Below, one piece after another: positions 1-64,000 of a stretch of DNA of 64,000 nucleotides. Origin of the DNA: an uncultured Fibrobacterota bacterium. GTDB taxonomy: Bacteria; Fibrobacterota; CAYVZU01. The stretch is taken from positions 3,695 through 67,694 of the forward strand of contig CAYVZU010000004.1 in the NCBI GenBank assembly GCA_964455935.1. The letters are read 5' to 3'. The stretch's first letter is position 1; each line of letters starts with the position of its first letter. Below the pieces are notes generated by a model. It was not told the origin of the DNA. It made no database searches and was given only the letters and a program-made list of their open reading frames with translations. The translations under genes were made by a program, and so were the position numbers.

Positions 1-401
1 AAGTTCTCGAAGATGTTGCGCATCTCAGCATCGCTTGCCGCCACCGCCAGGGAACGATAAAAGTTCACGGCCTGCTCTTCTTTTTTCATGGCAAGGGCAA
101 GGGCGTCCTTGGGCGCGATGGCAATGTTGAGCGCAGGCAATTCGGTGGTCTCCGCGATCTTCCAATCCGCCTTCGGGGCCTGCATTTTCATGGTGAGGCT
201 CGGGTCGGCTTTGAATTGCTCCAGCATTTCGCCGTGCCCAATCTCCTGTTCGGCCAGCTCCGCGAAAATCGCCTTCACGCTGGCATTCTCCACTTTCTGG
301 GCCGCACTGTAATAAAATTCCCTGGCCTCAGCTTCCCGCGCTATGGCGAGGGCAAATAATTTTTCAAGTTCCAGCCAGTCCATGTGGTTGCTCCTCTTGG
401 T

Positions 402-3101
402 TTATCGTGCTGTCTTGTTCACGCGCGCCGCACAGCACTTGAATTCCGGGATCTTGGCCACCGGGTCCAGGGCGTCAATGGTAAGGCGATTGGCCGCGGC
501 CTCGGCAAAATGAAACGCCATGAAAATGGTGCCTTGATGAATGGCTTCCGTCACCAGGGCGCGCGTTTTGACCTCGCCCCGCCGCGTCTTCACCTCCACG
601 ACATCACCATGGGCAATTCCAAGGGCGCCCGCATCCCGCGGATGCATTTCCACTTCACCGTGCGGAACCAGGCTATCCAGAACCTTCGAGCGCCGGCTCA
701 TGGTGCCGGTATGAAAATGCTCCAGAAGCCGACCGGTCGTGAGCCGCAGCGGATAATCCGCATCGGGTTCCTCGGTCGGCGGCCGGTACGCGATGACTGT
801 GAGCAATCCTTTACCGCGGGTAAAATTCGCTTTATGAAGGACCGGCGTGCCCGGATGCTCTTCGCTTGGGCAGGGCCAGCGCAGCCCCTCCTTTTCGAGC
901 CGGGCATAGGTCATCCCGGCGTAGGAAGGCGTCAGCGCCTTTATCTCCGCAAACAGGGCCTCGGGCGTCGACGGGAAACCCGCGCACCCCAGGCGCTTGG
1001 CGATTTCAGCGATGATCTCGTAATCCTGCCTGGCCCCCGCAGGCCCCGTGACAGCGGCGCGGCTGATCTGCACCCTGCGTTCGGTGTTGGTGTAGGTCCC
1101 TGTCTTCTCGGCAAACACCTCGCCCGGCAAAACCACATCCGCCATGCGGGCGGTTTCGGTTAGGAAAACGTCCTGGACAATAAGGAAGTCCAGTTTCTTA
1201 AGCTGCTGCTCGACGTGATTTAGATTTGGGTCCGAAATCATGGGGTTTTCGCCCATGATGTAGAGTGCCTTGATCTCCTGGCCGCAGGCTTCCACCATCG
1301 TGGTCACGGTCTTGCCGATCTGTGCGTCCATCTTGGCCGGATCCAGTCCCCACGCTTTGGCGAACTTCGCCCGGACTTTCTCGTCAAGGACCGGCTGGTA
1401 CCCGGTGAAGACATTGGGAAGCGCTCCCATGTCGCAGGCCCCCTGCACGTTCGATTGACCGCGCAGCGGGTTGACGCCGCCTCCTTCAATTCCCAGGTTT
1501 CCGGTAATCATGGAAAGATTGGCAACGGCTTTGACGTTGTCCACCCCATGGGAACTCTGTGTGATTCCCATGCTGAAGTAGATCGCGCCTTTCCCGCCCG
1601 TGGCAAAGAGCTTTGCGATTTCGTACAGGGTCTGCTGCGGAATGCCGCTGAGTTCTTCCGCTTTTTGCGGCGTATAGAATTCTAGCGACTTACGATACTC
1701 ATCCCATCCTTCGCACCGTTCGTTGATATAGTCCTGCTTCTGCCAACCCTCGCGCACGATAATGTGCTGAAGGCCCATGAGCCAGGCCACGTCGGACCCG
1801 CTCTTCTGCTGGGCAAAAATCGTGGCCTCTTTGGCCAGATCGGTTTCGCGGGGATCGACGACAATGAGCTTGACGCCGTTCTTCTTTACGGCCTTCTTAA
1901 TCATTCCGCCGAAGACGGGATGGCACCACGTGGTGTTGCTTCCGGTAATAAGAATCACATCCGACTTGGCGGCTTCCTGCATGCTGTTGGTCATGGCGCC
2001 GGAACCAAATACGGCGGCCAGTCCCGCCACGGTGGAGGCGTGGCAAAGCCGGGCGCAATGATCCACGTTGTTTGTGCCGATTACCGAGCGGGCAAAGCGC
2101 ATCATGGAATAGTTTTCTTCGTTTGTCACCTTGGCGGAGGCGAAACAGCCGATGGCGCCGGGCCCGTTCTTCTCCTTCACTTCCTTCAGCCGTGAGGCGG
2201 CATAATCGAGTGCTTCGTCCCAGGAGGCCTCCACGAGCCGGCCGTCCTTGCGGATCAAGGGCGTTTTCAACCGATCGGGGTGCGACACAAAATCCAGTCC
2301 GAAACGTCCCTTGACGCAGAGCATTCCTTGGTTGGGCAGGTTCTGCCAGTTTTCCTCGGTGCCCAGAGCCCAGAGAATTTTGTTGTCTTTCACGGCCACA
2401 TCGATGTTACAGCCCACTCCGCAGTAGGGGCAGATCACGCGTTGTTCCCGCACTTCCCACTGGCGCGCCTTCCCCTTGCTCGGCTTGAAAACAAGGGCGC
2501 CCACCGGGCAGACCTGCACGCATTCGCCGCACTGGACGCAGGACGATTCGCCCATGGGTTTGTCGTCATCGCAAACAACCTTGGTCTCCTGGCCGCGAAA
2601 GCCAAAATCGATAACCTCATGCATGACATTATTATTGCACGAGACAATGCAGCGGCCGCACTTGATGCACTTGGCATGGTCGCGGATAATTCCCTCCGAA
2701 GACACATCCTGCTCCGCGGCGGGTTCGCCCAAAGCGAAGGAAGGGCGTTCAATGCCCAGGAAGTAGGCGGCGTTCTGAAGCTCGCAAGCGCCGTTCTGTT
2801 CGCAGGCAAGACAGTCGTGCTTGCCGGACGAAAGGAGCAGATCGACCACCAGACGCTGGGCGGCGCGCACTTTTTCGGAGTCGGTCCGGATGTTCATTCC
2901 GTCTTTAACGGCAACGGTGCATGTAGTCTGCAGCCCCCGCATGCCCTCGATCTCCGCGACACACACGCGACATTTTCCGGCGGGCCCGGTTCGCGGGTGA
3001 TAGCAGAGCGAAGGAATATAAATCCCGCTTTCGCGCGCCACGTCCAAAACGGTCTGGCCCGCGCGGGCCGGATAAGCAATGCCGTCAATGGTAATCTTCA
3101 T
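402..3101 (-). CDS. fdhA: Formate dehydrogenase catalytic (alpha) subunit, FdsA-type: N-terminal NuoG-like Fe-S domains plus Mo-bisPGD domain
   Basis: The 930-aa ORF is trimmed to the MKITIDG start at 3101, which has RBS GGAGGATGGAG upstream. The N-terminus has a plant-type 2Fe-2S motif (CYHPRTGPAGKCRVC), a His-ligated 4Fe-4S site and two CxxCxxCxxxCP ferredoxin motifs. These are followed by a molybdopterin-oxidoreductase domain. The active-site motif reads RLCHASTVAGL, so it carries Cys rather than Sec, and there is no in-frame stop. Confidence 0.85.
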   Translation of the reverse strand: MKITIDGIAYPARAGQTVLDVARESGIYIPSLCYHPRTGPAGKCRVCVAEIEGMRGLQTTCTVAVKDGMNIRTDSEKVRAAQRLVVDLLLSSGKHDCLACEQNGACELQNAAYFLGIERPSFALGEPAAEQDVSSEGIIRDHAKCIKCGRCIVSCNNNVMHEVIDFGFRGQETKVVCDDDKPMGESSCVQCGECVQVCPVGALVFKPSKGKARQWEVREQRVICPYCGVGCNIDVAVKDNKILWALGTEENWQNLPNQGMLCVKGRFGLDFVSHPDRLKTPLIRKDGRLVEASWDEALDYAASRLKEVKEKNGPGAIGCFASAKVTNEENYSMMRFARSVIGTNNVDHCARLCHASTVAGLAAVFGSGAMTNSMQEAAKSDVILITGSNTTWCHPVFGGMIKKAVKKNGVKLIVVDPRETDLAKEATIFAQQKSGSDVAWLMGLQHIIVREGWQKQDYINERCEGWDEYRKSLEFYTPQKAEELSGIPQQTLYEIAKLFATGGKGAIYFSMGITQSSHGVDNVKAVANLSMITGNLGIEGGGVNPLRGQSNVQGACDMGALPNVFTGYQPVLDEKVRAKFAKAWGLDPAKMDAQIGKTVTTMVEACGQEIKALYIMGENPMISDPNLNHVEQQLKKLDFLIVQDVFLTETARMADVVLPGEVFAEKTGTYTNTERRVQISRAAVTGPAGARQDYEIIAEIAKRLGCAGFPSTPEALFAEIKALTPSYAGMTYARLEKEGLRWPCPSEEHPGTPVLHKANFTRGKGLLTVIAYRPPTEEPDADYPLRLTTGRLLEHFHTGTMSRRSKVLDSLVPHGEVEMHPRDAGALGIAHGDVVEVKTRRGEVKTRALVTEAIHQGTIFMAFHFAEAAANRLTIDALDPVAKIPEFKCCAARVNKTAR

Positions 3102-3127
3102 AGCTCCATCCTTTCCAGTTTGGATGA

Positions 3128-6100
3128 TTAATTTTTCCCATAGTCGCACCGAAGGCAGCGCTTGCATTGGGCAAGGGCAACGGGTTCGGTCCACGCCTGC
3201 TCCACCTCGCGGAAGGAATTCTTGCGTTCCGCAATATCCAGCGCGGGTTGTGCGACACGCGGATCGGAAACGGGATCGGCGTTCGGATCAAAGGCGGTCG
3301 TATTCTTCTTCTGTTCCCGCCAGAAGGGATTGGCCTCTCCGTTAAGTAACGCATCGATGCCCAAAGCAGCTCTCTCGCCATCACGGACCGCTTCCACAAC
3401 GGACGCCGCGCCCGCCGTAACGTCACCGCCCGCGAAAAGCCACGGCGTCGACGTGCTTCCCGTAACCAGGTTTACCGGAAGCTGGATGTTTCCGATCGTC
3501 TCCACCTCCACGCCGGAAAGAAGGGAAGGCAGGTCGCATTTTTGCCCAATTGCGAAAATAACGGTATCGGCATCCACCGTAAATGTTTGATCGGTTTTCA
3601 CGGGCTTGCGCCGGCCGCTTTCATCGTATTCGCCCAGCTTCATGACCGCGCAGAGAATTCCGACCGCCTTTCCATCTTTCACCGTCACGGATTCCGGGTT
3701 GGTCAGCGTTTTAAGGACCACGCCTTCGCGCAACGCATCATTGATCTCTTCATCCCAGGCCGGCATTTCCTCGCGGGTCCGCCGGTAAATTAGCGTGACC
3801 TCGGCGCCAAGGCGCAAGGCCGACCGCGCGGCATCGATGGCCGCATTGCCGCCCCCGATAACCGCGACCCGTTTTCCGATTTGCGCTTTTTTCCCTTCGC
3901 TGATCAGTCGCAGAAACTCCAGCGCGTCTGTCACGCCGCCGGCATCTGCGCCCGGAATGGAAAGACGCGCGCCCACCGGGGCACCAACCCCCACAAACAC
4001 GGCTTCATACCCTTCGGCCCGGAGGGAAGGCAAGGTGAAATCCTTTCCCAGCCGCGCTTTGGTCTTAACCGTAACGCCCAGCGAAAGAATCATTTTGATT
4101 TCTTTTTTCAATTCCTCGCGTGGCATCCGGTAGGCGGGAATGGTTTGAACGAGCATGCCTCCAAGCTCGTTTTCCGCTTCAAACAGCACGGGTTTATAGC
4201 CCAAGCGCGCCAGAAAATAGGCGCAGGTCAGACCGGCCGGACCGCCTCCGATAATCGCGATTTTCCTGGAAGCGTTCTTTTCGTTGACCCGGACTTCCGG
4301 TAATTGAGGGGCCTTCTCTTGTTCGACCATAAATCGCTTTACACCGCGGATGGAAACAGGCGAATCGAGCGAAGCGCGGCGGCATTTGGTTTCGCAGGGA
4401 TGGAAACAAACGCGCGCGCAAACAGAGGCGAATGGATTGCGTTCGCGGTGCAACCGCAGGGCCTCATCAAAACGCCGCTCGCCCGTATAGGAGATAAATC
4501 CCGGAACATCCACGGATGCGGGACAACCGCTTTGGCAGGGCGCCCGCACGAGTTTTGAGCAAACCCCGGCATCGCATTGCTTCAGAAGAATGTGGGATTC
4601 GTATTCGTGCCGGAAATGGCGCAGTGTGGAAAGCACGGGGTTGGAGGCCGTTTGCCCCAGGCCGCAAAGCGAGGTGTCCTTGATCTGCTGCCCCATTTTT
4701 TCGAGCGCCGGAATGTCCTGCATTGTTCCCTGGCCCGAACAGATGCGGTTGAGTATCTCGAGCATGCGCATGGTCCCTTCGCGGCAAGGAACGCATTTTC
4801 CGCACGATTCTTCCTGGACGAACTCCAGAAAGAACCGCGCCACGTCCACCATGCAGGAATTCGCGTCCAGAACGATCAAGCCGCCCGAACCCATAATGGC
4901 GCCTAATTCCAGGAGCGACTCGTAATTCAAGGGCACGTTCAAATGCTTGCGCGGAATGCATCCGCCGGAAGGCCCTCCGATCTGGGCGGCCTTGAACTCA
5001 CGGCCCGAAACGATCCCCCCGCCTATATCATAAATCAATTCGGCCAAGGGAGTGCCAATCGGGACTTCCACCAATCCCGTGTATTTTATGGCGCCGGCCA
5101 ACGCGAACACCTTGGAGCCCTTGGCTTGCGCCGTACCGATCTCGGCAAACCATGTGCCGCCATGCAAAATGATTGGCGGGACATTGGCGTATGTCTCCAC
5201 ATTGTTAAGCACGGTGGGCTTGCTCCAAAGCCCCTTCTGCGCGGGAAAAGGCGGACGAGGCCGGGGTTCTCCGCGGTTTCCTTCAATGGAAGCGATCAGC
5301 GCGGTCTCTTCGCCGCATACGAACGCGCCGGACCCCATGCGAATGGAAAGATCAAAGGAAAACGAGGACCCTAGGATATTCTCCCCTAAAAGGCCATATT
5401 GGCGCGCCTGCTTAATCGCGTGCTCCAGCCGCTCGACGGCCAACGGGTATTCGGCGCGCACATAAACAAAACCTTCCTTTGCGCCGATCGCATAGGCGCC
5501 AATCGCCATGCCTTCGATCACGCTGTAGGGATCGCCTTCCAGAACGCTCCGGTCCATATAGGCCCCAGGATCGCCTTCGTCGGCATTGCAAAGGATATAT
5601 TTGGTCTCTCCCGGTTCAGCTTTTGTAAAATTCCACTTCAAGCCTGTAGGAAAACCGGCGCCCCCCCGTCCGCGCAATGCCGAGATCTTTACTTGGCTTA
5701 TAACTTCGTCGGGCGACAGCGAGGTCACGGCCTTGGCAAGGGCGGCGAAGCCATCCATGCCTATGTAATCTTCGATCCGCAGAGGATCTACCTGGCCGCA
5801 GTTGCGGAGAACGATCTTTTTTTGCCGTTTGAAAAAAGGAATATCGCTGAGTTTCGCGAGGGATTCGGATTCCAAATCTCCCTTTGGAAGAAGGCGCTTA
5901 ACGACCTCGCCCTTTTCGATGTGAAGATCAATGATTTCCTCGGCATCTTTCGGTCCGATATTTTGATAAAAAACATCGCCGGGACGGACAAGCAGGACCG
6001 GCCCGCAGACGCAAGGTCCCAGGCATCCTGTTTCCGTAAGCGTGACTTTGCCTTCCAGCTTCTTATCGCGGATGCGCGCAAGAAGCGCCTCTTTTATCCG

Positions 6101-6268
6101 ATGCGAACCCGAAGCGATGCAACCGCCGCCCATGCACAATCGTACCTCGAATTTGCCCCCGGATATCCGGCTTTGCATTTCGGTTTTTACACGGTCCCGC
6201 ATGGCCGCGAGCGCATGGGGATCGCCGATAATCTTTTTTGATTGGATTGTCGCGAATTTCATGCGCAC
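3128..6268 (-). CDS. NuoF-like NADH-binding FMN/4Fe-4S subunit (formate dehydrogenase beta-like) fused to an N-terminal thioredoxin-like [2Fe-2S] domain and a C-terminal GltD/NfnB-like FAD/NAD(P)H oxidoreductase module
   Basis: The protein is 1046 aa. Its N-terminus has CMGGGC...CLGPCVCGP (NuoE-type Trx-like 2Fe-2S). The central region has GAGFPTG and CGEETAL (NuoF 51-kDa FMN/NADH sites) and CGKCVPCREG (4Fe-4S). The C-terminus has two 4Fe-4S Cys clusters followed by IIGGGPAG...VIGGGNAAIDAA...FAGGD, the nucleotide-binding motifs of the glutamate-synthase small-subunit family. It sits 26 nt upstream of fdhA. Confidence 0.8.
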   Translation of the reverse strand: MRMKFATIQSKKIIGDPHALAAMRDRVKTEMQSRISGGKFEVRLCMGGGCIASGSHRIKEALLARIRDKKLEGKVTLTETGCLGPCVCGPVLLVRPGDVFYQNIGPKDAEEIIDLHIEKGEVVKRLLPKGDLESESLAKLSDIPFFKRQKKIVLRNCGQVDPLRIEDYIGMDGFAALAKAVTSLSPDEVISQVKISALRGRGGAGFPTGLKWNFTKAEPGETKYILCNADEGDPGAYMDRSVLEGDPYSVIEGMAIGAYAIGAKEGFVYVRAEYPLAVERLEHAIKQARQYGLLGENILGSSFSFDLSIRMGSGAFVCGEETALIASIEGNRGEPRPRPPFPAQKGLWSKPTVLNNVETYANVPPIILHGGTWFAEIGTAQAKGSKVFALAGAIKYTGLVEVPIGTPLAELIYDIGGGIVSGREFKAAQIGGPSGGCIPRKHLNVPLNYESLLELGAIMGSGGLIVLDANSCMVDVARFFLEFVQEESCGKCVPCREGTMRMLEILNRICSGQGTMQDIPALEKMGQQIKDTSLCGLGQTASNPVLSTLRHFRHEYESHILLKQCDAGVCSKLVRAPCQSGCPASVDVPGFISYTGERRFDEALRLHRERNPFASVCARVCFHPCETKCRRASLDSPVSIRGVKRFMVEQEKAPQLPEVRVNEKNASRKIAIIGGGPAGLTCAYFLARLGYKPVLFEAENELGGMLVQTIPAYRMPREELKKEIKMILSLGVTVKTKARLGKDFTLPSLRAEGYEAVFVGVGAPVGARLSIPGADAGGVTDALEFLRLISEGKKAQIGKRVAVIGGGNAAIDAARSALRLGAEVTLIYRRTREEMPAWDEEINDALREGVVLKTLTNPESVTVKDGKAVGILCAVMKLGEYDESGRRKPVKTDQTFTVDADTVIFAIGQKCDLPSLLSGVEVETIGNIQLPVNLVTGSTSTPWLFAGGDVTAGAASVVEAVRDGERAALGIDALLNGEANPFWREQKKNTTAFDPNADPVSDPRVAQPALDIAERKNSFREVEQAWTEPVALAQCKRCLRCDYGKN

Positions 6269-6792
6269 ACCATCTCTTTCTTTTCCACCTCGCGGTATTG
6301 CTGCAAGATCTGGCGGACTTTTGCGGGCTTAACGCGTTGATGGACCGTATCGTTGACCATAATAACCGGCGCCAAACCGCACGCGCCGAAGCAGCGCCCG
6401 ATTTCTAGGGTAAAAAGGCGGTCCGCCGAGGTTTCTCCGACGTCAATGCCCAGGTCTTTTTTTATGGCTTCCAGCACATCATTACCGCCGCGAACATAGC
6501 ATGCCGTTCCCAGGCAGACGCGGACCGTATATTTCCCGCGCGGAACAAGGGAAAAAAAAGAGTAAAAGGTAATTACGCCCTGAATCTTTGAAAGGGGAAC
6601 ATTCAACTTGCTCCCAATCCGCCGGACCGCTTCGTTCGGGACGTATCCGAACATTTTTTGCGTCTCCTGAAGCGCCGGGATCAGGGGGCTTTGTACGGAT
6701 TTGTATTCCTCCAGTTTGGCGTCCAGGTCGTCCAGAAGGATTTTCTCCTTTTCCGTAAGCGCAAATGCGCTTCGGTTTGCTTTCTTTTCCAT
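6259..6792 (-). CDS. NuoE-like thioredoxin-like [2Fe-2S] ferredoxin subunit (FdsG/HoxE-like)
   Basis: A 177-aa protein with CLGTACYV...CFGACGLAP, the NuoE 24-kDa signature. Its stop overlaps the start of the NuoF-fusion gene, suggesting translational coupling. Confidence 0.8.
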   Translation of the reverse strand: MEKKANRSAFALTEKEKILLDDLDAKLEEYKSVQSPLIPALQETQKMFGYVPNEAVRRIGSKLNVPLSKIQGVITFYSFFSLVPRGKYTVRVCLGTACYVRGGNDVLEAIKKDLGIDVGETSADRLFTLEIGRCFGACGLAPVIMVNDTVHQRVKPAKVRQILQQYREVEKKEMVCA

Positions 6793-6822
6793 TATTCCAG
6801 CTCCCCAAAAATGATTAATTCG

Positions 6823-8121
6823 TTACGCATTGGACTTCGCCGCGTAAGGTTTGTTGCCGGCAATGAAAGAAAGCAGCAATCCGATTGCAAGCACAATCGC
6901 CCCAAACGCAAAGGAGTAGTAGGCGGCATTTGCGGGGCGCAAATCCGAAATGACCGCAACAACCTGGGGGCCCACAATTCCCGCCACCGACCAAGCCGTA
7001 AGAATCGATCCGTATACGATCGGCATCATTTTGGCGCCGAATACCGTGGTAACAAAAGAGGGCATCGTGCCGAATCCGCCGCCATAGCAAAGCAGGATAT
7101 AGCAAATCAGAATTGCAAATACCCAAGGATTCGAAACGAACATGAGTGATATGAAGGCCAGCACCTGGGTTGTAAGCATGATCCGAAAAACCTGTATTCT
7201 TCCGAGTTTATCCGAGGTTCCTCCCCAGAAAAAGCGACCTATGCCATTGAAAAGTGAACTGACGGCGATCAGTGTCGCGCCAATCGCGGCCAACGCTGCT
7301 GCATCGAGGTTGGGATTTGCGGCTTTTGCGAAACCCTGCATAAGAGGGGATTGAAAACCGATGATGGCGATCCCAGCACAGATATTGCAGAAGAAAATTA
7401 GCCACATAATGAAAAAACGACCGCTAAACACATATTCCAAAAGGGTTCCTGAACGTTCATCCACCTGTGCGGATGCGGCCGTTGGCTTGGAAGCGGCGTT
7501 TTGGGCCGCTGGAACGGTATAGCCGGCCGGGGGATTTTGTAGAAAAAATCCGGCAAACATGGTCAGGGCCATGAAAACCAGGCCCAGGTAAGCGAAAACC
7601 TGGACCAGATTGCCGTGAGTGGCCGAAAGCAGCATCGGCGCGAATACTTTGCTCATCAGCAAGGCGCCCAACCCAAAGCCCATGACGACCATTCCCGTAA
7701 TAAAGCCCCGCTTGTCGGGAAACCATTTTGCCGCGGTCGCCACAGGCGTAACATAACCCAGTCCCAGTCCGCATCCGCCAATGACTCCGTATCCAATGTA
7801 CAGCAAAACAAGCGATTGATTTCGCAGCGCAAGAGCGCCCAAAAGGTATCCCAATCCAAAGAGAAATCCGCCGGTCATCGCCAATTTTCGAGGACCATAT
7901 TTGGCCAGATTAACTCCGCCCCAGGCGGCCGAAAGGCCAAGGAAACAGATCGCAAGGCTAAAAGCCCAAGCCGCTTGCGAGTTGCTCCATTGGTAAGTGG
8001 CGGTCAGGGGCTTCTGGAAATAGCTCCAGGCATAAACCGTTCCGAGCATAAGTTGAAGCGCCACGCCGGCGAAGGCTACTCCCCATCGATTCTGCACGGC
8101 CGTCTTTGAACCTCGTTCCAT
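6823..8121 (-). CDS. MFS transporter, oxalate/formate antiporter (OFA) family
   Basis: A 432-aa, 12-TM protein. Its N-terminus (RWGVAFAGVALQLMLGTVYAWSYF) is characteristic of the OFA family. It lies 30 nt upstream of the NuoE-like gene and is first in the fdh operon. Confidence 0.8.
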   Translation of the reverse strand: MERGSKTAVQNRWGVAFAGVALQLMLGTVYAWSYFQKPLTATYQWSNSQAAWAFSLAICFLGLSAAWGGVNLAKYGPRKLAMTGGFLFGLGYLLGALALRNQSLVLLYIGYGVIGGCGLGLGYVTPVATAAKWFPDKRGFITGMVVMGFGLGALLMSKVFAPMLLSATHGNLVQVFAYLGLVFMALTMFAGFFLQNPPAGYTVPAAQNAASKPTAASAQVDERSGTLLEYVFSGRFFIMWLIFFCNICAGIAIIGFQSPLMQGFAKAANPNLDAAALAAIGATLIAVSSLFNGIGRFFWGGTSDKLGRIQVFRIMLTTQVLAFISLMFVSNPWVFAILICYILLCYGGGFGTMPSFVTTVFGAKMMPIVYGSILTAWSVAGIVGPQVVAVISDLRPANAAYYSFAFGAIVLAIGLLLSFIAGNKPYAAKSNA

Positions 8122-8223
8122 GAATCCTCCTGCTTTGTGTGTTTAAGGAATTGTTATTTTTGTACCCGTTCTTAATTGGAGTCGCTTAAAATAAATGCTC
8201 TTATTATGAAATGGCAACGATTA

Positions 8224-8239
8224 TGTGAGAAAAATCACA
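8224..8239. promoter_or_regulatory. CRP/FNR-family binding site TGTGA-N6-TCACA (perfect CRP consensus half-sites)
   Basis: The sequence tTATGTGAgaaaaaTCACATca lies about 105 bp upstream of the OFA-fdh operon start codon. A CATAAT -10-like hexamer on the minus strand lies near 8203-8208, which is compatible with class II positioning. Confidence 0.4.
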
Positions 8240-8696
8240 TCACCGTTTAGCCCTGCTTTGAAATGACCCAAGTTAGAGCATGCGGCCTAAAACACCTTTC
8301 ACACCGATACAAGCCAGTTTGTTGGTGGCTTTAAAGAATCCGTTTCATGGGAAATTTGCCTCGAAAATGAAGCATGAAGCTGAGATGGGGCAAATCTGGC
8401 ATCTCAGCTGCCCCAAAGATAAATGAATTGTGACATTTTAGGTACCCTTAAGCGATTTAAGCATATTTTGTAACATAAACTGGGGCACGCAGCCATCCTA
8501 AATGGTGTAGTGGCATTTATTAAATGCCCAGGTTCCCGCTGCGAAGCTGGGCTCAAACCGACCCGTTCTCCGCTTTGGATGGAGAAATTGGAACAAGATC
8601 TTACCACTTTCAATATGGAGAATCAACTGCGCCATTTGGGATGATGAAGACGGCTTTGGCTGGACCGCCGAGATCAAATTCTGAATCCACGTCGAT

Positions 8697-9497
8697 TCAG
8701 TTATACCCGTGCAGCCCGCCCAGAACCAGCGTGGCAAAAATGGTTGCCAGCACGCAAATGAACCCCAAGAGACTTAAAAGAACCGTCGGCATGCCGCGCC
8801 AACCTCGAATCCAACGGGCATGCAGGTATATAGTATAGACCAGCCAGATGATCAGCGCGCCGACTTCCTTGGGGTCCCAACTCCAGAAGCTGCCCCAGGC
8901 CTGATGCGCCCAAATAGCCCCGGCAAAGAGCGCACCAACGGTGAAAAGCGGGTATCCCGCGGAAATCGCTTTGTATTCAAACTGGTCGATGAGAACCCAA
9001 TCCGGAAGCCTCCGGCCCAAGCGGCTGTGCATCGGGACAGCCCGCTTTAGGAGGAACAGAAGACTCGCGCCAAAGGCCACGGCAAAGGCCGCTTCACCTG
9101 CGGCCGCCAGGGTCACGTGAATCGGCAGCCAGATGCTTCTCAAGGCCGGCACAAGCTGGGCCGAAGGCTCCTTGGGGAGAAGCGAGGCCGCGGCCACAAG
9201 CATGAACACGATCCAGGCAATGGCCGTCTCGAATTCGGGCCTGCGGAATTTCACCATCGCGACGAAGTAAAAGATGGCAGTGGCCCAGGAAAGGAGACCA
9301 AGATATTCGAAAAGGTTCGTGATGGGTAGATGGCCCAAGGCGAATCCGCGGCGGCCCAAGGCCAGGCTCTCCACAATCAATCCGGCAGCCATCGACAGCT
9401 CGGCCGTAAGGCCGATTTTTCTATGCCTCACCACAATGTGAGCCGTGTGCAGGAGACAGGCAGTGCCATAAAGCAGAAAGCAGGTCCGGAAGAGCAC
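8697..9497 (-). CDS. ccsA: Cytochrome c biogenesis protein CcsA (ResC), System II heme-handling WWD protein
   Basis: A 266-aa polytopic protein with WAHQAWGSFWSWDPKE (tryptophan-rich WWD motif) and conserved His residues. Confidence 0.8.
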   Translation of the reverse strand: MLFRTCFLLYGTACLLHTAHIVVRHRKIGLTAELSMAAGLIVESLALGRRGFALGHLPITNLFEYLGLLSWATAIFYFVAMVKFRRPEFETAIAWIVFMLVAAASLLPKEPSAQLVPALRSIWLPIHVTLAAAGEAAFAVAFGASLLFLLKRAVPMHSRLGRRLPDWVLIDQFEYKAISAGYPLFTVGALFAGAIWAHQAWGSFWSWDPKEVGALIIWLVYTIYLHARWIRGWRGMPTVLLSLLGFICVLATIFATLVLGGLHGYN

Positions 9498-9501
9498 GAC
9501 A

Positions 9502-10650
9502 TCAAGGCCGTTCGTAAGAACCTCCCAACTCCGGCACGGAGCGTTTCACAAAGGAGACAAGAATAAGGCCGGCACAGCTTAGGGTGATCGCGATCCAGAC
9601 CAGAAGTTCGGCCGGATTTCGCTTGATCTGAATTCCCGAGGAATAGGCCGGCCGATAATCAACAAGAGCAACATCGAAACTCGTTCGGCTTCCATGAAAT
9701 GTCGGGTGCCGGGCAAAAACCCAACCATTGAAAACCGTATCCGCTTCTCGCACAACAACCGTTCGAAGCGCTGGGTTGCGCGACTGCTTCGATCGCGAAT
9801 AGGCCTGGCGTGTGCGGAGGTCAAAGGCAAAATCTGCGAGGAAGCGATCCAAATGAATCGAAAGGGATTCGGCTATTTGAACTGTCCGGCCATAGGGTAT
9901 GGTGCCTGTGTAGTTCAACCGGGGTCCCGTTATGTTTAGGGAGGCGCTGTCAATGCATTCCGGATCTTCCACATAGGTCATTTGGTAGAAACGGAACCCG
10001 TTAAATTTTGCCGGACGATTCACCTCGGTCGTCAGACGGGCCAGGACCTGCCCTTGGCCGGACAAAAAAGTTAGGTCCGTCTGATAATTGCGGATTGCGC
10101 CTTTCTCATCTTGATCAATACGAAAGCGGTCGGCGCGGACTTGGAAAGACAGGCCCGGGATGGGAATGGCTTCACCGGGCCGCATCTGCACCAGACGGTC
10201 GAATCCAAATCGGCTCAGATATCCGGCAATCAGAAAGAGAACCAATGAAGAATGGAATACCGCCGAACCGATTGTGCGCCAGAACACCCCGGCCTTGGGG
10301 CCGCGATCCGGTTTTGAATGACTCACCGAACCGACGGCTTGAATCGCACGGCGAATACCGCATACCGCCAGTTGAACTCCCAGGAGACCCAGGAGAAACA
10401 AAAAGAGGGGCGAGTCGAACATGCGGTCGAAGCCCGCAAATCGAACCAGCGCAGACCCCGCCCTTCCAAGAAGACGCCGGTGCTGTTCCGGCGAAAGATT
10501 CTGGGGAACAAGGATTCCAACAACCGAGAGCAGGGCGATGCCGGCCGCGACAGCCATGCCCCCCCGCATGGAAAGAAACCGGTTCACGGTCAGAACATTC
10601 CCTTGCCCATTTGCACCAGGAAATATTCCCCCGCGGCAATCATCAGCCAA
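9502..10650 (-). CDS. ccsB: Cytochrome c biogenesis protein CcsB/ResB
   Basis: A 382-aa protein with ResB-family architecture: an N-terminal TM helix ending in VPQ, a large periplasmic domain and C-terminal TMs. The start is uncertain (10650, 10569 or 10557). The longest form overlaps the ccdA 3' end. Confidence 0.7.
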   Translation of the reverse strand: MADDCRGGIFPGANGQGNVLTVNRFLSMRGGMAVAAGIALLSVVGILVPQNLSPEQHRRLLGRAGSALVRFAGFDRMFDSPLFLFLLGLLGVQLAVCGIRRAIQAVGSVSHSKPDRGPKAGVFWRTIGSAVFHSSLVLFLIAGYLSRFGFDRLVQMRPGEAIPIPGLSFQVRADRFRIDQDEKGAIRNYQTDLTFLSGQGQVLARLTTEVNRPAKFNGFRFYQMTYVEDPECIDSASLNITGPRLNYTGTIPYGRTVQIAESLSIHLDRFLADFAFDLRTRQAYSRSKQSRNPALRTVVVREADTVFNGWVFARHPTFHGSRTSFDVALVDYRPAYSSGIQIKRNPAELLVWIAITLSCAGLILVSFVKRSVPELGGSYERP

Positions 10651-11300
10651 CCCAGGGCCTTTTTAATCCGGACCATCCAGGCGCCCGAACGCGGCATATG
10701 CGCGAGCAGCCCCGCAAACGTCCCCACCAGGATCAGCAAAGCCCCGAGCCCAATCGCGTATACAAACAGAAGACTGGAACCATACACAAAGCTCCGGGTT
10801 GTGCCGGCATAGGCCAGGACCACGCCCAGCACCGGCGCGGTGCAAGGAGAGGCGACCAGTCCAAAGACAATTCCCATCAGGAGCACATTGGCGTACTTGC
10901 CGCCCTGCCGGTCGGCTTCCTGCAATTTCGAAAGAAATCCGGGCAAACGGATTTCGTACACACCCAGCATGCTGAGGCCCAGCAGGATGCAGATATTCGC
11001 AACAAGAAACGACACCCAGGGACTACTGCTGATCTGGCCAAACAGCGTACCCGTTCCAACGGCAATCAGGCCAAGAGCCGAATAGGTCAGCGCAATTCCA
11101 ACAACAAAAACCAGGGACAAAAGAAACGATTGCAGCCTTGAGGATTGTTTCTGGCCCGCAATGATGCCAACCGTGATGGGAATCATGGGATAGATACACG
11201 GTGTGAGGCTGGACAATACGCCTCCAAGCAGTACCATCAGGTAGGCCGTCATCTTGCCTTGTGCCAAATACATCTGCAGAGATTGAATGATTGCGTCCAT
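10590..11300 (-). CDS. ccdA: Cytochrome c-type biogenesis thiol-disulfide transporter CcdA (DsbD core)
   Basis: A 236-aa protein with six TMs and two conserved Cys (SLTPCIYPMIP and VASPCTAPVL). Confidence 0.8.
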   Translation of the reverse strand: MDAIIQSLQMYLAQGKMTAYLMVLLGGVLSSLTPCIYPMIPITVGIIAGQKQSSRLQSFLLSLVFVVGIALTYSALGLIAVGTGTLFGQISSSPWVSFLVANICILLGLSMLGVYEIRLPGFLSKLQEADRQGGKYANVLLMGIVFGLVASPCTAPVLGVVLAYAGTTRSFVYGSSLLFVYAIGLGALLILVGTFAGLLAHMPRSGAWMVRIKKALGWLMIAAGEYFLVQMGKGMF

Positions 11301-11309
11301 GGGAAACTC

Positions 11310-11789
11310 CTATTTGAGAAGCGCTTCAATCGCCGCCTCGATCTTCTTGCCTTCGTCGGGTGAATAGCCGCGGAATCGCTTGGCGATATTTCTATTCTCG
11401 TCAAGAATGATCAGCGAGGGGACGCCCTTTATGTCGTAAGGTTTTGTGGTTTCGCCCTTGGGATCCAGCAAAATCATATAACTGATCTGGGCCTTTTTCG
11501 CGAAGCCGGAAATCTTTGGGGACGGCTGCCGGTCCAGGTTGACGCCAACCACCTGAAGCCCTTGCGGTCCATATTTCTTCTGAAGGTCATTCAACGCCGG
11601 AAAGGCCTCTTTGCAGGTCTTGCACCACACAGCCCAAAAATCGAGAACAATGACTTTCGCTTTCAGGTCCTCCAAACGAACCTGATTTCCCTGCAGGTCG
11701 AATAGGCTGAATACAGGGGCCGGCGACGATGCGGTTGCATCGGCAAGAAGACCGGCGACGAACACCAATGTGGCCACGATCCGTTTCAT
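11310..11789 (-). CDS. resA: TlpA/ResA-like periplasmic thiol:disulfide oxidoreductase
   Basis: A 159-aa protein with a signal peptide and a thioredoxin fold carrying WCKTC (CxxC). Confidence 0.8.
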   Translation of the reverse strand: MKRIVATLVFVAGLLADATASSPAPVFSLFDLQGNQVRLEDLKAKVIVLDFWAVWCKTCKEAFPALNDLQKKYGPQGLQVVGVNLDRQPSPKISGFAKKAQISYMILLDPKGETTKPYDIKGVPSLIILDENRNIAKRFRGYSPDEGKKIEAAIEALLK

Positions 11790-11804
11790 GATTCCTCCTT
11801 ACTT

Positions 11805-13076
11805 CTAGAATGAGAACGCGACTCCGGCTTCGATCCAATAGGCTCGGAAGCCTTCGGAAATATCCCAGTAATTGTAATGCAAATCGCGTTCGACAATATC
11901 CGCCGTGCTCGAACGCAGGTAACGATCAAAACCGATATCAACGGTTGTCGGATACAGCGCCCAATAGGAGGACGCAGGCGGTTTGACGAAATCGCGCAGC
12001 TCAAAACTGACCTTGCCTCCGATGGTGTGAGCTGAAAATTCGCTGTGTTTGAAATCGGCGGTCATATAGGCCTGCGGGATCTCATAATAGGGCGCATAGA
12101 AAAACGCCTGGGTTTGCGCATAATACCGATAGTCCGGGCGAACGATGATGTTATCGAGAAATCGAAAATAGACCGCGATTCCCGCCGTGTGGCTTTTGAT
12201 ACCCCAACCATCTTCGTAGTAGCGGTAATCGGCCTGGATCGAAGAGCCATCCAGCAGAGGAACATACTGGTTCAGTTTCGCGACGACGGTCCCGCTTTTC
12301 TTGCTTTCGGGATAGTGCTCCTGATAAAATTGCATGACCCCGGCCCGTGGCCCGACCGACACAACGTAATACGGCCGGTCCAGATATCCGCTCTCGAATC
12401 CGTAGCCCAGAACGACGGATGCCACGGTGGTCAGCGTCAGCCCCTGTGTGAGACTGGCGGTGTAGGCAATGTTCTTGCGCCGGCCTTCTCCCAGGTAGTT
12501 CCAACTTGGATTCAGCGAGTCTGGCAAAAAGCGCTCGGGGGGATTGTATTGATCAAAATTCCGGTTATAGCGGAACCCAAGGGTTGTATTGCGTTCAAAA
12601 AGGTCCTGCGAGATCCCGGCCGAGATGGTGTAAGAACGATAGTCGCTTTCGCGGCTGTCCATGGCGGTTACGGAAATCACCGTGGGATTGTCGGAGTTGC
12701 CCCCGGATTTGAAAGCCTTCCAGAAATCGCGGGTATAGGAGAGAGTCGCGCTGTACTCCTTGCGCTGTTCACTTATGGGAGAGGCGGCCGTAATGGCATC
12801 CACGGGCAAAAGGGTTCCGCGATCTTCGCGCCGTGAAGCCGCGGTGATCGCATCCACCAGAAAACCCACGTTCAGGTTTGTGGATTCCGAGAGCTTTTTC
12901 GAAACATGGGCTGTGTTTGAGCGCACAATGCAGTTGTTGTTATCCTCATAGTACTGGAATTTGTAGGCCAGGCTATTTTCGGCTTCGATGATGCCGGCAA
13001 CCCCGAACAGAAGCGCAGCGGCGCAGCCAACCGTAACGAAGCTTCCGGCTCCCGCCCGCATTGTCAGCATCCGCAA
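11805..13076 (-). CDS. Putative outer-membrane beta-barrel protein, DUF3570-like
   Basis: A 423-aa protein with a signal peptide, an alternating amphipathic beta-strand pattern rich in Y/G/N/D, and a C-terminal ...AGVAFSF with terminal Phe (OMP signature). It lies immediately downstream of a DUF4266-like lipoprotein gene, the pairing reported for DUF3570. Confidence 0.5.
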   Translation of the reverse strand: MRMLTMRAGAGSFVTVGCAAALLFGVAGIIEAENSLAYKFQYYEDNNNCIVRSNTAHVSKKLSESTNLNVGFLVDAITAASRREDRGTLLPVDAITAASPISEQRKEYSATLSYTRDFWKAFKSGGNSDNPTVISVTAMDSRESDYRSYTISAGISQDLFERNTTLGFRYNRNFDQYNPPERFLPDSLNPSWNYLGEGRRKNIAYTASLTQGLTLTTVASVVLGYGFESGYLDRPYYVVSVGPRAGVMQFYQEHYPESKKSGTVVAKLNQYVPLLDGSSIQADYRYYEDGWGIKSHTAGIAVYFRFLDNIIVRPDYRYYAQTQAFFYAPYYEIPQAYMTADFKHSEFSAHTIGGKVSFELRDFVKPPASSYWALYPTTVDIGFDRYLRSSTADIVERDLHYNYWDISEGFRAYWIEAGVAFSF

Positions 13077-13291
13077 CCCCCGCCTGCGCCGCCGTAGCCG
13101 CCTGCGCTGCCTTCCCGTCGCGGGTAGATGTGATTCTTTAGCGCGGACTCCTGTTCGTCCTTATCGAAGTACATGATTGGGTCGCCCAGATACTGGCGTT
13201 GCCATTGCATGATCGTGAAACAACCGCTCAGCCCCAAAGCCAAGATGGTCAGGAAGAGAAAAAGGAGAGCGCGCAGGAATCTATTCTTCAT
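13064..13291 (-). CDS. Small lipoprotein, DUF4266-like
   Basis: A 75-aa protein with a lipobox (LGLSGC) and a Gly/Cys-rich C-terminus (GGAGGGCGC). It is the usual partner of DUF3570 genes. It overlaps the barrel gene start. Confidence 0.5.
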   Translation of the reverse strand: MKNRFLRALLFLFLTILALGLSGCFTIMQWQRQYLGDPIMYFDKDEQESALKNHIYPRREGSAGGYGGAGGGCGC

Positions 13292-14340
13292 TTCCAGTAC
13301 GTCTTTTTGTAAAGGGATGACGACGGGTCACCTCCACCGTGGCAGTCCACATTCGAGCAACTCTTTTCAGCCGCGTTCCAGGCAAACATCGTATCATGCC
13401 CGGGGGTTGCCGCGTTTATGAAACGATTATAGAAGGAAACGTCCTTGGCGCCATTCATATGATGGGCCGTGTTGACCAGCGGAAGAGTATCTCCGTCAGG
13501 TGTTAAAAACACGGTCTGGCCATACCGCACGCGCGGTCCGAACTGCGTGGAGTCAATTGCACTGTCGTAGGCTACGGTTTGGAAGTGGCACTCGATGCAC
13601 TGCCGAATATCGCCGGAGGAATTGCGGGAGACATGAAGGGAATGCAGCCCGGCCATGGGCTTGTAGTCATGGCACGAATTGCATCGACCCAACTGGACCG
13701 ACTCCATCCGGAAGTCCGCTTGGCCGTTGCGGTGCAATGAGTCGATCAGCGAAAATGTATCCGCGCCGTTGAAACTGAATTCATCATGAACGAGCCAGGC
13801 AGCCCGGCGGGTTGTCACAAGGGTGTTGCTGGGTCTCTGAATGTAGGTGGCAACCAACGCGGAGTCTTTTTGAACTGCCCCGGCATGACAAGCAAAGCAG
13901 TTGCCCGCGAAGGATTTGGACATGGGCAGCAGAGAATCCCATTGGCACTTTGGCGAGGGAACCGTATGGCACATAGCGCAGTGCATGGGGCTTGCGGCGG
14001 TATCAAGCCGATCATTCGCATGGAGCCTTCCTGTCCGGGGTTTTTCTTCGCCGTCGATTACATCCGAAGCATCGAAATAGACGAAGTGGTTCGAGGCCGG
14101 ATCCAATGCACTGTCAAGCTGGATTGCATCCCAATGGCAGGCCACGCATTGCGAGTGAGTCGCTCCTTGAACCAGGACGGCCGTGTCTTTGCATGACACG
14201 CCGGGATAATGATGGCACTGATCACAGGAAACCTGTTTTGGCAGAGAACCCGAAACAGGTTCGAACCGCTCAATACAGCCCGCGGCCAAGGCAACGGCCA
14301 CTATGGGAAGCAAAGCGGGTCTGGCGCATCGCCTTTTCAT
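13288..14340 (-). CDS. Multiheme cytochrome c lipoprotein (6 CxxCH plus one CX4CH motif)
   Basis: A 350-aa protein with a lipoprotein signal (LAAGC). Heme-binding motifs are CDQCH, CVACH, CAMCH, CFACH, CNSCH, CIECH and CSNVDCH. Its start overlaps the upstream gene's stop (ATGA). Confidence 0.8.
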   Translation of the reverse strand: MKRRCARPALLPIVAVALAAGCIERFEPVSGSLPKQVSCDQCHHYPGVSCKDTAVLVQGATHSQCVACHWDAIQLDSALDPASNHFVYFDASDVIDGEEKPRTGRLHANDRLDTAASPMHCAMCHTVPSPKCQWDSLLPMSKSFAGNCFACHAGAVQKDSALVATYIQRPSNTLVTTRRAAWLVHDEFSFNGADTFSLIDSLHRNGQADFRMESVQLGRCNSCHDYKPMAGLHSLHVSRNSSGDIRQCIECHFQTVAYDSAIDSTQFGPRVRYGQTVFLTPDGDTLPLVNTAHHMNGAKDVSFYNRFINAATPGHDTMFAWNAAEKSCSNVDCHGGGDPSSSLYKKTYWK

Positions 14341-15134
14341 CTCTTCATCACAAGAACGGGTTGGCGGACAAGCTGACCTTGGAATTCCGCTATGGCCACG
14401 TAGACGCCGTCCTTCAGGCCTTGGACGGGAACACTCTTTTCCGCGGAGGAGACTGATCTTTCCAGATATCGCCGAGCGATTTTCCCCTGAAGATCACAGA
14501 TTGTCAGAGCCAATGGCGCCCCAATTGCGCCGGCGGGAAGCGAGAGCGTTAATACGCCGGATTTTGCCGCAATGCGAGCCTTAAGGCTGGGTTTCCCGGG
14601 GATGGTGTTTATTACGGACGAAGTCGTATCTGTGACTGTTACCGAAATATTGGTAAGAAATGTGGACCCGCTGTTGGCCGAGGAGTCGTATCCGGTGCGG
14701 GAATGGGAATGGCCGTCGATCACGATATTGCCGCGAACCAAGGGGCCCGGCGGGTCGATTGAATTGGAGTGGTCCTCGGTCATTTCGATACAGTACCGGT
14801 AGGTCCCGTTTGCGACGCGCTGTCCGTTCTGGTTAGTCAAGTTCCAGGTTGCTGAGATAGTCCCATGAACATTACGGGTGGCACCTGTCAGGCCGTCTAC
14901 ATCCATGCTGCTTGCGGCTTTCCAGGAGACCAAGTCGTTCTTGCGTTCGGCTGCCCATATCCCGATCGTTTTCACAAACTGGCCAGACGCGTTCTGCATC
15001 CAGACCGCAACCAGGTTCTTTGGGGCCTCGCGGCCGTCGTAGGTTCTTGTTGTCGCGGTGACCCGCAGGCTCCCCGCCAAAGCGGTTGAACTCAACATGC
15101 AGAGCCCCACCCCAATCAGGCAAAAGACTTTCAT
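14337..15134 (-). CDS. Secreted DUF2271-domain protein with T9SS-type C-terminal sorting domain
   Basis: The start is trimmed to MKVFCLIG, which has a signal peptide and RBS GGGGAGGG. The DUF2271 region reads VAVWMQNASGQFVKTIGIW...VDGLTGATR. The C-terminal approximately 70 aa (ICDLQGKIARRY...GLKDGVYVAIAEF) resemble Por/T9SS sorting domains. Confidence 0.55.
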   Translation of the reverse strand: MKVFCLIGVGLCMLSSTALAGSLRVTATTRTYDGREAPKNLVAVWMQNASGQFVKTIGIWAAERKNDLVSWKAASSMDVDGLTGATRNVHGTISATWNLTNQNGQRVANGTYRYCIEMTEDHSNSIDPPGPLVRGNIVIDGHSHSRTGYDSSANSGSTFLTNISVTVTDTTSSVINTIPGKPSLKARIAAKSGVLTLSLPAGAIGAPLALTICDLQGKIARRYLERSVSSAEKSVPVQGLKDGVYVAIAEFQGQLVRQPVLVMKR

Positions 15135-15156
15135 TTTCCCTCCCCGAAATTCCGGG

Positions 15157-15546
15157 TTATACAGAGACCCGTGATAGCCGGTATTGACAATCGCCGCAAT
15201 TTTTTGAACAAAAAGGGCAGCTAATGCCGGCATCGCGCAGGAAGGCCGCCAGTTCATGGCATTTGTCGGCGCGCGCTTTGCGGACAATGCACTTGGTGCA
15301 CCCTCGGCCTTTGCCCTTCATGGCTGCAAATTCCCAGCAGGACATCTGCTGGGGCTTTTTGGAAAAGAACGGTTCGAGACTGGCCCATAGTATTCGAAAG
15401 TGCCCGCCCGCGGTTCTTTTTGCCCTTACTTTTCCGCTTCGGATCCATTTCAAAACCGTATCCGGAGTCACCGAACAACAACGGGCTGCTTGACCTGTAG
15501 TAAGCGTCCCTTTGGCCATAATGGGTTTTATGGGTTTTCCTTCCAT
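15157..15546 (-). CDS. Small excisionase/MerR-type HTH DNA-binding protein with Cys-rich C-terminal domain (putative metal/redox-sensing regulator)
   Basis: This gene is hidden in the C-terminal third of a 320-aa track ORF. The HTH_17-like segment is LTTGQAARCCSVTPDTVLKWIRSGKVRAKRTAGGHFRI. Nine or more Cys follow, including CxxC and CPFCSKNCGDC. The start is ATG 15546 (possibly leaderless, with TATAAT 8 nt upstream) or ATG 15519. It is the first gene of the cytochrome/ccs operon. Confidence 0.5.
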   Translation of the reverse strand: MEGKPIKPIMAKGTLTTGQAARCCSVTPDTVLKWIRSGKVRAKRTAGGHFRILWASLEPFFSKKPQQMSCWEFAAMKGKGRGCTKCIVRKARADKCHELAAFLRDAGISCPFCSKNCGDCQYRLSRVSV

Positions 15547-15757
15547 TTTTAAATTATATGAAAAAGATTCGCTCGCGCAATACTCAGGCACAAGATCTTG
15601 CGCCGGCAAAACCCTTCGTTGTGTTTTCTCCCGTTTTCCCTCTGCGAGCTCGGTGGTTTCAAAGTCCTTCCGACAGATGCGGGCAGGCACAAGCCCGAAA
15701 TATATTTTCCTGTTGGCCGGGATCGGGATTTCACCGTGTCCATCAAAGGAGCGGACT

Positions 15758-16771
15758 GTGCACATGTCCGATGCACTTATTTCGCCGCAGGTCGGCGGCG
15801 CCCTGTGGGCGATTTCGGCCGGACTGCTTGCGGTCTCCGCCCGCAAATTGCGCAAAGAAGCCGACGACAGCAAGACGCCCCTGATGGCCGTGGCCGGGGC
15901 ATTCGTCTTTGCCGCGCAGATGATCAACTTCGCCATTCCCGGGACCGGATCAAGCGGCCACTTGGGAGGGGGCCTGCTTCTGGCAGTCCTGCTGGGTCCC
16001 TCCGCCGCGTTTTTGACCATCGCCTGTGTGCTCATGATCCAGGCGCTGCTCTTTGCCGACGGCGGCCTGCTTGCCCTTGGCTGCAATATCTTTAACATGG
16101 GATTTTTTCCGGCCTTCATCGCTTACCCGTTTATCTATCGCGGCCTCACCGCATCCAGCCTGTCGCAACAGCGAATTTTCTGGGGCTCGCTGGCCGCGGC
16201 CGTGACCGGCCTTCAATTGGGTGCTGTCGGTGTCGTTCTGCAAACCGTGGCTTCCGGAATTTCCGCGATTGACACGGGCCGGTTTCTTCTCTTTATGCAG
16301 CCTATTCATCTGGCCATTGGAATCGTTGAGGGTCTGGCAACGGCCGGCCTGCTGGTTATGCTGCAGAGAAACAGGCCGGGGCTTCTTGCGGCCAATGCCC
16401 GACCAGCCCGGAGCCGAAAAGCGGTGTTGACTCTTGCCGCGCTCACGCTGGCCGTTGCCGGGGTGGTGAGCTGGTTTGCCTCGGAAAACCCGGACGGCCT
16501 GGAATGGGCGCTGGAGAAAACAGAAACTGCGGGAACGATGACCGCATCCGGAATCCACGGCCTTCTGGGCCGTGTCCGGACCGGCACGGCTCGCCTGCCG
16601 GACTATTCGTTCAAGTCCGACAATCATGGAAATGGCGATGCCGTTTCCTCCGCATCCACCTCCACCGCTGGTCTCATAGGCAGTGCCGTGACACTGCTTG
16701 CGGCAGGCCTTATCGGGTACGGCCTGCGCCGGTTCGGCAGAAATTCGCGAACGCCGGGGCCAGGTCAATGA
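15758..16771 (+). CDS. cbiM: ECF transporter substrate-capture component CbiM/NikM fused to a C-terminal PDGLE domain
   Basis: The region MHMSDALISPQVGG...GSSGHLGGG is a CbiM/NikM core. PDGLEWALEKT and a final TM helix at the C-terminus form the PDGLE domain. The start is called at GTG 15758, with AGGAG 7 nt upstream, which yields the Met-His N-terminus that CbiM/NikM need for metal binding. The ATG at 15764 would lack His2. Confidence 0.7.
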   Translation: MHMSDALISPQVGGALWAISAGLLAVSARKLRKEADDSKTPLMAVAGAFVFAAQMINFAIPGTGSSGHLGGGLLLAVLLGPSAAFLTIACVLMIQALLFADGGLLALGCNIFNMGFFPAFIAYPFIYRGLTASSLSQQRIFWGSLAAAVTGLQLGAVGVVLQTVASGISAIDTGRFLLFMQPIHLAIGIVEGLATAGLLVMLQRNRPGLLAANARPARSRKAVLTLAALTLAVAGVVSWFASENPDGLEWALEKTETAGTMTASGIHGLLGRVRTGTARLPDYSFKSDNHGNGDAVSSASTSTAGLIGSAVTLLAAGLIGYGLRRFGRNSRTPGPGQ

Positions 16772-17577
16772 GCGCCATTGCAGCGGGAATTCTCGATGTG
16801 CGAAGGCTGGACGAACTCGCGCGCGCATCAAGCTTCGCGCACGATCTCGATTCGCGCGTGAAGCTGATTGTGACACTCCTATTCCTGGCAGCGATTGCAT
16901 CCTTTCGCGCGTACGAAACTTCGGCTTTGATCCCGTTCTTCCTTTTTCCTTTTGTCATGCTCTCCTTAGGAAACGTGCCGGCCCGACCCATTCTAAAGCG
17001 GCTTGCTTTTGCCGCGCCATTTGCGGTCTGTATGGGCGCCTTCAACCCTTTGTTGGACCGCGCGCCGTTGCTTTCGATTGGCGGCTTTTCCGTAAGCGCC
17101 GGCTGGGTTTCCTACCTTTCCATTCTCTTACGTTTCATACTGGCCGTCAGCTCCGTGCTGCTGCTGATTGCCGTTACCGGAATGGACCATGTCGCGGCGG
17201 CCCTGCGCAAACTTGGATTTCCAAGGCCCCTTGTCAACCAACTGTTGTTGATGTATCGGTATCTATTCCTTCTTTCCGACGAGGCGGAACGGATGATTCG
17301 CTCCCGAGCGCTCCGCGCTTTTGGCCGGCCGCTTGGGCTTGGGCAGTTCGGCTATCTGACCGGTACGTTGCTTTTGCGCACGCTCGACCGCGGCCGGCGA
17401 ATTCATGCCGCCATGGCGTCGCGCGGGTTCCACGGTGAGATCAGGATGTTTTCCGGATCGCGGCTGCGCGCCGCCGATTTTGTTTTCGCGGGCGGCTGGA
17501 TCGGTTACTTCGCCCTCTGTCGGGCCACGAATGTTGCGCACTGGATCGGCGCTCTGGCCTTTGGAGCGATGCAATGA
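16768..17577 (+). CDS. cbiQ: ECF transporter transmembrane (T) component CbiQ
   Basis: A 269-aa polytopic protein of the CbiQ family. It has ATGA overlap with cbiM upstream and with cbiO downstream. Confidence 0.75.
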   Translation: MSAIAAGILDVRRLDELARASSFAHDLDSRVKLIVTLLFLAAIASFRAYETSALIPFFLFPFVMLSLGNVPARPILKRLAFAAPFAVCMGAFNPLLDRAPLLSIGGFSVSAGWVSYLSILLRFILAVSSVLLLIAVTGMDHVAAALRKLGFPRPLVNQLLLMYRYLFLLSDEAERMIRSRALRAFGRPLGLGQFGYLTGTLLLRTLDRGRRIHAAMASRGFHGEIRMFSGSRLRAADFVFAGGWIGYFALCRATNVAHWIGALAFGAMQ

Positions 17578-18332
17578 GCCATCATCTGGTCGAGGCCGTC
17601 AATCTCGGCTATTTATACCCGGACGGAACCGAAGCCCTGAAACGTGTTTCATTTCGCATTGTCCACGGCGAGTCCGTTGCCATTGTCGGCCCCAACGGCG
17701 CGGGAAAATCGACCCTGCTCAATCATCTCAACGGAAGCCTGCTGGCGAGCTCCGGCGAAGCCCGCGTGGGCGGCATTCCCGTGCGCAAAGAAACGCTCTC
17801 TTCGGTTCGCAAAGCCGTTGGAATGGTTTTCCAAGACCCCGACGACCAACTCTTCATGCCTACGGTTATTGAAGACGTAACGTTTGGCCCGCTCAACCTT
17901 GGCCTGTCGCCCGAAGAAGCCCGGCTGCGCGCCCTGGAGGCCCTGCGCCAGGTCGGATGCGAGCACCTGAAAGACCGGCCGCCCTATCATCTTTCGAGTG
18001 GAGAGAAGAAAGCCGTCGCCATTGCCACGGTGCTTTCGACGCTGCCCGATGTTCTGGTGCTCGACGAACCCACAGCAAACCTCGACGCACGCCATCGGCG
18101 GCGCATCATCGATCTGATCCGCGGATTCCATCACACCCGCATCATTGCGACGCACGATCTCGATCTCGTGCTCGATGTCTGCGACCGCGCCATTCTTCTG
18201 AACAACGGCATCCTGGTGGCCGACGCCGCCACAGCCGAACTCATGCGCGACAAAATCCTGCTGGAGCAGCACGGGCTCGAACAACCGCTCCGGATGCAGG
18301 AATGTCCGCTGTGTGGAAAGCATTTGACGTGA
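17574..18332 (+). CDS. cbiO: ECF transporter ATP-binding protein CbiO
   Basis: The protein has Walker A (GPNGAGKST), an ABC signature ([12 protein letters not shown]), Walker B (VLVLDEP) and an H-loop. Confidence 0.85.
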
Positions 18333-18427
18333 AACGTTCAACGTTCGATGCCTAAGAAGGCCCTTCCGTTCGGGCTTGCCGGCGCGCGCCGGTCCCAGGC
18401 GGGGAGACCAACGCACAGGAATTCCTT

Positions 18428-18457
18428 GAAAACTCCCGTCTGAACAAGGGAGTTTTC
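18428..18457 (+). terminator. Rho-independent terminator-like hairpin after cbiO
   Basis: GAAAACTCCC-gtctgaacaa-GGGAGTTTTC forms a perfect 10-bp stem and ends in a U-run. It lies 96 nt downstream of the cbiO stop. Confidence 0.5.
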
Positions 18458-18530
18458 CGCTATGCATTTCGCGCCGGCCTTGTTTGCGGGCCTATCGAGC
18501 GTAATCCCTTCTCCCCTCTTCGCCTGAGCC

Positions 18531-18560
18531 TTTACATCATTTCCTCATCTGTGCTATATT
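18531..18560 (+). promoter_or_regulatory. Putative sigma70-like promoter for the secretin operon
   Basis: TTTACA/TTACAT (-35), a 17-18 nt spacer, then TATATT (-10). It lies about 40 nt upstream of the secretin ATG, which has RBS GGCGGGAG. Confidence 0.3.
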
Positions 18561-18598
18561 CGCTAAGTTCCTAATTCATTATAGAAGGCGGGAGTACC

Positions 18599-20530
18599 AT
18601 GCGGCTGCTGCATTCTTGTACGCTGTTGATTGGATTGACAACAATGGTCTTTGCCGCGCCGCCGGCCGGCACGCCCGCTCCTTCCGCAAAACCTCCCAAG
18701 CCAACTCCCGTCAGCAGCAAACCCGCGACCGCTCCGGAGCCGCCTGCAAGCGTCAGCGCGGCCGTTCCGCGCATGACCTTTGATTTCAAAGACACGGACA
18801 TCCGCGATATCGCCCGTTCCATTTCCATTGCCTATGGTCTTAACATCCTGATCGACAAGGATATCACGGTCAAGGTGACCGTGCATTTGACCGACGTTCC
18901 GGTCATGGAAGGCCTGCGCACGATTCTTGAATCCAACGGCCTGGCCCTAGTTCGCGAAGGCGATCTCTATCGCATCACCAAGCCGGTGGACCGAGGCAGC
19001 GCGGCGATCGATGCCAAGCGCGACACCATCAGTTTCAATATCAGCAACGTGGAAGTCAACGACTTCATCCGCGACATTTCAAGCAAAACGGGGATCAACA
19101 TCATCGCGGAAAAGAATGTCACCGGCCGGGTTTCCGGGTCGCTGCGCAATGTGGATGTGGAAGACGGGATCCGGGCTTTGCTGGAAGCCAACGGGTTTAC
19201 GATGCAGTACCGGGGCGAAATCCTGGTGGTGGGCATGCCATCCGAGGATGCCAAACGAAGGCCCGACCGGGAGGCCCGGCGGCTCGACGTGAGAGTAAAA
19301 GACAAGAAGGTGACCCTCGATCTCAAGGGCGCGGACCTGGGCGATGTATTAAAAGAGATCGCCGACCAGGGCAAGCTCGACATGATCACCTACGGAGCGG
19401 TCCGGGGCGAGGTCAACGCCAAATTGAAGGAGATGCCCATCGAGCATGCGGTCGCTCTCCTGGTTTCGGGGACGCAATACACCTTTGCCATTCGCGAAGA
19501 CATCTTGCTCATCGGCGACCGCAATGTCACCACCCCCTCCGGCCAGGCCTTGAGCATTGCCGAACTGGTTCACGTGAAACACATCAAAGCCGAGGGCCTC
19601 CCCAACCTTCTGCCCAAGACCATTCCAACGGGAAACGTTCAAGTCATTAAGGAGCAGAATGCAGTTTTAGTGACCGGTACCACGGACATCATTGCCCAAG
19701 TCAATGAATTCATTCGGCAAATCGACATTCCAACGCCGCAGATCATGATTGAAGCGGTCATTGTCGAATATGGGCGAGACCAGGGTCGCGAAGTGGGCGT
19801 ATCGGCCAGGTCGGGCCGCGGAGCCGACAGCCTGGAAATGCTCCTTCCCAGCATTGCTTACGGGGTCGGCGCCAGAACCCTCAATCCACGGCTGCCATCG
19901 GATATTGCGGGATTTAAATTCGGGACCGTAGGATTTCTGCCGGACGATTTTGTGATTCGGCTTCACGCATTGGAGCGCGACAAGCGCGCCAAAATTTTGG
20001 CGCAACCGCGCATTGCCACTCTTAACGGCAACAAGGCCTCCATCCATGTCGGCACAACGAGCTATTTCCGCCTGGCCGGCGGCACAACGACCGACCCCAT
20101 CACTCGTTTCCAAACCATCCAGTCCGGGATTACGCTCAACATTACGCCCTGGATTTCCAAAAGCGGGCAGGTCACGGCCGAAATCAGCCCCGAGGTCTCC
20201 AATACCACCGGCATCAACGAGGAAGGATTCCCCGATATTTCCGTGCGCAATGTCTCCACCACGGTGCGGCTCAACGACGGCGAGACGATTATCCTGGGAG
20301 GACTGATTCGCTCCGAGGACAAGAGCACGATCGAGAAAGTCCCCATCCTGGGAGACATTCCTCTGTTGGGATGGCTGTTCCGGTCCAAGATCGCGGCGAA
20401 ATCATCCAGTGAGCTGGCCATTTACATCACCCCTCACATACTGAATAAGGAAGACATTGTGGATATTGATAAAGAGCTGGAACAATTCAAGACACGATCG
20501 AATTCCGGCAAAGTTCCCGAACTCCGCTAG
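18599..20530 (+). CDS. Secretin (GspD/PilQ family) of a type II secretion / type IV pilus-like system
   Basis: A 643-aa protein with a signal peptide and a Pro/Ala-rich linker. It has N0/STN-like domains (FDFKDTDIRDIARSISIAYGLNILID...) and a C-terminal secretin domain (ILGGLIRSEDKSTIEKVPILGDIPLLGWLFRS). Confidence 0.8.
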   Translation: MRLLHSCTLLIGLTTMVFAAPPAGTPAPSAKPPKPTPVSSKPATAPEPPASVSAAVPRMTFDFKDTDIRDIARSISIAYGLNILIDKDITVKVTVHLTDVPVMEGLRTILESNGLALVREGDLYRITKPVDRGSAAIDAKRDTISFNISNVEVNDFIRDISSKTGINIIAEKNVTGRVSGSLRNVDVEDGIRALLEANGFTMQYRGEILVVGMPSEDAKRRPDREARRLDVRVKDKKVTLDLKGADLGDVLKEIADQGKLDMITYGAVRGEVNAKLKEMPIEHAVALLVSGTQYTFAIREDILLIGDRNVTTPSGQALSIAELVHVKHIKAEGLPNLLPKTIPTGNVQVIKEQNAVLVTGTTDIIAQVNEFIRQIDIPTPQIMIEAVIVEYGRDQGREVGVSARSGRGADSLEMLLPSIAYGVGARTLNPRLPSDIAGFKFGTVGFLPDDFVIRLHALERDKRAKILAQPRIATLNGNKASIHVGTTSYFRLAGGTTTDPITRFQTIQSGITLNITPWISKSGQVTAEISPEVSNTTGINEEGFPDISVRNVSTTVRLNDGETIILGGLIRSEDKSTIEKVPILGDIPLLGWLFRSKIAAKSSSELAIYITPHILNKEDIVDIDKELEQFKTRSNSGKVPELR

Positions 20531-20545
20531 CCTCTTTCCGAATCT

Positions 20546-21736
20546 ATGCTCGAAGTCCTTGATCCTGGAAAACGCACGGTCCTCTTTGACGACGTCCTGT
20601 TCTTTCACCGTCCCCGCCAGCCCCAGGACGCAGACCCCATCGCCTACCTGGAGGCGGAGATCGCGGGACTTCTGGGAGCTCAGGAAAGCCTGTCGGATGT
20701 CCTGTACCGATATCGGGAAACCGTCGACGGCTACCTGATCGGCCTGGCCCGGCGCAGCGCGATTCAGGGTCGCAGGCCCGATCCTCTTGTGGTCTGCCGT
20801 ATCCCTCACGCGGTCGCATTATGGCAACGGTTCGAGCAGATCCAGCCGCAGGCCGCTCCCATGGCTTTGCTTTATGTGCGCGATTTCGACCACCACTATA
20901 TTTTGACGGGCGATCGAACCGGGCTGTGCCGCGTGGCCAAGCTCAAGCCCACCCACCGCCTGGGCTATGATGTGTATTCGGCCGTTGAACGGGCTTGCCA
21001 GCTTCGGCCCGACCTGCGCGAAAACAAGCGACTGTATTGCGCGGGCGAAATTCCGGAATTCACCCGCGCGGCCCTGCTCGAACGCCATGTGGAAATCGTT
21101 CAGATCGTTCTTCCCAAGCGCCAGCAACTCGATCCGGCCCTGCTGCAGGAATGGGATTTCCGCCTGCCTCGGGAGGTCGAGGCGCAGATGCGATTTCACG
21201 AGGTGGTCAAAACGATACGGGTCGCCGCCATTTCGGCCGGTGTGATTCTGTCGGTCATCGCGATCCTCTTTGCCATGGAACGCGGCCTGGCCTGGCAGTC
21301 CGGAAAGAGCCGCCTGGTATGGCAAAGTCTCCAGAGCTCCTTGCGTGAGATGAATTTTCTGCGTACGCAGAACATGAACCAGATTTCCGAGCTCGCCATG
21401 GGCGTCCAGCTTTCCGGCATCCGGACAGGTCACGCCGCCGTGCTGCAGGTGCTGGCCGCCACAAGGCCGGCGCCGGTTCGCCTCGAACAGCTCACGCTTG
21501 CTCCATACCGGCAACGCGTTGCAGGCGGCGATTCGACTCCGGTGGTGGTCTACCGTCTTGAACTCAAAGGCCTTTGCGGGGCCGCCGGCCCGATCAGCGC
21601 ATGGATGGCCGCGCTCTCCGCGTCACCGCAGCTCGCGGGCGTCAAACTGATATCGGTGGAGCGCCGCGGAGAGGAACACGCATTCCGCATGGAATGCGAT
21701 GTGGCTGGTTTGGACCCAAAGGCGCGGGGACAATGA
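20546..21736 (+). CDS. GspL-like inner-membrane assembly protein (cytoplasmic domain, single TM, periplasmic domain)
   Basis: A 396-aa protein with one TM (VAAISAGVILSVIAILFAM) near residue 235, then a coiled-coil and a periplasmic domain. Topology, size and its position before a GspM/PilO-like gene match GspL. The call rests on architecture only. Confidence 0.35.
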   Translation: MLEVLDPGKRTVLFDDVLFFHRPRQPQDADPIAYLEAEIAGLLGAQESLSDVLYRYRETVDGYLIGLARRSAIQGRRPDPLVVCRIPHAVALWQRFEQIQPQAAPMALLYVRDFDHHYILTGDRTGLCRVAKLKPTHRLGYDVYSAVERACQLRPDLRENKRLYCAGEIPEFTRAALLERHVEIVQIVLPKRQQLDPALLQEWDFRLPREVEAQMRFHEVVKTIRVAAISAGVILSVIAILFAMERGLAWQSGKSRLVWQSLQSSLREMNFLRTQNMNQISELAMGVQLSGIRTGHAAVLQVLAATRPAPVRLEQLTLAPYRQRVAGGDSTPVVVYRLELKGLCGAAGPISAWMAALSASPQLAGVKLISVERRGEEHAFRMECDVAGLDPKARGQ

Positions 21737-21737
21737 A

Positions 21738-22643
21738 ATGGTGAGTGCGCGCACATACCGCCTGCTCCGGATCCTGATCCCGCTTTTTCTTCTTGTTCTG
21801 GCCCGCGGCTTCATTGGGAAAACCGTGGAGGAGGTTCGAGACGCGTACAGCCTTCTGCAATTCGAGCGCCATCGAATCGAAAACTCGGGTGTGCGCACGC
21901 GCGGACTCCCGGAACTCAAGGCCGACTTTGAAGCCTTGGCCCGCAAGAAGGCCCAGGTTTCCTCGTCGCTATTCGCGGTCAGCAGTGAAGCTTCGCTTTA
22001 CGATCTGCTGTTCCTGAAAGCCGAAGAGGCCGGCGCTATTATCATATCGGTTTCCTCGCGCCCCAAGCGCCGCTGCGCGGGGTACGACGAGCTGCCTCTT
22101 CAGTTGCGCGCCCGGGGCGCCTACCATGATCTGGCCTTGCTGGTAAACAGGATCGAAACATCGAGCCGACTGCTCCACATCGGGGAGTTGCGCATGTCGG
22201 TGGACGGCCGGGGCGAACTGACGGCGGATATGGACGTGACCGCGTACCTGCAATCCGCGGATTCCACGAAGACCGCCGGCCCGCGACGGTCCTCGCCGGC
22301 CCCGGCCTACCTCGCGGCACTCCAGAAAGCGCTGGCCGTGCGCACCATGAAGCCGGCATTCTCCTATGCGGCAACCGGAGGCGATCCGTTCTCGGCCCTG
22401 CCGGTCCGCAGATCCGGCGCAAAAGCAACGGGTATGGCCTCCGAGGCCCCCAATGTCAAGCTCAAGGGAATCCTCTGGAAGCAACCACCGCTTGCGGTTT
22501 TGGAATCCCTCGATGGTCAGACCCTGATCCTCCGTGAAGGCGATGAAATCGGCGGCTACAAGGTGCAATCGATTCTGCGCTCGGCCGTAAATCTGGTGGG
22601 GCCCAAGGGGACCCATGTTCTGGAACAGTATCAGCAGAAATAG
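21738..22643 (+). CDS. GspM/PilO-like protein fused to a PilP/GspC-HR-like C-terminal beta domain
   Basis: The start MVSARTYRLLRILIPLFLLVLA is an N-terminal TM. A PilO/GspM-like periplasmic fold follows. The C-terminus (KLKGILWKQPPLAVLESLDGQTLILREGDEIGGYKVQSI) resembles the PilP / GspC HR domain. It has a 4-nt overlap with the upstream gene. Confidence 0.45.
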   Translation: MVSARTYRLLRILIPLFLLVLARGFIGKTVEEVRDAYSLLQFERHRIENSGVRTRGLPELKADFEALARKKAQVSSSLFAVSSEASLYDLLFLKAEEAGAIIISVSSRPKRRCAGYDELPLQLRARGAYHDLALLVNRIETSSRLLHIGELRMSVDGRGELTADMDVTAYLQSADSTKTAGPRRSSPAPAYLAALQKALAVRTMKPAFSYAATGGDPFSALPVRRSGAKATGMASEAPNVKLKGILWKQPPLAVLESLDGQTLILREGDEIGGYKVQSILRSAVNLVGPKGTHVLEQYQQK

Positions 22644-22733
22644 CATGCCGGTCGGGAACCCACGATATGAAAACTATGCTTTGCTTTCCGACCGCTGAAG
22701 CTCGGCGATTCCTTGGCCGCTAACCCTCTTTTT

Positions 22734-24077
22734 ATGCTCTTTCGCACGCGTTCGAACGAATCCGGTTCCGCCATGGTACTCGCGATTGGGGTGGGAACCA
22801 TCGTTCTGCTGCTTGTATTTGGTTGGGCCGCTTTTTCGGTGCGACAGACCCGTTCGGGCTTGCACGATGAAAGCGAGCTGCGCGCCCGCTATGCCGCCGA
22901 ATCCGTGATCAGCAAATCCGTGTATGCTCTAATGGCCGCCCAAGCCGGTGTGCCCTTCGTGGATACCATTAAAATCGCGGGCGATTCTGTTTTGGAGCAG
23001 ATGATTGACTACTCGGATTCGGTCCATTCAAGCTCCGCCTCGGCAATGCTGGCCCATAAAGGGCCTTTTCTTCGCATCAGAGCCACGGGCCGCTCCAAAC
23101 AAAACCAGTGCATTGTCGAAGCCCAGTTTGGCCGCGAACTCTCAGCGGAGTTCCGCTATGCCCTGATCCTCACCGATGCGCGGCCCTTGAAGATCAACAA
23201 CGGGCTTGTCCGGGGCGACATCCAGGCCCCTTTCCCGCCGGCCGGCCAATTCGAGGGCAAATACCAGAAGGGGGCTTCTTGGCCAAATGTGGATTTCGCA
23301 CCCTTTCTGAATGTGATGGGAAGATTTGGCAACCGAATCAGGGCCCCGCAGCCGGGCGACAGCATTGTGGCCGGGCCCAAGGCTTACTCGCGAAAAAATC
23401 CTGTCCCGCTCAAACAGAACGCCGTGTTGTTTGTGGATGGGCCAATGCTGATCGACAATCCGCCGCCCTCCCCCGAAATGGTTCTGGAGGGACCGGCGAC
23501 CCTTATCGTCACCCGGGATCTTCAAATCTCCGGAAATGTGCGCCTGGACAATCTGGAAATTCTGGTCCGTGGACGGGTAAACTGCTTTGATCAGGCCCGG
23601 TTTCGCAACGTCACGATCTGCTCCCAAGGCACCATCTACTTCGACGATCAGGTGCGCTTCTGGGGGAGCCTGTATGCGGGCGAAAGCATCATTCTCAACA
23701 ACCAGGCATATGCCGAATCGCCCACACTGGCCTTCATTGCAGGGGCGGGAAAGCCGGCCCGCAGCTTCTTCCTGGGACAGGAAGCGCGGTTTGAAGGTGT
23801 AATGGTCTGCAAGGATAACCGGATCCCTTCAGGCATCGCAAAGACCGCGCTCTTCACCGGCGTTTTATACACCCTGGGCCCCCTCGCGCTGGAGGGCACG
23901 GTCCACGGATGCGTGGCCGCACGGTCTTTAGTCAACGACTTCGCGCCCGGACAGAATGCTCTCTGGAACGGTCGGATCATGCGCAACCAATTATCGCCTC
24001 ATTTCGTTTTGCCGGTCACCTTTGGAAAGCCCGGCCAAGATTACAAATTGATGAAGTGGACCGAGGCGCGCCAATGA
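22734..24077 (+). CDS. GspK/PilX-like minor pseudopilin-type protein (PilX_N-like hydrophobic N-terminus, beta-helix-like body)
   Basis: The N-terminus (RSNESGSAMVLAIGVGTIVLLLVFGWAAF) resembles PilX_N/GspK and lacks a conserved Glu5. The body is repetitive and beta-rich. The stop overlaps the next pseudopilin start (ATGA). The start is uncertain (22713 TTG or 22734 ATG). Confidence 0.4.
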   Translation: MLFRTRSNESGSAMVLAIGVGTIVLLLVFGWAAFSVRQTRSGLHDESELRARYAAESVISKSVYALMAAQAGVPFVDTIKIAGDSVLEQMIDYSDSVHSSSASAMLAHKGPFLRIRATGRSKQNQCIVEAQFGRELSAEFRYALILTDARPLKINNGLVRGDIQAPFPPAGQFEGKYQKGASWPNVDFAPFLNVMGRFGNRIRAPQPGDSIVAGPKAYSRKNPVPLKQNAVLFVDGPMLIDNPPPSPEMVLEGPATLIVTRDLQISGNVRLDNLEILVRGRVNCFDQARFRNVTICSQGTIYFDDQVRFWGSLYAGESIILNNQAYAESPTLAFIAGAGKPARSFFLGQEARFEGVMVCKDNRIPSGIAKTALFTGVLYTLGPLALEGTVHGCVAARSLVNDFAPGQNALWNGRIMRNQLSPHFVLPVTFGKPGQDYKLMKWTEARQ

Positions 24078-24454
24078 AGAAGTCGCCTGGATTTACGCTG
24101 ATCGAGGTCGTGGTTGCCGTGGTTGTTTTTGCCCTCATGATCACACCCGCAATCGGGGTGCTCTATGCCGAAGGCAAGCTGCAGCGCAAATACCAGGAAA
24201 AAAGCCGGGCCATGCTGATTGCCAAGTCCGAGATCGAACGATGGAAAGCCTGGCCCGGCGACTTGAAGGAGTTCGAGCGTCCGGTGGTCAGCAATGGCCG
24301 AACCTGGCATGTGACTCTTTCCGTAGAGCCCAGCGAAGAAGCTCTACGCATCGGCCGGCGCATCATTCGCCCGGAATTCATCACGGTATCCGTCGTAAAC
24401 GAGAACGGGAACGCCCTGGCGGAGTTTCGGGTCATGCGGGAGCCGTATCGATGA
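24074..24454 (+). CDS. Pseudopilin (prepilin-type N-terminal cleavage/methylation domain)
   Basis: A 126-aa protein. MKKSPGFTLIEVVVAVVVF is a class III signal with G|FTLIE. Confidence 0.7.
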   Translation: MKKSPGFTLIEVVVAVVVFALMITPAIGVLYAEGKLQRKYQEKSRAMLIAKSEIERWKAWPGDLKEFERPVVSNGRTWHVTLSVEPSEEALRIGRRIIRPEFITVSVVNENGNALAEFRVMREPYR

Positions 24455-25059
24455 AGAACATATGCGGGACCGCAAAGCAGACACCGCCTGCAGATTTCCG
24501 GCCACGGAGCATCATTCTGCGGCGGCTGTATTTCCGCCGCGGATTCGCCCTGATCGAATTGCTGGTGGCCCTCTCCCTTCTGGGGCTGGTGAGCGTTATG
24601 GTGTTTTCCTTTCACCAATTTACGCAGAGGTACGTTTTTTCCCGGCAGAAGAGCGCCCTTGCCTTTGAACAATCGCAGGCACTGCTGCGCAGCGCAAGTC
24701 GCAACATCCGCCTCAGTCGCGCCACTCTCTTGCTTGCGCCGCAGCAATGGGATTTCGTCCGCGCCGACGGCGAGACCTGTTCATACTCGTTCGGAGACAA
24801 TGTCCTTCGGTTTGACTCCACGGTAGTTCTGCGCGACAGCTCCGTCACAATCAGCTTCACGGGATTTGGCCAGGACAGCCTGCTCGATCTCAACCGCGAT
24901 CAAATGCTGGACTTCAAGGAAATGGATCTGGATGCCGACGGAAAACTCGAACCTCCCGAGACCGGCCGGATCGAACGGATCCGGGTGACAATCATGCCCA
25001 AAGCCAAAGGCGAGGACTTCATTCTGTTGAGTGAAGAAGCAATCCGCAATCGGATGTAA
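24451..25059 (+). CDS. Pseudopilin (prepilin-type N-terminal domain), GspH/J-like
   Basis: A 202-aa protein. RRGFALIELLVALSLLGLV is a class III signal-like segment with Glu5. It has ATGA overlap with the upstream pseudopilin. Confidence 0.65.
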   Translation: MKNICGTAKQTPPADFRPRSIILRRLYFRRGFALIELLVALSLLGLVSVMVFSFHQFTQRYVFSRQKSALAFEQSQALLRSASRNIRLSRATLLLAPQQWDFVRADGETCSYSFGDNVLRFDSTVVLRDSSVTISFTGFGQDSLLDLNRDQMLDFKEMDLDADGKLEPPETGRIERIRVTIMPKAKGEDFILLSEEAIRNRM

Positions 25060-25150
25060 CAGGGCTAATCAGACTCACGGGCAAACGGGTATTCCAAACC
25101 GGAAAAGGGACTGCAAACATTGTCCTGCGCCCTGAGGTGTTGGGGAGTAT

Positions 25151-25400
25151 GCCTGGAACCCGCGTAATTCGACCAATGGCGGGGCAGCCTGGGAAACCCG
25201 GGCATCCGGCACATATCAGGATTTGCGCTCGGTTTGTTTTGCGAATGCGCAGAACTGATGGGTCGCCGGCGACAACGGAGTAATTCTGGCAACATCAAAT
25301 GGCGGCGCGACCTGGATTGCTCGATGCGACCAATGGCTGGATTGTCGGCGACGCTGGAACCGTTCTAAAAGTTCAAAAGCAAGCGGAAGTCGCGGATAAA
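25151..25400 (+). pseudogene. Remnant of a BNR/Ycf48-like repeat protein gene (internal stop and frameshift)
   Basis: One frame reads STNGGAAWETRASGTYQDLRSVCFANAQN*WVAGDNGVILATSNGGATWIAR, with TGA where the repeat Gly is expected. A +2 frameshift then gives TNGWIVGDAGTVLKVQK. Both parts match the DGG-TW...GWxVGDxGTIL repeat of Ycf48/BNR proteins. There is no start and no N-terminal part. Confidence 0.4.
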
Positions 25401-25403
25401 TTT

Positions 25404-25438
25404 CGTGCGGAGACGTTGCCAGGCAACGTCTCCGCACG
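25404..25438. terminator. Bidirectional terminator-like hairpin between convergent pseudopilin operon and gdhA
   Basis: CGTGCGGAGACGTTG-ccagg-CAACGTCTCCGCACG is a perfect 15-bp stem. It lies 19 nt downstream of the gdhA stop (minus strand). Confidence 0.45.
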
Positions 25439-25456
25439 ATCTGAAAATGTTGCCGG

Positions 25457-27804
<2,348 letters not shown>

Positions 27805-27961
27805 GCAAGATTCCTTTTGATTATGCTGAGCAATATAAAATATTAATAAAACTAATGTAAAGCTCGGGTCGGGAAGAAGGAATTGCCGCACCGCCAACCC
27901 ATCCTGAACAGCGGCAAATAGCTATTTTCCAATACTCCAATTACGATTATCTCCAAATCAT

Positions 27962-29701
27962 ATGGACGAATATTATTATCCTTGGGCCGTTCCGTGGGCG
28001 CGATGGCTTAACCGCATTCTCATGTTGGTGGGGCTTGTCTCCGGCGCCGCGCTTGTAGCGCGGTACGGTTTTGAGTTTTCCGCCGCAATGATGGATCGAC
28101 TGGACGGGCTTCTCCCTCCGGTTCTTCTTTTCTTCGCGGCTCAGCATGGGATCAAAATCCTCCTGAGTCGAAGCAAGCCGCTTTTTTTACGCAGTCATGG
28201 TCTTGAAACGGCCCTGGTGCTGCTGAGCCTGATCGGAATGGGATTCTACCTCCTCATCGGAGGCCGCAGCAGAAGTCTCCCCTTGCCCTCCGGCACAATC
28301 CGGGTAGCCGCGCAGGTCCTGGTTGCCCTTAGCATTGCCGCAGGTCTGGTCCGGCTTAATCTGCGCATCGCAAATCTGCGCCTGAAACCCTCCACGACCT
28401 TTGCGGCCAGTTTCGTGCTGGTGATTCTGGTTGGGGCAGTCCTGCTGATGTTGCCCAATGCCACGCAACCGGGCCATGGGATTTCCTTCCTGGACGCGCT
28501 CTTTACGGCCACCAGCGCCACCTGTGTCACGGGACTCACCCTGTTCGACACCGGAACCCATTTTACGCTCCTGGGCCAAACCATTATCCTTGGTTTGATT
28601 CAGATCGGCGGTTTGGGAATTATGACATTTGCCAGTGCCCTGGCCATCTTTCTGGGAATGAGCTTTTCAATCCGAGACCGGATCATGCTGGGCGAAATGG
28701 TCAATGTGGATCAAATTGGCCTGATTTCCCGGACCTTGCGCAACATCGTGTTGATTACCTTCGGCATTGAAGCGGTGGGCGCGTTGATGCTTTCTCTCCT
28801 GTGGCGCAGCGAAGGTTGGGGCTTGGGCCGTCTGGCCTATAATTCGATTTTCCATTCCATTTCAGCGTTCTGCAATGCGGGGTTTTCCTTGTTCGGTTCG
28901 AACCTGTGCGCATACCAAAGCAGGGCCGGCATTCTGTCGGTTTTCTCCGCTCTCATTATTTTCGGCGGCCTTGGTTTTGCCGTGCTAATGGATCTGGGTG
29001 GATCGCATATTCTGTCCGGGGAAAAAACCGGGTTCCGCAAAATGCGATTGCAGTCCCGCATGGCTCTGCTGATGACCGGATTTCTGATCATTGCCGGAGC
29101 GGCGCTTCTCTACCTGCTTGAAAGGGGCAACCCGGAGTGGACGGGGCGCGAACGATTCTTTTCGGCTTTGTTTACATCCATCACAGCCCGAACGGCGGGG
29201 TTCAACACCGTGGATACAGCGGCCCTGTCCATCACATCGGCTTTGGTGCTGGTTGTTCTTATGTTCATCGGCGCTTCTCCGGGCGGAACCGGCGGAGGTA
29301 TTAAGACCACCTCGTTTGGCGTCCTGATCGCGGGGATTGCCGCGATGCTAACGGGGAAAAACCGGATCGTTCTCTTTCGCAGAAACATCCCTTTTGTGGC
29401 TCTCAACAAGGCACTTATCGTATTCTGCTTCTCGGCTGTGGCGGTCCTTCTTGGCACATTCGTTCTCACGATTACGGAGCGGGCCGACTTCATGGATATC
29501 ATCTTCGAGCAGGTCTCGGCCTTTGGAACCGTTGGCCTTTCGCGCGGATTGACGCCCAGGCTGAGCATTGTCGGAAAAATTGTGATTTCAATCACCATGC
29601 TGATCGGCCGGCTGGGGCCGATTACGCTGGCCTATGCAATCGGCGTTTCGCGCGAACGCCAGCGGATTGAATACCCGCAGGAACATGTCATGATCGGCTG
29701 A
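27962..29701 (+). CDS. trkH: Trk/Ktr-type potassium uptake membrane protein TrkH
   Basis: A 579-aa polytopic protein with repeated pore-loop motifs of the TrkH/KtrB family. Confidence 0.85.
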   Translation: MDEYYYPWAVPWARWLNRILMLVGLVSGAALVARYGFEFSAAMMDRLDGLLPPVLLFFAAQHGIKILLSRSKPLFLRSHGLETALVLLSLIGMGFYLLIGGRSRSLPLPSGTIRVAAQVLVALSIAAGLVRLNLRIANLRLKPSTTFAASFVLVILVGAVLLMLPNATQPGHGISFLDALFTATSATCVTGLTLFDTGTHFTLLGQTIILGLIQIGGLGIMTFASALAIFLGMSFSIRDRIMLGEMVNVDQIGLISRTLRNIVLITFGIEAVGALMLSLLWRSEGWGLGRLAYNSIFHSISAFCNAGFSLFGSNLCAYQSRAGILSVFSALIIFGGLGFAVLMDLGGSHILSGEKTGFRKMRLQSRMALLMTGFLIIAGAALLYLLERGNPEWTGRERFFSALFTSITARTAGFNTVDTAALSITSALVLVVLMFIGASPGGTGGGIKTTSFGVLIAGIAAMLTGKNRIVLFRRNIPFVALNKALIVFCFSAVAVLLGTFVLTITERADFMDIIFEQVSAFGTVGLSRGLTPRLSIVGKIVISITMLIGRLGPITLAYAIGVSRERQRIEYPQEHVMIG

Positions 29702-29784
29702 CTTCCTGCGCCCGGTTGATCCGGGCTTTGCCTTTTGCGTTTAGCGCTTTGCATTTTAAGCATGGGTTTAATACAAGGAGATCT

Positions 29785-30453
29785 ATGGACCGCTATATCG
29801 TGATTGGACTGGGCGTCTTCGGCCGCAACCTGGCATTGAAGCTGATGGAGCGAGGGGCTGAAGTGGTGGCCGTTGATTCTAAGATGGAGTTGATCGAGCA
29901 GATCAGCGACAAAGTCACTTACGCCGCGTGCCTCGATGCCACGGACGAGAAGTCACTGCAGGGCCTAAACCTGGGTGAATTTGAAGCGGCGGCGGTATGC
30001 ATCGGCGAAGACTTCGAGGCCAATCTCCTGACATGCGTGTTGCTCAAACAGAATGGCGTGCCCCGGGTTGTGACACGGGCCTCCAATCCCACGCACGTTA
30101 AAATTCTGAAGGCAGTTGGCATCGATCAAATCATTACGCCCGAAGTGGAAGCCGCCGAGCGGCTGGCCAACAGCTTGATCCATGCGCGTCTGCTGGATCT
30201 TACGGTGATCGGCGACACAACGGCAATCGCAAAAGTGGCCGCGCCCCCGGCCTTTGTGGGAAAAACCATCGAGAGCCTGAAGCTGCGGACCAAATACGGG
30301 GTAAATGTGATTGCGATTCATAAAATGACATCAAAAGACGGCAAAGACACTCGCGAAGAAACCAAAAACGCGAACCCTTCTGCCGAAACCATAATCGAAG
30401 CCAGTGATATTCTGGTTGTCATCGGCGACAGCGCGAATCTGCGCAAGTTGTAG
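29785..30453 (+). CDS. trkA: Trk potassium uptake NAD-binding protein TrkA/KtrA (RCK_N + RCK_C)
   Basis: The start is trimmed to MDRYIVIGLGVFGRNLA, with GxGxxG and RBS AAGGAG. The C-terminus has a TrkA_C domain. Confidence 0.85.
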   Translation: MDRYIVIGLGVFGRNLALKLMERGAEVVAVDSKMELIEQISDKVTYAACLDATDEKSLQGLNLGEFEAAAVCIGEDFEANLLTCVLLKQNGVPRVVTRASNPTHVKILKAVGIDQIITPEVEAAERLANSLIHARLLDLTVIGDTTAIAKVAAPPAFVGKTIESLKLRTKYGVNVIAIHKMTSKDGKDTREETKNANPSAETIIEASDILVVIGDSANLRKL

Positions 30454-30581
30454 CAAGGATGATTTTAGCAGGATTGCGGGATTGGGCCCGTAGATACCGG
30501 ATTTCCATCAATTCCGCAATCATAGAATGGTCCTCCCAAATAGGATTATGACCGTCCGTTTGTTTTGAAGGAAAGAGCTGT

Positions 30582-30677
30582 ATGGAAAACTGCATTTTCT
30601 GCAAAATTGCGCAGAAGAAAATTCCATCAAATTTGATTTACTATGAATTTCGCAGTAGCATGCGCGGCGGAGTTTAA
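30582..30677 (+). pseudogene. Truncated HIT-family (histidine triad) gene remnant, N-terminal 31 codons only
   Basis: MENCIFCKIAQKKIPSNLIYYEF matches the HIT N-terminus (ENCIFCKI...IPS..VYED), then TAA. The histidine-triad region is absent. The 3' end of the opposite-strand methyltransferase gene occupies the site. RBS GAAGGAAAGAG lies upstream. Confidence 0.4.
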
Positions 30678-30689
30678 GGTATCGTAGAA

Positions 30690-31355
30690 CTATTGCCTAT
30701 ATCGGCAAATGATTACAAACTGGTAGGTAAATTCGATCGGCAGCAAGTTGACAATGGCCAATGCGAGTCTCTTGGGAATGCCCAGGATGCCCCGGTCAAG
30801 CCAACCAGGTCCCACGTCGGAATAGCAGGATTCGGGGTGAAACCCATTCTCGGCGAACAGCTTCTTCCACTCGTTGAATGACCTGGGCGTCTCGTGAATT
30901 TGGCCCGTGCCGTTGAGATAGCGGAAGAGAGGGAACCGGCTGTTGGGCACGACCAAACAGACCTTGGCGCCCGTCTTCAGCGTTCGCCCGGCTTCTTGCA
31001 GGGCTGCCTTTGGATTGGGAAAGTGCTCTAAGGTTCCCATGAACAGGGCTTTGTCAAACGATCCGTTTCGGAAGGGCAGACATTCGGAATTTGCCTGAAC
31101 GCTGGTTACGCCGATTTTGTGAGCGCAGCGGGCAGCTCCATACGAGAGATCGATTCCAACAGCTTTTCCACCCGCTTCCAAGACATGGGAACTTGTTCCT
31201 CCAAATCCGCACCCGACATCCAACACTCTCTCTCCGCTTCGAAACGGTATTCCTCTTAAATTGCTCCGTATTCGCCGAGGATTGTTTCTGAATTTCGCAT
31301 TTCCCTCCGTATAGCAGCTTTCGTAGTATTCGCGCGCTGTTTTCTGGAGTTTCAT
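30690..31355 (-). CDS. Class I SAM-dependent methyltransferase
   Basis: The SAM motif I is VLDVGCGFGG. The start is trimmed to MKLQKTAREYY. It has a 4-nt overlap with the upstream flippase-like gene. Confidence 0.7.
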   Translation of the reverse strand: MKLQKTAREYYESCYTEGNAKFRNNPRRIRSNLRGIPFRSGERVLDVGCGFGGTSSHVLEAGGKAVGIDLSYGAARCAHKIGVTSVQANSECLPFRNGSFDKALFMGTLEHFPNPKAALQEAGRTLKTGAKVCLVVPNSRFPLFRYLNGTGQIHETPRSFNEWKKLFAENGFHPESCYSDVGPGWLDRGILGIPKRLALAIVNLLPIEFTYQFVIICRYRQ

Positions 31356-32320
31356 AACCGTGTCCTCCCCAAGGGTCGAATCAACAGCGGGATGCCGCCG
31401 ATTACTTTTAGAAGGCTCGAGAGCAAAGTGAAAACCACGTAGACCCCAATCGCCTCGCCAGGCAGTCCCATTTGCCGGAACATCAAGGCGCTGAGGCTCT
31501 CCCGCACCCCAATTCCGCTGGGCGTAAGAGCCGCGCCAACCGATAGGATCTCGATGAGAGGAATGTAGGCGAAGCATTCATTGAAGTAGAACCTGCCTGT
31601 AATGCCCCGAATCAGAAAACAGGACGCAATGGCAACGAGCGCTTGAATGGCGACACTCACACCAAACACGACAAGGAGCGCAGGGCTTTTTGTCCGAAAC
31701 CGATAAACGCCCTCGCGGATGCGATCGGCGAAGCCGAAGATACGCGCCGGCAAGAGCCTCCGAAGGATGGATCGAAAAGGCCTTGTCAGCGCCTTACTAA
31801 ACGAGAACGCGAAGAGGGCCGTCATGAGACCCGCAATTAGAACTATCAAAATAAGAAGACCTTTTGGCGGACCGGAATGGAACAGGGAGGCCAATCCATA
31901 AAGCGAACAGGCAAGCAGGCTGGCAATTCCCAATACGCGGCAAACCCAGGTTGCCCCCCAGGAAACCGAATAATCTATGTTGCGAGAGATCAGCACCGTT
32001 CGGACGATGTCTTGCGCACTGCTTGGAAGAACCACCGAATAGAACTGGCCTACAAAATGAGCGTACAACGCCCGGGCAGCGGAAAGGTCCGGGGCAAAGG
32101 CGCGCAGAAGGATCCACCAGCGCACCCCTTGGAGCGTCATGGCGATGATCAGAAGGCCCAAAAACAGAGCTGCCGTCCAAAGGGCGGTCTGTTCGAAAGC
32201 TCCCCTCAATGATTTTGCCGGGATCTGGTAGTAGACCCAGCCCAAAGCCAAGGCAGCCAAACCATAGCGTAATACCAGGATGGCTCGTTTTTTGGTAATC
32301 GCCTGCAAGGCGGGCACCAC
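31352..32320 (-). CDS. Lysylphosphatidylglycerol-synthase-TM-like / flippase-like membrane protein (UPF0104)
   Basis: A 322-aa protein with about 8 TMs and Arg-rich loops. Its pattern is like the LPG_synthase_TM flippase-like domain. Confidence 0.55.
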   Translation of the reverse strand: MVPALQAITKKRAILVLRYGLAALALGWVYYQIPAKSLRGAFEQTALWTAALFLGLLIIAMTLQGVRWWILLRAFAPDLSAARALYAHFVGQFYSVVLPSSAQDIVRTVLISRNIDYSVSWGATWVCRVLGIASLLACSLYGLASLFHSGPPKGLLILIVLIAGLMTALFAFSFSKALTRPFRSILRRLLPARIFGFADRIREGVYRFRTKSPALLVVFGVSVAIQALVAIASCFLIRGITGRFYFNECFAYIPLIEILSVGAALTPSGIGVRESLSALMFRQMGLPGEAIGVYVVFTLLSSLLKVIGGIPLLIRPLGRTRL

Positions 32321-32388
32321 CGTCGGAAAGAGGGAAATTTGTTATATTTACGGTTCCAAAATAATATATAGCCGCAAAGGACGGACTT

Positions 32389-34761
32389 TTGGCAACCAAA
32401 CAAAAAAACAAACGGAACCTCTCCGCGACGTCGCCCAAACAAGGCCTTGAGTCCGGGTCCGGCCTTGTCGGCCGCTGGTGGTTTCCCGCGTGCATCATTC
32501 TGGTTGTGGCATGCCTTTTTTACGCCCCTTTTCTATTCTCCGACGAAATGCTCTCTTGCTCGGACCAAATCACCTCGCTTGACAGCAAGGTCTTGTACCA
32601 GAACGAGCTTCACCATTTTCGTTTCCCGCTTTGGACCTCAACCCGGTTATCCGGCATGCCCACGGTCGACGCCATGTTTGGCGATGCCTTTTATCCGGTG
32701 AATGTTGTCTTCAATTTTCTTTTTTCCGTTCCTCGCCTCATAGGGTACAAGATCTTTCTCCATGTCTTCCTGGCCGGGCTGTTCGCATCTTTGATGTTCG
32801 AAAAAGGGTTCCGGCTCGAACGGCGCATTGCCCTGCTGGGCGGGCTGCTTTACATGCTCAACGCGGAGTTTGTGTCGCATACCTATCCGGGCCACGACGG
32901 CAAGATGTATGTGATTTCGCTGCTGCCGCTGTGCATCTGGATGCTCGAACGGCTTATTGAAAAGCCCACGCTGCGCAACAGCGCCCTGTTTGGGCTTCCC
33001 ATTGGCTTGAGCCTTCTCACCTCGCACATTCAGATGACTTATTTCGTGCTCTGGGGGCTTTTTGCCTACATGGTGTTCCGTGTCGTTTTCATCATCCGCG
33101 ATAAAAAGGCCGTGCGGCCGGCGGTTCCGGTATTCTCCTTCTTCTGGGTTGGGGTGGCCCTGGGCCTGGGATTGGGGATGATCCAGTTCCTTGCTCCTTA
33201 CATGTTTGTCCAGGAAGGTCTCTCGGTGCGCGGCCCGGAAAAGGGCTTTGAGTATGCGGCAAGCTGGTCGCTGCATCCGGAGGAAGCGGCTTCGCTGTGG
33301 GTACCCGAATTCGGCAATACGCTCGAAAATTACTGGGGTCGCAACTACTTCAAACTCAACACGGAATACGTGGGGCTGGTCTCCACCATGCTCTTTGTAT
33401 TTTCGCTGATCGTTCTTGCGGACCGGACCAAGCTCTTCTGGATGGGCGCCGGCCTGTTCGGGCTGTTTTACAGCCTGGGCGCCCATACGCCGTTGTTCCG
33501 CCTCTGCTACGAATTGATTCCCGGCGTAAAAAGTTTCCGCGGGCCCAGCATGCTTATGCTCTGGTTCGCCTTTGGCCTGGTTATGGTTGCGGCAACCGGC
33601 CTTTCCCAGTTTCTAAAGGAGTCGCCGGCCTGGCCGCATGAACGCAAGGAGCGGATCATAAAGCGATTGCTGTACGCCGCCGGCGGCGTCTTGGGCCTTT
33701 GCGTTGTGTTGAGCATTGCGGGCGATGCCGTGCAGTCGATCTGGCGCTCGATCTTCTATGGCGATATGACAGCCGAAAAGGCGCAGATCATGGCGGCCAA
33801 TTATCCGAATTTCGTCAAAGGGCTGTGGATCTGGGGCGTTCTAACGGCCGGCTCTCTTTTCGTTCTGCGGATGTATGTGCAGGGACAGCTCAAGGCGGCC
33901 ACACTGGTCTCCATTCTGGCGGTTGTGGCGGTGATTGACCTCTGGCGGGTGGACAGCCGGTTCATTCAGGTTCAGGACCCGTTGGAGTATACAACCCCCG
34001 ATGCGGCTATCATGCAGGTGCGGCGCGATCCCGAGCCCAAGCGGGTCTTCGATCTTCCGGGCAGCTATAACCAAAATTTCGTGGGTAACTTCGGCCTGGA
34101 GAGCGTGGGCGGCTTTCACGACAACGAACTCAAGTGGTATCGCGCATTCCGCGGCGAGAACTCGGCCAATCTCGTCGAGCAGCTTCAGCGCGGAAATGTG
34201 GAGGGCAATCCCTTTCTCAATCTGCTCAACACGAAATACCTGCTTTACAGGCCCGGCCGGGGGCAGGCTGTTAGCGTGATTCCCAATCCCGGCGCTTTGC
34301 CGCGGGTATTTCTTGCGGACCGGTTTGAGATCCTTCCGGAAAGCCTGGCAGTGCAACGGCTCAAAGACCCTGGCTTCGATTATCGCAGAGTGCTGTTGCT
34401 GGAAAAGAAACCCGAAGGCTATACCCCGTCAGCCGATTCCACATCAGCGGGGACGACCGTCTACCGGAAAGTCTCGTCCAACCGGTTCCAGGTTCAGGTG
34501 GCCGCGTCACGATCCAGTCTGCTCTTTGTGAGCGAAGTGTTCTATCCCGGCTGGCAGGCCGCGATCAACGGCGCGCGTTCGGAGATCTATCGGGCCGATG
34601 GTGCATTGATGGCCGTTGTTGTCCCGGCCGGGAAATCGACCGTGGACTTCACAATCCATTCGCGCTACCTGAAGATTGGGACGGCGGTCTCGGCTGTTTC
34701 GCTCGTTCTTTTGCTTGGCATTCTCTTTGTTCCCGGCTTGAAAAGACATGATGACCTGTAA
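32389..34761 (+). CDS. YfhO-family membrane glycosyltransferase (GT-C-like)
   Basis: A 790-aa protein with about 12 N-terminal TMs, a large C-terminal extracytoplasmic domain with the VSEVFYPGWQAAINGA motif, and a terminal TM. This architecture matches YfhO. Confidence 0.7.
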   Translation: MATKQKNKRNLSATSPKQGLESGSGLVGRWWFPACIILVVACLFYAPFLFSDEMLSCSDQITSLDSKVLYQNELHHFRFPLWTSTRLSGMPTVDAMFGDAFYPVNVVFNFLFSVPRLIGYKIFLHVFLAGLFASLMFEKGFRLERRIALLGGLLYMLNAEFVSHTYPGHDGKMYVISLLPLCIWMLERLIEKPTLRNSALFGLPIGLSLLTSHIQMTYFVLWGLFAYMVFRVVFIIRDKKAVRPAVPVFSFFWVGVALGLGLGMIQFLAPYMFVQEGLSVRGPEKGFEYAASWSLHPEEAASLWVPEFGNTLENYWGRNYFKLNTEYVGLVSTMLFVFSLIVLADRTKLFWMGAGLFGLFYSLGAHTPLFRLCYELIPGVKSFRGPSMLMLWFAFGLVMVAATGLSQFLKESPAWPHERKERIIKRLLYAAGGVLGLCVVLSIAGDAVQSIWRSIFYGDMTAEKAQIMAANYPNFVKGLWIWGVLTAGSLFVLRMYVQGQLKAATLVSILAVVAVIDLWRVDSRFIQVQDPLEYTTPDAAIMQVRRDPEPKRVFDLPGSYNQNFVGNFGLESVGGFHDNELKWYRAFRGENSANLVEQLQRGNVEGNPFLNLLNTKYLLYRPGRGQAVSVIPNPGALPRVFLADRFEILPESLAVQRLKDPGFDYRRVLLLEKKPEGYTPSADSTSAGTTVYRKVSSNRFQVQVAASRSSLLFVSEVFYPGWQAAINGARSEIYRADGALMAVVVPAGKSTVDFTIHSRYLKIGTAVSAVSLVLLLGILFVPGLKRHDDL

Positions 34762-34895
34762 AGACTTTACCAGTGCAGCCGCTCAGCCTCAAGCGGTTGC
34801 CTGCCTGGGTGTGCCATGGCTGCCCCCGGCCATGAACACGGTCCAGGAGGACCGTGCCATACGGACCCGACGTCACCCGGAATACGAGTAGCCGG

Positions 34896-35798
34896 ATGGA
34901 TTTTCGCAAAACCGTCCTGATCACGGGCGCCAACGGGCTGCTGGGCCAGAACCTGGCGGCTGCCTATTGCGACGCCCCGAAGCTGGTGATGAGCGATCTT
35001 CATCCCGCAAGCGCCGTTTCCCCGGCCGGAAATAGTTCCTATGTTCAGGCGGATCTTGCCGATTCGGCTCAGGTCCAAAACCTGGTCCATGCCGCCAAAC
35101 CCGATCTGATCCTGCATGCCGCTGCCATGACCAACGTGGATGCCTGCGAGGACCAGCCCCAGGCGGCGCACAAGGCGAATGTGACGGCGACACAAAATCT
35201 GGTCTCGGCGTCGCCGGACGGGAGTCGTTTCATCTATCTCTCCACGGACTATGTATTTGATGGCCGGAACGGCCCTTACCGGGAAGAGGATAGCCCCAAT
35301 CCGCTGGGTGTTTACGGGAAGACCAAACTCGAAGGCGAGCGGGTTGTCTCGGCCCTGCCCGACTTCCTGATTGTCAGGACAATTGTCCTTTACGGGACGG
35401 GGCGAAACCTTCGGCCGTTGTTTCCCGATTGGATATTAGGCAAACTTTCCGCGGGAGAACCATTCCGCGTGGTGGACGATCAGACCGGCAATACAACGCT
35501 GGCCAGCAACCTGGCTCGCATCTGCCGCGCTCTTGGCGAAAATGCCCGGCCCGGACTGTATCATGCCGCCGGGGCCGGGATGCTCAGCCGGTTCGAATTT
35601 GCCAGAGCCGTGGCCAGGACATTCGGCTTTCCGGAAAACCTGATCTCCCCCTGCAAAACAAGCGATATTTCCCAGAAGGCGCCGCGTCCGCTGCGCTCGG
35701 GATTTATCCTGGACAAGGTTCGCGATGTGGCCGGCGTGGAGCTTCTTGAGATCAGCGAACAACTGGCGCGCTACAAAGAGGAGAAGCGGCTTGGATAA
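34896..35798 (+). CDS. rmlD: dTDP-4-dehydrorhamnose reductase-like NAD(P)-dependent reductase (RmlD family)
   Basis: The segments VLITGANGLLGQNL, YLSTDYVFDG...GPYREED and NPLGVYGKTKLEGE are characteristic of the RmlD substrate-binding domain. Confidence 0.65.
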   Translation: MDFRKTVLITGANGLLGQNLAAAYCDAPKLVMSDLHPASAVSPAGNSSYVQADLADSAQVQNLVHAAKPDLILHAAAMTNVDACEDQPQAAHKANVTATQNLVSASPDGSRFIYLSTDYVFDGRNGPYREEDSPNPLGVYGKTKLEGERVVSALPDFLIVRTIVLYGTGRNLRPLFPDWILGKLSAGEPFRVVDDQTGNTTLASNLARICRALGENARPGLYHAAGAGMLSRFEFARAVARTFGFPENLISPCKTSDISQKAPRPLRSGFILDKVRDVAGVELLEISEQLARYKEEKRLG

Positions 35799-35814
35799 AA
35801 CGGCGGAGAAGAAC

Positions 35815-36561
35815 GTGGAGAGAATCCTGGTCATTATTCCTACGTACAACGAACGTGAGAACATCGCGGAACTCATTCCGGCGGTCCTGACCAAGAAGCC
35901 GGAATTGGAGGTTCTGGTGGTCGATGATGGCTCGCCCGACGGAACCGCCGAACTTGTCAGCGGGCTTTCGGATCACGAACCGCGCATTCACCTTCTTCGG
36001 CGCAAAGCCAAAGAGGGTTTGGGCCGTGCCTATGTGGCCGGGTTCCGCTATGCCCTGGAGCATGGCTATGACCTGGTGTTTGAAATGGACGCGGACTTTT
36101 CGCACAATCCCAAGTACATTCCCTCCTTTCTCAAGGCCGCCCGCGAGGCAGACCTGGTGATCGGCTCGCGCTATCTTACGGGCGTTAATGTGATCAACTG
36201 GCCCATGTCGCGCCTGTTGCTTAGCTACTTCGCCAACCTGTTTGCCCGGGTTGTGACGGGGTTGCCACTGCGCGACTCGACCGGCGGGTACAAATGCATC
36301 CGACGCATAGTCCTCGAAAGCATCGATCTGGATCGGATCGGTTCGGAAGGCTACTCGTTCCAAATCGAAGTGAACTACAAGGCCTGGAAAATGGGATTTC
36401 GAATCAAGGAAATACCCATCGTATTCTATGAGCGGGCGCGCGGAACCTCGAAGATGTCCACGAAAATCATCCGCGAGGCCCTGCTTCTGGTCTGGAAGAT
36501 GCGCGTGCTTGCGCTCTTTCATCCGATCAAGCCGGTCGGGGAAAAAAGTCGTGAGTCGTGA
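35815..36561 (+). CDS. GT2 polyprenol-phosphate glycosyltransferase (DPM1/CsbB/GtrB-like)
   Basis: ILVIIPTYNE...VVDDGSPDGT...EMDADFSHNP are DPM1-like GT2 motifs. A GTG start is proposed at 35815, with GGAG 6 nt upstream. It is in frame with track ORF 35725. Confidence 0.7.
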   Translation: MERILVIIPTYNERENIAELIPAVLTKKPELEVLVVDDGSPDGTAELVSGLSDHEPRIHLLRRKAKEGLGRAYVAGFRYALEHGYDLVFEMDADFSHNPKYIPSFLKAAREADLVIGSRYLTGVNVINWPMSRLLLSYFANLFARVVTGLPLRDSTGGYKCIRRIVLESIDLDRIGSEGYSFQIEVNYKAWKMGFRIKEIPIVFYERARGTSKMSTKIIREALLLVWKMRVLALFHPIKPVGEKSRES

Positions 36562-36663
36562 GTTCGAGACAGGATGTTGCAGGCAACCGAAGTGCCCCCC
36601 TTTTTTGCTTTGCGGTATTTAATACTGATTAACAACTTGCAATTTACCACTCACGATTAATCT

Positions 36664-38238
36664 ATGCAGCCCAAAATTTCCGTTATCATCGTTACCTACC
36701 AGGTTCAGGCGTACCTCGCACAGTGCCTTAATTCACTGGAAGCGGCTTGCCAGGGCCTGGCCGCGGAGGTCGTGATCGTTGATAACGCTTCCAACGATGG
36801 AACGGCCGAGTTTGTAGCGCAGTCCTATCCCAAGATTCCTCTGATCCGGAATTCCGATAACGTGGGATTTGGCAGGGCCTGCAACCAGGGGGTCCGGCGC
36901 ACAACCGGGGAATACGTCCTCTTTCTAAATCCCGATACGATGGTCCAGAACAGTTCTCTTGCGGAGCTCGCTTCTTTTCTCGATCATCATCCGGACGCCG
37001 GCATCGTGGGTCCGCGTATTCTGGGGCCCGACGGCCGGCTGCAACTGGCCTGTCGGCGCAGCTTTCCGACGCCTGCAGCGGCGCTCTTTCGTTTACTGGG
37101 ATTGAGCCGGCTTTTTCCACGGAGCCGGCGCTTGGGACGCTACAATCTCACGTTCCTCGATCCGGAAATCGAGTCGGAGGTCGATGCGGTTTCCGGTTCG
37201 TGCATGATGGTTCGTCGCAGCGCGCTGGACCGGATTGGCGGGTTTGATGAGGAATTCTTTCTCTACGGAGAAGACCTTGATCTTTGCCACCGCGTCCGAA
37301 CGGCAGGCTGGAAAATCATGTATACGCCCGCCACCCAGATTGTCCACTTCAAAGGACAAAGCGCGCGGCATAATCCGTTGCGGACCCGGCTGGCGTTTTA
37401 CAATGCCATGTTTCTCTTTTCGCGCAAACACGTGGCGGCCCGCCATTCCTTTCTGCCGCGCTGGATCCTGTATGCCGGAATCGCTTTGAATGCCGCGGCC
37501 GGGCTTCTGCGCCTGCCGGGCCGGCACCTGCCTTCCGCCGTCCTGGATCTGGCCCTTCTCAATGCGCTGCTGTTTGGCTTTCTCGAACTCTGGTTCCGTC
37601 ACGTTGGACTAGTCTCGCCCTACGTCGCCCCAAACCGCTATCTTGGGGCCGCTCATCTGACCTTCAGCCTTGTCTGGCTGGGCTGTCTGGGGGTTGGCGG
37701 AGCCTATGGAAGCCGGCGGCAGTGGGTGCTCCGGTCTTTTCGGGCAGGAATGATCGCTTCGCTGCTGACGCTTACCACCGTGTACCTCTTTCGGCAATTC
37801 GCCTTTTCGCGCGCCGCTTTTACGCTGACATCCCTTTTCAGCGTGGCGGCTCTTCCGGGGTGGCGCTGGCTGGTGGACCGGGCCGGGGCCAAGGGCCTTT
37901 TGGCGCCCGAGCATCACGTTTTGGTCGTTGGCGATTCAGCGCAAGTGGCACTGGCCATCCAATCCCTGCGCGGCCCGGCTCATTTGCGAATCAGCTATCT
38001 CGCGCCAGAGGCAGATTGCCATGTTTTCGCCGAACACCTGGGCGCGGCGTCCGCGATTCAAGACATCCTGCGCGCCCGGCGAATCGATGAACTAATCTGT
38101 TTTGAAAACGCGGTTCCCTACACGCAAATTATCGAGATCATCGCTGCCAAGCACAAGGTGCGCCCGCTGATCCGGCTGGCTTCGAAATCGCCCGATGGAC
38201 GTCTGCTGATGGCGGAACTGGGACAAACCGCGGAATAA
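36664..38238 (+). CDS. GT2 glycosyltransferase with C-terminal multi-TM domain
   Basis: ISVIIVTYQV...VIVDNASNDGT...DEEFFLYGEDLDLCHR is a GT2 rhamnosyltransferase-like catalytic domain. The C-terminal half is polytopic. Confidence 0.7.
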   Translation: MQPKISVIIVTYQVQAYLAQCLNSLEAACQGLAAEVVIVDNASNDGTAEFVAQSYPKIPLIRNSDNVGFGRACNQGVRRTTGEYVLFLNPDTMVQNSSLAELASFLDHHPDAGIVGPRILGPDGRLQLACRRSFPTPAAALFRLLGLSRLFPRSRRLGRYNLTFLDPEIESEVDAVSGSCMMVRRSALDRIGGFDEEFFLYGEDLDLCHRVRTAGWKIMYTPATQIVHFKGQSARHNPLRTRLAFYNAMFLFSRKHVAARHSFLPRWILYAGIALNAAAGLLRLPGRHLPSAVLDLALLNALLFGFLELWFRHVGLVSPYVAPNRYLGAAHLTFSLVWLGCLGVGGAYGSRRQWVLRSFRAGMIASLLTLTTVYLFRQFAFSRAAFTLTSLFSVAALPGWRWLVDRAGAKGLLAPEHHVLVVGDSAQVALAIQSLRGPAHLRISYLAPEADCHVFAEHLGAASAIQDILRARRIDELICFENAVPYTQIIEIIAAKHKVRPLIRLASKSPDGRLLMAELGQTAE

Positions 38239-38377
38239 GAAATAGTTGTCAGTTCGCGGTTCGCAGTTCTCGGTGGGGCAAGGCCGCAAAGTGATGCGCT
38301 GTTTTGCTTTGATCCTGTTCCCCTGCGGTCCCAACCGACAACTGAAAACCAAAAACGGAGGTAACCACACAGGTCCC

Positions 38378-38513
38378 CATGAAACCACAGAGAGAAATCC
38401 GAGTTAAGAATGAGAACACAGAGGGAATCCTTCTGGCGCGCACCGCGCCGGAGTGGATCTTTTCCCCCTCTGTGTCCTCTTCTCCGGCCTCAGTGTTTCT
38501 CTGTGGTTTCATG
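38378..38513. repeat. Nested imperfect palindrome (about 136 bp) intergenic element, copy A
   Basis: The outer arms are CATGAAACCACAGAGA (38378-38393) and TCTCTGTGGTTTCATG (38498-38513). The inner arms are CACAGAGGG (38417-38425) and CCCTCTGTG (38466-38474). The central hairpin is GGCGCG-cac-CGCGCC (38435-38449). Confidence 0.5.
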
Positions 38514-38557
38514 ATTTTTTCGAGAGACGTGAGTAGTTACAAACGAAGAACTCTGAA

Positions 38558-39235
38558 ATGATTGTTCTGCTTTGGGACATCGATGGAACGCTGGTTCGCA
38601 CCGGAGGGGCCGGGATGGCGGCCCTTACCAATGCCGCGGCCCGGTTCACCGGCAGGCAGGAAGACCTTTCCAGCATCAACCTGGCCGGAAGCATGGACGG
38701 AGATGTCTTTGAAAAAGTATGCGCGCCGCGCGGCATCGACGTGCAGGCCCTGACAGCCGCATACCTCGAGGAGTTGCCTTTATGCCTGGCACGGGCGAGC
38801 GGGCTTGTTCCGCCCGGCGTCCACGCGATGCTCGAAATCACGCATGCATCCGCGCAATTCTGCAATGGGCTTCTGACCGGGAACCTGCGTCAGGGCGCCG
38901 AGATGAAGCTGCGCCATTACGGGATCTGGGACTATTTCCGGTTTGGCGCGTTTGGCGACGAGGGCCGCCTGCGCGCGGATCTGGGCCCTGTGGCCATGAA
39001 GAAAGCCTCCCGCCACACCGGTCTTGCGCTTTTGCCCGAGTCGTTCTGGATCATTGGCGACACGCCGCGCGATGTGGCATGCGCGCGCGCCTGCGGGTTC
39101 CGCTGCCTGGCCGTGGGGACCGGGGTCAGCCCCGCCGAGGAAATCCGGGCGGCAGGACCGGATGCCTTCTTTCCCGATCTGTCGGATACGGAAGAAGTGA
39201 TAAAGGTGCTGAACGAAAAACCAGTTAGTAGATAG
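38558..39235 (+). CDS. HAD-superfamily hydrolase (HAD-IA, phosphatase-like)
   Basis: WDIDGTLV is motif I (DxDGT). IGDTPRDVACARACG is motif IV. Confidence 0.75.
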   Translation: MIVLLWDIDGTLVRTGGAGMAALTNAAARFTGRQEDLSSINLAGSMDGDVFEKVCAPRGIDVQALTAAYLEELPLCLARASGLVPPGVHAMLEITHASAQFCNGLLTGNLRQGAEMKLRHYGIWDYFRFGAFGDEGRLRADLGPVAMKKASRHTGLALLPESFWIIGDTPRDVACARACGFRCLAVGTGVSPAEEIRAAGPDAFFPDLSDTEEVIKVLNEKPVSR

Positions 39236-39347
39236 GAATTGGTAGATTGCAGTCAAGAATTTTGGGGCAAATCAGAGCAGAAGCACTCAGAATTTTCCGA
39301 AACCACTAATTCTTATCTACTATCTACAAACTCCCAATTTCCCCGTT

Positions 39348-40211
39348 TTACTCCCACGGATCCAGCGGACGGGTCTCGATCTGTTTTCCGATCCAGCCGC
39401 CGCGGCCTTTTTCGACCAGGGCAATGGTGCAAACCGGATCGTGCGGCAGCGCGATCATCCAATTTCCGGCGGCCGCCTTCTTTAAAAATGCCAGCTTGCT
39501 GTCATGGGTCAGAGTGGGAAACAATTCGCCGGATTCAAGAACTTTCGGATTCAAATGAAACAAGGTTGGAATGAAATCAGCCGTGATTGCAATACCGGAC
39601 CGGCTGTCCTGAACCATGACGATCTGGTCAGCGCCCGTGTGCCCTCCGATGACCTCGACCCGGATGTTTGGGGCAATTTCGAAGTCCCCTTGGAGAAGGC
39701 GGAGGTCGGCTTCTCTCTCCAGAATCTCGAAATTGCATTTGTTGTAGCAATAGGATGCCAGCGCATGCGGCCGTTGGGCAATTTTCCATTCCTTACTCTG
39801 AATCCAATACCGCGCCTTGCAAAAAACCGGCGAAAGCCGGCCGGAAACCGAAAGGCCGGTGTTCCATCCGCAATGCGAGAAATGCAGGTGCGTGTTGATC
39901 ACGTCTGTGATATCGTCCGGCGCCACACCGACGGCCTTGAGCCCTAAAAGCAGGTTGCCGGAGTCGTTGCGGGCATAGAGACGCTGAAGATCCTTGGGAA
40001 GGGGCTTGGCGCCGAACCCCGTATCAACCAGTATGCTTCGTCCATTGCCCCGCAGCAGATAACAGCGCGACGGCACCAAGATCCGATTGTTTTCATCGGG
40101 AGGGAAATTGCCGGCCCATTGCAGGTAGGGCGTGCACCCGAACAGCGACGAGCCGTCCATGAAAAAGGCGCCGTCATCAATGCAGTCGATTTCATAGCCG
40201 GCAATTTTCAT
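39348..40211 (-). CDS. MBL-fold metallo-hydrolase
   Basis: The metal-binding motif is HLHFSHCGWN. The start is trimmed to MKIAGYEIDC, with GGAGG immediately upstream. Confidence 0.75.
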   Translation of the reverse strand: MKIAGYEIDCIDDGAFFMDGSSLFGCTPYLQWAGNFPPDENNRILVPSRCYLLRGNGRSILVDTGFGAKPLPKDLQRLYARNDSGNLLLGLKAVGVAPDDITDVINTHLHFSHCGWNTGLSVSGRLSPVFCKARYWIQSKEWKIAQRPHALASYCYNKCNFEILEREADLRLLQGDFEIAPNIRVEVIGGHTGADQIVMVQDSRSGIAITADFIPTLFHLNPKVLESGELFPTLTHDSKLAFLKKAAAGNWMIALPHDPVCTIALVEKGRGGWIGKQIETRPLDPWE

Positions 40212-40304
40212 TGGCCTCCCAATGCTCGCTCTCATGGCTCGACCCGTCCTCCGCAGCCGATCCTGCGGAGGCGGACCAGCTCGGCAAGAGCGGGCCTCTT
40301 TCGC

Positions 40305-43130
40305 TTACGATGACAATTCTTGCTGAAGAAACTTTCCCGTATAGGAACGGGCAACCCGTGCCACCTGCTCGGGAGTTCCTTCCGCGATGACTTCCCCACC
40401 GCGGTCGCCGCCTTCGGGGCCCAGGTCGATCACCCAGTCAGCGCCCTTGATGACATCCATGTTGTGCTCGATCACCAGCACCGTGTTTCCCATTGCGACA
40501 AGCTCGTTGAGCACCCGCATCAGCATGCGAATATCGTCGAAGTGAAGACCCGTGGTGGGCTCATCCAGAATATAGAAAGTTTTTCCGGTGCTGCGCTTCG
40601 AAAGCTCGGTGGCCAGTTTCACCCGCTGGGCTTCGCCGCCCGAAAGCGTCGTGGCCTGCTGGCCCAAGTGGATATAGCCAAGGCCCACCTCGGACAGTGT
40701 CTTGAGTTTGCCTTTGGCCTGGGGAATGCTTTCCAAAAAGGCCAATGCCTCATCCACGGTCATCTCCAGCACGTCGGCGATACTCTTTCCCTTGTAGCGG
40801 ACATCAAGCGTTTCGCGATTGTAGCGGCGGCCCTTACAGATTTCGCATGGGACATATACATCGGGCAGGAAATGCATTTCAATTTTTGTAATGCCATCGC
40901 CCTTGCAGGCCTCGCAGCGGCCGCCTTTCACATTGAAACTGAATCGCCCCTGGTCGTAACCGCGAATCTTCGCCTCGGGCAATTGCGAAAACAGGGTGCG
41001 GATCGCGTCGAACAATTTGGTGTAGGTGGCCGGATTGGAGCGCGGCGTGCGGCCAATGGGCGACTGATCGATATCGATCACCTTGTCGATGTGCTCCAAA
41101 CCCTCGACTTTGCGGTAGGGCAGGGGCTGTTCCTTGGGCGAGTAAAAATGGCGCGCCATGATCGGATAGAGGGTCTCGTTGATCAGGGTGGATTTTCCCG
41201 AGCCCGAAACGCCCGTGATCGCGATCATGCAGCCCAGCGGAAAACGGACATCCACCTCTTTGAGGTTATGGCCGCGCGCGCCTTGCAGAACAATGGCCCG
41301 GCCGTTTCCCGGCCGCCGCTGGGAGGGCGTGGGAATTCTTTCCTTGTCCGAGAGGTATTGCCCCGTAATGGACTGGCTGTTGCGGCGAATGGCCGCGGGC
41401 GTTCCCGCTGCGATCAACTGCCCTCCATGGCGCCCAGCGCCCGGGCCCAAATCGATAACCCAGTCGGCGGATTCCATGGTCTCGCGATCATGCTCGACCA
41501 CGATAACGGTGTTGCCCAAATCGCGCAACCGCAAAAGGGAATCGATCAACCTGCGATTGTCGCGCTGATGCAGGCCGATCGAAGGCTCGTCGAGAATATA
41601 GAGCACACCCACAAGTTGCGAGCCGATCTGGGTGGCCAAGCGTATGCGCTGGGCCTCGCCGCCCGAGAGTGTCCCGGCGGCGCGGTCCATGGACAGATAA
41701 TCCAGTCCCACGTTGATGAGAAATCCAAGCCGCTCGCGAATCTCCTTTAAGATCTGGTCGCCAATGGTCCGTTCGCGCTGCGTCAGGTTCAGCGAAGAAA
41801 GCGATTCCTGCAACTGCACAATCGAGTATCGGCAGAGCGTGGCGATGTCCGTGTTGTTGATCTTCACCGCCAGAGCCTCGGGCTTCAGCCGTTTGCCCCC
41901 GCATACCCCGCAGGGCTTGGAGGTCATGAATCCCTCGATCCACTCGCGGATGTCGTCGGAACCCGAGTCCTTATAGCGGCGCAGGAGGTTCGGAATCACA
42001 CCCTCGAATGTCCGCTGGAATTCCCCCCGGCCCTTGCCATGCTGAAATTCATATTCGAAATGAATCTCCTGGTCGCCGGTTCCGTAGAGAATGATTTTCT
42101 TGTCCTTGGCGGACAGTTCCTTAAACGGGCGATTCAGGTCGATCCCATAATGTTTCGAGAGAGCTTTGAGCATGGTTCCATAGTAGCTTCCCTGAACGCC
42201 TCCCCACGGGGCCAACGCGCCCTGATTGATCGACAATCGCGGGTCGGGCACGGCCATTTCCGGATCGATCTCCAGCTGCGAACCAAGCCCTGAGCAGGCC
42301 GGGCAGGCGCCATAAGGGCTGTTAAATGAAAACAGGCGCGGCGAGATTTCGTCGTAACTGATGCCGCAGTCCGGACAGGCGAGCTTTTCGTTGAACAGCC
42401 GTTCTTTGCGGCCCTCGGCATCCAGAAGAACCAGTCCATTGGCCAGGGCCAGGCTTGTCTGAAGGCTGTCGGCCAGGCGCTGCCTGATTTTATTGCTTAC
42501 CACCAGGCGGTCCACCACGACTTCGATGTCGTGCTTCCGGGTTTTATCCATCCGGATTTCCTGATCCAGTTCGCACATTTTGCCATCAATGCGGACCCGG
42601 ACATAACCGTCCTTGCGGACCTGTTCCAACAATTCACGGTATTCGCCTTTGCGGCCGCGAATCATGGGCGAGAGAATCTGGATCTTTGTGCCTTCGGGCA
42701 GATTCAACACGGCATCGACCATCTGTTCGATGGTCTGGCTCGAAATGGGCTTGCCGCACTGGTAACAGTGAGGCCGGCCCACCCGGGCATACAGCAGGCG
42801 CAGGTAGTCATACACTTCTGTCACCGTGCCCACCGTCGAGCGGGGATTGCGCTGGCCGGATTTCTGCTCGATCGAAATGGCGGGGGAAAGGCCGTCGATC
42901 GAGTCCACATCAGGCTTCTCCATCAAACCCAGAAACTGGCGGGCATAGGCCGAAAGCGACTCGACATAGCGGCGCTGGCCCTCCGCGTAAAGCGTATCGA
43001 AGGCCAGGGAGGACTTGCCCGACCCCGAAAGCCCGGTAATGACCACCAGCTTGTCGCGCGGGATCTCGACGTCGATATTTTTTAGATTGTGTTCGCGGGC
43101 CCCGCGAATGAGAATACGGTTTTGTTCCAT
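40305..43130 (-). CDS. uvrA: Excinuclease ABC subunit A
   Basis: A 941-aa protein with two ABC ATPase modules (GLSGSGKSS and GVSGSGKST) and zinc-finger Cys pairs. It aligns over its full length to the UvrA pattern. Confidence 0.95.
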
Positions 43131-43164
43131 GCGTTTATGCGAGATAAGTTAGAAAAATACTACT

Positions 43165-43254
43165 CACCACAGAGACGCAGAAATTACAGAGAAAGAAGGA
43201 TCTTGGGCAAAGCTTTTCTAGGAAAAGTCTTCTTCTCTGCGATAACCTCTGTGT
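43165..43254. repeat. Nested palindrome element, copy B (related to 38378-38513)
   Basis: The arms are CACCACAGAGA...CCTCTGTGTG and CAGAGAAAGAAG...CTTCTTCTCTG. The central palindrome is CTTTTC-tag-GAAAAG. It shares the CACAGAG/CTCTGTG arm core and layered symmetry with copy A. Confidence 0.35.
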
Positions 43255-43440
43255 GCGCCGCGACTCTGCGGGATGACTTCTTTCCAACACGTGAATAGTT
43301 ACGAAAAGATAATCAATTGCGACGGGTGGGAAGTGCGGCAAACCAGTCAGAGCGCGCCTGGTCACCCATGCGCTTGGGTCATGCGGGGGCGAGGCGTCCA
43401 GCTGCTATCTCAAAATGCGTTGCATCCCTGGCGTGATGCT

Positions 43441-44502
43441 CTACATTCTCCGATACAACTCCACCAGCTTCTCCCGCGTGAGAATGTTGCGGAAGTCCGG
43501 GCCTAGTGCGTGCGTCAGCGCGCGTTCGAGCCGATAGGCCATTTCGATCATTTTATCCATTTGCTCGCTTGTAGCCTTGGCGGTCACATTCGCGGGCAGC
43601 GCGATGCGGTGCTCGGCGAGCATGGCATGAAACTTCCGCACATCGGTTCCATAAAACTCGCCAAGCTGGTTAAATACGATCGAGTTGGCCAGGCCATGGC
43701 GAATCCCAAAGACCAGGCTTAGTCCGTACGACATGGCATGGCAGACACCCACCTCGGCATTGGCCACCGAGCAACCGCCCAAATACGAGGCGACCATCAG
43801 CTCGCCGTAATTCTTTTCCCGAAGAAAAAAGCTCTCCATCATTTCTTTTGACTTTGAGGCAAATCCCTTTCCGATCTCGTTGATCAGGGACCCGTTCAAC
43901 GACTCGACACAATGAATGAAGCAGTCCATGGCCGTGTAGAATTCCTGCTCGCGCTCCACGGTTGACAGGAGTTCCGGGTCCATGATGATGGCGTCGTATA
44001 TGCTCTGGTCGCTGTTGATGCCCAGCTTTTTGACGGGACCCACCAGAACGCAGGTGCGGGTGGCTTCAGCTCCGGTCCCCGAGAGCGTGGGGACCGCCAG
44101 TTTGGCAATCGCATTCTGCCTGGGGAGATCATAGCCTTGGTAGTCGGCCGACGAGCCTTCGTTTGTGAGCATGATCGAAACGGCCTTGGCGATGTCCATG
44201 GTCGAGCCGCCGCCAATGCCCACCACAACCGCAGGCAGATCCTTTCGCTGGGTCAGAACCTGATCGCGAATGGAATCAACCTGGCCGGTCCGGGGCTCGT
44301 GGTCCGAGATGTCAGCTTCAATCACCAGATCCTTGGGTGTCGGCTTCAGGCGCGCTTTTAACCCGGTCCGGCCATGTACCGCGTCAATGATATAGAGTAC
44401 ATAGCCATCAGTTGCGGCGAAAAGCTCATGCAGAGCGGCTGGCAAATCATTGAAGGATCCGGGGCCGAAAACGATGCGGGGGACCAGTTTTGTGACTTTC
44501 AT
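43441..44502 (-). CDS. Iron-containing alcohol dehydrogenase family protein
   Basis: GGGSTMDIAK is the Fe-ADH NAD-binding motif. The C-terminal half has conserved metal-binding His residues. Confidence 0.7.
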   Translation of the reverse strand: MKVTKLVPRIVFGPGSFNDLPAALHELFAATDGYVLYIIDAVHGRTGLKARLKPTPKDLVIEADISDHEPRTGQVDSIRDQVLTQRKDLPAVVVGIGGGSTMDIAKAVSIMLTNEGSSADYQGYDLPRQNAIAKLAVPTLSGTGAEATRTCVLVGPVKKLGINSDQSIYDAIIMDPELLSTVEREQEFYTAMDCFIHCVESLNGSLINEIGKGFASKSKEMMESFFLREKNYGELMVASYLGGCSVANAEVGVCHAMSYGLSLVFGIRHGLANSIVFNQLGEFYGTDVRKFHAMLAEHRIALPANVTAKATSEQMDKMIEMAYRLERALTHALGPDFRNILTREKLVELYRRM

Positions 44503-44615
44503 ATAAACTCCCGATTCACATGGGTGTTGTCAAACCAAAATATATTCTACTGCATGCAATCTAAAGGAACTCGGGACAACTGTGCCCGGTCTGTCTTTCT
44601 AGTATCTTCAGCACC

Positions 44616-46073
44616 ATGAAATCCGTTCGCGTCAACCGCTCGGGCCATACACTCAACCCCGACCGGACCCGGGTTCTGATCCGGCCGTTCACGCCCGAAT
44701 CCGAACACCGCTCCTACCGGATCATCGCGCGCGTCCTCACGCTTCCCGAGGAACGGGTTCGCGTGCTCCTTGAGAAAATCCTGGTCGACTTTGGCGAGAG
44801 ACATCAGCAGATCGAGCGGTTTCTCCTTCGGCGCTTCGAACAGCTCAGGCACCATCTGCTGACCGACCAGCAGATTTCGTCGGAGCGCAAACTTCTGATC
44901 GGGTCTTTTTTCACACAGGAATATTCCCTTGAATCCGCGGCCCTTTTCAATCCGTCCATTGTGGCGGACCCCAATCAGGAGGAACTTGCGCCCGGTTGCC
45001 TGCGCGTAATCCTTAGCTTGCGTGCGACAGGGGAAGGCCATATTTCCTCCATCACATTCCGCAGCGCGATTGTGGATCCCGAAGGAAGCATTCAGGTCGC
45101 CCAGCCCAGCCGGTATGTCACACAACCCGAACGCATTCCCGATCCCTCCTACCAAAAGGTCCTCTTCTCGCGCAAGCTGCGCGAACTGGGACTGGACAAC
45201 GAATTCAGCCGAAGGGCCATGTCCATGCTGGGCCACACGTTCACCTTTGCCGAACTGATGCGCACGGTAGGCGACCTCAGGCGCCAAAGCGGAGTTCTGG
45301 GGGCGCCGGCCGACGGGGCGACTGCCCAGGGCATCAAGGCGCTGGCCGAACAGAATTACGAAGTGCGCTTTTCGCCGGAGCAGCGGGTTGCGGAGCGGGC
45401 TATTTTTCCATCATCGCCAAGCCAAAGCAACGGCATCGAGGACGCGCGCTTCGTGCGGTTCGAGAACGAGGAGGGCGCGATTGTCTACTATGCGACCTAC
45501 ACGGCCTTTGACGGAAAACTGGTTCTTCCGCAGCTTCTGGAGACCCCGGATTTTCTGCACTTCCGTTTTGTCACTTTAAACGGGCCGGCCGTGCAGAACA
45601 AGGGCATGAGCCTGTTCCCGCGCAAGGTCAACGGTTTTTATGCAATGCTCTCGCGCCAGGACAATGAGAACATCTACTTGATGTACTCGGACAATCTCCA
45701 CTTCTGGTATGAAGCGCAGATCGTCGCCCGGCCTACGTATTCCTGGGAGTTCGTGCAGTTGGGAAATTGCGGGTCGCCCATCGAAACCGAACGGGGCTGG
45801 CTGGTACTCTCACACGGAGTGGGGCCCATGCGGCGTTACTGCATTGGCGCTTTTCTTCTCGACAAGGCCGATCCGTCGCTGGTGATTGGCCGGCTGCGGA
45901 CACCCCTGATCGAGCCCTCGGCCAACGAGCGTGAAGGATATGTGCCCAACGTGGTCTATACGTGCGGCGCCCTGCTCCACGGCCGCAAGCTCCTCATCCC
46001 CTATGCAATGGCGGATTATGCCACAAGCTTTGCCACGGTGGACATTGATGAATTGCTGGATGCTTTGGAATAG
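44616..46073 (+). CDS. Glycoside hydrolase family 130 protein (beta-mannoside phosphorylase/mannosidase family) with N-terminal extension
   Basis: The segments NPSIV, EDARFVRF, YYATYTAFDG, NKGMSLFPRKVNGFYAML, GWLVLSHGVG, GAFLLDKADP and EREGYVPNVVYTCG form the GH130 five-bladed propeller pattern. About 100 extra residues lie at the N-terminus. Confidence 0.6.
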   Translation: MKSVRVNRSGHTLNPDRTRVLIRPFTPESEHRSYRIIARVLTLPEERVRVLLEKILVDFGERHQQIERFLLRRFEQLRHHLLTDQQISSERKLLIGSFFTQEYSLESAALFNPSIVADPNQEELAPGCLRVILSLRATGEGHISSITFRSAIVDPEGSIQVAQPSRYVTQPERIPDPSYQKVLFSRKLRELGLDNEFSRRAMSMLGHTFTFAELMRTVGDLRRQSGVLGAPADGATAQGIKALAEQNYEVRFSPEQRVAERAIFPSSPSQSNGIEDARFVRFENEEGAIVYYATYTAFDGKLVLPQLLETPDFLHFRFVTLNGPAVQNKGMSLFPRKVNGFYAMLSRQDNENIYLMYSDNLHFWYEAQIVARPTYSWEFVQLGNCGSPIETERGWLVLSHGVGPMRRYCIGAFLLDKADPSLVIGRLRTPLIEPSANEREGYVPNVVYTCGALLHGRKLLIPYAMADYATSFATVDIDELLDALE

Positions 46074-46122
46074 GAAGAAACCGCTGGACGTTAAACGTTA
46101 GACCGGCGGCGCGCCCGCCCAA

Positions 46123-47853
46123 TCACTCCAACGCGAACGGATAGGTATGCTGGAACGCCCCGGATTTCACCCGGACAAACAATGAGCCACGGGCCGGAAC
46201 TCCATCCGGCCACAGGATTCTCCGCTGATTATTGGCGGATTTGTCCGTGTGACGCCATAGCGTACGGCCCCGGGCATCCAGAACCGTCAGCACCACAGGT
46301 CCCGGGTTTGCGGGCGCAAAAGAAAAGACAACCCCCCCGCGTGTTCGAAATACCTTGAGTGAAGCCGCGGCCGCCTGGCTTTGCGGAATACTGCCGATCC
46401 TGGCGAGCTCGCCAATCCGGATCCTCAGCTCGAAGGTGTCCACATATCCGCCGAATTCGAAGCGGATGCGCAGTGTATCCATGCCGGGCTTGAAGGGCGC
46501 TGGTCCTCCGATCAGCATGTTTCCGATCATGTTCACGCTCCAGCTGAGTGTGTTGATCAAGGAGAACGAAGCCTGGCCGGCATAGCCGGCATTGTTGTAG
46601 GTCAGGATGTAGTTGAAGGTTCCCTGGGGTGGCACAAAAACGGTATCCGGGGAAGTGACGAATGGCACGCCTGTGATTGTGACGGGATCCGATTCATCGC
46701 TGATTACCGGCCCCGCACTGTACCCGGAAATCTTGATCCAGCATGGCGAACCCGCGGAACCGGGTGCATTCCAATTATAAGAGCCGCTTGCCGCCTCGAC
46801 GCCGGCGATCACTTGCCATATTGTGTGATTCACGCTATAAAACAACGAGCATGCGGCAAAGACCCCCTGGCTGGTCCAGCGGATTGTTTGCTGGGATCTG
46901 GCGGGCCAGCTTTGCCCGGCACCGGGTTCCGTGATTGTCAGGCTTCGCTGCACCACGGGTTGCGCCAAAGCAAAAACAGCCGACGTGGCCGAATCCAGGT
47001 TTCCGGCCGCATCATAGGCAATCACGCGTATTTTGCATTGGGTCGATGGCCCTGTTGCGGGTGTGGTCCACGTATAGGAGCCGCTCCACAAACTTGTGGG
47101 GGCCACCGAGGTGTCCGCAATCCCCGTCCAGGTGGCGCCGTTGTCTTTGGAAAGGCGCAGAATAAAACGCGCCACGCCCACGTTATCGGTGGCCGACCAG
47201 GTCAGGGTTTGCGCAGTGGACAGGTTCCACGATGTGGTGCCATCGGCTTTGGGCGAGGAAATCCCGGTGATAGCGGGTCTGGTGGCATCTCCCGCCGAGG
47301 AGAGCACGCATACAAGTTTGGGCCGGCTGGCTACAGTCGCATATTCCCGCGAGCGATATTGAGCATACAGATTGCCCGTTGCATCCTTGACCTGAATTGT
47401 GAGTTTTTTATCTCCGGCACTTTCCCGCAGGACAATGGGAGTCAAATCGACCTCAATCGTTGGGACCAGCGTATCGATGGGCCAGGTGGCAAGCGTTTCG
47501 CTTGCGGCCGGCATTGTGTTCCATGTGATCGTGGTCTCGCTCCAGGAATCATTGCTTACGAACAGTGCCGTATGCGAACCGTTTTGACCCCACCAATACC
47601 TAGTGAGCTTAAGCTTGGCCGAGGTAATGGTTCCGCTCAAGCCGGAAAGATCGAACCGAAAGTATCCGATGTAGTTAAAGCCTGGCGCGCTCCTTTTAAT
47701 CAGTAGATATTGTTCGCCGCCAAAATTGGTGTCGGCTCTTGCCCCGTCGTTGACAAAAGCATCCGCCTCGGCCACGATCTCGGTCTGAGACAAGGCTGCG
47801 CACGGCGACAATAGAAGGCTTATCAGTATGGGATAACACTTAATGAGTTTCAT
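46123..47853 (-). CDS. Secreted multidomain protein (N-terminal carbohydrate-binding-like domain, Ig/FN3-like repeats) with T9SS-type C-terminal sorting domain
   Basis: The start is MKLIKCYPILISLLLSPCAA (signal peptide). The protein has beta-rich repeats. The C-terminus (RILWPDGVPARGSLFVRVKSGAFQHTYPFAL) is Por/T9SS-like. Confidence 0.5.
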   Translation of the reverse strand: MKLIKCYPILISLLLSPCAALSQTEIVAEADAFVNDGARADTNFGGEQYLLIKRSAPGFNYIGYFRFDLSGLSGTITSAKLKLTRYWWGQNGSHTALFVSNDSWSETTITWNTMPAASETLATWPIDTLVPTIEVDLTPIVLRESAGDKKLTIQVKDATGNLYAQYRSREYATVASRPKLVCVLSSAGDATRPAITGISSPKADGTTSWNLSTAQTLTWSATDNVGVARFILRLSKDNGATWTGIADTSVAPTSLWSGSYTWTTPATGPSTQCKIRVIAYDAAGNLDSATSAVFALAQPVVQRSLTITEPGAGQSWPARSQQTIRWTSQGVFAACSLFYSVNHTIWQVIAGVEAASGSYNWNAPGSAGSPCWIKISGYSAGPVISDESDPVTITGVPFVTSPDTVFVPPQGTFNYILTYNNAGYAGQASFSLINTLSWSVNMIGNMLIGGPAPFKPGMDTLRIRFEFGGYVDTFELRIRIGELARIGSIPQSQAAAASLKVFRTRGGVVFSFAPANPGPVVLTVLDARGRTLWRHTDKSANNQRRILWPDGVPARGSLFVRVKSGAFQHTYPFALE

Positions 47854-48028
47854 TTTGCACCTCACTTGCCCCATTTGAACGATTAACCCTCGTCCTCAGA
47901 TTCTTGCGGGTCCCTATTAATGAAATCTACAAAGAATGAGGGAAATAGTCAAAGCGATCCACCGCAATGGCGAAATATTTTTTTGAGCTGAGCGCGCAGC
48001 GGAGGCGGATGCTGATGCGTCTTGGCGG

Positions 48029-49717
48029 CTATTCGAACAGCACAACCCTCAGAAGCTCTTCGATCGAGGTGATCCCTTCCCGCACCTTAGCCAAGCCGTG
48101 ATCGGATAGCTTCATCATGCCGCCGGCCAGAGCGGCTTCCCGAATGCGATGCTCGGGTTCATTGCGCGTAATCAGGTCGCGCACAGTCGCGTCAATTTTT
48201 AAAAATTCGAAAACGCCGGTACGGCCTTTAAAGCCCGTGTTATTGCAGTTCTTGCAGCCCCGGCCGTAAAAGGACGGCGGCACGGGCGTTTCGCCCAGCA
48301 CCATCTTGTAGCGAAAAAGGACCTCCTCGCAGGGATGATACTCTTCTTTGCACTCTGGACAGATCACGCGCACCAGGCGCTGGGCCAGCACGCCCAGCAC
48401 GGCCGAGGCAATCAGGAAAGGCGCAATGCCCAGATCGCGAAGCCGCGTGATCGCCGAGATAGAGTCGTTCGTGTGCAGGGTCGAAAAGACCAGGTGTCCT
48501 GTCTGCGACGATTGCAGAGCGATCTGGGCGGTTTCGGGATCGCGGATCTCGCCCACCAGAATGACATCGGGGTCCTGGCGCAGAATCGAACGCAGCGTGT
48601 CTGCGAATGTGAGCCCGGCCTTGTCGTTGATCTGAACCTGGTTGATGCCGGGTAGCTTGTATTCGATCGGGTCCTCGATGGTCGTGATGTTGATGGCCTT
48701 GGCCTTGATTCGGTTGAGGCAGGCGAAAATGGTGGACGATTTGCCCGATCCAGTGGGGCCTGTTACAAACAGCATTCCCTGGGGTTTGTTGATCAGCTCG
48801 TTGAGCCATTCGAGATCGCGCCCCTCCAGGCCCAGCGGCTCCAACTGAAGCAGCGCCTCGGTATGGCGCAGAATGCGGATCACCGTCTTTTCCCCATGGT
48901 GGGTGGGCAGCGTCGAGACGCGCAAATCCACTTCTTCACCGGCCACCATGCGTTTGATCCGGCCATCCTGGGGAATCCGCTTCTCGGCGATATCCAGATT
49001 GGCCAGGATCTTGACCCGCGACGTCAGCGGGCTCTGCATCCATTCGGGCAGGTCCATCATGTCGAGCAGCATCCCATCAATCCGGTAGCGGATGTGGAGC
49101 GAGTTCTCATGGGGCTCCAGATGAATGTCGCTGGCACCCTTGGCCACCGCCTCATCCAGAACCAGATTGACCATGCGCACTACCGGCTCGGCCTCCGTTT
49201 CCCGGCGCAGTTTCTCGACCTGCGAGGCGCCAGGATCAGCCCGTCCGAATTCCTTCAAGTTCCGCGCAATGCTGTTGGCGTCTTCGCTCAGCCGGCTTAC
49301 CGTGCCATAGCAGCGTTCGATGGAACCCAGAATATCGGTCTCGGTCGCGATGCGGCGGTTTACGCGGCATTGGGTGAGAAACTCGATTTCGGCCACCAGT
49401 TCCATATCGTGGGGGTCGGCCACCGCCAGATCGAGCAGGGCCGATTCGCGCAAAAGAGGAAAACACAACCGCTTTTCGGCGATGCGGCGCGGGATGATCT
49501 TGTCGGGCGCCTCGACCACAAAATCCGCGATGCGCGCGAACGGGAGGGCGTATTGCTCGGCCAGGGCGCGGTAGAGGTCTTCTTCCGAAATTCTCCCGGA
49601 CAGCACCAGGACGCGGCCTATGGGCCGTCGCGTCCGGGCCGCCTCTTCCGCGGCCGATGCAATCTCGGCCTCGGACAGGCTCAACTCGCGGCTCAGGATT
49701 TTTCCGATTTTTTCCAT
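48029..49717 (-). CDS. gspE: Type II secretion / type IV pilus assembly ATPase GspE/PilB
   Basis: A T2SSE_N domain is followed by Walker A (GPTGSGKSS), Asp/His boxes and a tetracysteine motif (CPECK...CKNC). Confidence 0.85.
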   Translation of the reverse strand: MEKIGKILSRELSLSEAEIASAAEEAARTRRPIGRVLVLSGRISEEDLYRALAEQYALPFARIADFVVEAPDKIIPRRIAEKRLCFPLLRESALLDLAVADPHDMELVAEIEFLTQCRVNRRIATETDILGSIERCYGTVSRLSEDANSIARNLKEFGRADPGASQVEKLRRETEAEPVVRMVNLVLDEAVAKGASDIHLEPHENSLHIRYRIDGMLLDMMDLPEWMQSPLTSRVKILANLDIAEKRIPQDGRIKRMVAGEEVDLRVSTLPTHHGEKTVIRILRHTEALLQLEPLGLEGRDLEWLNELINKPQGMLFVTGPTGSGKSSTIFACLNRIKAKAINITTIEDPIEYKLPGINQVQINDKAGLTFADTLRSILRQDPDVILVGEIRDPETAQIALQSSQTGHLVFSTLHTNDSISAITRLRDLGIAPFLIASAVLGVLAQRLVRVICPECKEEYHPCEEVLFRYKMVLGETPVPPSFYGRGCKNCNNTGFKGRTGVFEFLKIDATVRDLITRNEPEHRIREAALAGGMMKLSDHGLAKVREGITSIEELLRVVLFE

Positions 49718-49720
49718 GAC

Positions 49721-50920
49721 TCAGCCAAGGCCCTGTGTGATCTCGAACATGGGAAGATACATGGCGATTAAAACCGCGGCAACCGCAATGCCCATCAGCA
49801 CGATCAATACCGGCTCGATCAGCGAAGTGACCGTACCCAGGGCCGTGTCAACCTCGACTTCATAGTAATCGGAAATTCGGGTCAGCATCTCGGCCAATCC
49901 GCCTGTGCGCTCTCCCACCGAGACCATCTGCACGACCATGGCCGGAAACAGGCCGGCCCGCGCCAGTCGTGACGAGATGGTGTTTCCGGCCTTGACAGCT
50001 TCGAGAGTTTGGAGCAAGGCGGCTTCCACCGCGCCATTGCCCGCGGTTTCGGCCGTGATCTCGAGGGCTGCGGGCAGCGGAACGCCGCCTGTGAGAAGCG
50101 CGCCCAGCGTGCGCGAGAATCGCGCAATGGCGCTTTTGCGGGCCAGGTCGCCCAGAACCGGCAAGCGCAGAAGTAGCGTGTCAAGCTGGAGCCGAAACGC
50201 CGGGCTGCGCCGGTACGATAGAACAAACCAGATCAGGATTCCGGCAAACGATGCCAATGCAGGCATCCAGAACCGGCGCACAATTTCGCTTGCCTGGATC
50301 ACAAGCCGGGTGGAGGCGGGCAGGGCCGCACCCAGATCCGTGAGCATTGATGCGAAGGTTGGAACGACAAAGGTCATTAGCGCGGCCAGCGCGCCCGCGG
50401 TCACTAGCAGAACGACGGCCGGATAGGCCAGCGCGCCGCGAATGCGGCGCTGCAGGTTGGCCTGGCGCTCCTGGTAGTCGGCCAGCCGTTTGAGAATGTC
50501 GCCCAACATTCCACCGGCTTCTCCGGCTCGAACCATGGCGCAGTAGAGCCGGTTGAATATGCGGGGGTGCTGCGAAAGTGCTTCGGCCAGCGCGCCGCCG
50601 CCCTGTACATCCACCGAGACCTTGGCCACCGCCTCGCGAAGAGGGCGGTTTTCGACCTGTCCGGATATTGTGTCGAGACAGGCCACCATGGGCAGCCCGG
50701 CTGCGGTCATAGCGGAAAACTGCCGGGTAAACCGCGACAGCTCGCGAATCCCCACGCCGCTTGAGAGATTCAGAGTTAAAGTAGATACAGGCGCGATCTT
50801 CTCCAAACGAATTCGCCGACGCTGAAGAAGCTCCATGGCTTCCTCCCGCGAACGCGCTTCGATCTCGCCCTGCACCGCCTTGCCGTCGAAAAGAATCCCG
50901 GAGTATCTGAACTTGGCCAT
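49721..50920 (-). CDS. gspF: Type II secretion / type IV pilus platform protein GspF/PilC
   Basis: A 400-aa protein of two T2SSF repeats with three TMs. The start is trimmed to MAKFRYSGI. It ends 3 nt upstream of gspE. Confidence 0.8.
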   Translation of the reverse strand: MAKFRYSGILFDGKAVQGEIEARSREEAMELLQRRRIRLEKIAPVSTLTLNLSSGVGIRELSRFTRQFSAMTAAGLPMVACLDTISGQVENRPLREAVAKVSVDVQGGGALAEALSQHPRIFNRLYCAMVRAGEAGGMLGDILKRLADYQERQANLQRRIRGALAYPAVVLLVTAGALAALMTFVVPTFASMLTDLGAALPASTRLVIQASEIVRRFWMPALASFAGILIWFVLSYRRSPAFRLQLDTLLLRLPVLGDLARKSAIARFSRTLGALLTGGVPLPAALEITAETAGNGAVEAALLQTLEAVKAGNTISSRLARAGLFPAMVVQMVSVGERTGGLAEMLTRISDYYEVEVDTALGTVTSLIEPVLIVLMGIAVAAVLIAMYLPMFEITQGLG

Positions 50921-51211
50921 ATTCAGGAGATCCCTTTTGATTGATGAAAAGTAAAGTATTAGATTGGGGCGCGTATTTTCAATCACGCCGGCAGAATGGA
51001 TATTTGATCAACTGGTAAAATTTGTTGCCGCACAAGTTCGGGCTTGCTGTGTAGATTGGAGGAAAATACGCTTTGAAACCCTCACAAGCGATATGGGCAA
51101 ATCGCGGTCCGGCCCTTTGCAGCAAATGGCCTCTTAACCAAATGGGTTCGCGAAGGCGGAATAAAACAGAAGGGAAAAAGCCACTGGGCAATTATTGCCA
51201 ACGATGCATTT

Positions 51212-52738
51212 TCATTTCAATTGCAGATAAAATATTCCTGAAAGCGCACTAGGTAAAAGTACTGTTTGCATGCCGCTGCTTCCGGTTTTGCGCCGGTATT
51301 GCCAAACTTTTTTGCCCGAAACATCATAGACGGTCATTTTGGCATAACCATCATCCAGCTCCATTGCATTCTCTCTGCCTCCCACCGCCAATATCCATTG
51401 GCCTACCATTCCATGCGTAATTTTGCTTTGCGCGATTTTCGTAACAATCCCTGTAGATAGGGTCGTTGCGGATGCTTCGTTCGAATAGCCCGATGCCCCC
51501 AAATCACCAAGCGCATATACCCTGTAGTAAAACGTATGCGATGCTCCCAATCCCGTGCTGCTGAATGTTGTAACATTGGGTCCCACGCTGCCGCATTGGG
51601 CCCAAGTGGAGGTTGGATTAATTTTTCTTTCAATTACAAAACCTGTTTCGTTATTGGAGCTTTCGGTCCATGTTAAATTAATTTGCACGGAAGAAACGGC
51701 AATGGCGTTCAGGTTGGATGGCGTTGAAGGAATTGTATCGCCCTGCCCCGCTCCAAACACCGGATAGCCTACTGCATTGGTTGCGCCGCTGGCGTCAACC
51801 ACATATAAGAAAAGCTTATCGGATGTACCGAACGTTCCCCTGTTAATTTTGCAAACCGCGCGGCTGCCGGCCCATTCGCTTGGGATTTGAATTTCTCTTT
51901 TTGTGCATGACAACCATGACGCCTTATTGCCAAGTTCAACCCGGGCCAATGTATTATCGATATAAACATCGCCTATGTAAATAGTACGAGTTCCGCTTTC
52001 GTTATAATAAGGTAGAAAAACTTGGTTATAAACGGTAGAAGATGCGCCATCGGCCAAAGTTTTTACTGCGGTATTATAAAAAAGCCGCACTGCGTTGCGC
52101 CAAGCGCCCACGGTGCCATTTGCCACATTTTTCGTTCCGATTGTCGACCACAAATCATCTCGCGTCCACTGTCCTTCGGGCGCGCCATTGGCCATATTTA
52201 GAAGGTTTGTTTCCACTGAACCGGCAATAACGTACCAATAGTTCGGGTTGAAAGCGGTTAGGCCCGCAAGAGGAAAACTATGAACATCGTTATCGCTGCC
52301 AATTCTTCCCATTTTGGTATGGTCGCCTGTCCCGCCCGGAACAACATAGTAATGATAGGATAAAAAAATCTTTGTTTGATTTCCCAAAACCCCTAATGTC
52401 GTTCTAGTATGGCACGCAGCATTCGTTTTTAATACCTGCGCCGCCGATAATGCGTTTTGGCCATAATGCATTGCATTGGAATAAGTCCCAGCACAGGCGC
52501 TTTCCACGGTCCAGGGAGACCCCGTGCCGCTGCTTAAGGGTTGTCCGGATGTGCCGCGAGAAAAGTCATCCCATAACAGGGGAGCCGCTGGGGTTTTAAT
52601 GCCGAAATTGGATCCTGTGATGGTAATGAACTGAGTGTTCATAATGGCGCCCGTTATATTTGGAACGGCTGCAGCCATTTGGACCGAAAAGGCAGACATC
52701 ATTGCGGCAAGAAGCGAAATAGAGCTAATGAGTTTCAT
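51212..52738 (-). CDS. Secreted protein: IPT/TIG-like N-terminal domain, jelly-roll (ConA/glycanase-like) central domain, FN3 domain, T9SS-type C-terminal domain (paralog 1)
   Basis: It has a signal peptide (MKLISSISLLAAMMSAFSV) and the segments ITITGSNFG, DHTKMGRIGSDNDVH and TRTIYIGDVYIDNTLARVEL. An FN3 domain (NLTWTESSNNETGFVIER) follows. The C-terminus (KVWQYRRKTGSSGMQTVLLPSALSGIFYLQLK) is T9SS-like. Confidence 0.5.
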   Translation of the reverse strand: MKLISSISLLAAMMSAFSVQMAAAVPNITGAIMNTQFITITGSNFGIKTPAAPLLWDDFSRGTSGQPLSSGTGSPWTVESACAGTYSNAMHYGQNALSAAQVLKTNAACHTRTTLGVLGNQTKIFLSYHYYVVPGGTGDHTKMGRIGSDNDVHSFPLAGLTAFNPNYWYVIAGSVETNLLNMANGAPEGQWTRDDLWSTIGTKNVANGTVGAWRNAVRLFYNTAVKTLADGASSTVYNQVFLPYYNESGTRTIYIGDVYIDNTLARVELGNKASWLSCTKREIQIPSEWAGSRAVCKINRGTFGTSDKLFLYVVDASGATNAVGYPVFGAGQGDTIPSTPSNLNAIAVSSVQINLTWTESSNNETGFVIERKINPTSTWAQCGSVGPNVTTFSSTGLGASHTFYYRVYALGDLGASGYSNEASATTLSTGIVTKIAQSKITHGMVGQWILAVGGRENAMELDDGYAKMTVYDVSGKKVWQYRRKTGSSGMQTVLLPSALSGIFYLQLK

Positions 52739-52758
52739 AATTGATTTTCCTACCTGTT

Positions 52759-55092
52759 TTAATCGAGGCTTAGCATTCGTTTGGCCCAATGCGATTTTCC
52801 GCCATGAATTCGGCAAATGTAGCTCCCTTTGGCAAGTGAAATGCCATGATTATCTTTCCCATCCCATATAATATCATGGGTGCCTGGCTTTTGGCGTCCC
52901 GCATTCAATGTCCGCAACGTCTTGCCCGAAGCGTTCATGATGCTGATGCGGATGTCACCTTCCGCGGCCAGGGTATAGGTTATTTTATTTCTCGCAAAAG
53001 ACGGGTGTGCAAAAACAATGGTATCCCTTGTTTTTTCGTTATGTGGCATGCTGGGGACCTCCACTACCGATTTGGACATGATTAACTGATTCGGAGTTCC
53101 CGTCGCCGCAAAGGCTGTGCGTGTCCATGCGAACTTGGTTGTGTCGCTGGAGGCAATCACGCATGTCCGAGGCGCCAGCAAACCCGCGACCTGCGGGATG
53201 TCGCAATATTTCAACACGCTCATTAAAACGGGCGCCCTGGTTTTTTCCTCCGCATAAATATGACTATATGGAACGTTGCTCAGGTATACACCTTTTATAT
53301 CCATTTCGTTTAATGCGGCCACATATAACGAAATCACCGCGCCTTTGCCTGATCCGCAAATTCGTATTTCCGATGCATTTATTCTTTCATCCGCTTTCAG
53401 CACTTCCACGGCTCTAAGCAAATCCACCGCACCCATGGCTACCGGTGAGCGGCCAATGCAATTCGCCGAACGCAAGGTGTACCATTCCTCGGTCTGCGAG
53501 CCCGCGGATCGCAATGTATCGCTGATGGCTCCACGCTGTTTTACCTCCAATACTGCAATCCCGCTTGCGATGAATTGAGAGAGAGTTGCTTCCATTTGCA
53601 TATTCACAGTTGCCAGTTCATCTATTGCATAGATATATACGGGGTACGGTGCTGTTCCTACTTTAGGTATGCGCAAACGCGCAAAGCCCCGGTAATTTGC
53701 TTCGCACTGGTACGTTAATCCTTCCCGTGTATAGGTTCCCTGATCCGAAGCCGCTTCGGTTTGTATTACCTGCAAAGCGCGGGACGAAAAGCCGGCATCG
53801 GTAAAATGGTAAAAACAATATTGCTTTAGATTATTTACCACGCTTTTCTTATAGGCAGCCAAATCGGAAGCGCTGGACAATATGGGCGCAACGGTCACAG
53901 GATTAAATTCGGTCTCAAGGAAGGCATTGCGCTGATCGGCCGGAAACCCAGCGGGGAAACAAACGAGTTGCGATGAAGTAAAAAGACTTTCCGGCATGAC
54001 GGGCGTAAGTTGGCTATTATCATTTTTAAAATTCCAATTAAACCATTCATATTGATCCGCTAGCATTTCGGGTGTTTCGCAATGGGGAACCGCATATTCT
54101 TTGGGCGCTAAATTCTGCGAAGCGCCGCAAAGAGAATAAATTCTTGTGTATCCTGCGGTAAATTCCTCATAGCCTGTTTTGGGGTAATACATGTCCTGGG
54201 TGCCATTTTGGTACATGACCGGTCTTGGAGCAATACAGCCAAACGCTTCTTGCATGGATAATTTAAAGATATCCGGAAAATAATCGCAGTCACAATCTTC
54301 GTTTATCGTCTGCTCATTTATCAGTTGATGCTGCGAACATGTGCCGCAGGTGGGGGCGGCGCAGGCAACTCGGTCATCCACCGCCGGCAGGAACCAACTC
54401 ATGCGGCCGCCGCCGCTTATGCCTGCTACGCCAAGTTTTGTTGTATCCACTTCGGGTCTGGTGCAAAGATAATCGAGCGCACGAATGGCATTCCATGTTT
54501 CGGGCCCGGCCGGGGTGAAGCCTCGAGAATACAAATCGAATTTGCCGTAATTATACACGCCATGGTGCAGGTCGACCCCAAATTCGTTGCTGTATAGATT
54601 GTCCATAACAAGGCATACATAGCCGTGCCGCGCAAACCAGATACCGTGGTGCTGGTATTTGATTTTGGATCCACCGGCGCGCGGAGTATGGCCGCACACA
54701 TAGAGTATTGTCGGCACTTGTGCCGTAAGATTGCGCGGTACGAATAAATTGCCGGTGATATAAACCTTGGGCTTCGATTCAAACACCAGCTTCTCTACGA
54801 TAAATGGATATGCGGCATTATCGATTGTCCCTGTTATCTGAGCATTTAACGGCGTCCTTGCGGGCATTGGGTCCAGTCCCAGCATATATTTCAGCTTCCG
54901 CTGCATGTCGGAACGCTGGGCCTGCCATTGTGCCAGCGTGGCGCATTGCGAAAAGCTATTTGCCGACATGGCATTTGATTCGGCCTTCAAATAATCTACA
55001 ATGTCAGGATATTTTACAATGGGTACTGCCATCGCATTGGTCTCCAAACAAAGAGCTGCATAAGTAAAAACATAAAGAAATTGGATTCGCAT
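52759..55092 (-). CDS. Secreted tandem alpha/beta-hydrolase (acetyl-xylan-esterase/glucuronoyl-esterase-like) with T9SS-type C-terminal domain
   Basis: A 777-aa protein with a signal peptide. It has two esterase-like modules, with GISGGG (GxSxG) in the first. The C-terminus (GSYICRIHGGKSHWAKRMLSLD) is T9SS-like. Confidence 0.55.
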   Translation of the reverse strand: MRIQFLYVFTYAALCLETNAMAVPIVKYPDIVDYLKAESNAMSANSFSQCATLAQWQAQRSDMQRKLKYMLGLDPMPARTPLNAQITGTIDNAAYPFIVEKLVFESKPKVYITGNLFVPRNLTAQVPTILYVCGHTPRAGGSKIKYQHHGIWFARHGYVCLVMDNLYSNEFGVDLHHGVYNYGKFDLYSRGFTPAGPETWNAIRALDYLCTRPEVDTTKLGVAGISGGGRMSWFLPAVDDRVACAAPTCGTCSQHQLINEQTINEDCDCDYFPDIFKLSMQEAFGCIAPRPVMYQNGTQDMYYPKTGYEEFTAGYTRIYSLCGASQNLAPKEYAVPHCETPEMLADQYEWFNWNFKNDNSQLTPVMPESLFTSSQLVCFPAGFPADQRNAFLETEFNPVTVAPILSSASDLAAYKKSVVNNLKQYCFYHFTDAGFSSRALQVIQTEAASDQGTYTREGLTYQCEANYRGFARLRIPKVGTAPYPVYIYAIDELATVNMQMEATLSQFIASGIAVLEVKQRGAISDTLRSAGSQTEEWYTLRSANCIGRSPVAMGAVDLLRAVEVLKADERINASEIRICGSGKGAVISLYVAALNEMDIKGVYLSNVPYSHIYAEEKTRAPVLMSVLKYCDIPQVAGLLAPRTCVIASSDTTKFAWTRTAFAATGTPNQLIMSKSVVEVPSMPHNEKTRDTIVFAHPSFARNKITYTLAAEGDIRISIMNASGKTLRTLNAGRQKPGTHDIIWDGKDNHGISLAKGSYICRIHGGKSHWAKRMLSLD

Positions 55093-55319
55093 CGCCCTAA
55101 TACACTCATGTGTTGTGCATTATTAATTTTGACACTAACCCCGGTCTATTCACAAACAATTCTACTGCCGGTCCACAATTATCCACCATCTACGCCCGTT
55201 TTCGGTCAGCGCATCCTCGACGTACTTTTCAAGTACGCCTCCGGGTTCCCGGACCTTCAATTGGCCATATCTGAAGGGCACTTGCGGACCTCGCTGCGAA
55301 AGTTTATGAATGGATCGGG

Positions 55320-56612
55320 TTACCGCATCACGGAAAAGCTTTTTGCAATTTTATGCCTGTTTTGCTCCAGCACAGCCAGCCGTATTCCGGTCGAAACCGC
55401 TGCAATTCTAATGGTGTTATATCCTGCCGCTGCAGCCCTGCCGACATACTGGAATATCTTCTCGCCCGTAACGTTAAAAATGGATACTGAGAAATTCCCC
55501 TGCTCCGGAAGATAAAGGCTGAAATCGGCTCCGTGTTCAGAAACACCTTTGCATGAAATTGCGAGCAGGCTGGATGAGCCAGCGTGATATGCGGGTGCGG
55601 TAATTCCAGTGGTATATGTGGCCCCTGTTGCGTTTGCCGCCCCGCTGGCATCCACCACATATATGTATGGTTTGCTGGAAGCGTTTCCGGTATTGGCTTT
55701 GCATACTATCCGGCCGTTGGCCCATTCGGTGGGGGCCTGAATATCGCACTTTCCGCGATTTGCCCAAGTGGAACCGGGGCATAGCTCTACGCGGGCAAGC
55801 GTATTATCGATGTATACGTCATCAACATAAATTGTTCTGGTGCCATCTTCGGCGTAATAAGGAAGGAAAAATTGGTTATATGGTTGCCTTAAATTGTTAT
55901 TATTTATCGTTGTGCTGAAATATTTTTGAGCACCATCACGCCATACACCCACTGCTCCGTTGGCTTGGCCGGTAGCGCCCTGCATGGTCCACAGGTCGTC
56001 CCGCACCCATGCATCTACAACATCCGGAACCTCCTGCCATAGGACTTTCTCACCATACCGGTCGGAAAATGCATAATAATAGCAAGGGCCAAACGCCGTA
56101 TAGCCCATACTAGGCCAGCAGTGGACATCATTATTACAGCCAATTCGGCCCATTTTGACATGATCCCCAGCGCCACCGCCAAGGGCATAAAATCTATAGG
56201 ATGCAAATATCTGGTTTTGGCTTCCCAGTATTCCGCTACGGGTACGGGACCAGCAGGGAGCACCCGTCAGTAGCAATTGTTTGGCCGATTTGGTTCCGGA
56301 ATAGGCCTTATCGGTGGAAAATATTTCGGTCTCTTTGCTACCTCTTGTACATTCAATCTGGGTCTCCCATACATTGCTGGTGCTAAGAAGCGTGCCGGCC
56401 GTACCGCCTTCAAAATTCTCCCACACCAATGGTGCGGCAGGTGATTTTGTTCCAAACCCGGCGCCCAAGATGGTAATTGTCTGATTGGCGAAAGAGACGC
56501 CACCGATAACTGGGGCTGCAATGGAAATTTGAAACGTAATCCCTAATAATAATCCAATAAGAACGAATAGCTCAATGAATCCAACGCCTAAAAGCTTCTT
56601 TGCTATTTCCAT
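55320..56612 (-). CDS. Secreted protein, paralog 2 of 51212-52738 (IPT/TIG-like plus jelly-roll domain plus T9SS-type C-terminus)
   Basis: It shares ITILGAGFG, DHVKMGRIGCNNDVH and TRTIYVDDVYIDNTLARVEL with paralog 1 and lacks the FN3 domain. The C-terminus (IFNVTGEKIFQY...GYNTIRI) is T9SS-like. Confidence 0.5.
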   Translation of the reverse strand: MEIAKKLLGVGFIELFVLIGLLLGITFQISIAAPVIGGVSFANQTITILGAGFGTKSPAAPLVWENFEGGTAGTLLSTSNVWETQIECTRGSKETEIFSTDKAYSGTKSAKQLLLTGAPCWSRTRSGILGSQNQIFASYRFYALGGGAGDHVKMGRIGCNNDVHCWPSMGYTAFGPCYYYAFSDRYGEKVLWQEVPDVVDAWVRDDLWTMQGATGQANGAVGVWRDGAQKYFSTTINNNNLRQPYNQFFLPYYAEDGTRTIYVDDVYIDNTLARVELCPGSTWANRGKCDIQAPTEWANGRIVCKANTGNASSKPYIYVVDASGAANATGATYTTGITAPAYHAGSSSLLAISCKGVSEHGADFSLYLPEQGNFSVSIFNVTGEKIFQYVGRAAAAGYNTIRIAAVSTGIRLAVLEQNRHKIAKSFSVMR

Positions 56613-56761
56613 GCAAGGCCCCTTTTCGAGTTAACCGATTTAAATTCAGTCCTCACATTTTCAAACCGTCGACTGGTAACTCCACGGTTGAAAATATACC
56701 GGCTCCAAGGTTATATTGCTATACAAAAATGATGTTTTGATTATACAAATTCCAAAGCCCA

Positions 56762-59035
56762 ATGAATCAAAGCCATTACCATCTTTTGGTAAGCAAAGCG
56801 ATCGCTACTATAAGGGCAAATATCGCAGGTCCTGTTTCGGTTTCCCAAATTGCCAAGCAACTTCATTATTCAGAAGTCCAATTTCGCACTATTTTCAAAA
56901 AAACAACAGGCGAAGGAATTTTGGAGCATATTCTCCGCTTGCGGCTCGACAAGGCTAAAGAGCTCTTGCGCAATACTGATTTGGCCATCACAGATATTGC
57001 AATGGATGTTGGTTTTGGAAGCCACACGCATTTTACGCGAACGTTCAGTAAAAGGGCGGGACTCACGCCTTCCGCATTTCGGATCTTGTCGCGCAAGCAA
57101 ATGGGGGCGGAGCTTGATACGAACAAAAACGGAAAGCAGAATAGCCGGATAATATCCAACATTCCGGCCGAGATGGAGCTGGGGCGTCTATGGCAGCCGC
57201 TTTGCGGGACATGGATCCATAAGGAGGGGATTGTTTGGGGAACTGCGGAAGAAGATACGGTCTTGCGCTACGCACGCCGGCTCCCCGAAAATTTCGCCAT
57301 TCAGCTCGAACTGCGATTTACTCCAACAAAAGAATTGGGCCAAACGGAATTCCATCTTCGGCTGGAAGATAACGAAAACCAACAAACGTATTGCCTGTTC
57401 AAACTGGGAATCAATGATAATACATCTGGAACATTGGCCCGCACAGGTCTTGCAATGCAGGGGAACTTCGGCGCCGTTTTCAAGCCAAACCATTGGCAGA
57501 AGGTGCGCGTGGAATTGAAAGACGACCATTTGCAGCTCCGCTTGGATGATGAAATGCTGTTCCGATTCCGAGATCCATTCCCGGCTCCGTATTTGGGCCG
57601 CTGTAAATTGTCGTTTGGAAGCTGGCGCAGCAATATTCAAATCCGCAACATTTCGATTGAGGATTTGGGTTTCCTTCCGCTTATACGCACAGTGCGGCAG
57701 GGAGATTCGCTTTTTAATTTGCAGCTATATGATCAGGCCAGAGACTTCTATATGCGGCTTCTGGAATCGGACGTGTCTTTTGCCGACCAAATGGAATTGC
57801 ATTATAAGATTGCCATGTGCTATGTCCGCCAGGGCCTTTATGCCGAAGCCCGTCCCAGGCTCTTGAAGGTTGCGACCCTACCTCTGCGCGACTTCTGGGG
57901 GCAGCATGCGCGATTGGCCCTTTTGGAGGTCGGTTGGAAAGAAGGAAGGCATGAGAATTTGGTCCTGGAAATGAAGCAGCTCTTCGGCCACAAACCGCTT
58001 TGCGACGGCATCCGCCAAATGGCCAAGGAGGCAGCAGACCAATACAATTTAAACGGTTTTTACACGCGAGCGTTGAAGCTGCAGCAAATGCTCAGCGAGG
58101 TGGAGAATAAGAGCGTACTATGTCGCCAAAATCATCTGGATCTGGCCGAGGCTCTAATCACGCTGAACCATTTTGAGCAGGCGGAAAAAGAGCTATTGCG
58201 CCTGGCCGAATCGACGGCTGGACTTAACCAGATCCATACCTATACCCTTCTAACCCTTGCAGACGTTCAGCTTTATCAGGGAAAAACCAGCGAGTGCATG
58301 CAAACACTGGAGCTTGCGCGCAGCAGAACGCAAAATCAAACAATGCTGGCGCATTGTGATATTCATTTTGCCGGGGTACTGCGCTCGCAAGAGCGTATGC
58401 CTGAATCCATAGCACTTCTGGAGGACGTTCCGCGAAAATACCCAAATGTGGGCCGGCTGGCCCAATACGCAGAGCTTATGGCTTCACTCACATGGTGCGC
58501 CTTGGAAAATTGCGACGAAGCACTTAGGATATTGGAGCGAATTAAACAAAAATCACCGGATCATCCCAACCTTGCGGCCGGAAGCGGAAGCAAGTTTCTT
58601 TTCGTCCCTCATCTTGTGAAAGGCGATTTTCTTCAAGCCGCAGAAATAATCCACCGCGATGCGCAACATAACGATGATCGGGCGGCCCTTCATGCTCTGC
58701 AGGCGATCCGGGCAGGCATAGTATTCGAACTTGCCGGAAACGTGAAGGCCGCAAGAAAAATCTGGTCCAATGTTACGCGGCGCTATCCTTCCTCTGCAGT
58801 TCCATTTCTCGGCATGCTCGCGCATAATCTGCTTGGTGGTAGCGTGGACCAATTGGAGTCCATGCCCTATCCGATGTTCAACCGTTCCGAGATATTTTAT
58901 CTTGTCGCGCTGCTCGAAGAAAAGCGGGGCGAAAAGAGCGCCGCGGATCTTTTGGAGATGAGCTGGAAAGAAGACCGCTCACTAATATGGCCAGCATACT
59001 TGGCCAAACAAAGGCTGCAAAAACTCCGACCGTGA
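56762..59035 (+). CDS. Transcriptional regulator with N-terminal AraC-type HTH and about 650-aa C-terminal helical-repeat (TPR-like) domain
   Basis: Residues 1-110 (IAKQLHYSEVQFRTIFKKTTG...DIAMDVGFGSHTHFTRTFSKRAGLTPSAFR) are a classic AraC HTH pair. It is unusually placed at the N-terminus. It is divergent from the secreted-protein block. Confidence 0.6.
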   Translation: MNQSHYHLLVSKAIATIRANIAGPVSVSQIAKQLHYSEVQFRTIFKKTTGEGILEHILRLRLDKAKELLRNTDLAITDIAMDVGFGSHTHFTRTFSKRAGLTPSAFRILSRKQMGAELDTNKNGKQNSRIISNIPAEMELGRLWQPLCGTWIHKEGIVWGTAEEDTVLRYARRLPENFAIQLELRFTPTKELGQTEFHLRLEDNENQQTYCLFKLGINDNTSGTLARTGLAMQGNFGAVFKPNHWQKVRVELKDDHLQLRLDDEMLFRFRDPFPAPYLGRCKLSFGSWRSNIQIRNISIEDLGFLPLIRTVRQGDSLFNLQLYDQARDFYMRLLESDVSFADQMELHYKIAMCYVRQGLYAEARPRLLKVATLPLRDFWGQHARLALLEVGWKEGRHENLVLEMKQLFGHKPLCDGIRQMAKEAADQYNLNGFYTRALKLQQMLSEVENKSVLCRQNHLDLAEALITLNHFEQAEKELLRLAESTAGLNQIHTYTLLTLADVQLYQGKTSECMQTLELARSRTQNQTMLAHCDIHFAGVLRSQERMPESIALLEDVPRKYPNVGRLAQYAELMASLTWCALENCDEALRILERIKQKSPDHPNLAAGSGSKFLFVPHLVKGDFLQAAEIIHRDAQHNDDRAALHALQAIRAGIVFELAGNVKAARKIWSNVTRRYPSSAVPFLGMLAHNLLGGSVDQLESMPYPMFNRSEIFYLVALLEEKRGEKSAADLLEMSWKEDRSLIWPAYLAKQRLQKLRP

Positions 59036-59709
59036 CAACGATTTTGTTTCTTCGTTCAGACCCGTTGCCAGGCCACGGTTTTGGAATTATGGATCCGTTA
59101 CGGTGCCCGTGTTTTTTTGGCCGCTTTGCCCTGGCGACCAATGGATTCATATGGCACGCACTTGGGCGTGTTCGGAGATTTAGGAGCATTTCCGAAGTAG
59201 CATAGGCTTTGGCCTGTGCTGCGTCAGAAAGTTCTTCCCGAGATGCGCTCCAAGAAATAATTGGAAAAATCCGTTCCCAGCGCGCTGAGTTTTGGTCGGG
59301 CCACCCCTTCCGCAACACCCCAATTATCCACCACCGGATCGAACAGCATGGCTTGAAGCGCGATGTCGTCCGTGCAAACCTTGGAATTCACGTCCGAATA
59401 CGAGAAATAGGGCCTATTTTTGCAATTCCTCTTTGCCGTAAATTGCGCAATACCATTGGTGCGTGCTCCATTGATGGGGGGAACGTGATATTGAGCATCG
59501 GCCTCTTTGGAAGCCAAGGTTTGAATGGAAATGGGGAGTACGAATCAATGACTTCATTTCGGCCGATTCCGCTGTCTAGTATATTAGTGTTTTACTATGA
59601 CAGGAGATGCCGGTTTGGCGCCGGTCAGGGCCAAATTGCGTTTATTAAGTGCGCAATCAAACCGACGAGGGCGCGCGATTGGCATGCGTCCGCGGACACA
59701 ATTGATTTT

Positions 59710-62700
59710 ATGCAAACAGTAGCCACAAAGAGCCTGCGCGATTTTGTTCTGGATCTGGACCAGGGCGAACTGGAACCCATCCTTTCCGCGCCCGGCCAGG
59801 AACCGGTTCTTGTGGAAGGCCTGGCAGCATCGGCCCCGACATTCCTGATCGCCCGTGCATTTCTCCAGCAGAAAAAATCGATCCTTGTCCTGTGCCAATT
59901 CCCCAAGACGGCCGAAGCGTTGCAGTCGGACCTGGAAGGCTTTTTGGGCGAGGACCAGGTCCGGTTCTTTCCGCACCGCGAAGGCAGCATCTACGACGGC
60001 CATTCGCCCTTTGGCCATACCAGCGAGCTGCGTTTCCAAACCCTGGAATCCCTGCTGCGCAAAGAGCCTTGCGTGGTCATTGCCACCGTGCAGGCCTTCA
60101 TGCAGAAGATCGTGCCGCCCCGGGAGCTCCTTCACAATATTCTCCGGCTCGAAGTGGGCCAGGAGTTCGATCTGCGCGACCTGCGCTCTTCCTTGGTGCA
60201 AATGGGATTTGCCCACGCGCCGGTGGTGGAGGAGATCGGCCAGTTCAGCGTGCGCGGCGGAATCGTGGACATCTTCCCCTATTTGGCGGACCAACCGCTG
60301 CGTGTCGAGTTCTGGGGTGACGAGATTGAATCGATCCGCAAGTTCGACATTTTTTCCCAGCGCTCGCTGGACCGCCTGGAAATCGCGCAGATCTTTCCGC
60401 TGCAGGAATTTATGCTGGATGAGGACGAGCGTAGGGCCGGCCTGGACGCCATGGCTGCGGAACCCGATGCAGGCGACGCGATCAAGAATTTGGAGCGAAA
60501 GCTTTTATCGCAGTCCCGGGATTCGGGTCTGGAATGGTACGCGGGCTGGTTCAAACGCAACTTCGCTTCGATCCTCGATTACCTGCCCCAGCCGGGCCTG
60601 GTCTTTGAAGTGGAATCGAACCTGGACTGGCGGCAGCGCCATAACGAACTGGCGCGGCTCTATGCGCAGTGCCATGCCAAAGCGCGCTCGCACGGGATGC
60701 CGCTCTTTTCCCCTCCCGACCAATTGCTGTGGAACATTCCTGAGCTGGAGGAAAAGCTGCGGCTCCATAGCAACACGCGGTTTGGCTATTTCGCGGGGAC
60801 AAGTCCCGCGGTGCGTTTCACCGTCAAAGAGCAGCCGCGGTATTTGGCGGCGGTGGCTTCGTTTGTCGAGGACTTCAAGGTTTTGCATGCCAATGGCTTT
60901 TCGGTCCATGTCCTGTGCGACAACCGGGCACAAGCCGAACGCCTCGAGGAGCTGCTGGGCGACGATGCGGTCTGGGTGCAGTTGCTCATCGGCACCATTA
61001 CCCAGGGCTTCCTGATCGAGGAGTGGAAGCTGGCCCTTTACACCGATCATCAGATCTTCAGCCGTTATAGCCGCAAAATTAAGTACCGGCGCTACAAGGG
61101 CGGAGTCTCCATTCCCAGCTTCGAGGCCCTCACGCCGGGCGACTACGTGGTTCATGCGGATCACGGCATAGGCCGGTTCACGGGAATCGAACGGGTCTCC
61201 ACCGGTGACGGCCACCGCGACTGCATGGTCCTGGTCTATGCCGAGGGCAACAAGCTTTTTGTGCCGGTCGAATCCTTCGACCGTATTCAGAAATACGTAG
61301 GCAAGGACGCCACGCCCCCGACGCTTTCGCACCTGGGCACCAAGGCCTGGGAAAAGCTGAAGGAGCGCGCCAAGCAAGTAATCGCAGCAATGGCGCGCGA
61401 GCTGCTTGAACTCTATGCAAAACGCAAATTCCAACCCGGATATGCCTTCGGCCCCGATACGCACTGGCAAAAGGAGTTTGAGGACGCGTTCATCTACGAA
61501 GAGACCGCCGATCAGGTCAAGGCCATCGCCGAGGTCAAAATGGATATGGAGAAGCCGCATCCCATGGACCGGCTCATCGCCGGCGACGTGGGTTTCGGCA
61601 AGACCGAGGTGGCCATGCGCGCGGCGTTTAAGTGCGTCATGGAGGGAAAGCAGACGGCCGTGCTTGTTCCCACCACGATTCTTGCGGCCCAGCACCTGCA
61701 AACCTTCCGGGAGCGCATGGCCGACTTTCCCGTAAAGATCGAAATGCTGAGCCGCTTTGTGGGGCCCAAGGAGCAAAAGCGGGTTGTCGCCCGGATCGCC
61801 CAGGGGGACACCAACATCGTCATCGGTACGCACCGGCTGCTGTCCAAAGACATCCGCTTCAAAGACCTGGGCACATTGATCGTGGATGAGGAGCACCGAT
61901 TCGGCGTGCGGCACAAAGAGAAAATCAAACAGATCAGAAGCAATGTGGACGTCATTTCCATGACCGCCACGCCCATCCCGCGAACGCTCCATATGTCAAT
62001 GATGGGCGTGCGCGACGTGTCGCTCATCAACACCCCGCCCCTCAACCGGCTGCCGGTCCAGACCCGCGTAACCGAATACAACGAAGAGATTATCGCCGAA
62101 GCCATTCAGCACGAACTGTCGCGCCAGGGCCAGGTGTATTTCGTATATAACCGCGTTGCCACAATTGAGGAGGCGGCGCAGCTGGTCGAGCGGCTGGTAC
62201 CGGGGGCGCGGGTGGCAACAGCCCACGGCCAAATGGAGGAAGACGATCTCGAAACGATCATGGACAGCTTCATGCGGGGGCAGTTCGATGTGCTGGTCTC
62301 GACCGTGATCATCGAATCCGGTCTCGACATCCCCAACGTCAACACGCTGATCGTCAACCGCGCCGATACCTTTGGTCTGGCCCAGCTATATCAATTGAGG
62401 GGTCGCGTGGGCCGCTCGTCGGTTCAAGCCTATGCGTATCTGCTCACCCCTCCCCCTTCGCTGATCCGCGACGACGCGCTGCGCCGGCTGAAGGCCCTGG
62501 AGCAGTTTACCGATCTGGGTTCCGGATTTCAGATCGCCATGCGCGATCTAGAGATTCGCGGGGCCGGCAACATCCTGGGCACCGAGCAGCACGGCTTCAT
62601 CGCGGCTGTCGGCTTCGAAATGTATATGCGGCTCCTCAAAGAGACCATGCAGGAGATCAAGGGCGAGGGCCCCGCTATTACCGTCCAGCCCAAGATGGAT

Positions 62701-63207
62701 ATCGATGTCGAGGCCTTCCTGCCCGAAACCTACATCGAGGACCGCGAGCAGCGCGTGGCTTTGTATCAGAAGATTTCGCAGGCCGAGAACCTGGAGAGCC
62801 TGCACCAGATGACCGGAGAACTAAGCGATCGGTTTGGCGAATTGCCCAGGGAAGCGCGCTCGCTTCTGGCGATTATGTCCATGAAACTCGTGGCCCGGCA
62901 GCTTTACTTTGGCCGCGTGGCCATTGGCTTCGACCGGCTTCTGCTGGAGTTTGCCAAAGAATACGAGCCCGAGCAGAAAAAACTGGGGATTCTCGTCGAG
63001 CGCATCGGCCGGCCCTTCGAATTCCTCTATGAGAAGCCTCTCAAGATCAGCGTCGAACTCTCCGAGACCGATCCCTACCTGAAGTTGCAGCAGGCCAAGC
63101 GGGTCATGGAAGCCTTGTCGCCCGAGAAAACAGGAGAGAAAAAGGGCGAGGCCGAAACCGGAGCCGCGGTCAAAGCCGATGCTGAATCAGGCACGGCGGA
63201 AAGATAG
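59710..63207 (+). CDS. mfd: Transcription-repair coupling factor
   Basis: A 1166-aa protein with a UvrB-homology N-terminus, an RNAP-interaction domain, superfamily-2 helicase motifs (GDVGFGKTEVAMRAA, DEEHRFG, TATPIPRTL) and a TRCF C-terminus. ATG 59710 is chosen within the longer track ORF. Confidence 0.9.
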   Translation: MQTVATKSLRDFVLDLDQGELEPILSAPGQEPVLVEGLAASAPTFLIARAFLQQKKSILVLCQFPKTAEALQSDLEGFLGEDQVRFFPHREGSIYDGHSPFGHTSELRFQTLESLLRKEPCVVIATVQAFMQKIVPPRELLHNILRLEVGQEFDLRDLRSSLVQMGFAHAPVVEEIGQFSVRGGIVDIFPYLADQPLRVEFWGDEIESIRKFDIFSQRSLDRLEIAQIFPLQEFMLDEDERRAGLDAMAAEPDAGDAIKNLERKLLSQSRDSGLEWYAGWFKRNFASILDYLPQPGLVFEVESNLDWRQRHNELARLYAQCHAKARSHGMPLFSPPDQLLWNIPELEEKLRLHSNTRFGYFAGTSPAVRFTVKEQPRYLAAVASFVEDFKVLHANGFSVHVLCDNRAQAERLEELLGDDAVWVQLLIGTITQGFLIEEWKLALYTDHQIFSRYSRKIKYRRYKGGVSIPSFEALTPGDYVVHADHGIGRFTGIERVSTGDGHRDCMVLVYAEGNKLFVPVESFDRIQKYVGKDATPPTLSHLGTKAWEKLKERAKQVIAAMARELLELYAKRKFQPGYAFGPDTHWQKEFEDAFIYEETADQVKAIAEVKMDMEKPHPMDRLIAGDVGFGKTEVAMRAAFKCVMEGKQTAVLVPTTILAAQHLQTFRERMADFPVKIEMLSRFVGPKEQKRVVARIAQGDTNIVIGTHRLLSKDIRFKDLGTLIVDEEHRFGVRHKEKIKQIRSNVDVISMTATPIPRTLHMSMMGVRDVSLINTPPLNRLPVQTRVTEYNEEIIAEAIQHELSRQGQVYFVYNRVATIEEAAQLVERLVPGARVATAHGQMEEDDLETIMDSFMRGQFDVLVSTVIIESGLDIPNVNTLIVNRADTFGLAQLYQLRGRVGRSSVQAYAYLLTPPPSLIRDDALRRLKALEQFTDLGSGFQIAMRDLEIRGAGNILGTEQHGFIAAVGFEMYMRLLKETMQEIKGEGPAITVQPKMDIDVEAFLPETYIEDREQRVALYQKISQAENLESLHQMTGELSDRFGELPREARSLLAIMSMKLVARQLYFGRVAIGFDRLLLEFAKEYEPEQKKLGILVERIGRPFEFLYEKPLKISVELSETDPYLKLQQAKRVMEALSPEKTGEKKGEAETGAAVKADAESGTAER

Positions 63208-64000
63208 AGTCATTGCCTAAGCTGCCCGGTACCGATAAATCGTAGTGCCTGAAAGGCATTTGACGTAGCCCGGAGCGCAGCGGCTCACCAAGGAGTTCGA
63301 AACACCTTTGACGCATTAGGCTTTAGGTTATTGATTTCTGAAGATTGAGCATTCTAACTGTCAGCTCTGCGACATGTTGCTGGAGAGGGTACGCTGCCGC
63401 GGTGAACACCCAATGCAGCATAATTATAGTTTGGCGTTCAGTATGCCTCGCCAAAAATCTGGCAATATCTTGATTACTATAATCTTTCAAAACCTTCAGC
63501 AATGTTGGACATATCCGATACCGGCGAGCGACGAATTTGATCCGCGGGCCAAAGTCACGAGAAAATGAGTCGCCAGCACTGACTTTGTAGATCTCCAGGC
63601 TCAGCTCCAAAGCTTTTTTGCCAAATGAAAAGATCCCTCAAATCGTTAAACTTTCTTAGCATCTGCACTCCTTCACATTTGCACTGTTTGCACTTCAACC
63701 TAAAATCCGCAGTTGCATGCGGCGCACAACACGCAATCTCTTGCGCATCAAGGGCTTCAGGCTTCTTGCTCATATCACATTGCTGATATGCGCCGCGAAC
63801 CCTTTAACCCTTGCTTCATCAAAATCTTGCGGTTCTGCATTCACAGCCAACCGAGGATTTGAATTGGTTCGCAATTTGCCTTTTGGCGTCCCCGCGGGGA
63901 AAGAGGGGGCCGGACGCCGACCATCGGCGCCCGGCAGGGGGGACAGCTTTATTTGATCGTCAACATTCTCGCTCTCGAAGGAGCATTGGAAATCAAACGG

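Follow-up and report, generated by a model that had tools for sequence, protein, structure and literature searches.

The BTD/Fpm-1 module of F. succinogenes S85 glycoside hydrolases has been proposed to be a T9SS C-terminal domain (CTD), in a paper that names no component of the T9SS machinery (Raut et al. 2019, PMC6851124). The 64-kb stretch of DNA analysed here (the window) resembles that case in being of Fibrobacterota type, in bearing tails on secreted carbohydrate-active enzymes, and in that a T9SS is deduced from the tail alone; the likeness of BTD/Fpm-1 to the tails of the window is one of description and not of direct sequence comparison. With the type A CTDs of RgpB (P. gingivalis) and RemZ (F. 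johnsoniae) the tails of the window share a length of ~80 aa and a place at the extreme C-terminus of proteins with a Sec signal; one modeled tail also shares the seven-strand Ig-like sandwich, and the proteins that bear the tails are taken to be polysaccharide-active cargo in a member of the FCB superphylum. The tails of the window differ from those CTDs in scoring below the model cut-offs, in lacking the N-terminal PNPF and in that one is shortened, and they are known here from genes alone.

A second described system bears on the secretion genes. In Cytophaga hutchinsonii, also a member of the FCB superphylum, a T2SS-like cluster (CHU_3191-3199) coexists with a T9SS (PMC5553014). It shares with the window a secretin, an E ATPase, an F platform, pseudopilins, and very divergent L/M/C-like proteins, and its organisation is unlike that of Proteobacteria; in the window, by contrast, the E and F genes lie 28 kb from the secretin operon and no GspG-like major pseudopilin was recognised. 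To judge from sequence relatedness, the host is an uncultured groundwater bacterium of the FCB superphylum with Fibrobacterota-type lineages as its nearest. The best relatives of its GspE and secretin are encoded in Fibrobacterota or Chitinivibrionales MAGs, and the best named matches of its UvrA belong to KSB1, Calditrichaeota, and Zixibacteria.

Composition and gene order of the block

The initial annotation described a minus-strand series of paralog 2, a tandem esterase, paralog 1, gspF, gspE, and a large secreted protein, here identified as a CBM96 protein. This order is correct, and the six co-directional ORFs, together with the regulator gene beyond them, are as follows.

46123..47874, minus strand: CBM96/DNRLRE secreted protein, 583 aa, CTD at ~46126-46362; GC3 0.65, near-native
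48029..49717, minus strand: gspE/pilB-type assembly ATPase with N-terminal MshEN domain (c-di-GMP-binding type), T2SSE domain, and tetracysteine motif; GC3 0.75, native
49721..50986 (likely start ATG 50920), minus strand: gspF/pilC-type inner-membrane platform with two T2SSF domains; GC3 0.72, native
51212-52816 (ORF; likely true start ATG 52738), minus strand: paralog 1, 508 aa, with signal peptide, jelly-roll as in paralog 2, fn3, and CTD at ~51215-51343; GC3 0.46
52759..55092, minus strand: esterase, 777 aa, with signal peptide, AXE1/DLH/glucuronoyl-esterase-like alpha/beta hydrolase, and CTD at ~52762-53010; GC3 0.51
55320..56612, minus strand: paralog 2, 430 aa, with signal peptide, beta-jelly-roll resembling polysaccharide lyases, and type-A-like CTD at ~55323-55565; GC3 0.48
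56762..59035, plus strand: AraC regulator fused to a 3-keto-disaccharide-hydrolase-like domain and TPRs, island member; GC3 0.55

Base composition does not bear out the further proposal that gspE and gspF are embedded in one functional block, and instead reveals a mosaic of a low-GC island, native gspF-gspE, and a native CBM96 gene. The GC3 of paralog 1, the esterase, paralog 2, and the AraC regulator is 0.46-0.55 against a comparison range of 0.57-0.75, with values of 0.72-0.75 for gspF, gspE, and mfd. These four genes make up an island of ~7.8 kb (51.2-59.0 kb) that abuts gspF, and the junction between paralog 1 and gspF is confirmed in a contig of an independent assembly (L086). Scans for promoters and terminators gave no informative signal of operon structure. 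Homologues of the paralogs, the esterase, the CBM96 protein, and the AraC regulator are absent from all 83 gspE loci compared, and no relative carries a CTD cargo gene of these families beside gspE. The block is probably a juxtaposition of a foreign island, native gspF-gspE, and a native CBM96 gene, in which the tails are of T9SS type and gspE and gspF work with the distant secretin. The position of gspE and gspF among CTD cargo genes thus looks incidental and the neighbourhood accidental. Because the motor most likely belongs with the secretin cluster 28 kb away, the finding is essentially an ordinary one; it cautions that co-directional neighbours are not necessarily a system, and that composition and comparative gene order can divide such a block, in this case into three.

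C-terminal tails of the secreted proteins

Besides the four secreted proteins of the block, the window encodes a fifth CTD protein.

14337..15134, minus strand: DUF2271 protein, 265 aa from MKV…, with signal peptide and CTD at ~14340-14579 (DUF2271 48.5 bits)

All five have hydrophobic N-terminal leaders, the signal peptides having been judged by inspection of the sequence, and their tails end 0-6 residues before the stop. Scores with TIGR04183 are 12.2-21.6 bits (cut-off 23) and with PF18962 13.6-19.4 bits (cut-off 27), and no tail passes either model. The TIGR04183 scores include 21.6 bits for paralog 1, 20.6 for the esterase, whose tail also matches the C-terminal region of PorU, 16.1 for the CBM96 protein, which has no PF18962 match, and 14.4-16.1 for the DUF2271 protein; PF18962 gives 18.2 bits for paralog 2 and 18.6-19.4 for the DUF2271 protein. 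When each tail is scanned alone, Por_Secre_tail is nevertheless among the few matches, and is the best match in at least one of two libraries (Pfam, NCBIfam). The failure to reach curated cut-offs is, taken by itself, a refuting result named in the initial annotation, and is overturned by homology at the level of profiles. A profile built from the five tails finds 1409 proteins at E<=1e-3 among 1.84e9, retrieving canonical C-terminal 'PNPF…KMLLLK' tails; in 102 of the 144 top matches the aligned region extends to 8 aa or fewer from the C-terminus, and TIGR04183 matches every one of 52 retrieved tails that were sampled. Alignment by hhalign of the window tails (A1) with external tails (A2) yields 99.3% and an E value of 7.7e-21, a comparison that is not fully independent because A2 was selected using the A1 profile. 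An HMM of these external tails matches all five window tails (iE 1e-16 to 9e-5; esterase 1e-16, paralog 2 2e-12, DUF2271 protein 7e-7, CBM96 protein 6e-6) and one other ORF among 3736. At this profile level all five show distant homology to the type A sorting domain of the T9SS.

The same sub-threshold scores, together with the absence of the PNPF motif from all five tails, could also be read as those of Ig-like modules of the FlgD_ig type, which would act as spacers, surface anchors, or carbohydrate-binding elements and not as secretion signals, the proteins being periplasmic or released by some other path, for example in vesicles. FlgD_ig is the highest-scoring model for the esterase tail, which exceeds its cut-off (46.7 vs 27). 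The AF2 model of the CBM96 tail (pLDDT 88) is a confident seven-strand sandwich, in keeping with a CTD, but Foldseek places the RemZ CTD (8gl8_D) and the RgpB CTD (7pq4) only at ranks 13 and 16, the other matches being generic Ig sandwiches (GH2 Ig domains, DUF3244). Moreover, a tail of this kind is lacking from most of the paralog family, and the gene for paralog 1 is intact despite a shortened one: its stop follows directly after 'GIFYLQLK', so that in the alignment the last ~15 residues, or final strands, are missing. This stop is identical in L086, and the read-through frame contains no CTD end. However, all five tails sit at the very end of their proteins, the sequences closest to them are overwhelmingly C-terminal tails (102 of 144), and all 52 of those sampled match TIGR04183. 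Three of the five retain a Gly-x-Tyr/Phe strand, and four retain a terminal alternating strand, which is basic in three. A role other than as a secretion signal is accordingly considered unlikely. If, as favoured, the tails are type A sorting domains, they would be divergent, sub-threshold examples from an undescribed FCB lineage, and because the current CTD models miss all five they could be used to widen those models.

The gspE-gspF pair and the secretin operon

The second cluster lies on the opposite strand.

18599..20530, plus strand: secretin with N0/STN, Secretin_N, and Secretin domains; outer-membrane channel
20546..25059, plus strand: rest of the secretin operon, five genes after the secretin, listed next
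20546-21736, plus strand: GspL/PilMN-like protein (weak PilN match, 16.8 bits, within operon scans)
21699-22643, plus strand: PilO/GspM-like protein (PilO 30.8 bits)
22713-24077, plus strand: large GspK-like minor-pilin candidate, 454 aa
~24074-24454 and ~24451-25059, plus strand: two prepilin-type proteins, one GspH-like

Within the operon, N_methyl scores 31.9 and 24.5 bits, and GF[TA]LIE motifs are present. GspC, GspG, and GspO were not recognised in the 64-kb window. In the block, gspE (T2SSE 441.6 bits, MshEN 55.5 bits) and gspF (T2SSF 211.8 bits) are separated by 3 nt. With NCBIfam models, gspE scores 585 as PilB (cut-off 675) and 582.5 as GspE (630), gspF scores 376.9 as PilC (700) and 374 as GspF (424), and the secretin (Pfam Secretin 159.9) scores 254.7 as PilQ (284) and 236.8 as GspD (351). 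Since the equivalog cut-offs for GspE and GspF are missed, the two proteins are assigned as a GspE-type ATPase and a GspF-type platform at the superfamily level only.

The initial annotation had offered, as one of two options, that this ATPase and platform serve the secretin cluster at 18.6 kb, and comparative gene order strongly backs that assignment. Of 11 Fibrobacterota-type relatives, 10 have gspE directly upstream of an orthologous secretin, which is 39-45% identical to that of the window (33-45% in two loci ended by the contig), and in the three loci with a long enough flank (L004, L007, and L052) the genes that follow gspE-secretin are the same, and in the same order, as in the window operon. 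The gspF gene of the relatives is found elsewhere, outside the gspE-secretin operon. Because gspE heads the orthologous secretin operon in these relatives, gspE and gspF of the window most likely power the machine at 18.6-25 kb, an assignment that rests on this conserved linkage; gspE would be the ATPase and gspF the inner-membrane platform of a secretin/pseudopilin machine (type IV filament, T2SS/T4P-like). The comparison documents a Fibrobacterota-wide order of gspE, secretin, PilMN-like, PilO-like, large minor pilin, and prepilins for a type IV filament machine that is poorly characterised.

Whether that machine secretes protein is a separate matter. Together, gspE, gspF, the secretin, the PilMN- and PilO-like proteins, and the prepilins may constitute a type IV pilus for adhesion or DNA uptake in place of a protein-secreting T2SS, a reading judged nearly as likely as not. 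It is consistent with the marginal advantage of the PilB, PilC, and PilQ models over their Gsp counterparts, with additional matches to HofQ and ComG models, and with the PilO and weak PilN domains, features shared with the type IVa pilus (PilB/PilC/PilQ/PilMNOP). An MshEN domain is a usual feature of MSHA/T4P ATPases, and gspE resembles MshE in carrying it at the N-terminus with a near-threshold c-di-GMP motif (35 bits vs 38). Type IV pilins are also implicated in the adhesion of F. succinogenes to cellulose. In contrast to the type IVa pilus, however, neither a retraction ATPase (PilT/PilU) nor PilP or AMIN domains were found in the window, and none of its proteins is evidently a major pilin. 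T2SS pseudopilins are suggested by the 454-aa protein and by matches of GspH-like and GspM-like type, while scores fall below equivalog or subfamily cut-offs for Pil and Gsp models alike and so favour neither side.

Export route of the tailed proteins and products of the island

Scans of the window ORFs with Pfam or NCBIfam identified no T9SS component (GldK/L/M/N or PorK/L/M/N, SprA/Sov, PorV, PorU), in agreement with the initial annotation. A T9SS and T9SS-type CTDs are expected in the FCB superphylum, and there is no indication that the tails are handled differently in this lineage, as had been suggested. The five CTD proteins would cross the inner membrane by Sec, after which a T9SS encoded outside the window would carry them across the outer membrane. 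As expected of a member of the FCB superphylum, the machinery that takes up these proteins is most likely a T9SS whose genes lie elsewhere.

The proximity of four of the five CTD genes to gspF-gspE, and the lack of a T9SS gene in the window, could alternatively mean that these proteins leave through the T2SS-like secretin machine, driven by the gspE and gspF beside them, with a T9SS-type tail being read by a type II-like system. Substrates of the T2SS are likewise exported by Sec, and in one Chitinivibrionales locus (L052) a CTD gene does lie beside gspE, on the opposite strand. Nevertheless, three of the four flanking CTD genes belong to the compositionally foreign island, the adjacency is missing from the gspE loci of the other ten relatives, and the tails share homology with genuine TIGR04183 domains, in a lineage where a T9SS is expected. 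No T2SS substrate is known to be recognised through a linear C-terminal domain. Such export is therefore judged very improbable, and almost no credence is given to its stronger form, in which the lineage would lack a canonical T9SS, the CTD proteins would leave through the GspEF-powered secretin machine, the clustering of their genes around gspF-gspE would come from a functional link, and more than one outer-membrane translocon would recognise the CTD. T2SS-like export of CTD cargo is the sole reading that, if true, would alter the understanding of secretion signals.

Besides its AraC-TPR regulator, the probably foreign island encodes two PL20-like jelly-roll paralogs and one CE-type esterase, all three of them predicted to be exported by Sec and directed at polysaccharides. 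The native CBM96 protein has a CBM96 domain of 112.7 bits. For the island enzyme described as a tandem esterase, the esterase identity stands (AXE1 36.4, DLH 34, GCE_fung 33, and FlgD_ig 42-47 bits), whereas the tandem part is weakly supported: the second half scores 16.9 bits as AXE1 (cut-off 21), and BLASTP detects no similarity between the two halves. The two paralogs are 45% identical to each other. Paralog 2 has only 25 homologues and no Pfam or NCBIfam match, and the best Foldseek matches of its AF2 model (pLDDT 68) are the PL20 glucuronan lyase 2zzj and TtX122. The paralogs share the beta-jelly-roll of the PL20 endo-beta-1,4-glucuronan lyase, of TtX122 from Teredinibacter turnerae, and of PL14/PL36 alginate lyases (Foldseek E ~1e-7, TMt 0.54-0.58), a likeness by fold alone, at 13-14% identity, with a model of moderate confidence and no Pfam match; like these proteins they are predicted to be secreted, and they are encoded beside a glucuronoyl/acetyl-esterase-like enzyme. 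The AraC regulator (HTH_18 79.3 bits, 3keto-disac_hyd 36.7 bits, and TPRs) is encoded divergently from paralog 2, and solely from this arrangement we infer that it probably controls the three secreted proteins of the island.

Gene order and composition between gspE and mfd

Six minus-strand open reading frames (ORFs) lie between 46.1 and 56.6 kb in the order that the initial annotation gave them, and are listed here with the AraC-TPR regulator gene.

55320-56612, minus strand: paralog 2, 430 aa, without a Pfam or NCBIfam match
52759-55092, minus strand: esterase, 777 aa, alpha/beta-hydrolase, with AXE1, DLH, and fungal glucuronoyl-esterase models matching at residues 101-264
51212-52816, minus strand: paralog 1, with an fn3 domain; the ORF as listed begins at TTG
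49721-50986, minus strand: gspF/pilC, two T2SSF domains
48029-49717, minus strand: gspE/pilB, MshEN and T2SSE domains
46123-47874, minus strand: CBM96/DNRLRE protein, 583 aa
56762-59035, divergent from paralog 2: AraC-TPR regulator, part of the low-GC island

The successive gaps from paralog 2 through the CBM96 gene are 227 bp, 20 bp, about 291 bp, 3 bp, and 154 bp, and by gap length tight coupling is present only for esterase-paralog 1 and gspF-gspE. Scans for sigma-70 promoters and intrinsic terminators across 45.9-57 kb barely exceed shuffled expectation, FCB promoters being outside the coverage of the scan, and the intergenic gaps yield nothing that helps to define operons. The listed TTG start of paralog 1 overlaps the esterase gene; the ATG at 52738 gives a 508-aa product, which is called likewise in an independent assembly. 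The two paralogs are 45% identical and are similar at the DNA level as well. Elsewhere the window encodes chromosomal housekeeping functions: UvrA, Mfd, glutamate dehydrogenase, Trk, cytochrome c biogenesis, Nuo/formate-dehydrogenase-like subunits, and glycosyltransferases. In the 485-aa ORF at 44616-46073, a GH130 (beta-mannoside phosphorylase-like) domain spans only residues 258-485, and the N-terminal ∼250 aa, overlapped by an opposite-strand ORF (44547-45287), have no confident match; this ORF may have a mis-set start or an unknown N-terminal domain.

The GC3 of paralog 1, esterase, paralog 2, and the AraC-TPR regulator is 0.46-0.55, compared with 0.72-0.75 for gspF, gspE, and mfd, 0.65 for the CBM96 gene, and 0.57-0.73 for the other window genes checked. 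Because the GC3 of these four genes sits below that of every other gene checked, they form a ∼7.8-kb compositional island (51212-59035) between gspF and mfd, and the three cargo genes and the putative regulator are shown to be compositionally foreign. The island is defined through composition only, and its boundaries carry no tRNA, no integrase, and no notable flanking direct repeats. A contig chimeric at the GC shift was considered and rejected because independent assemblies reproduce the junctions: that between paralog 1 and gspF is identical in one of them, and AraC-paralog 2-esterase and gspF-gspE-CBM96 are covered by others.

The paralog family, comprising the window paralogs and P0002-P0025, is unannotated and secreted, has invariant motifs GSGFG.KSPAAP… and DDVYIDNTLARVE, and includes homologues from Geomonas and Gammaproteobacteria. 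It is rare, with 25 homologues found among 5.8 billion clusters, most of them lacking the C-terminal T9SS type A-like sorting domain (CTD) discussed below. A beta-jelly roll is predicted for the paralog core with moderate confidence (pLDDT 68); its closest structures are PL20 glucuronan lyase, the Teredinibacter TtX122 domains, and PL14/PL36 alginate lyases. The paralogs may constitute a polysaccharide lyase or binding family not described before. The second half of the esterase has a weak AXE1 match (16.9 against a cut-off of 21), and BLASTP finds no similarity between the two halves. The jelly-roll likeness together with a glucuronoyl/acetyl-esterase-like enzyme suggests an acidic or esterified polysaccharide as the target of the island. 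The regulator (757 aa) has an unusual architecture, with an N-terminal AraC-type HTH, a 3-keto-disaccharide-hydrolase/DUF1080-like domain, and a long TPR region.

The gspE-gspF pair and the secretin operon

The closest GspE relatives in a search of 185,579 species genomes are 50-56% identical and belong to Fibrobacteres, Fibrobacteria, or Chitinivibrionales metagenome-assembled genomes (MAGs), whose loci also carry the best relatives of the window secretin. The best named matches of UvrA (67-70%) are from KSB1, Calditrichaeota, and Zixibacteria. On the basis of the GspE, secretin, and UvrA relatives, the source organism branches deeply within the FCB superphylum and has no close relative among described bacteria. 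Exact copies of the window proteins examined are confined to short contigs from a groundwater metagenome (PRJNA292723; JGI 3300009296) and a single NCBI contig of 71 kb.

An orthologue of the window secretin (18599-20530) immediately follows gspE in 10 of the 11 Fibrobacterota-type loci among the 83 gspE loci fetched, with identities to the window protein of 39-45%, or 33-45% in two loci ended early by the end of a contig. JAEZKP01, CBDVBE01, JBEPYC01, DATENA01, and JAYTHY01 are Fibrobacterota-type MAGs with this gspE-secretin operon. In three loci (L004, L007, and L052; 10-18 kb) gspE and the secretin gene are followed by genes for a ∼410-aa protein, a ∼183-aa protein, a PilO-like protein, a homologue of the window 454-aa protein (∼480-500 aa), and small pilin-like ORFs. 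The window cluster consists of the secretin, a 396-aa GspL/PilMN-like protein, a PilO/GspM-like protein, the 454-aa GspK-like protein, and two prepilins (GFTLIE and GFALIE), which is the same gene set in the same order; the window operon lacks gspE at its head, gspE being located 28 kb away and paired with gspF. As judged from gene order, gspE is thus shown to be evolutionarily linked to the secretin operon, and the earlier suggestion that gspEF serves the secretin cluster is well supported by this conserved adjacency and the shared downstream genes. This Fibrobacterota-type operon is conserved across L004, L007, L052, L026, L029, and L042, and in the Fibrobacteria loci its order is permuted to large protein, pilins, gspE, and secretin. 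Within 24074-25059, starting the two prepilin genes at the internal ATGs 24074 and 24451 gives each a 4-nt overlap with the neighbouring stop, the second then having a 30-residue leader, and the longer starts chosen by the ORF finder (23909 and 24241) are probably wrong.

The 83 gspE loci contain no homologue of either paralog, nor of the esterase, CBM96 protein, or AraC regulator. In the Fibrobacterota-type relatives gspF is never found within 10 kb of gspE, whereas in the window the two genes abut. The initial annotation had gspEF embedded in a co-directional block of secreted proteins; that this block is a functional unit is not borne out by the foreign GC3 of three of the cargo genes or by the gene order in relatives. 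The proximity of gspEF to the CTD cargo is lineage-specific, and the juxtaposition is best explained as incidental.

Models for PilB, PilC, and PilQ marginally outscore those for GspE, GspF, and GspD, with all scores below equivalog or subfamily cut-offs. Pointers to a T4P/MSHA system are the MshEN domain, whose c-di-GMP-binding motif scores close to threshold (35 bits against the cut-off of 38 of the NCBIfam model), the PilO domain, and a weak PilN match. Matches to GspM and GspH, the large GspK-like protein, and a window devoid of PilT, PilP, and AMIN domains point to a T2SS. The machine is left as a type IV filament system (T2SS/T4P-like). Non-canonical T2SS-like clusters occur alongside T9SS in Cytophaga hutchinsonii and other Bacteroidota (PMC5553014). 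The MshEN domain at the GspE N-terminus holds two copies of a c-di-GMP-binding-type motif (…PIGRVLVLSGRISEEDLYRALAEQ…), and the ATPase may be c-di-GMP regulated.

The five C-terminal tails and their route of export

The paralog 1, paralog 2, esterase, CBM96, and DUF2271 proteins have N-terminal hydrophobic leaders by inspection, and their tails had been described as T9SS-like. Whether whole proteins or isolated tails are scanned, Por_Secre_tail is among the few matches of every tail and is the top match of each in at least one of two libraries. All scores are nevertheless below the curated cut-offs (12.2-21.6 bits against 23 for TIGR04183; 13.6-19.4 against 27 for PF18962, with no match for the CBM96 tail), so that on the two models initially proposed as a check the assignment does not hold, and homology was therefore tested by more sensitive means. 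For the esterase tail the FlgD_ig cut-off is exceeded (46.7 against 27), and there is a further match to the C-terminal region of PorU, itself a CTD.

When 1.84 billion representative proteins are searched with a profile built from the five tails (A1), 1409 match at E<=1e-3, and in 102 of the 144 top matches having a domain call the match ends <=8 residues from the protein C-terminus. These C-terminal matches are classic '…NYPNPFNP.T.I.Y.LP….V.L.IYD..G..V..L……G.H…WDG…….SGVYFYRL……..KKMLLLK' tails. All 52 external tails sampled (A2) match TIGR04183 at E<=0.01 (best E-value 5.7e-14; 38.4 bits for one member of known score), and many also match tails of T9SS-dependent protease, PorU, and PorZ. Alignment of A1 with A2 by hhalign gives 99.3% probability (E 7.7e-21), a result that is not fully independent because A2 was chosen using A1. 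Among 3,736 ORFs from the window and the 83 loci, an HMM of the external tails alone matches none but the five window tails (iE 1e-16 to 9e-5) and one further ORF. The latter, of 276 aa, carries a clear T9SS-type CTD (iE 3e-10) and is the immediate upstream, divergently oriented neighbour of gspE in a Chitinivibrionales MAG (L052, 253-1080, minus strand). A CTD gene beside gspE thus occurs in two cases among twelve lineages, from which an excess over chance cannot be claimed.

The least supported tail, that of the CBM96 protein, has a predicted fold (pLDDT 88) with seven beta-strands, in agreement with the 3+4 sandwich described for CTDs (PMC11285876). Foldseek returns generic Ig-like sandwiches for this model, with the translocon-bound T9SS CTD of RemZ (8gl8_D, TMt 0.69) at rank 13 and the RgpB CTD (7pq4) at rank 16, a result compatible with a T9SS CTD but not specific to it. 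The five-tail profile finds only insignificant S-layer matches among PDB sequences, too weak for use. Unlike T9SS type A CTDs, the window tails lack the N-terminal PNPF motif; the Gly-x-Tyr/Phe strand is kept in three of the five and the terminal alternating strand in four, being basic in three. The initial claim is supported at the profile level, and the tails belong to the T9SS type A CTD superfamily as divergent representatives.

T9SS with CTD signals is considered an FCB superphylum trait (PMC11205867; PMC11285876). T9SS-type tails have been proposed for enzymes of Fibrobacter succinogenes, in the only experimental paper on a member of the Fibrobacterota, where the tails are the sole ground for inferring T9SS and no machinery is named (PMC6851124); nothing usable was found on T9SS in KSB1, Calditrichaeota, or Zixibacteria, or in papers on termite Fibrobacterota/Cloacimonadota. 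As initially annotated, the window ORFs scanned include no T9SS component (zero matches). In the most likely mechanism, the five CTD proteins would be exported by Sec and would then cross the outer membrane by a T9SS encoded outside the window, the island would be under AraC-type control, and gspEF would power the secretin/pseudopilin machine for an unrelated task, either secretion of other substrates or pilus assembly. That the tails use a route other than T9SS is highly improbable, and is retained as an alternative because the sole experimental paper names no machinery. The initial observation is confirmed; of its interpretation, the tail homology and the gspEF-secretin link stand, and the block as a functional unit does not. 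The components are divergent examples of known things, namely cargo with T9SS-type CTDs, a machine of T2SS/T4P-like type, and a small glycan-degradation island that was acquired.

The CTD of paralog 1 (51212-51343, the 3' end of the gene) is truncated, the ORF stopping directly after 'GIFYLQLK', about 15 residues short and without the last strands. A frameshift or assembly error was rejected because neither read-through nor alternative frames past the stop contain the missing end and because the independently assembled contig L086 has the identical stop. Either this tail is non-functional or a shortened CTD is tolerated. The CTD-bearing DUF2271 protein lies in a minus-strand run (8697-15287) with multihaem cytochrome c7-like, DUF3570, thioredoxin/ResA-like, DsbD-like, ResB, and CcsA proteins, and a T9SS-type tail amid such redox/cytochrome-maturation genes marks an unusual cargo.
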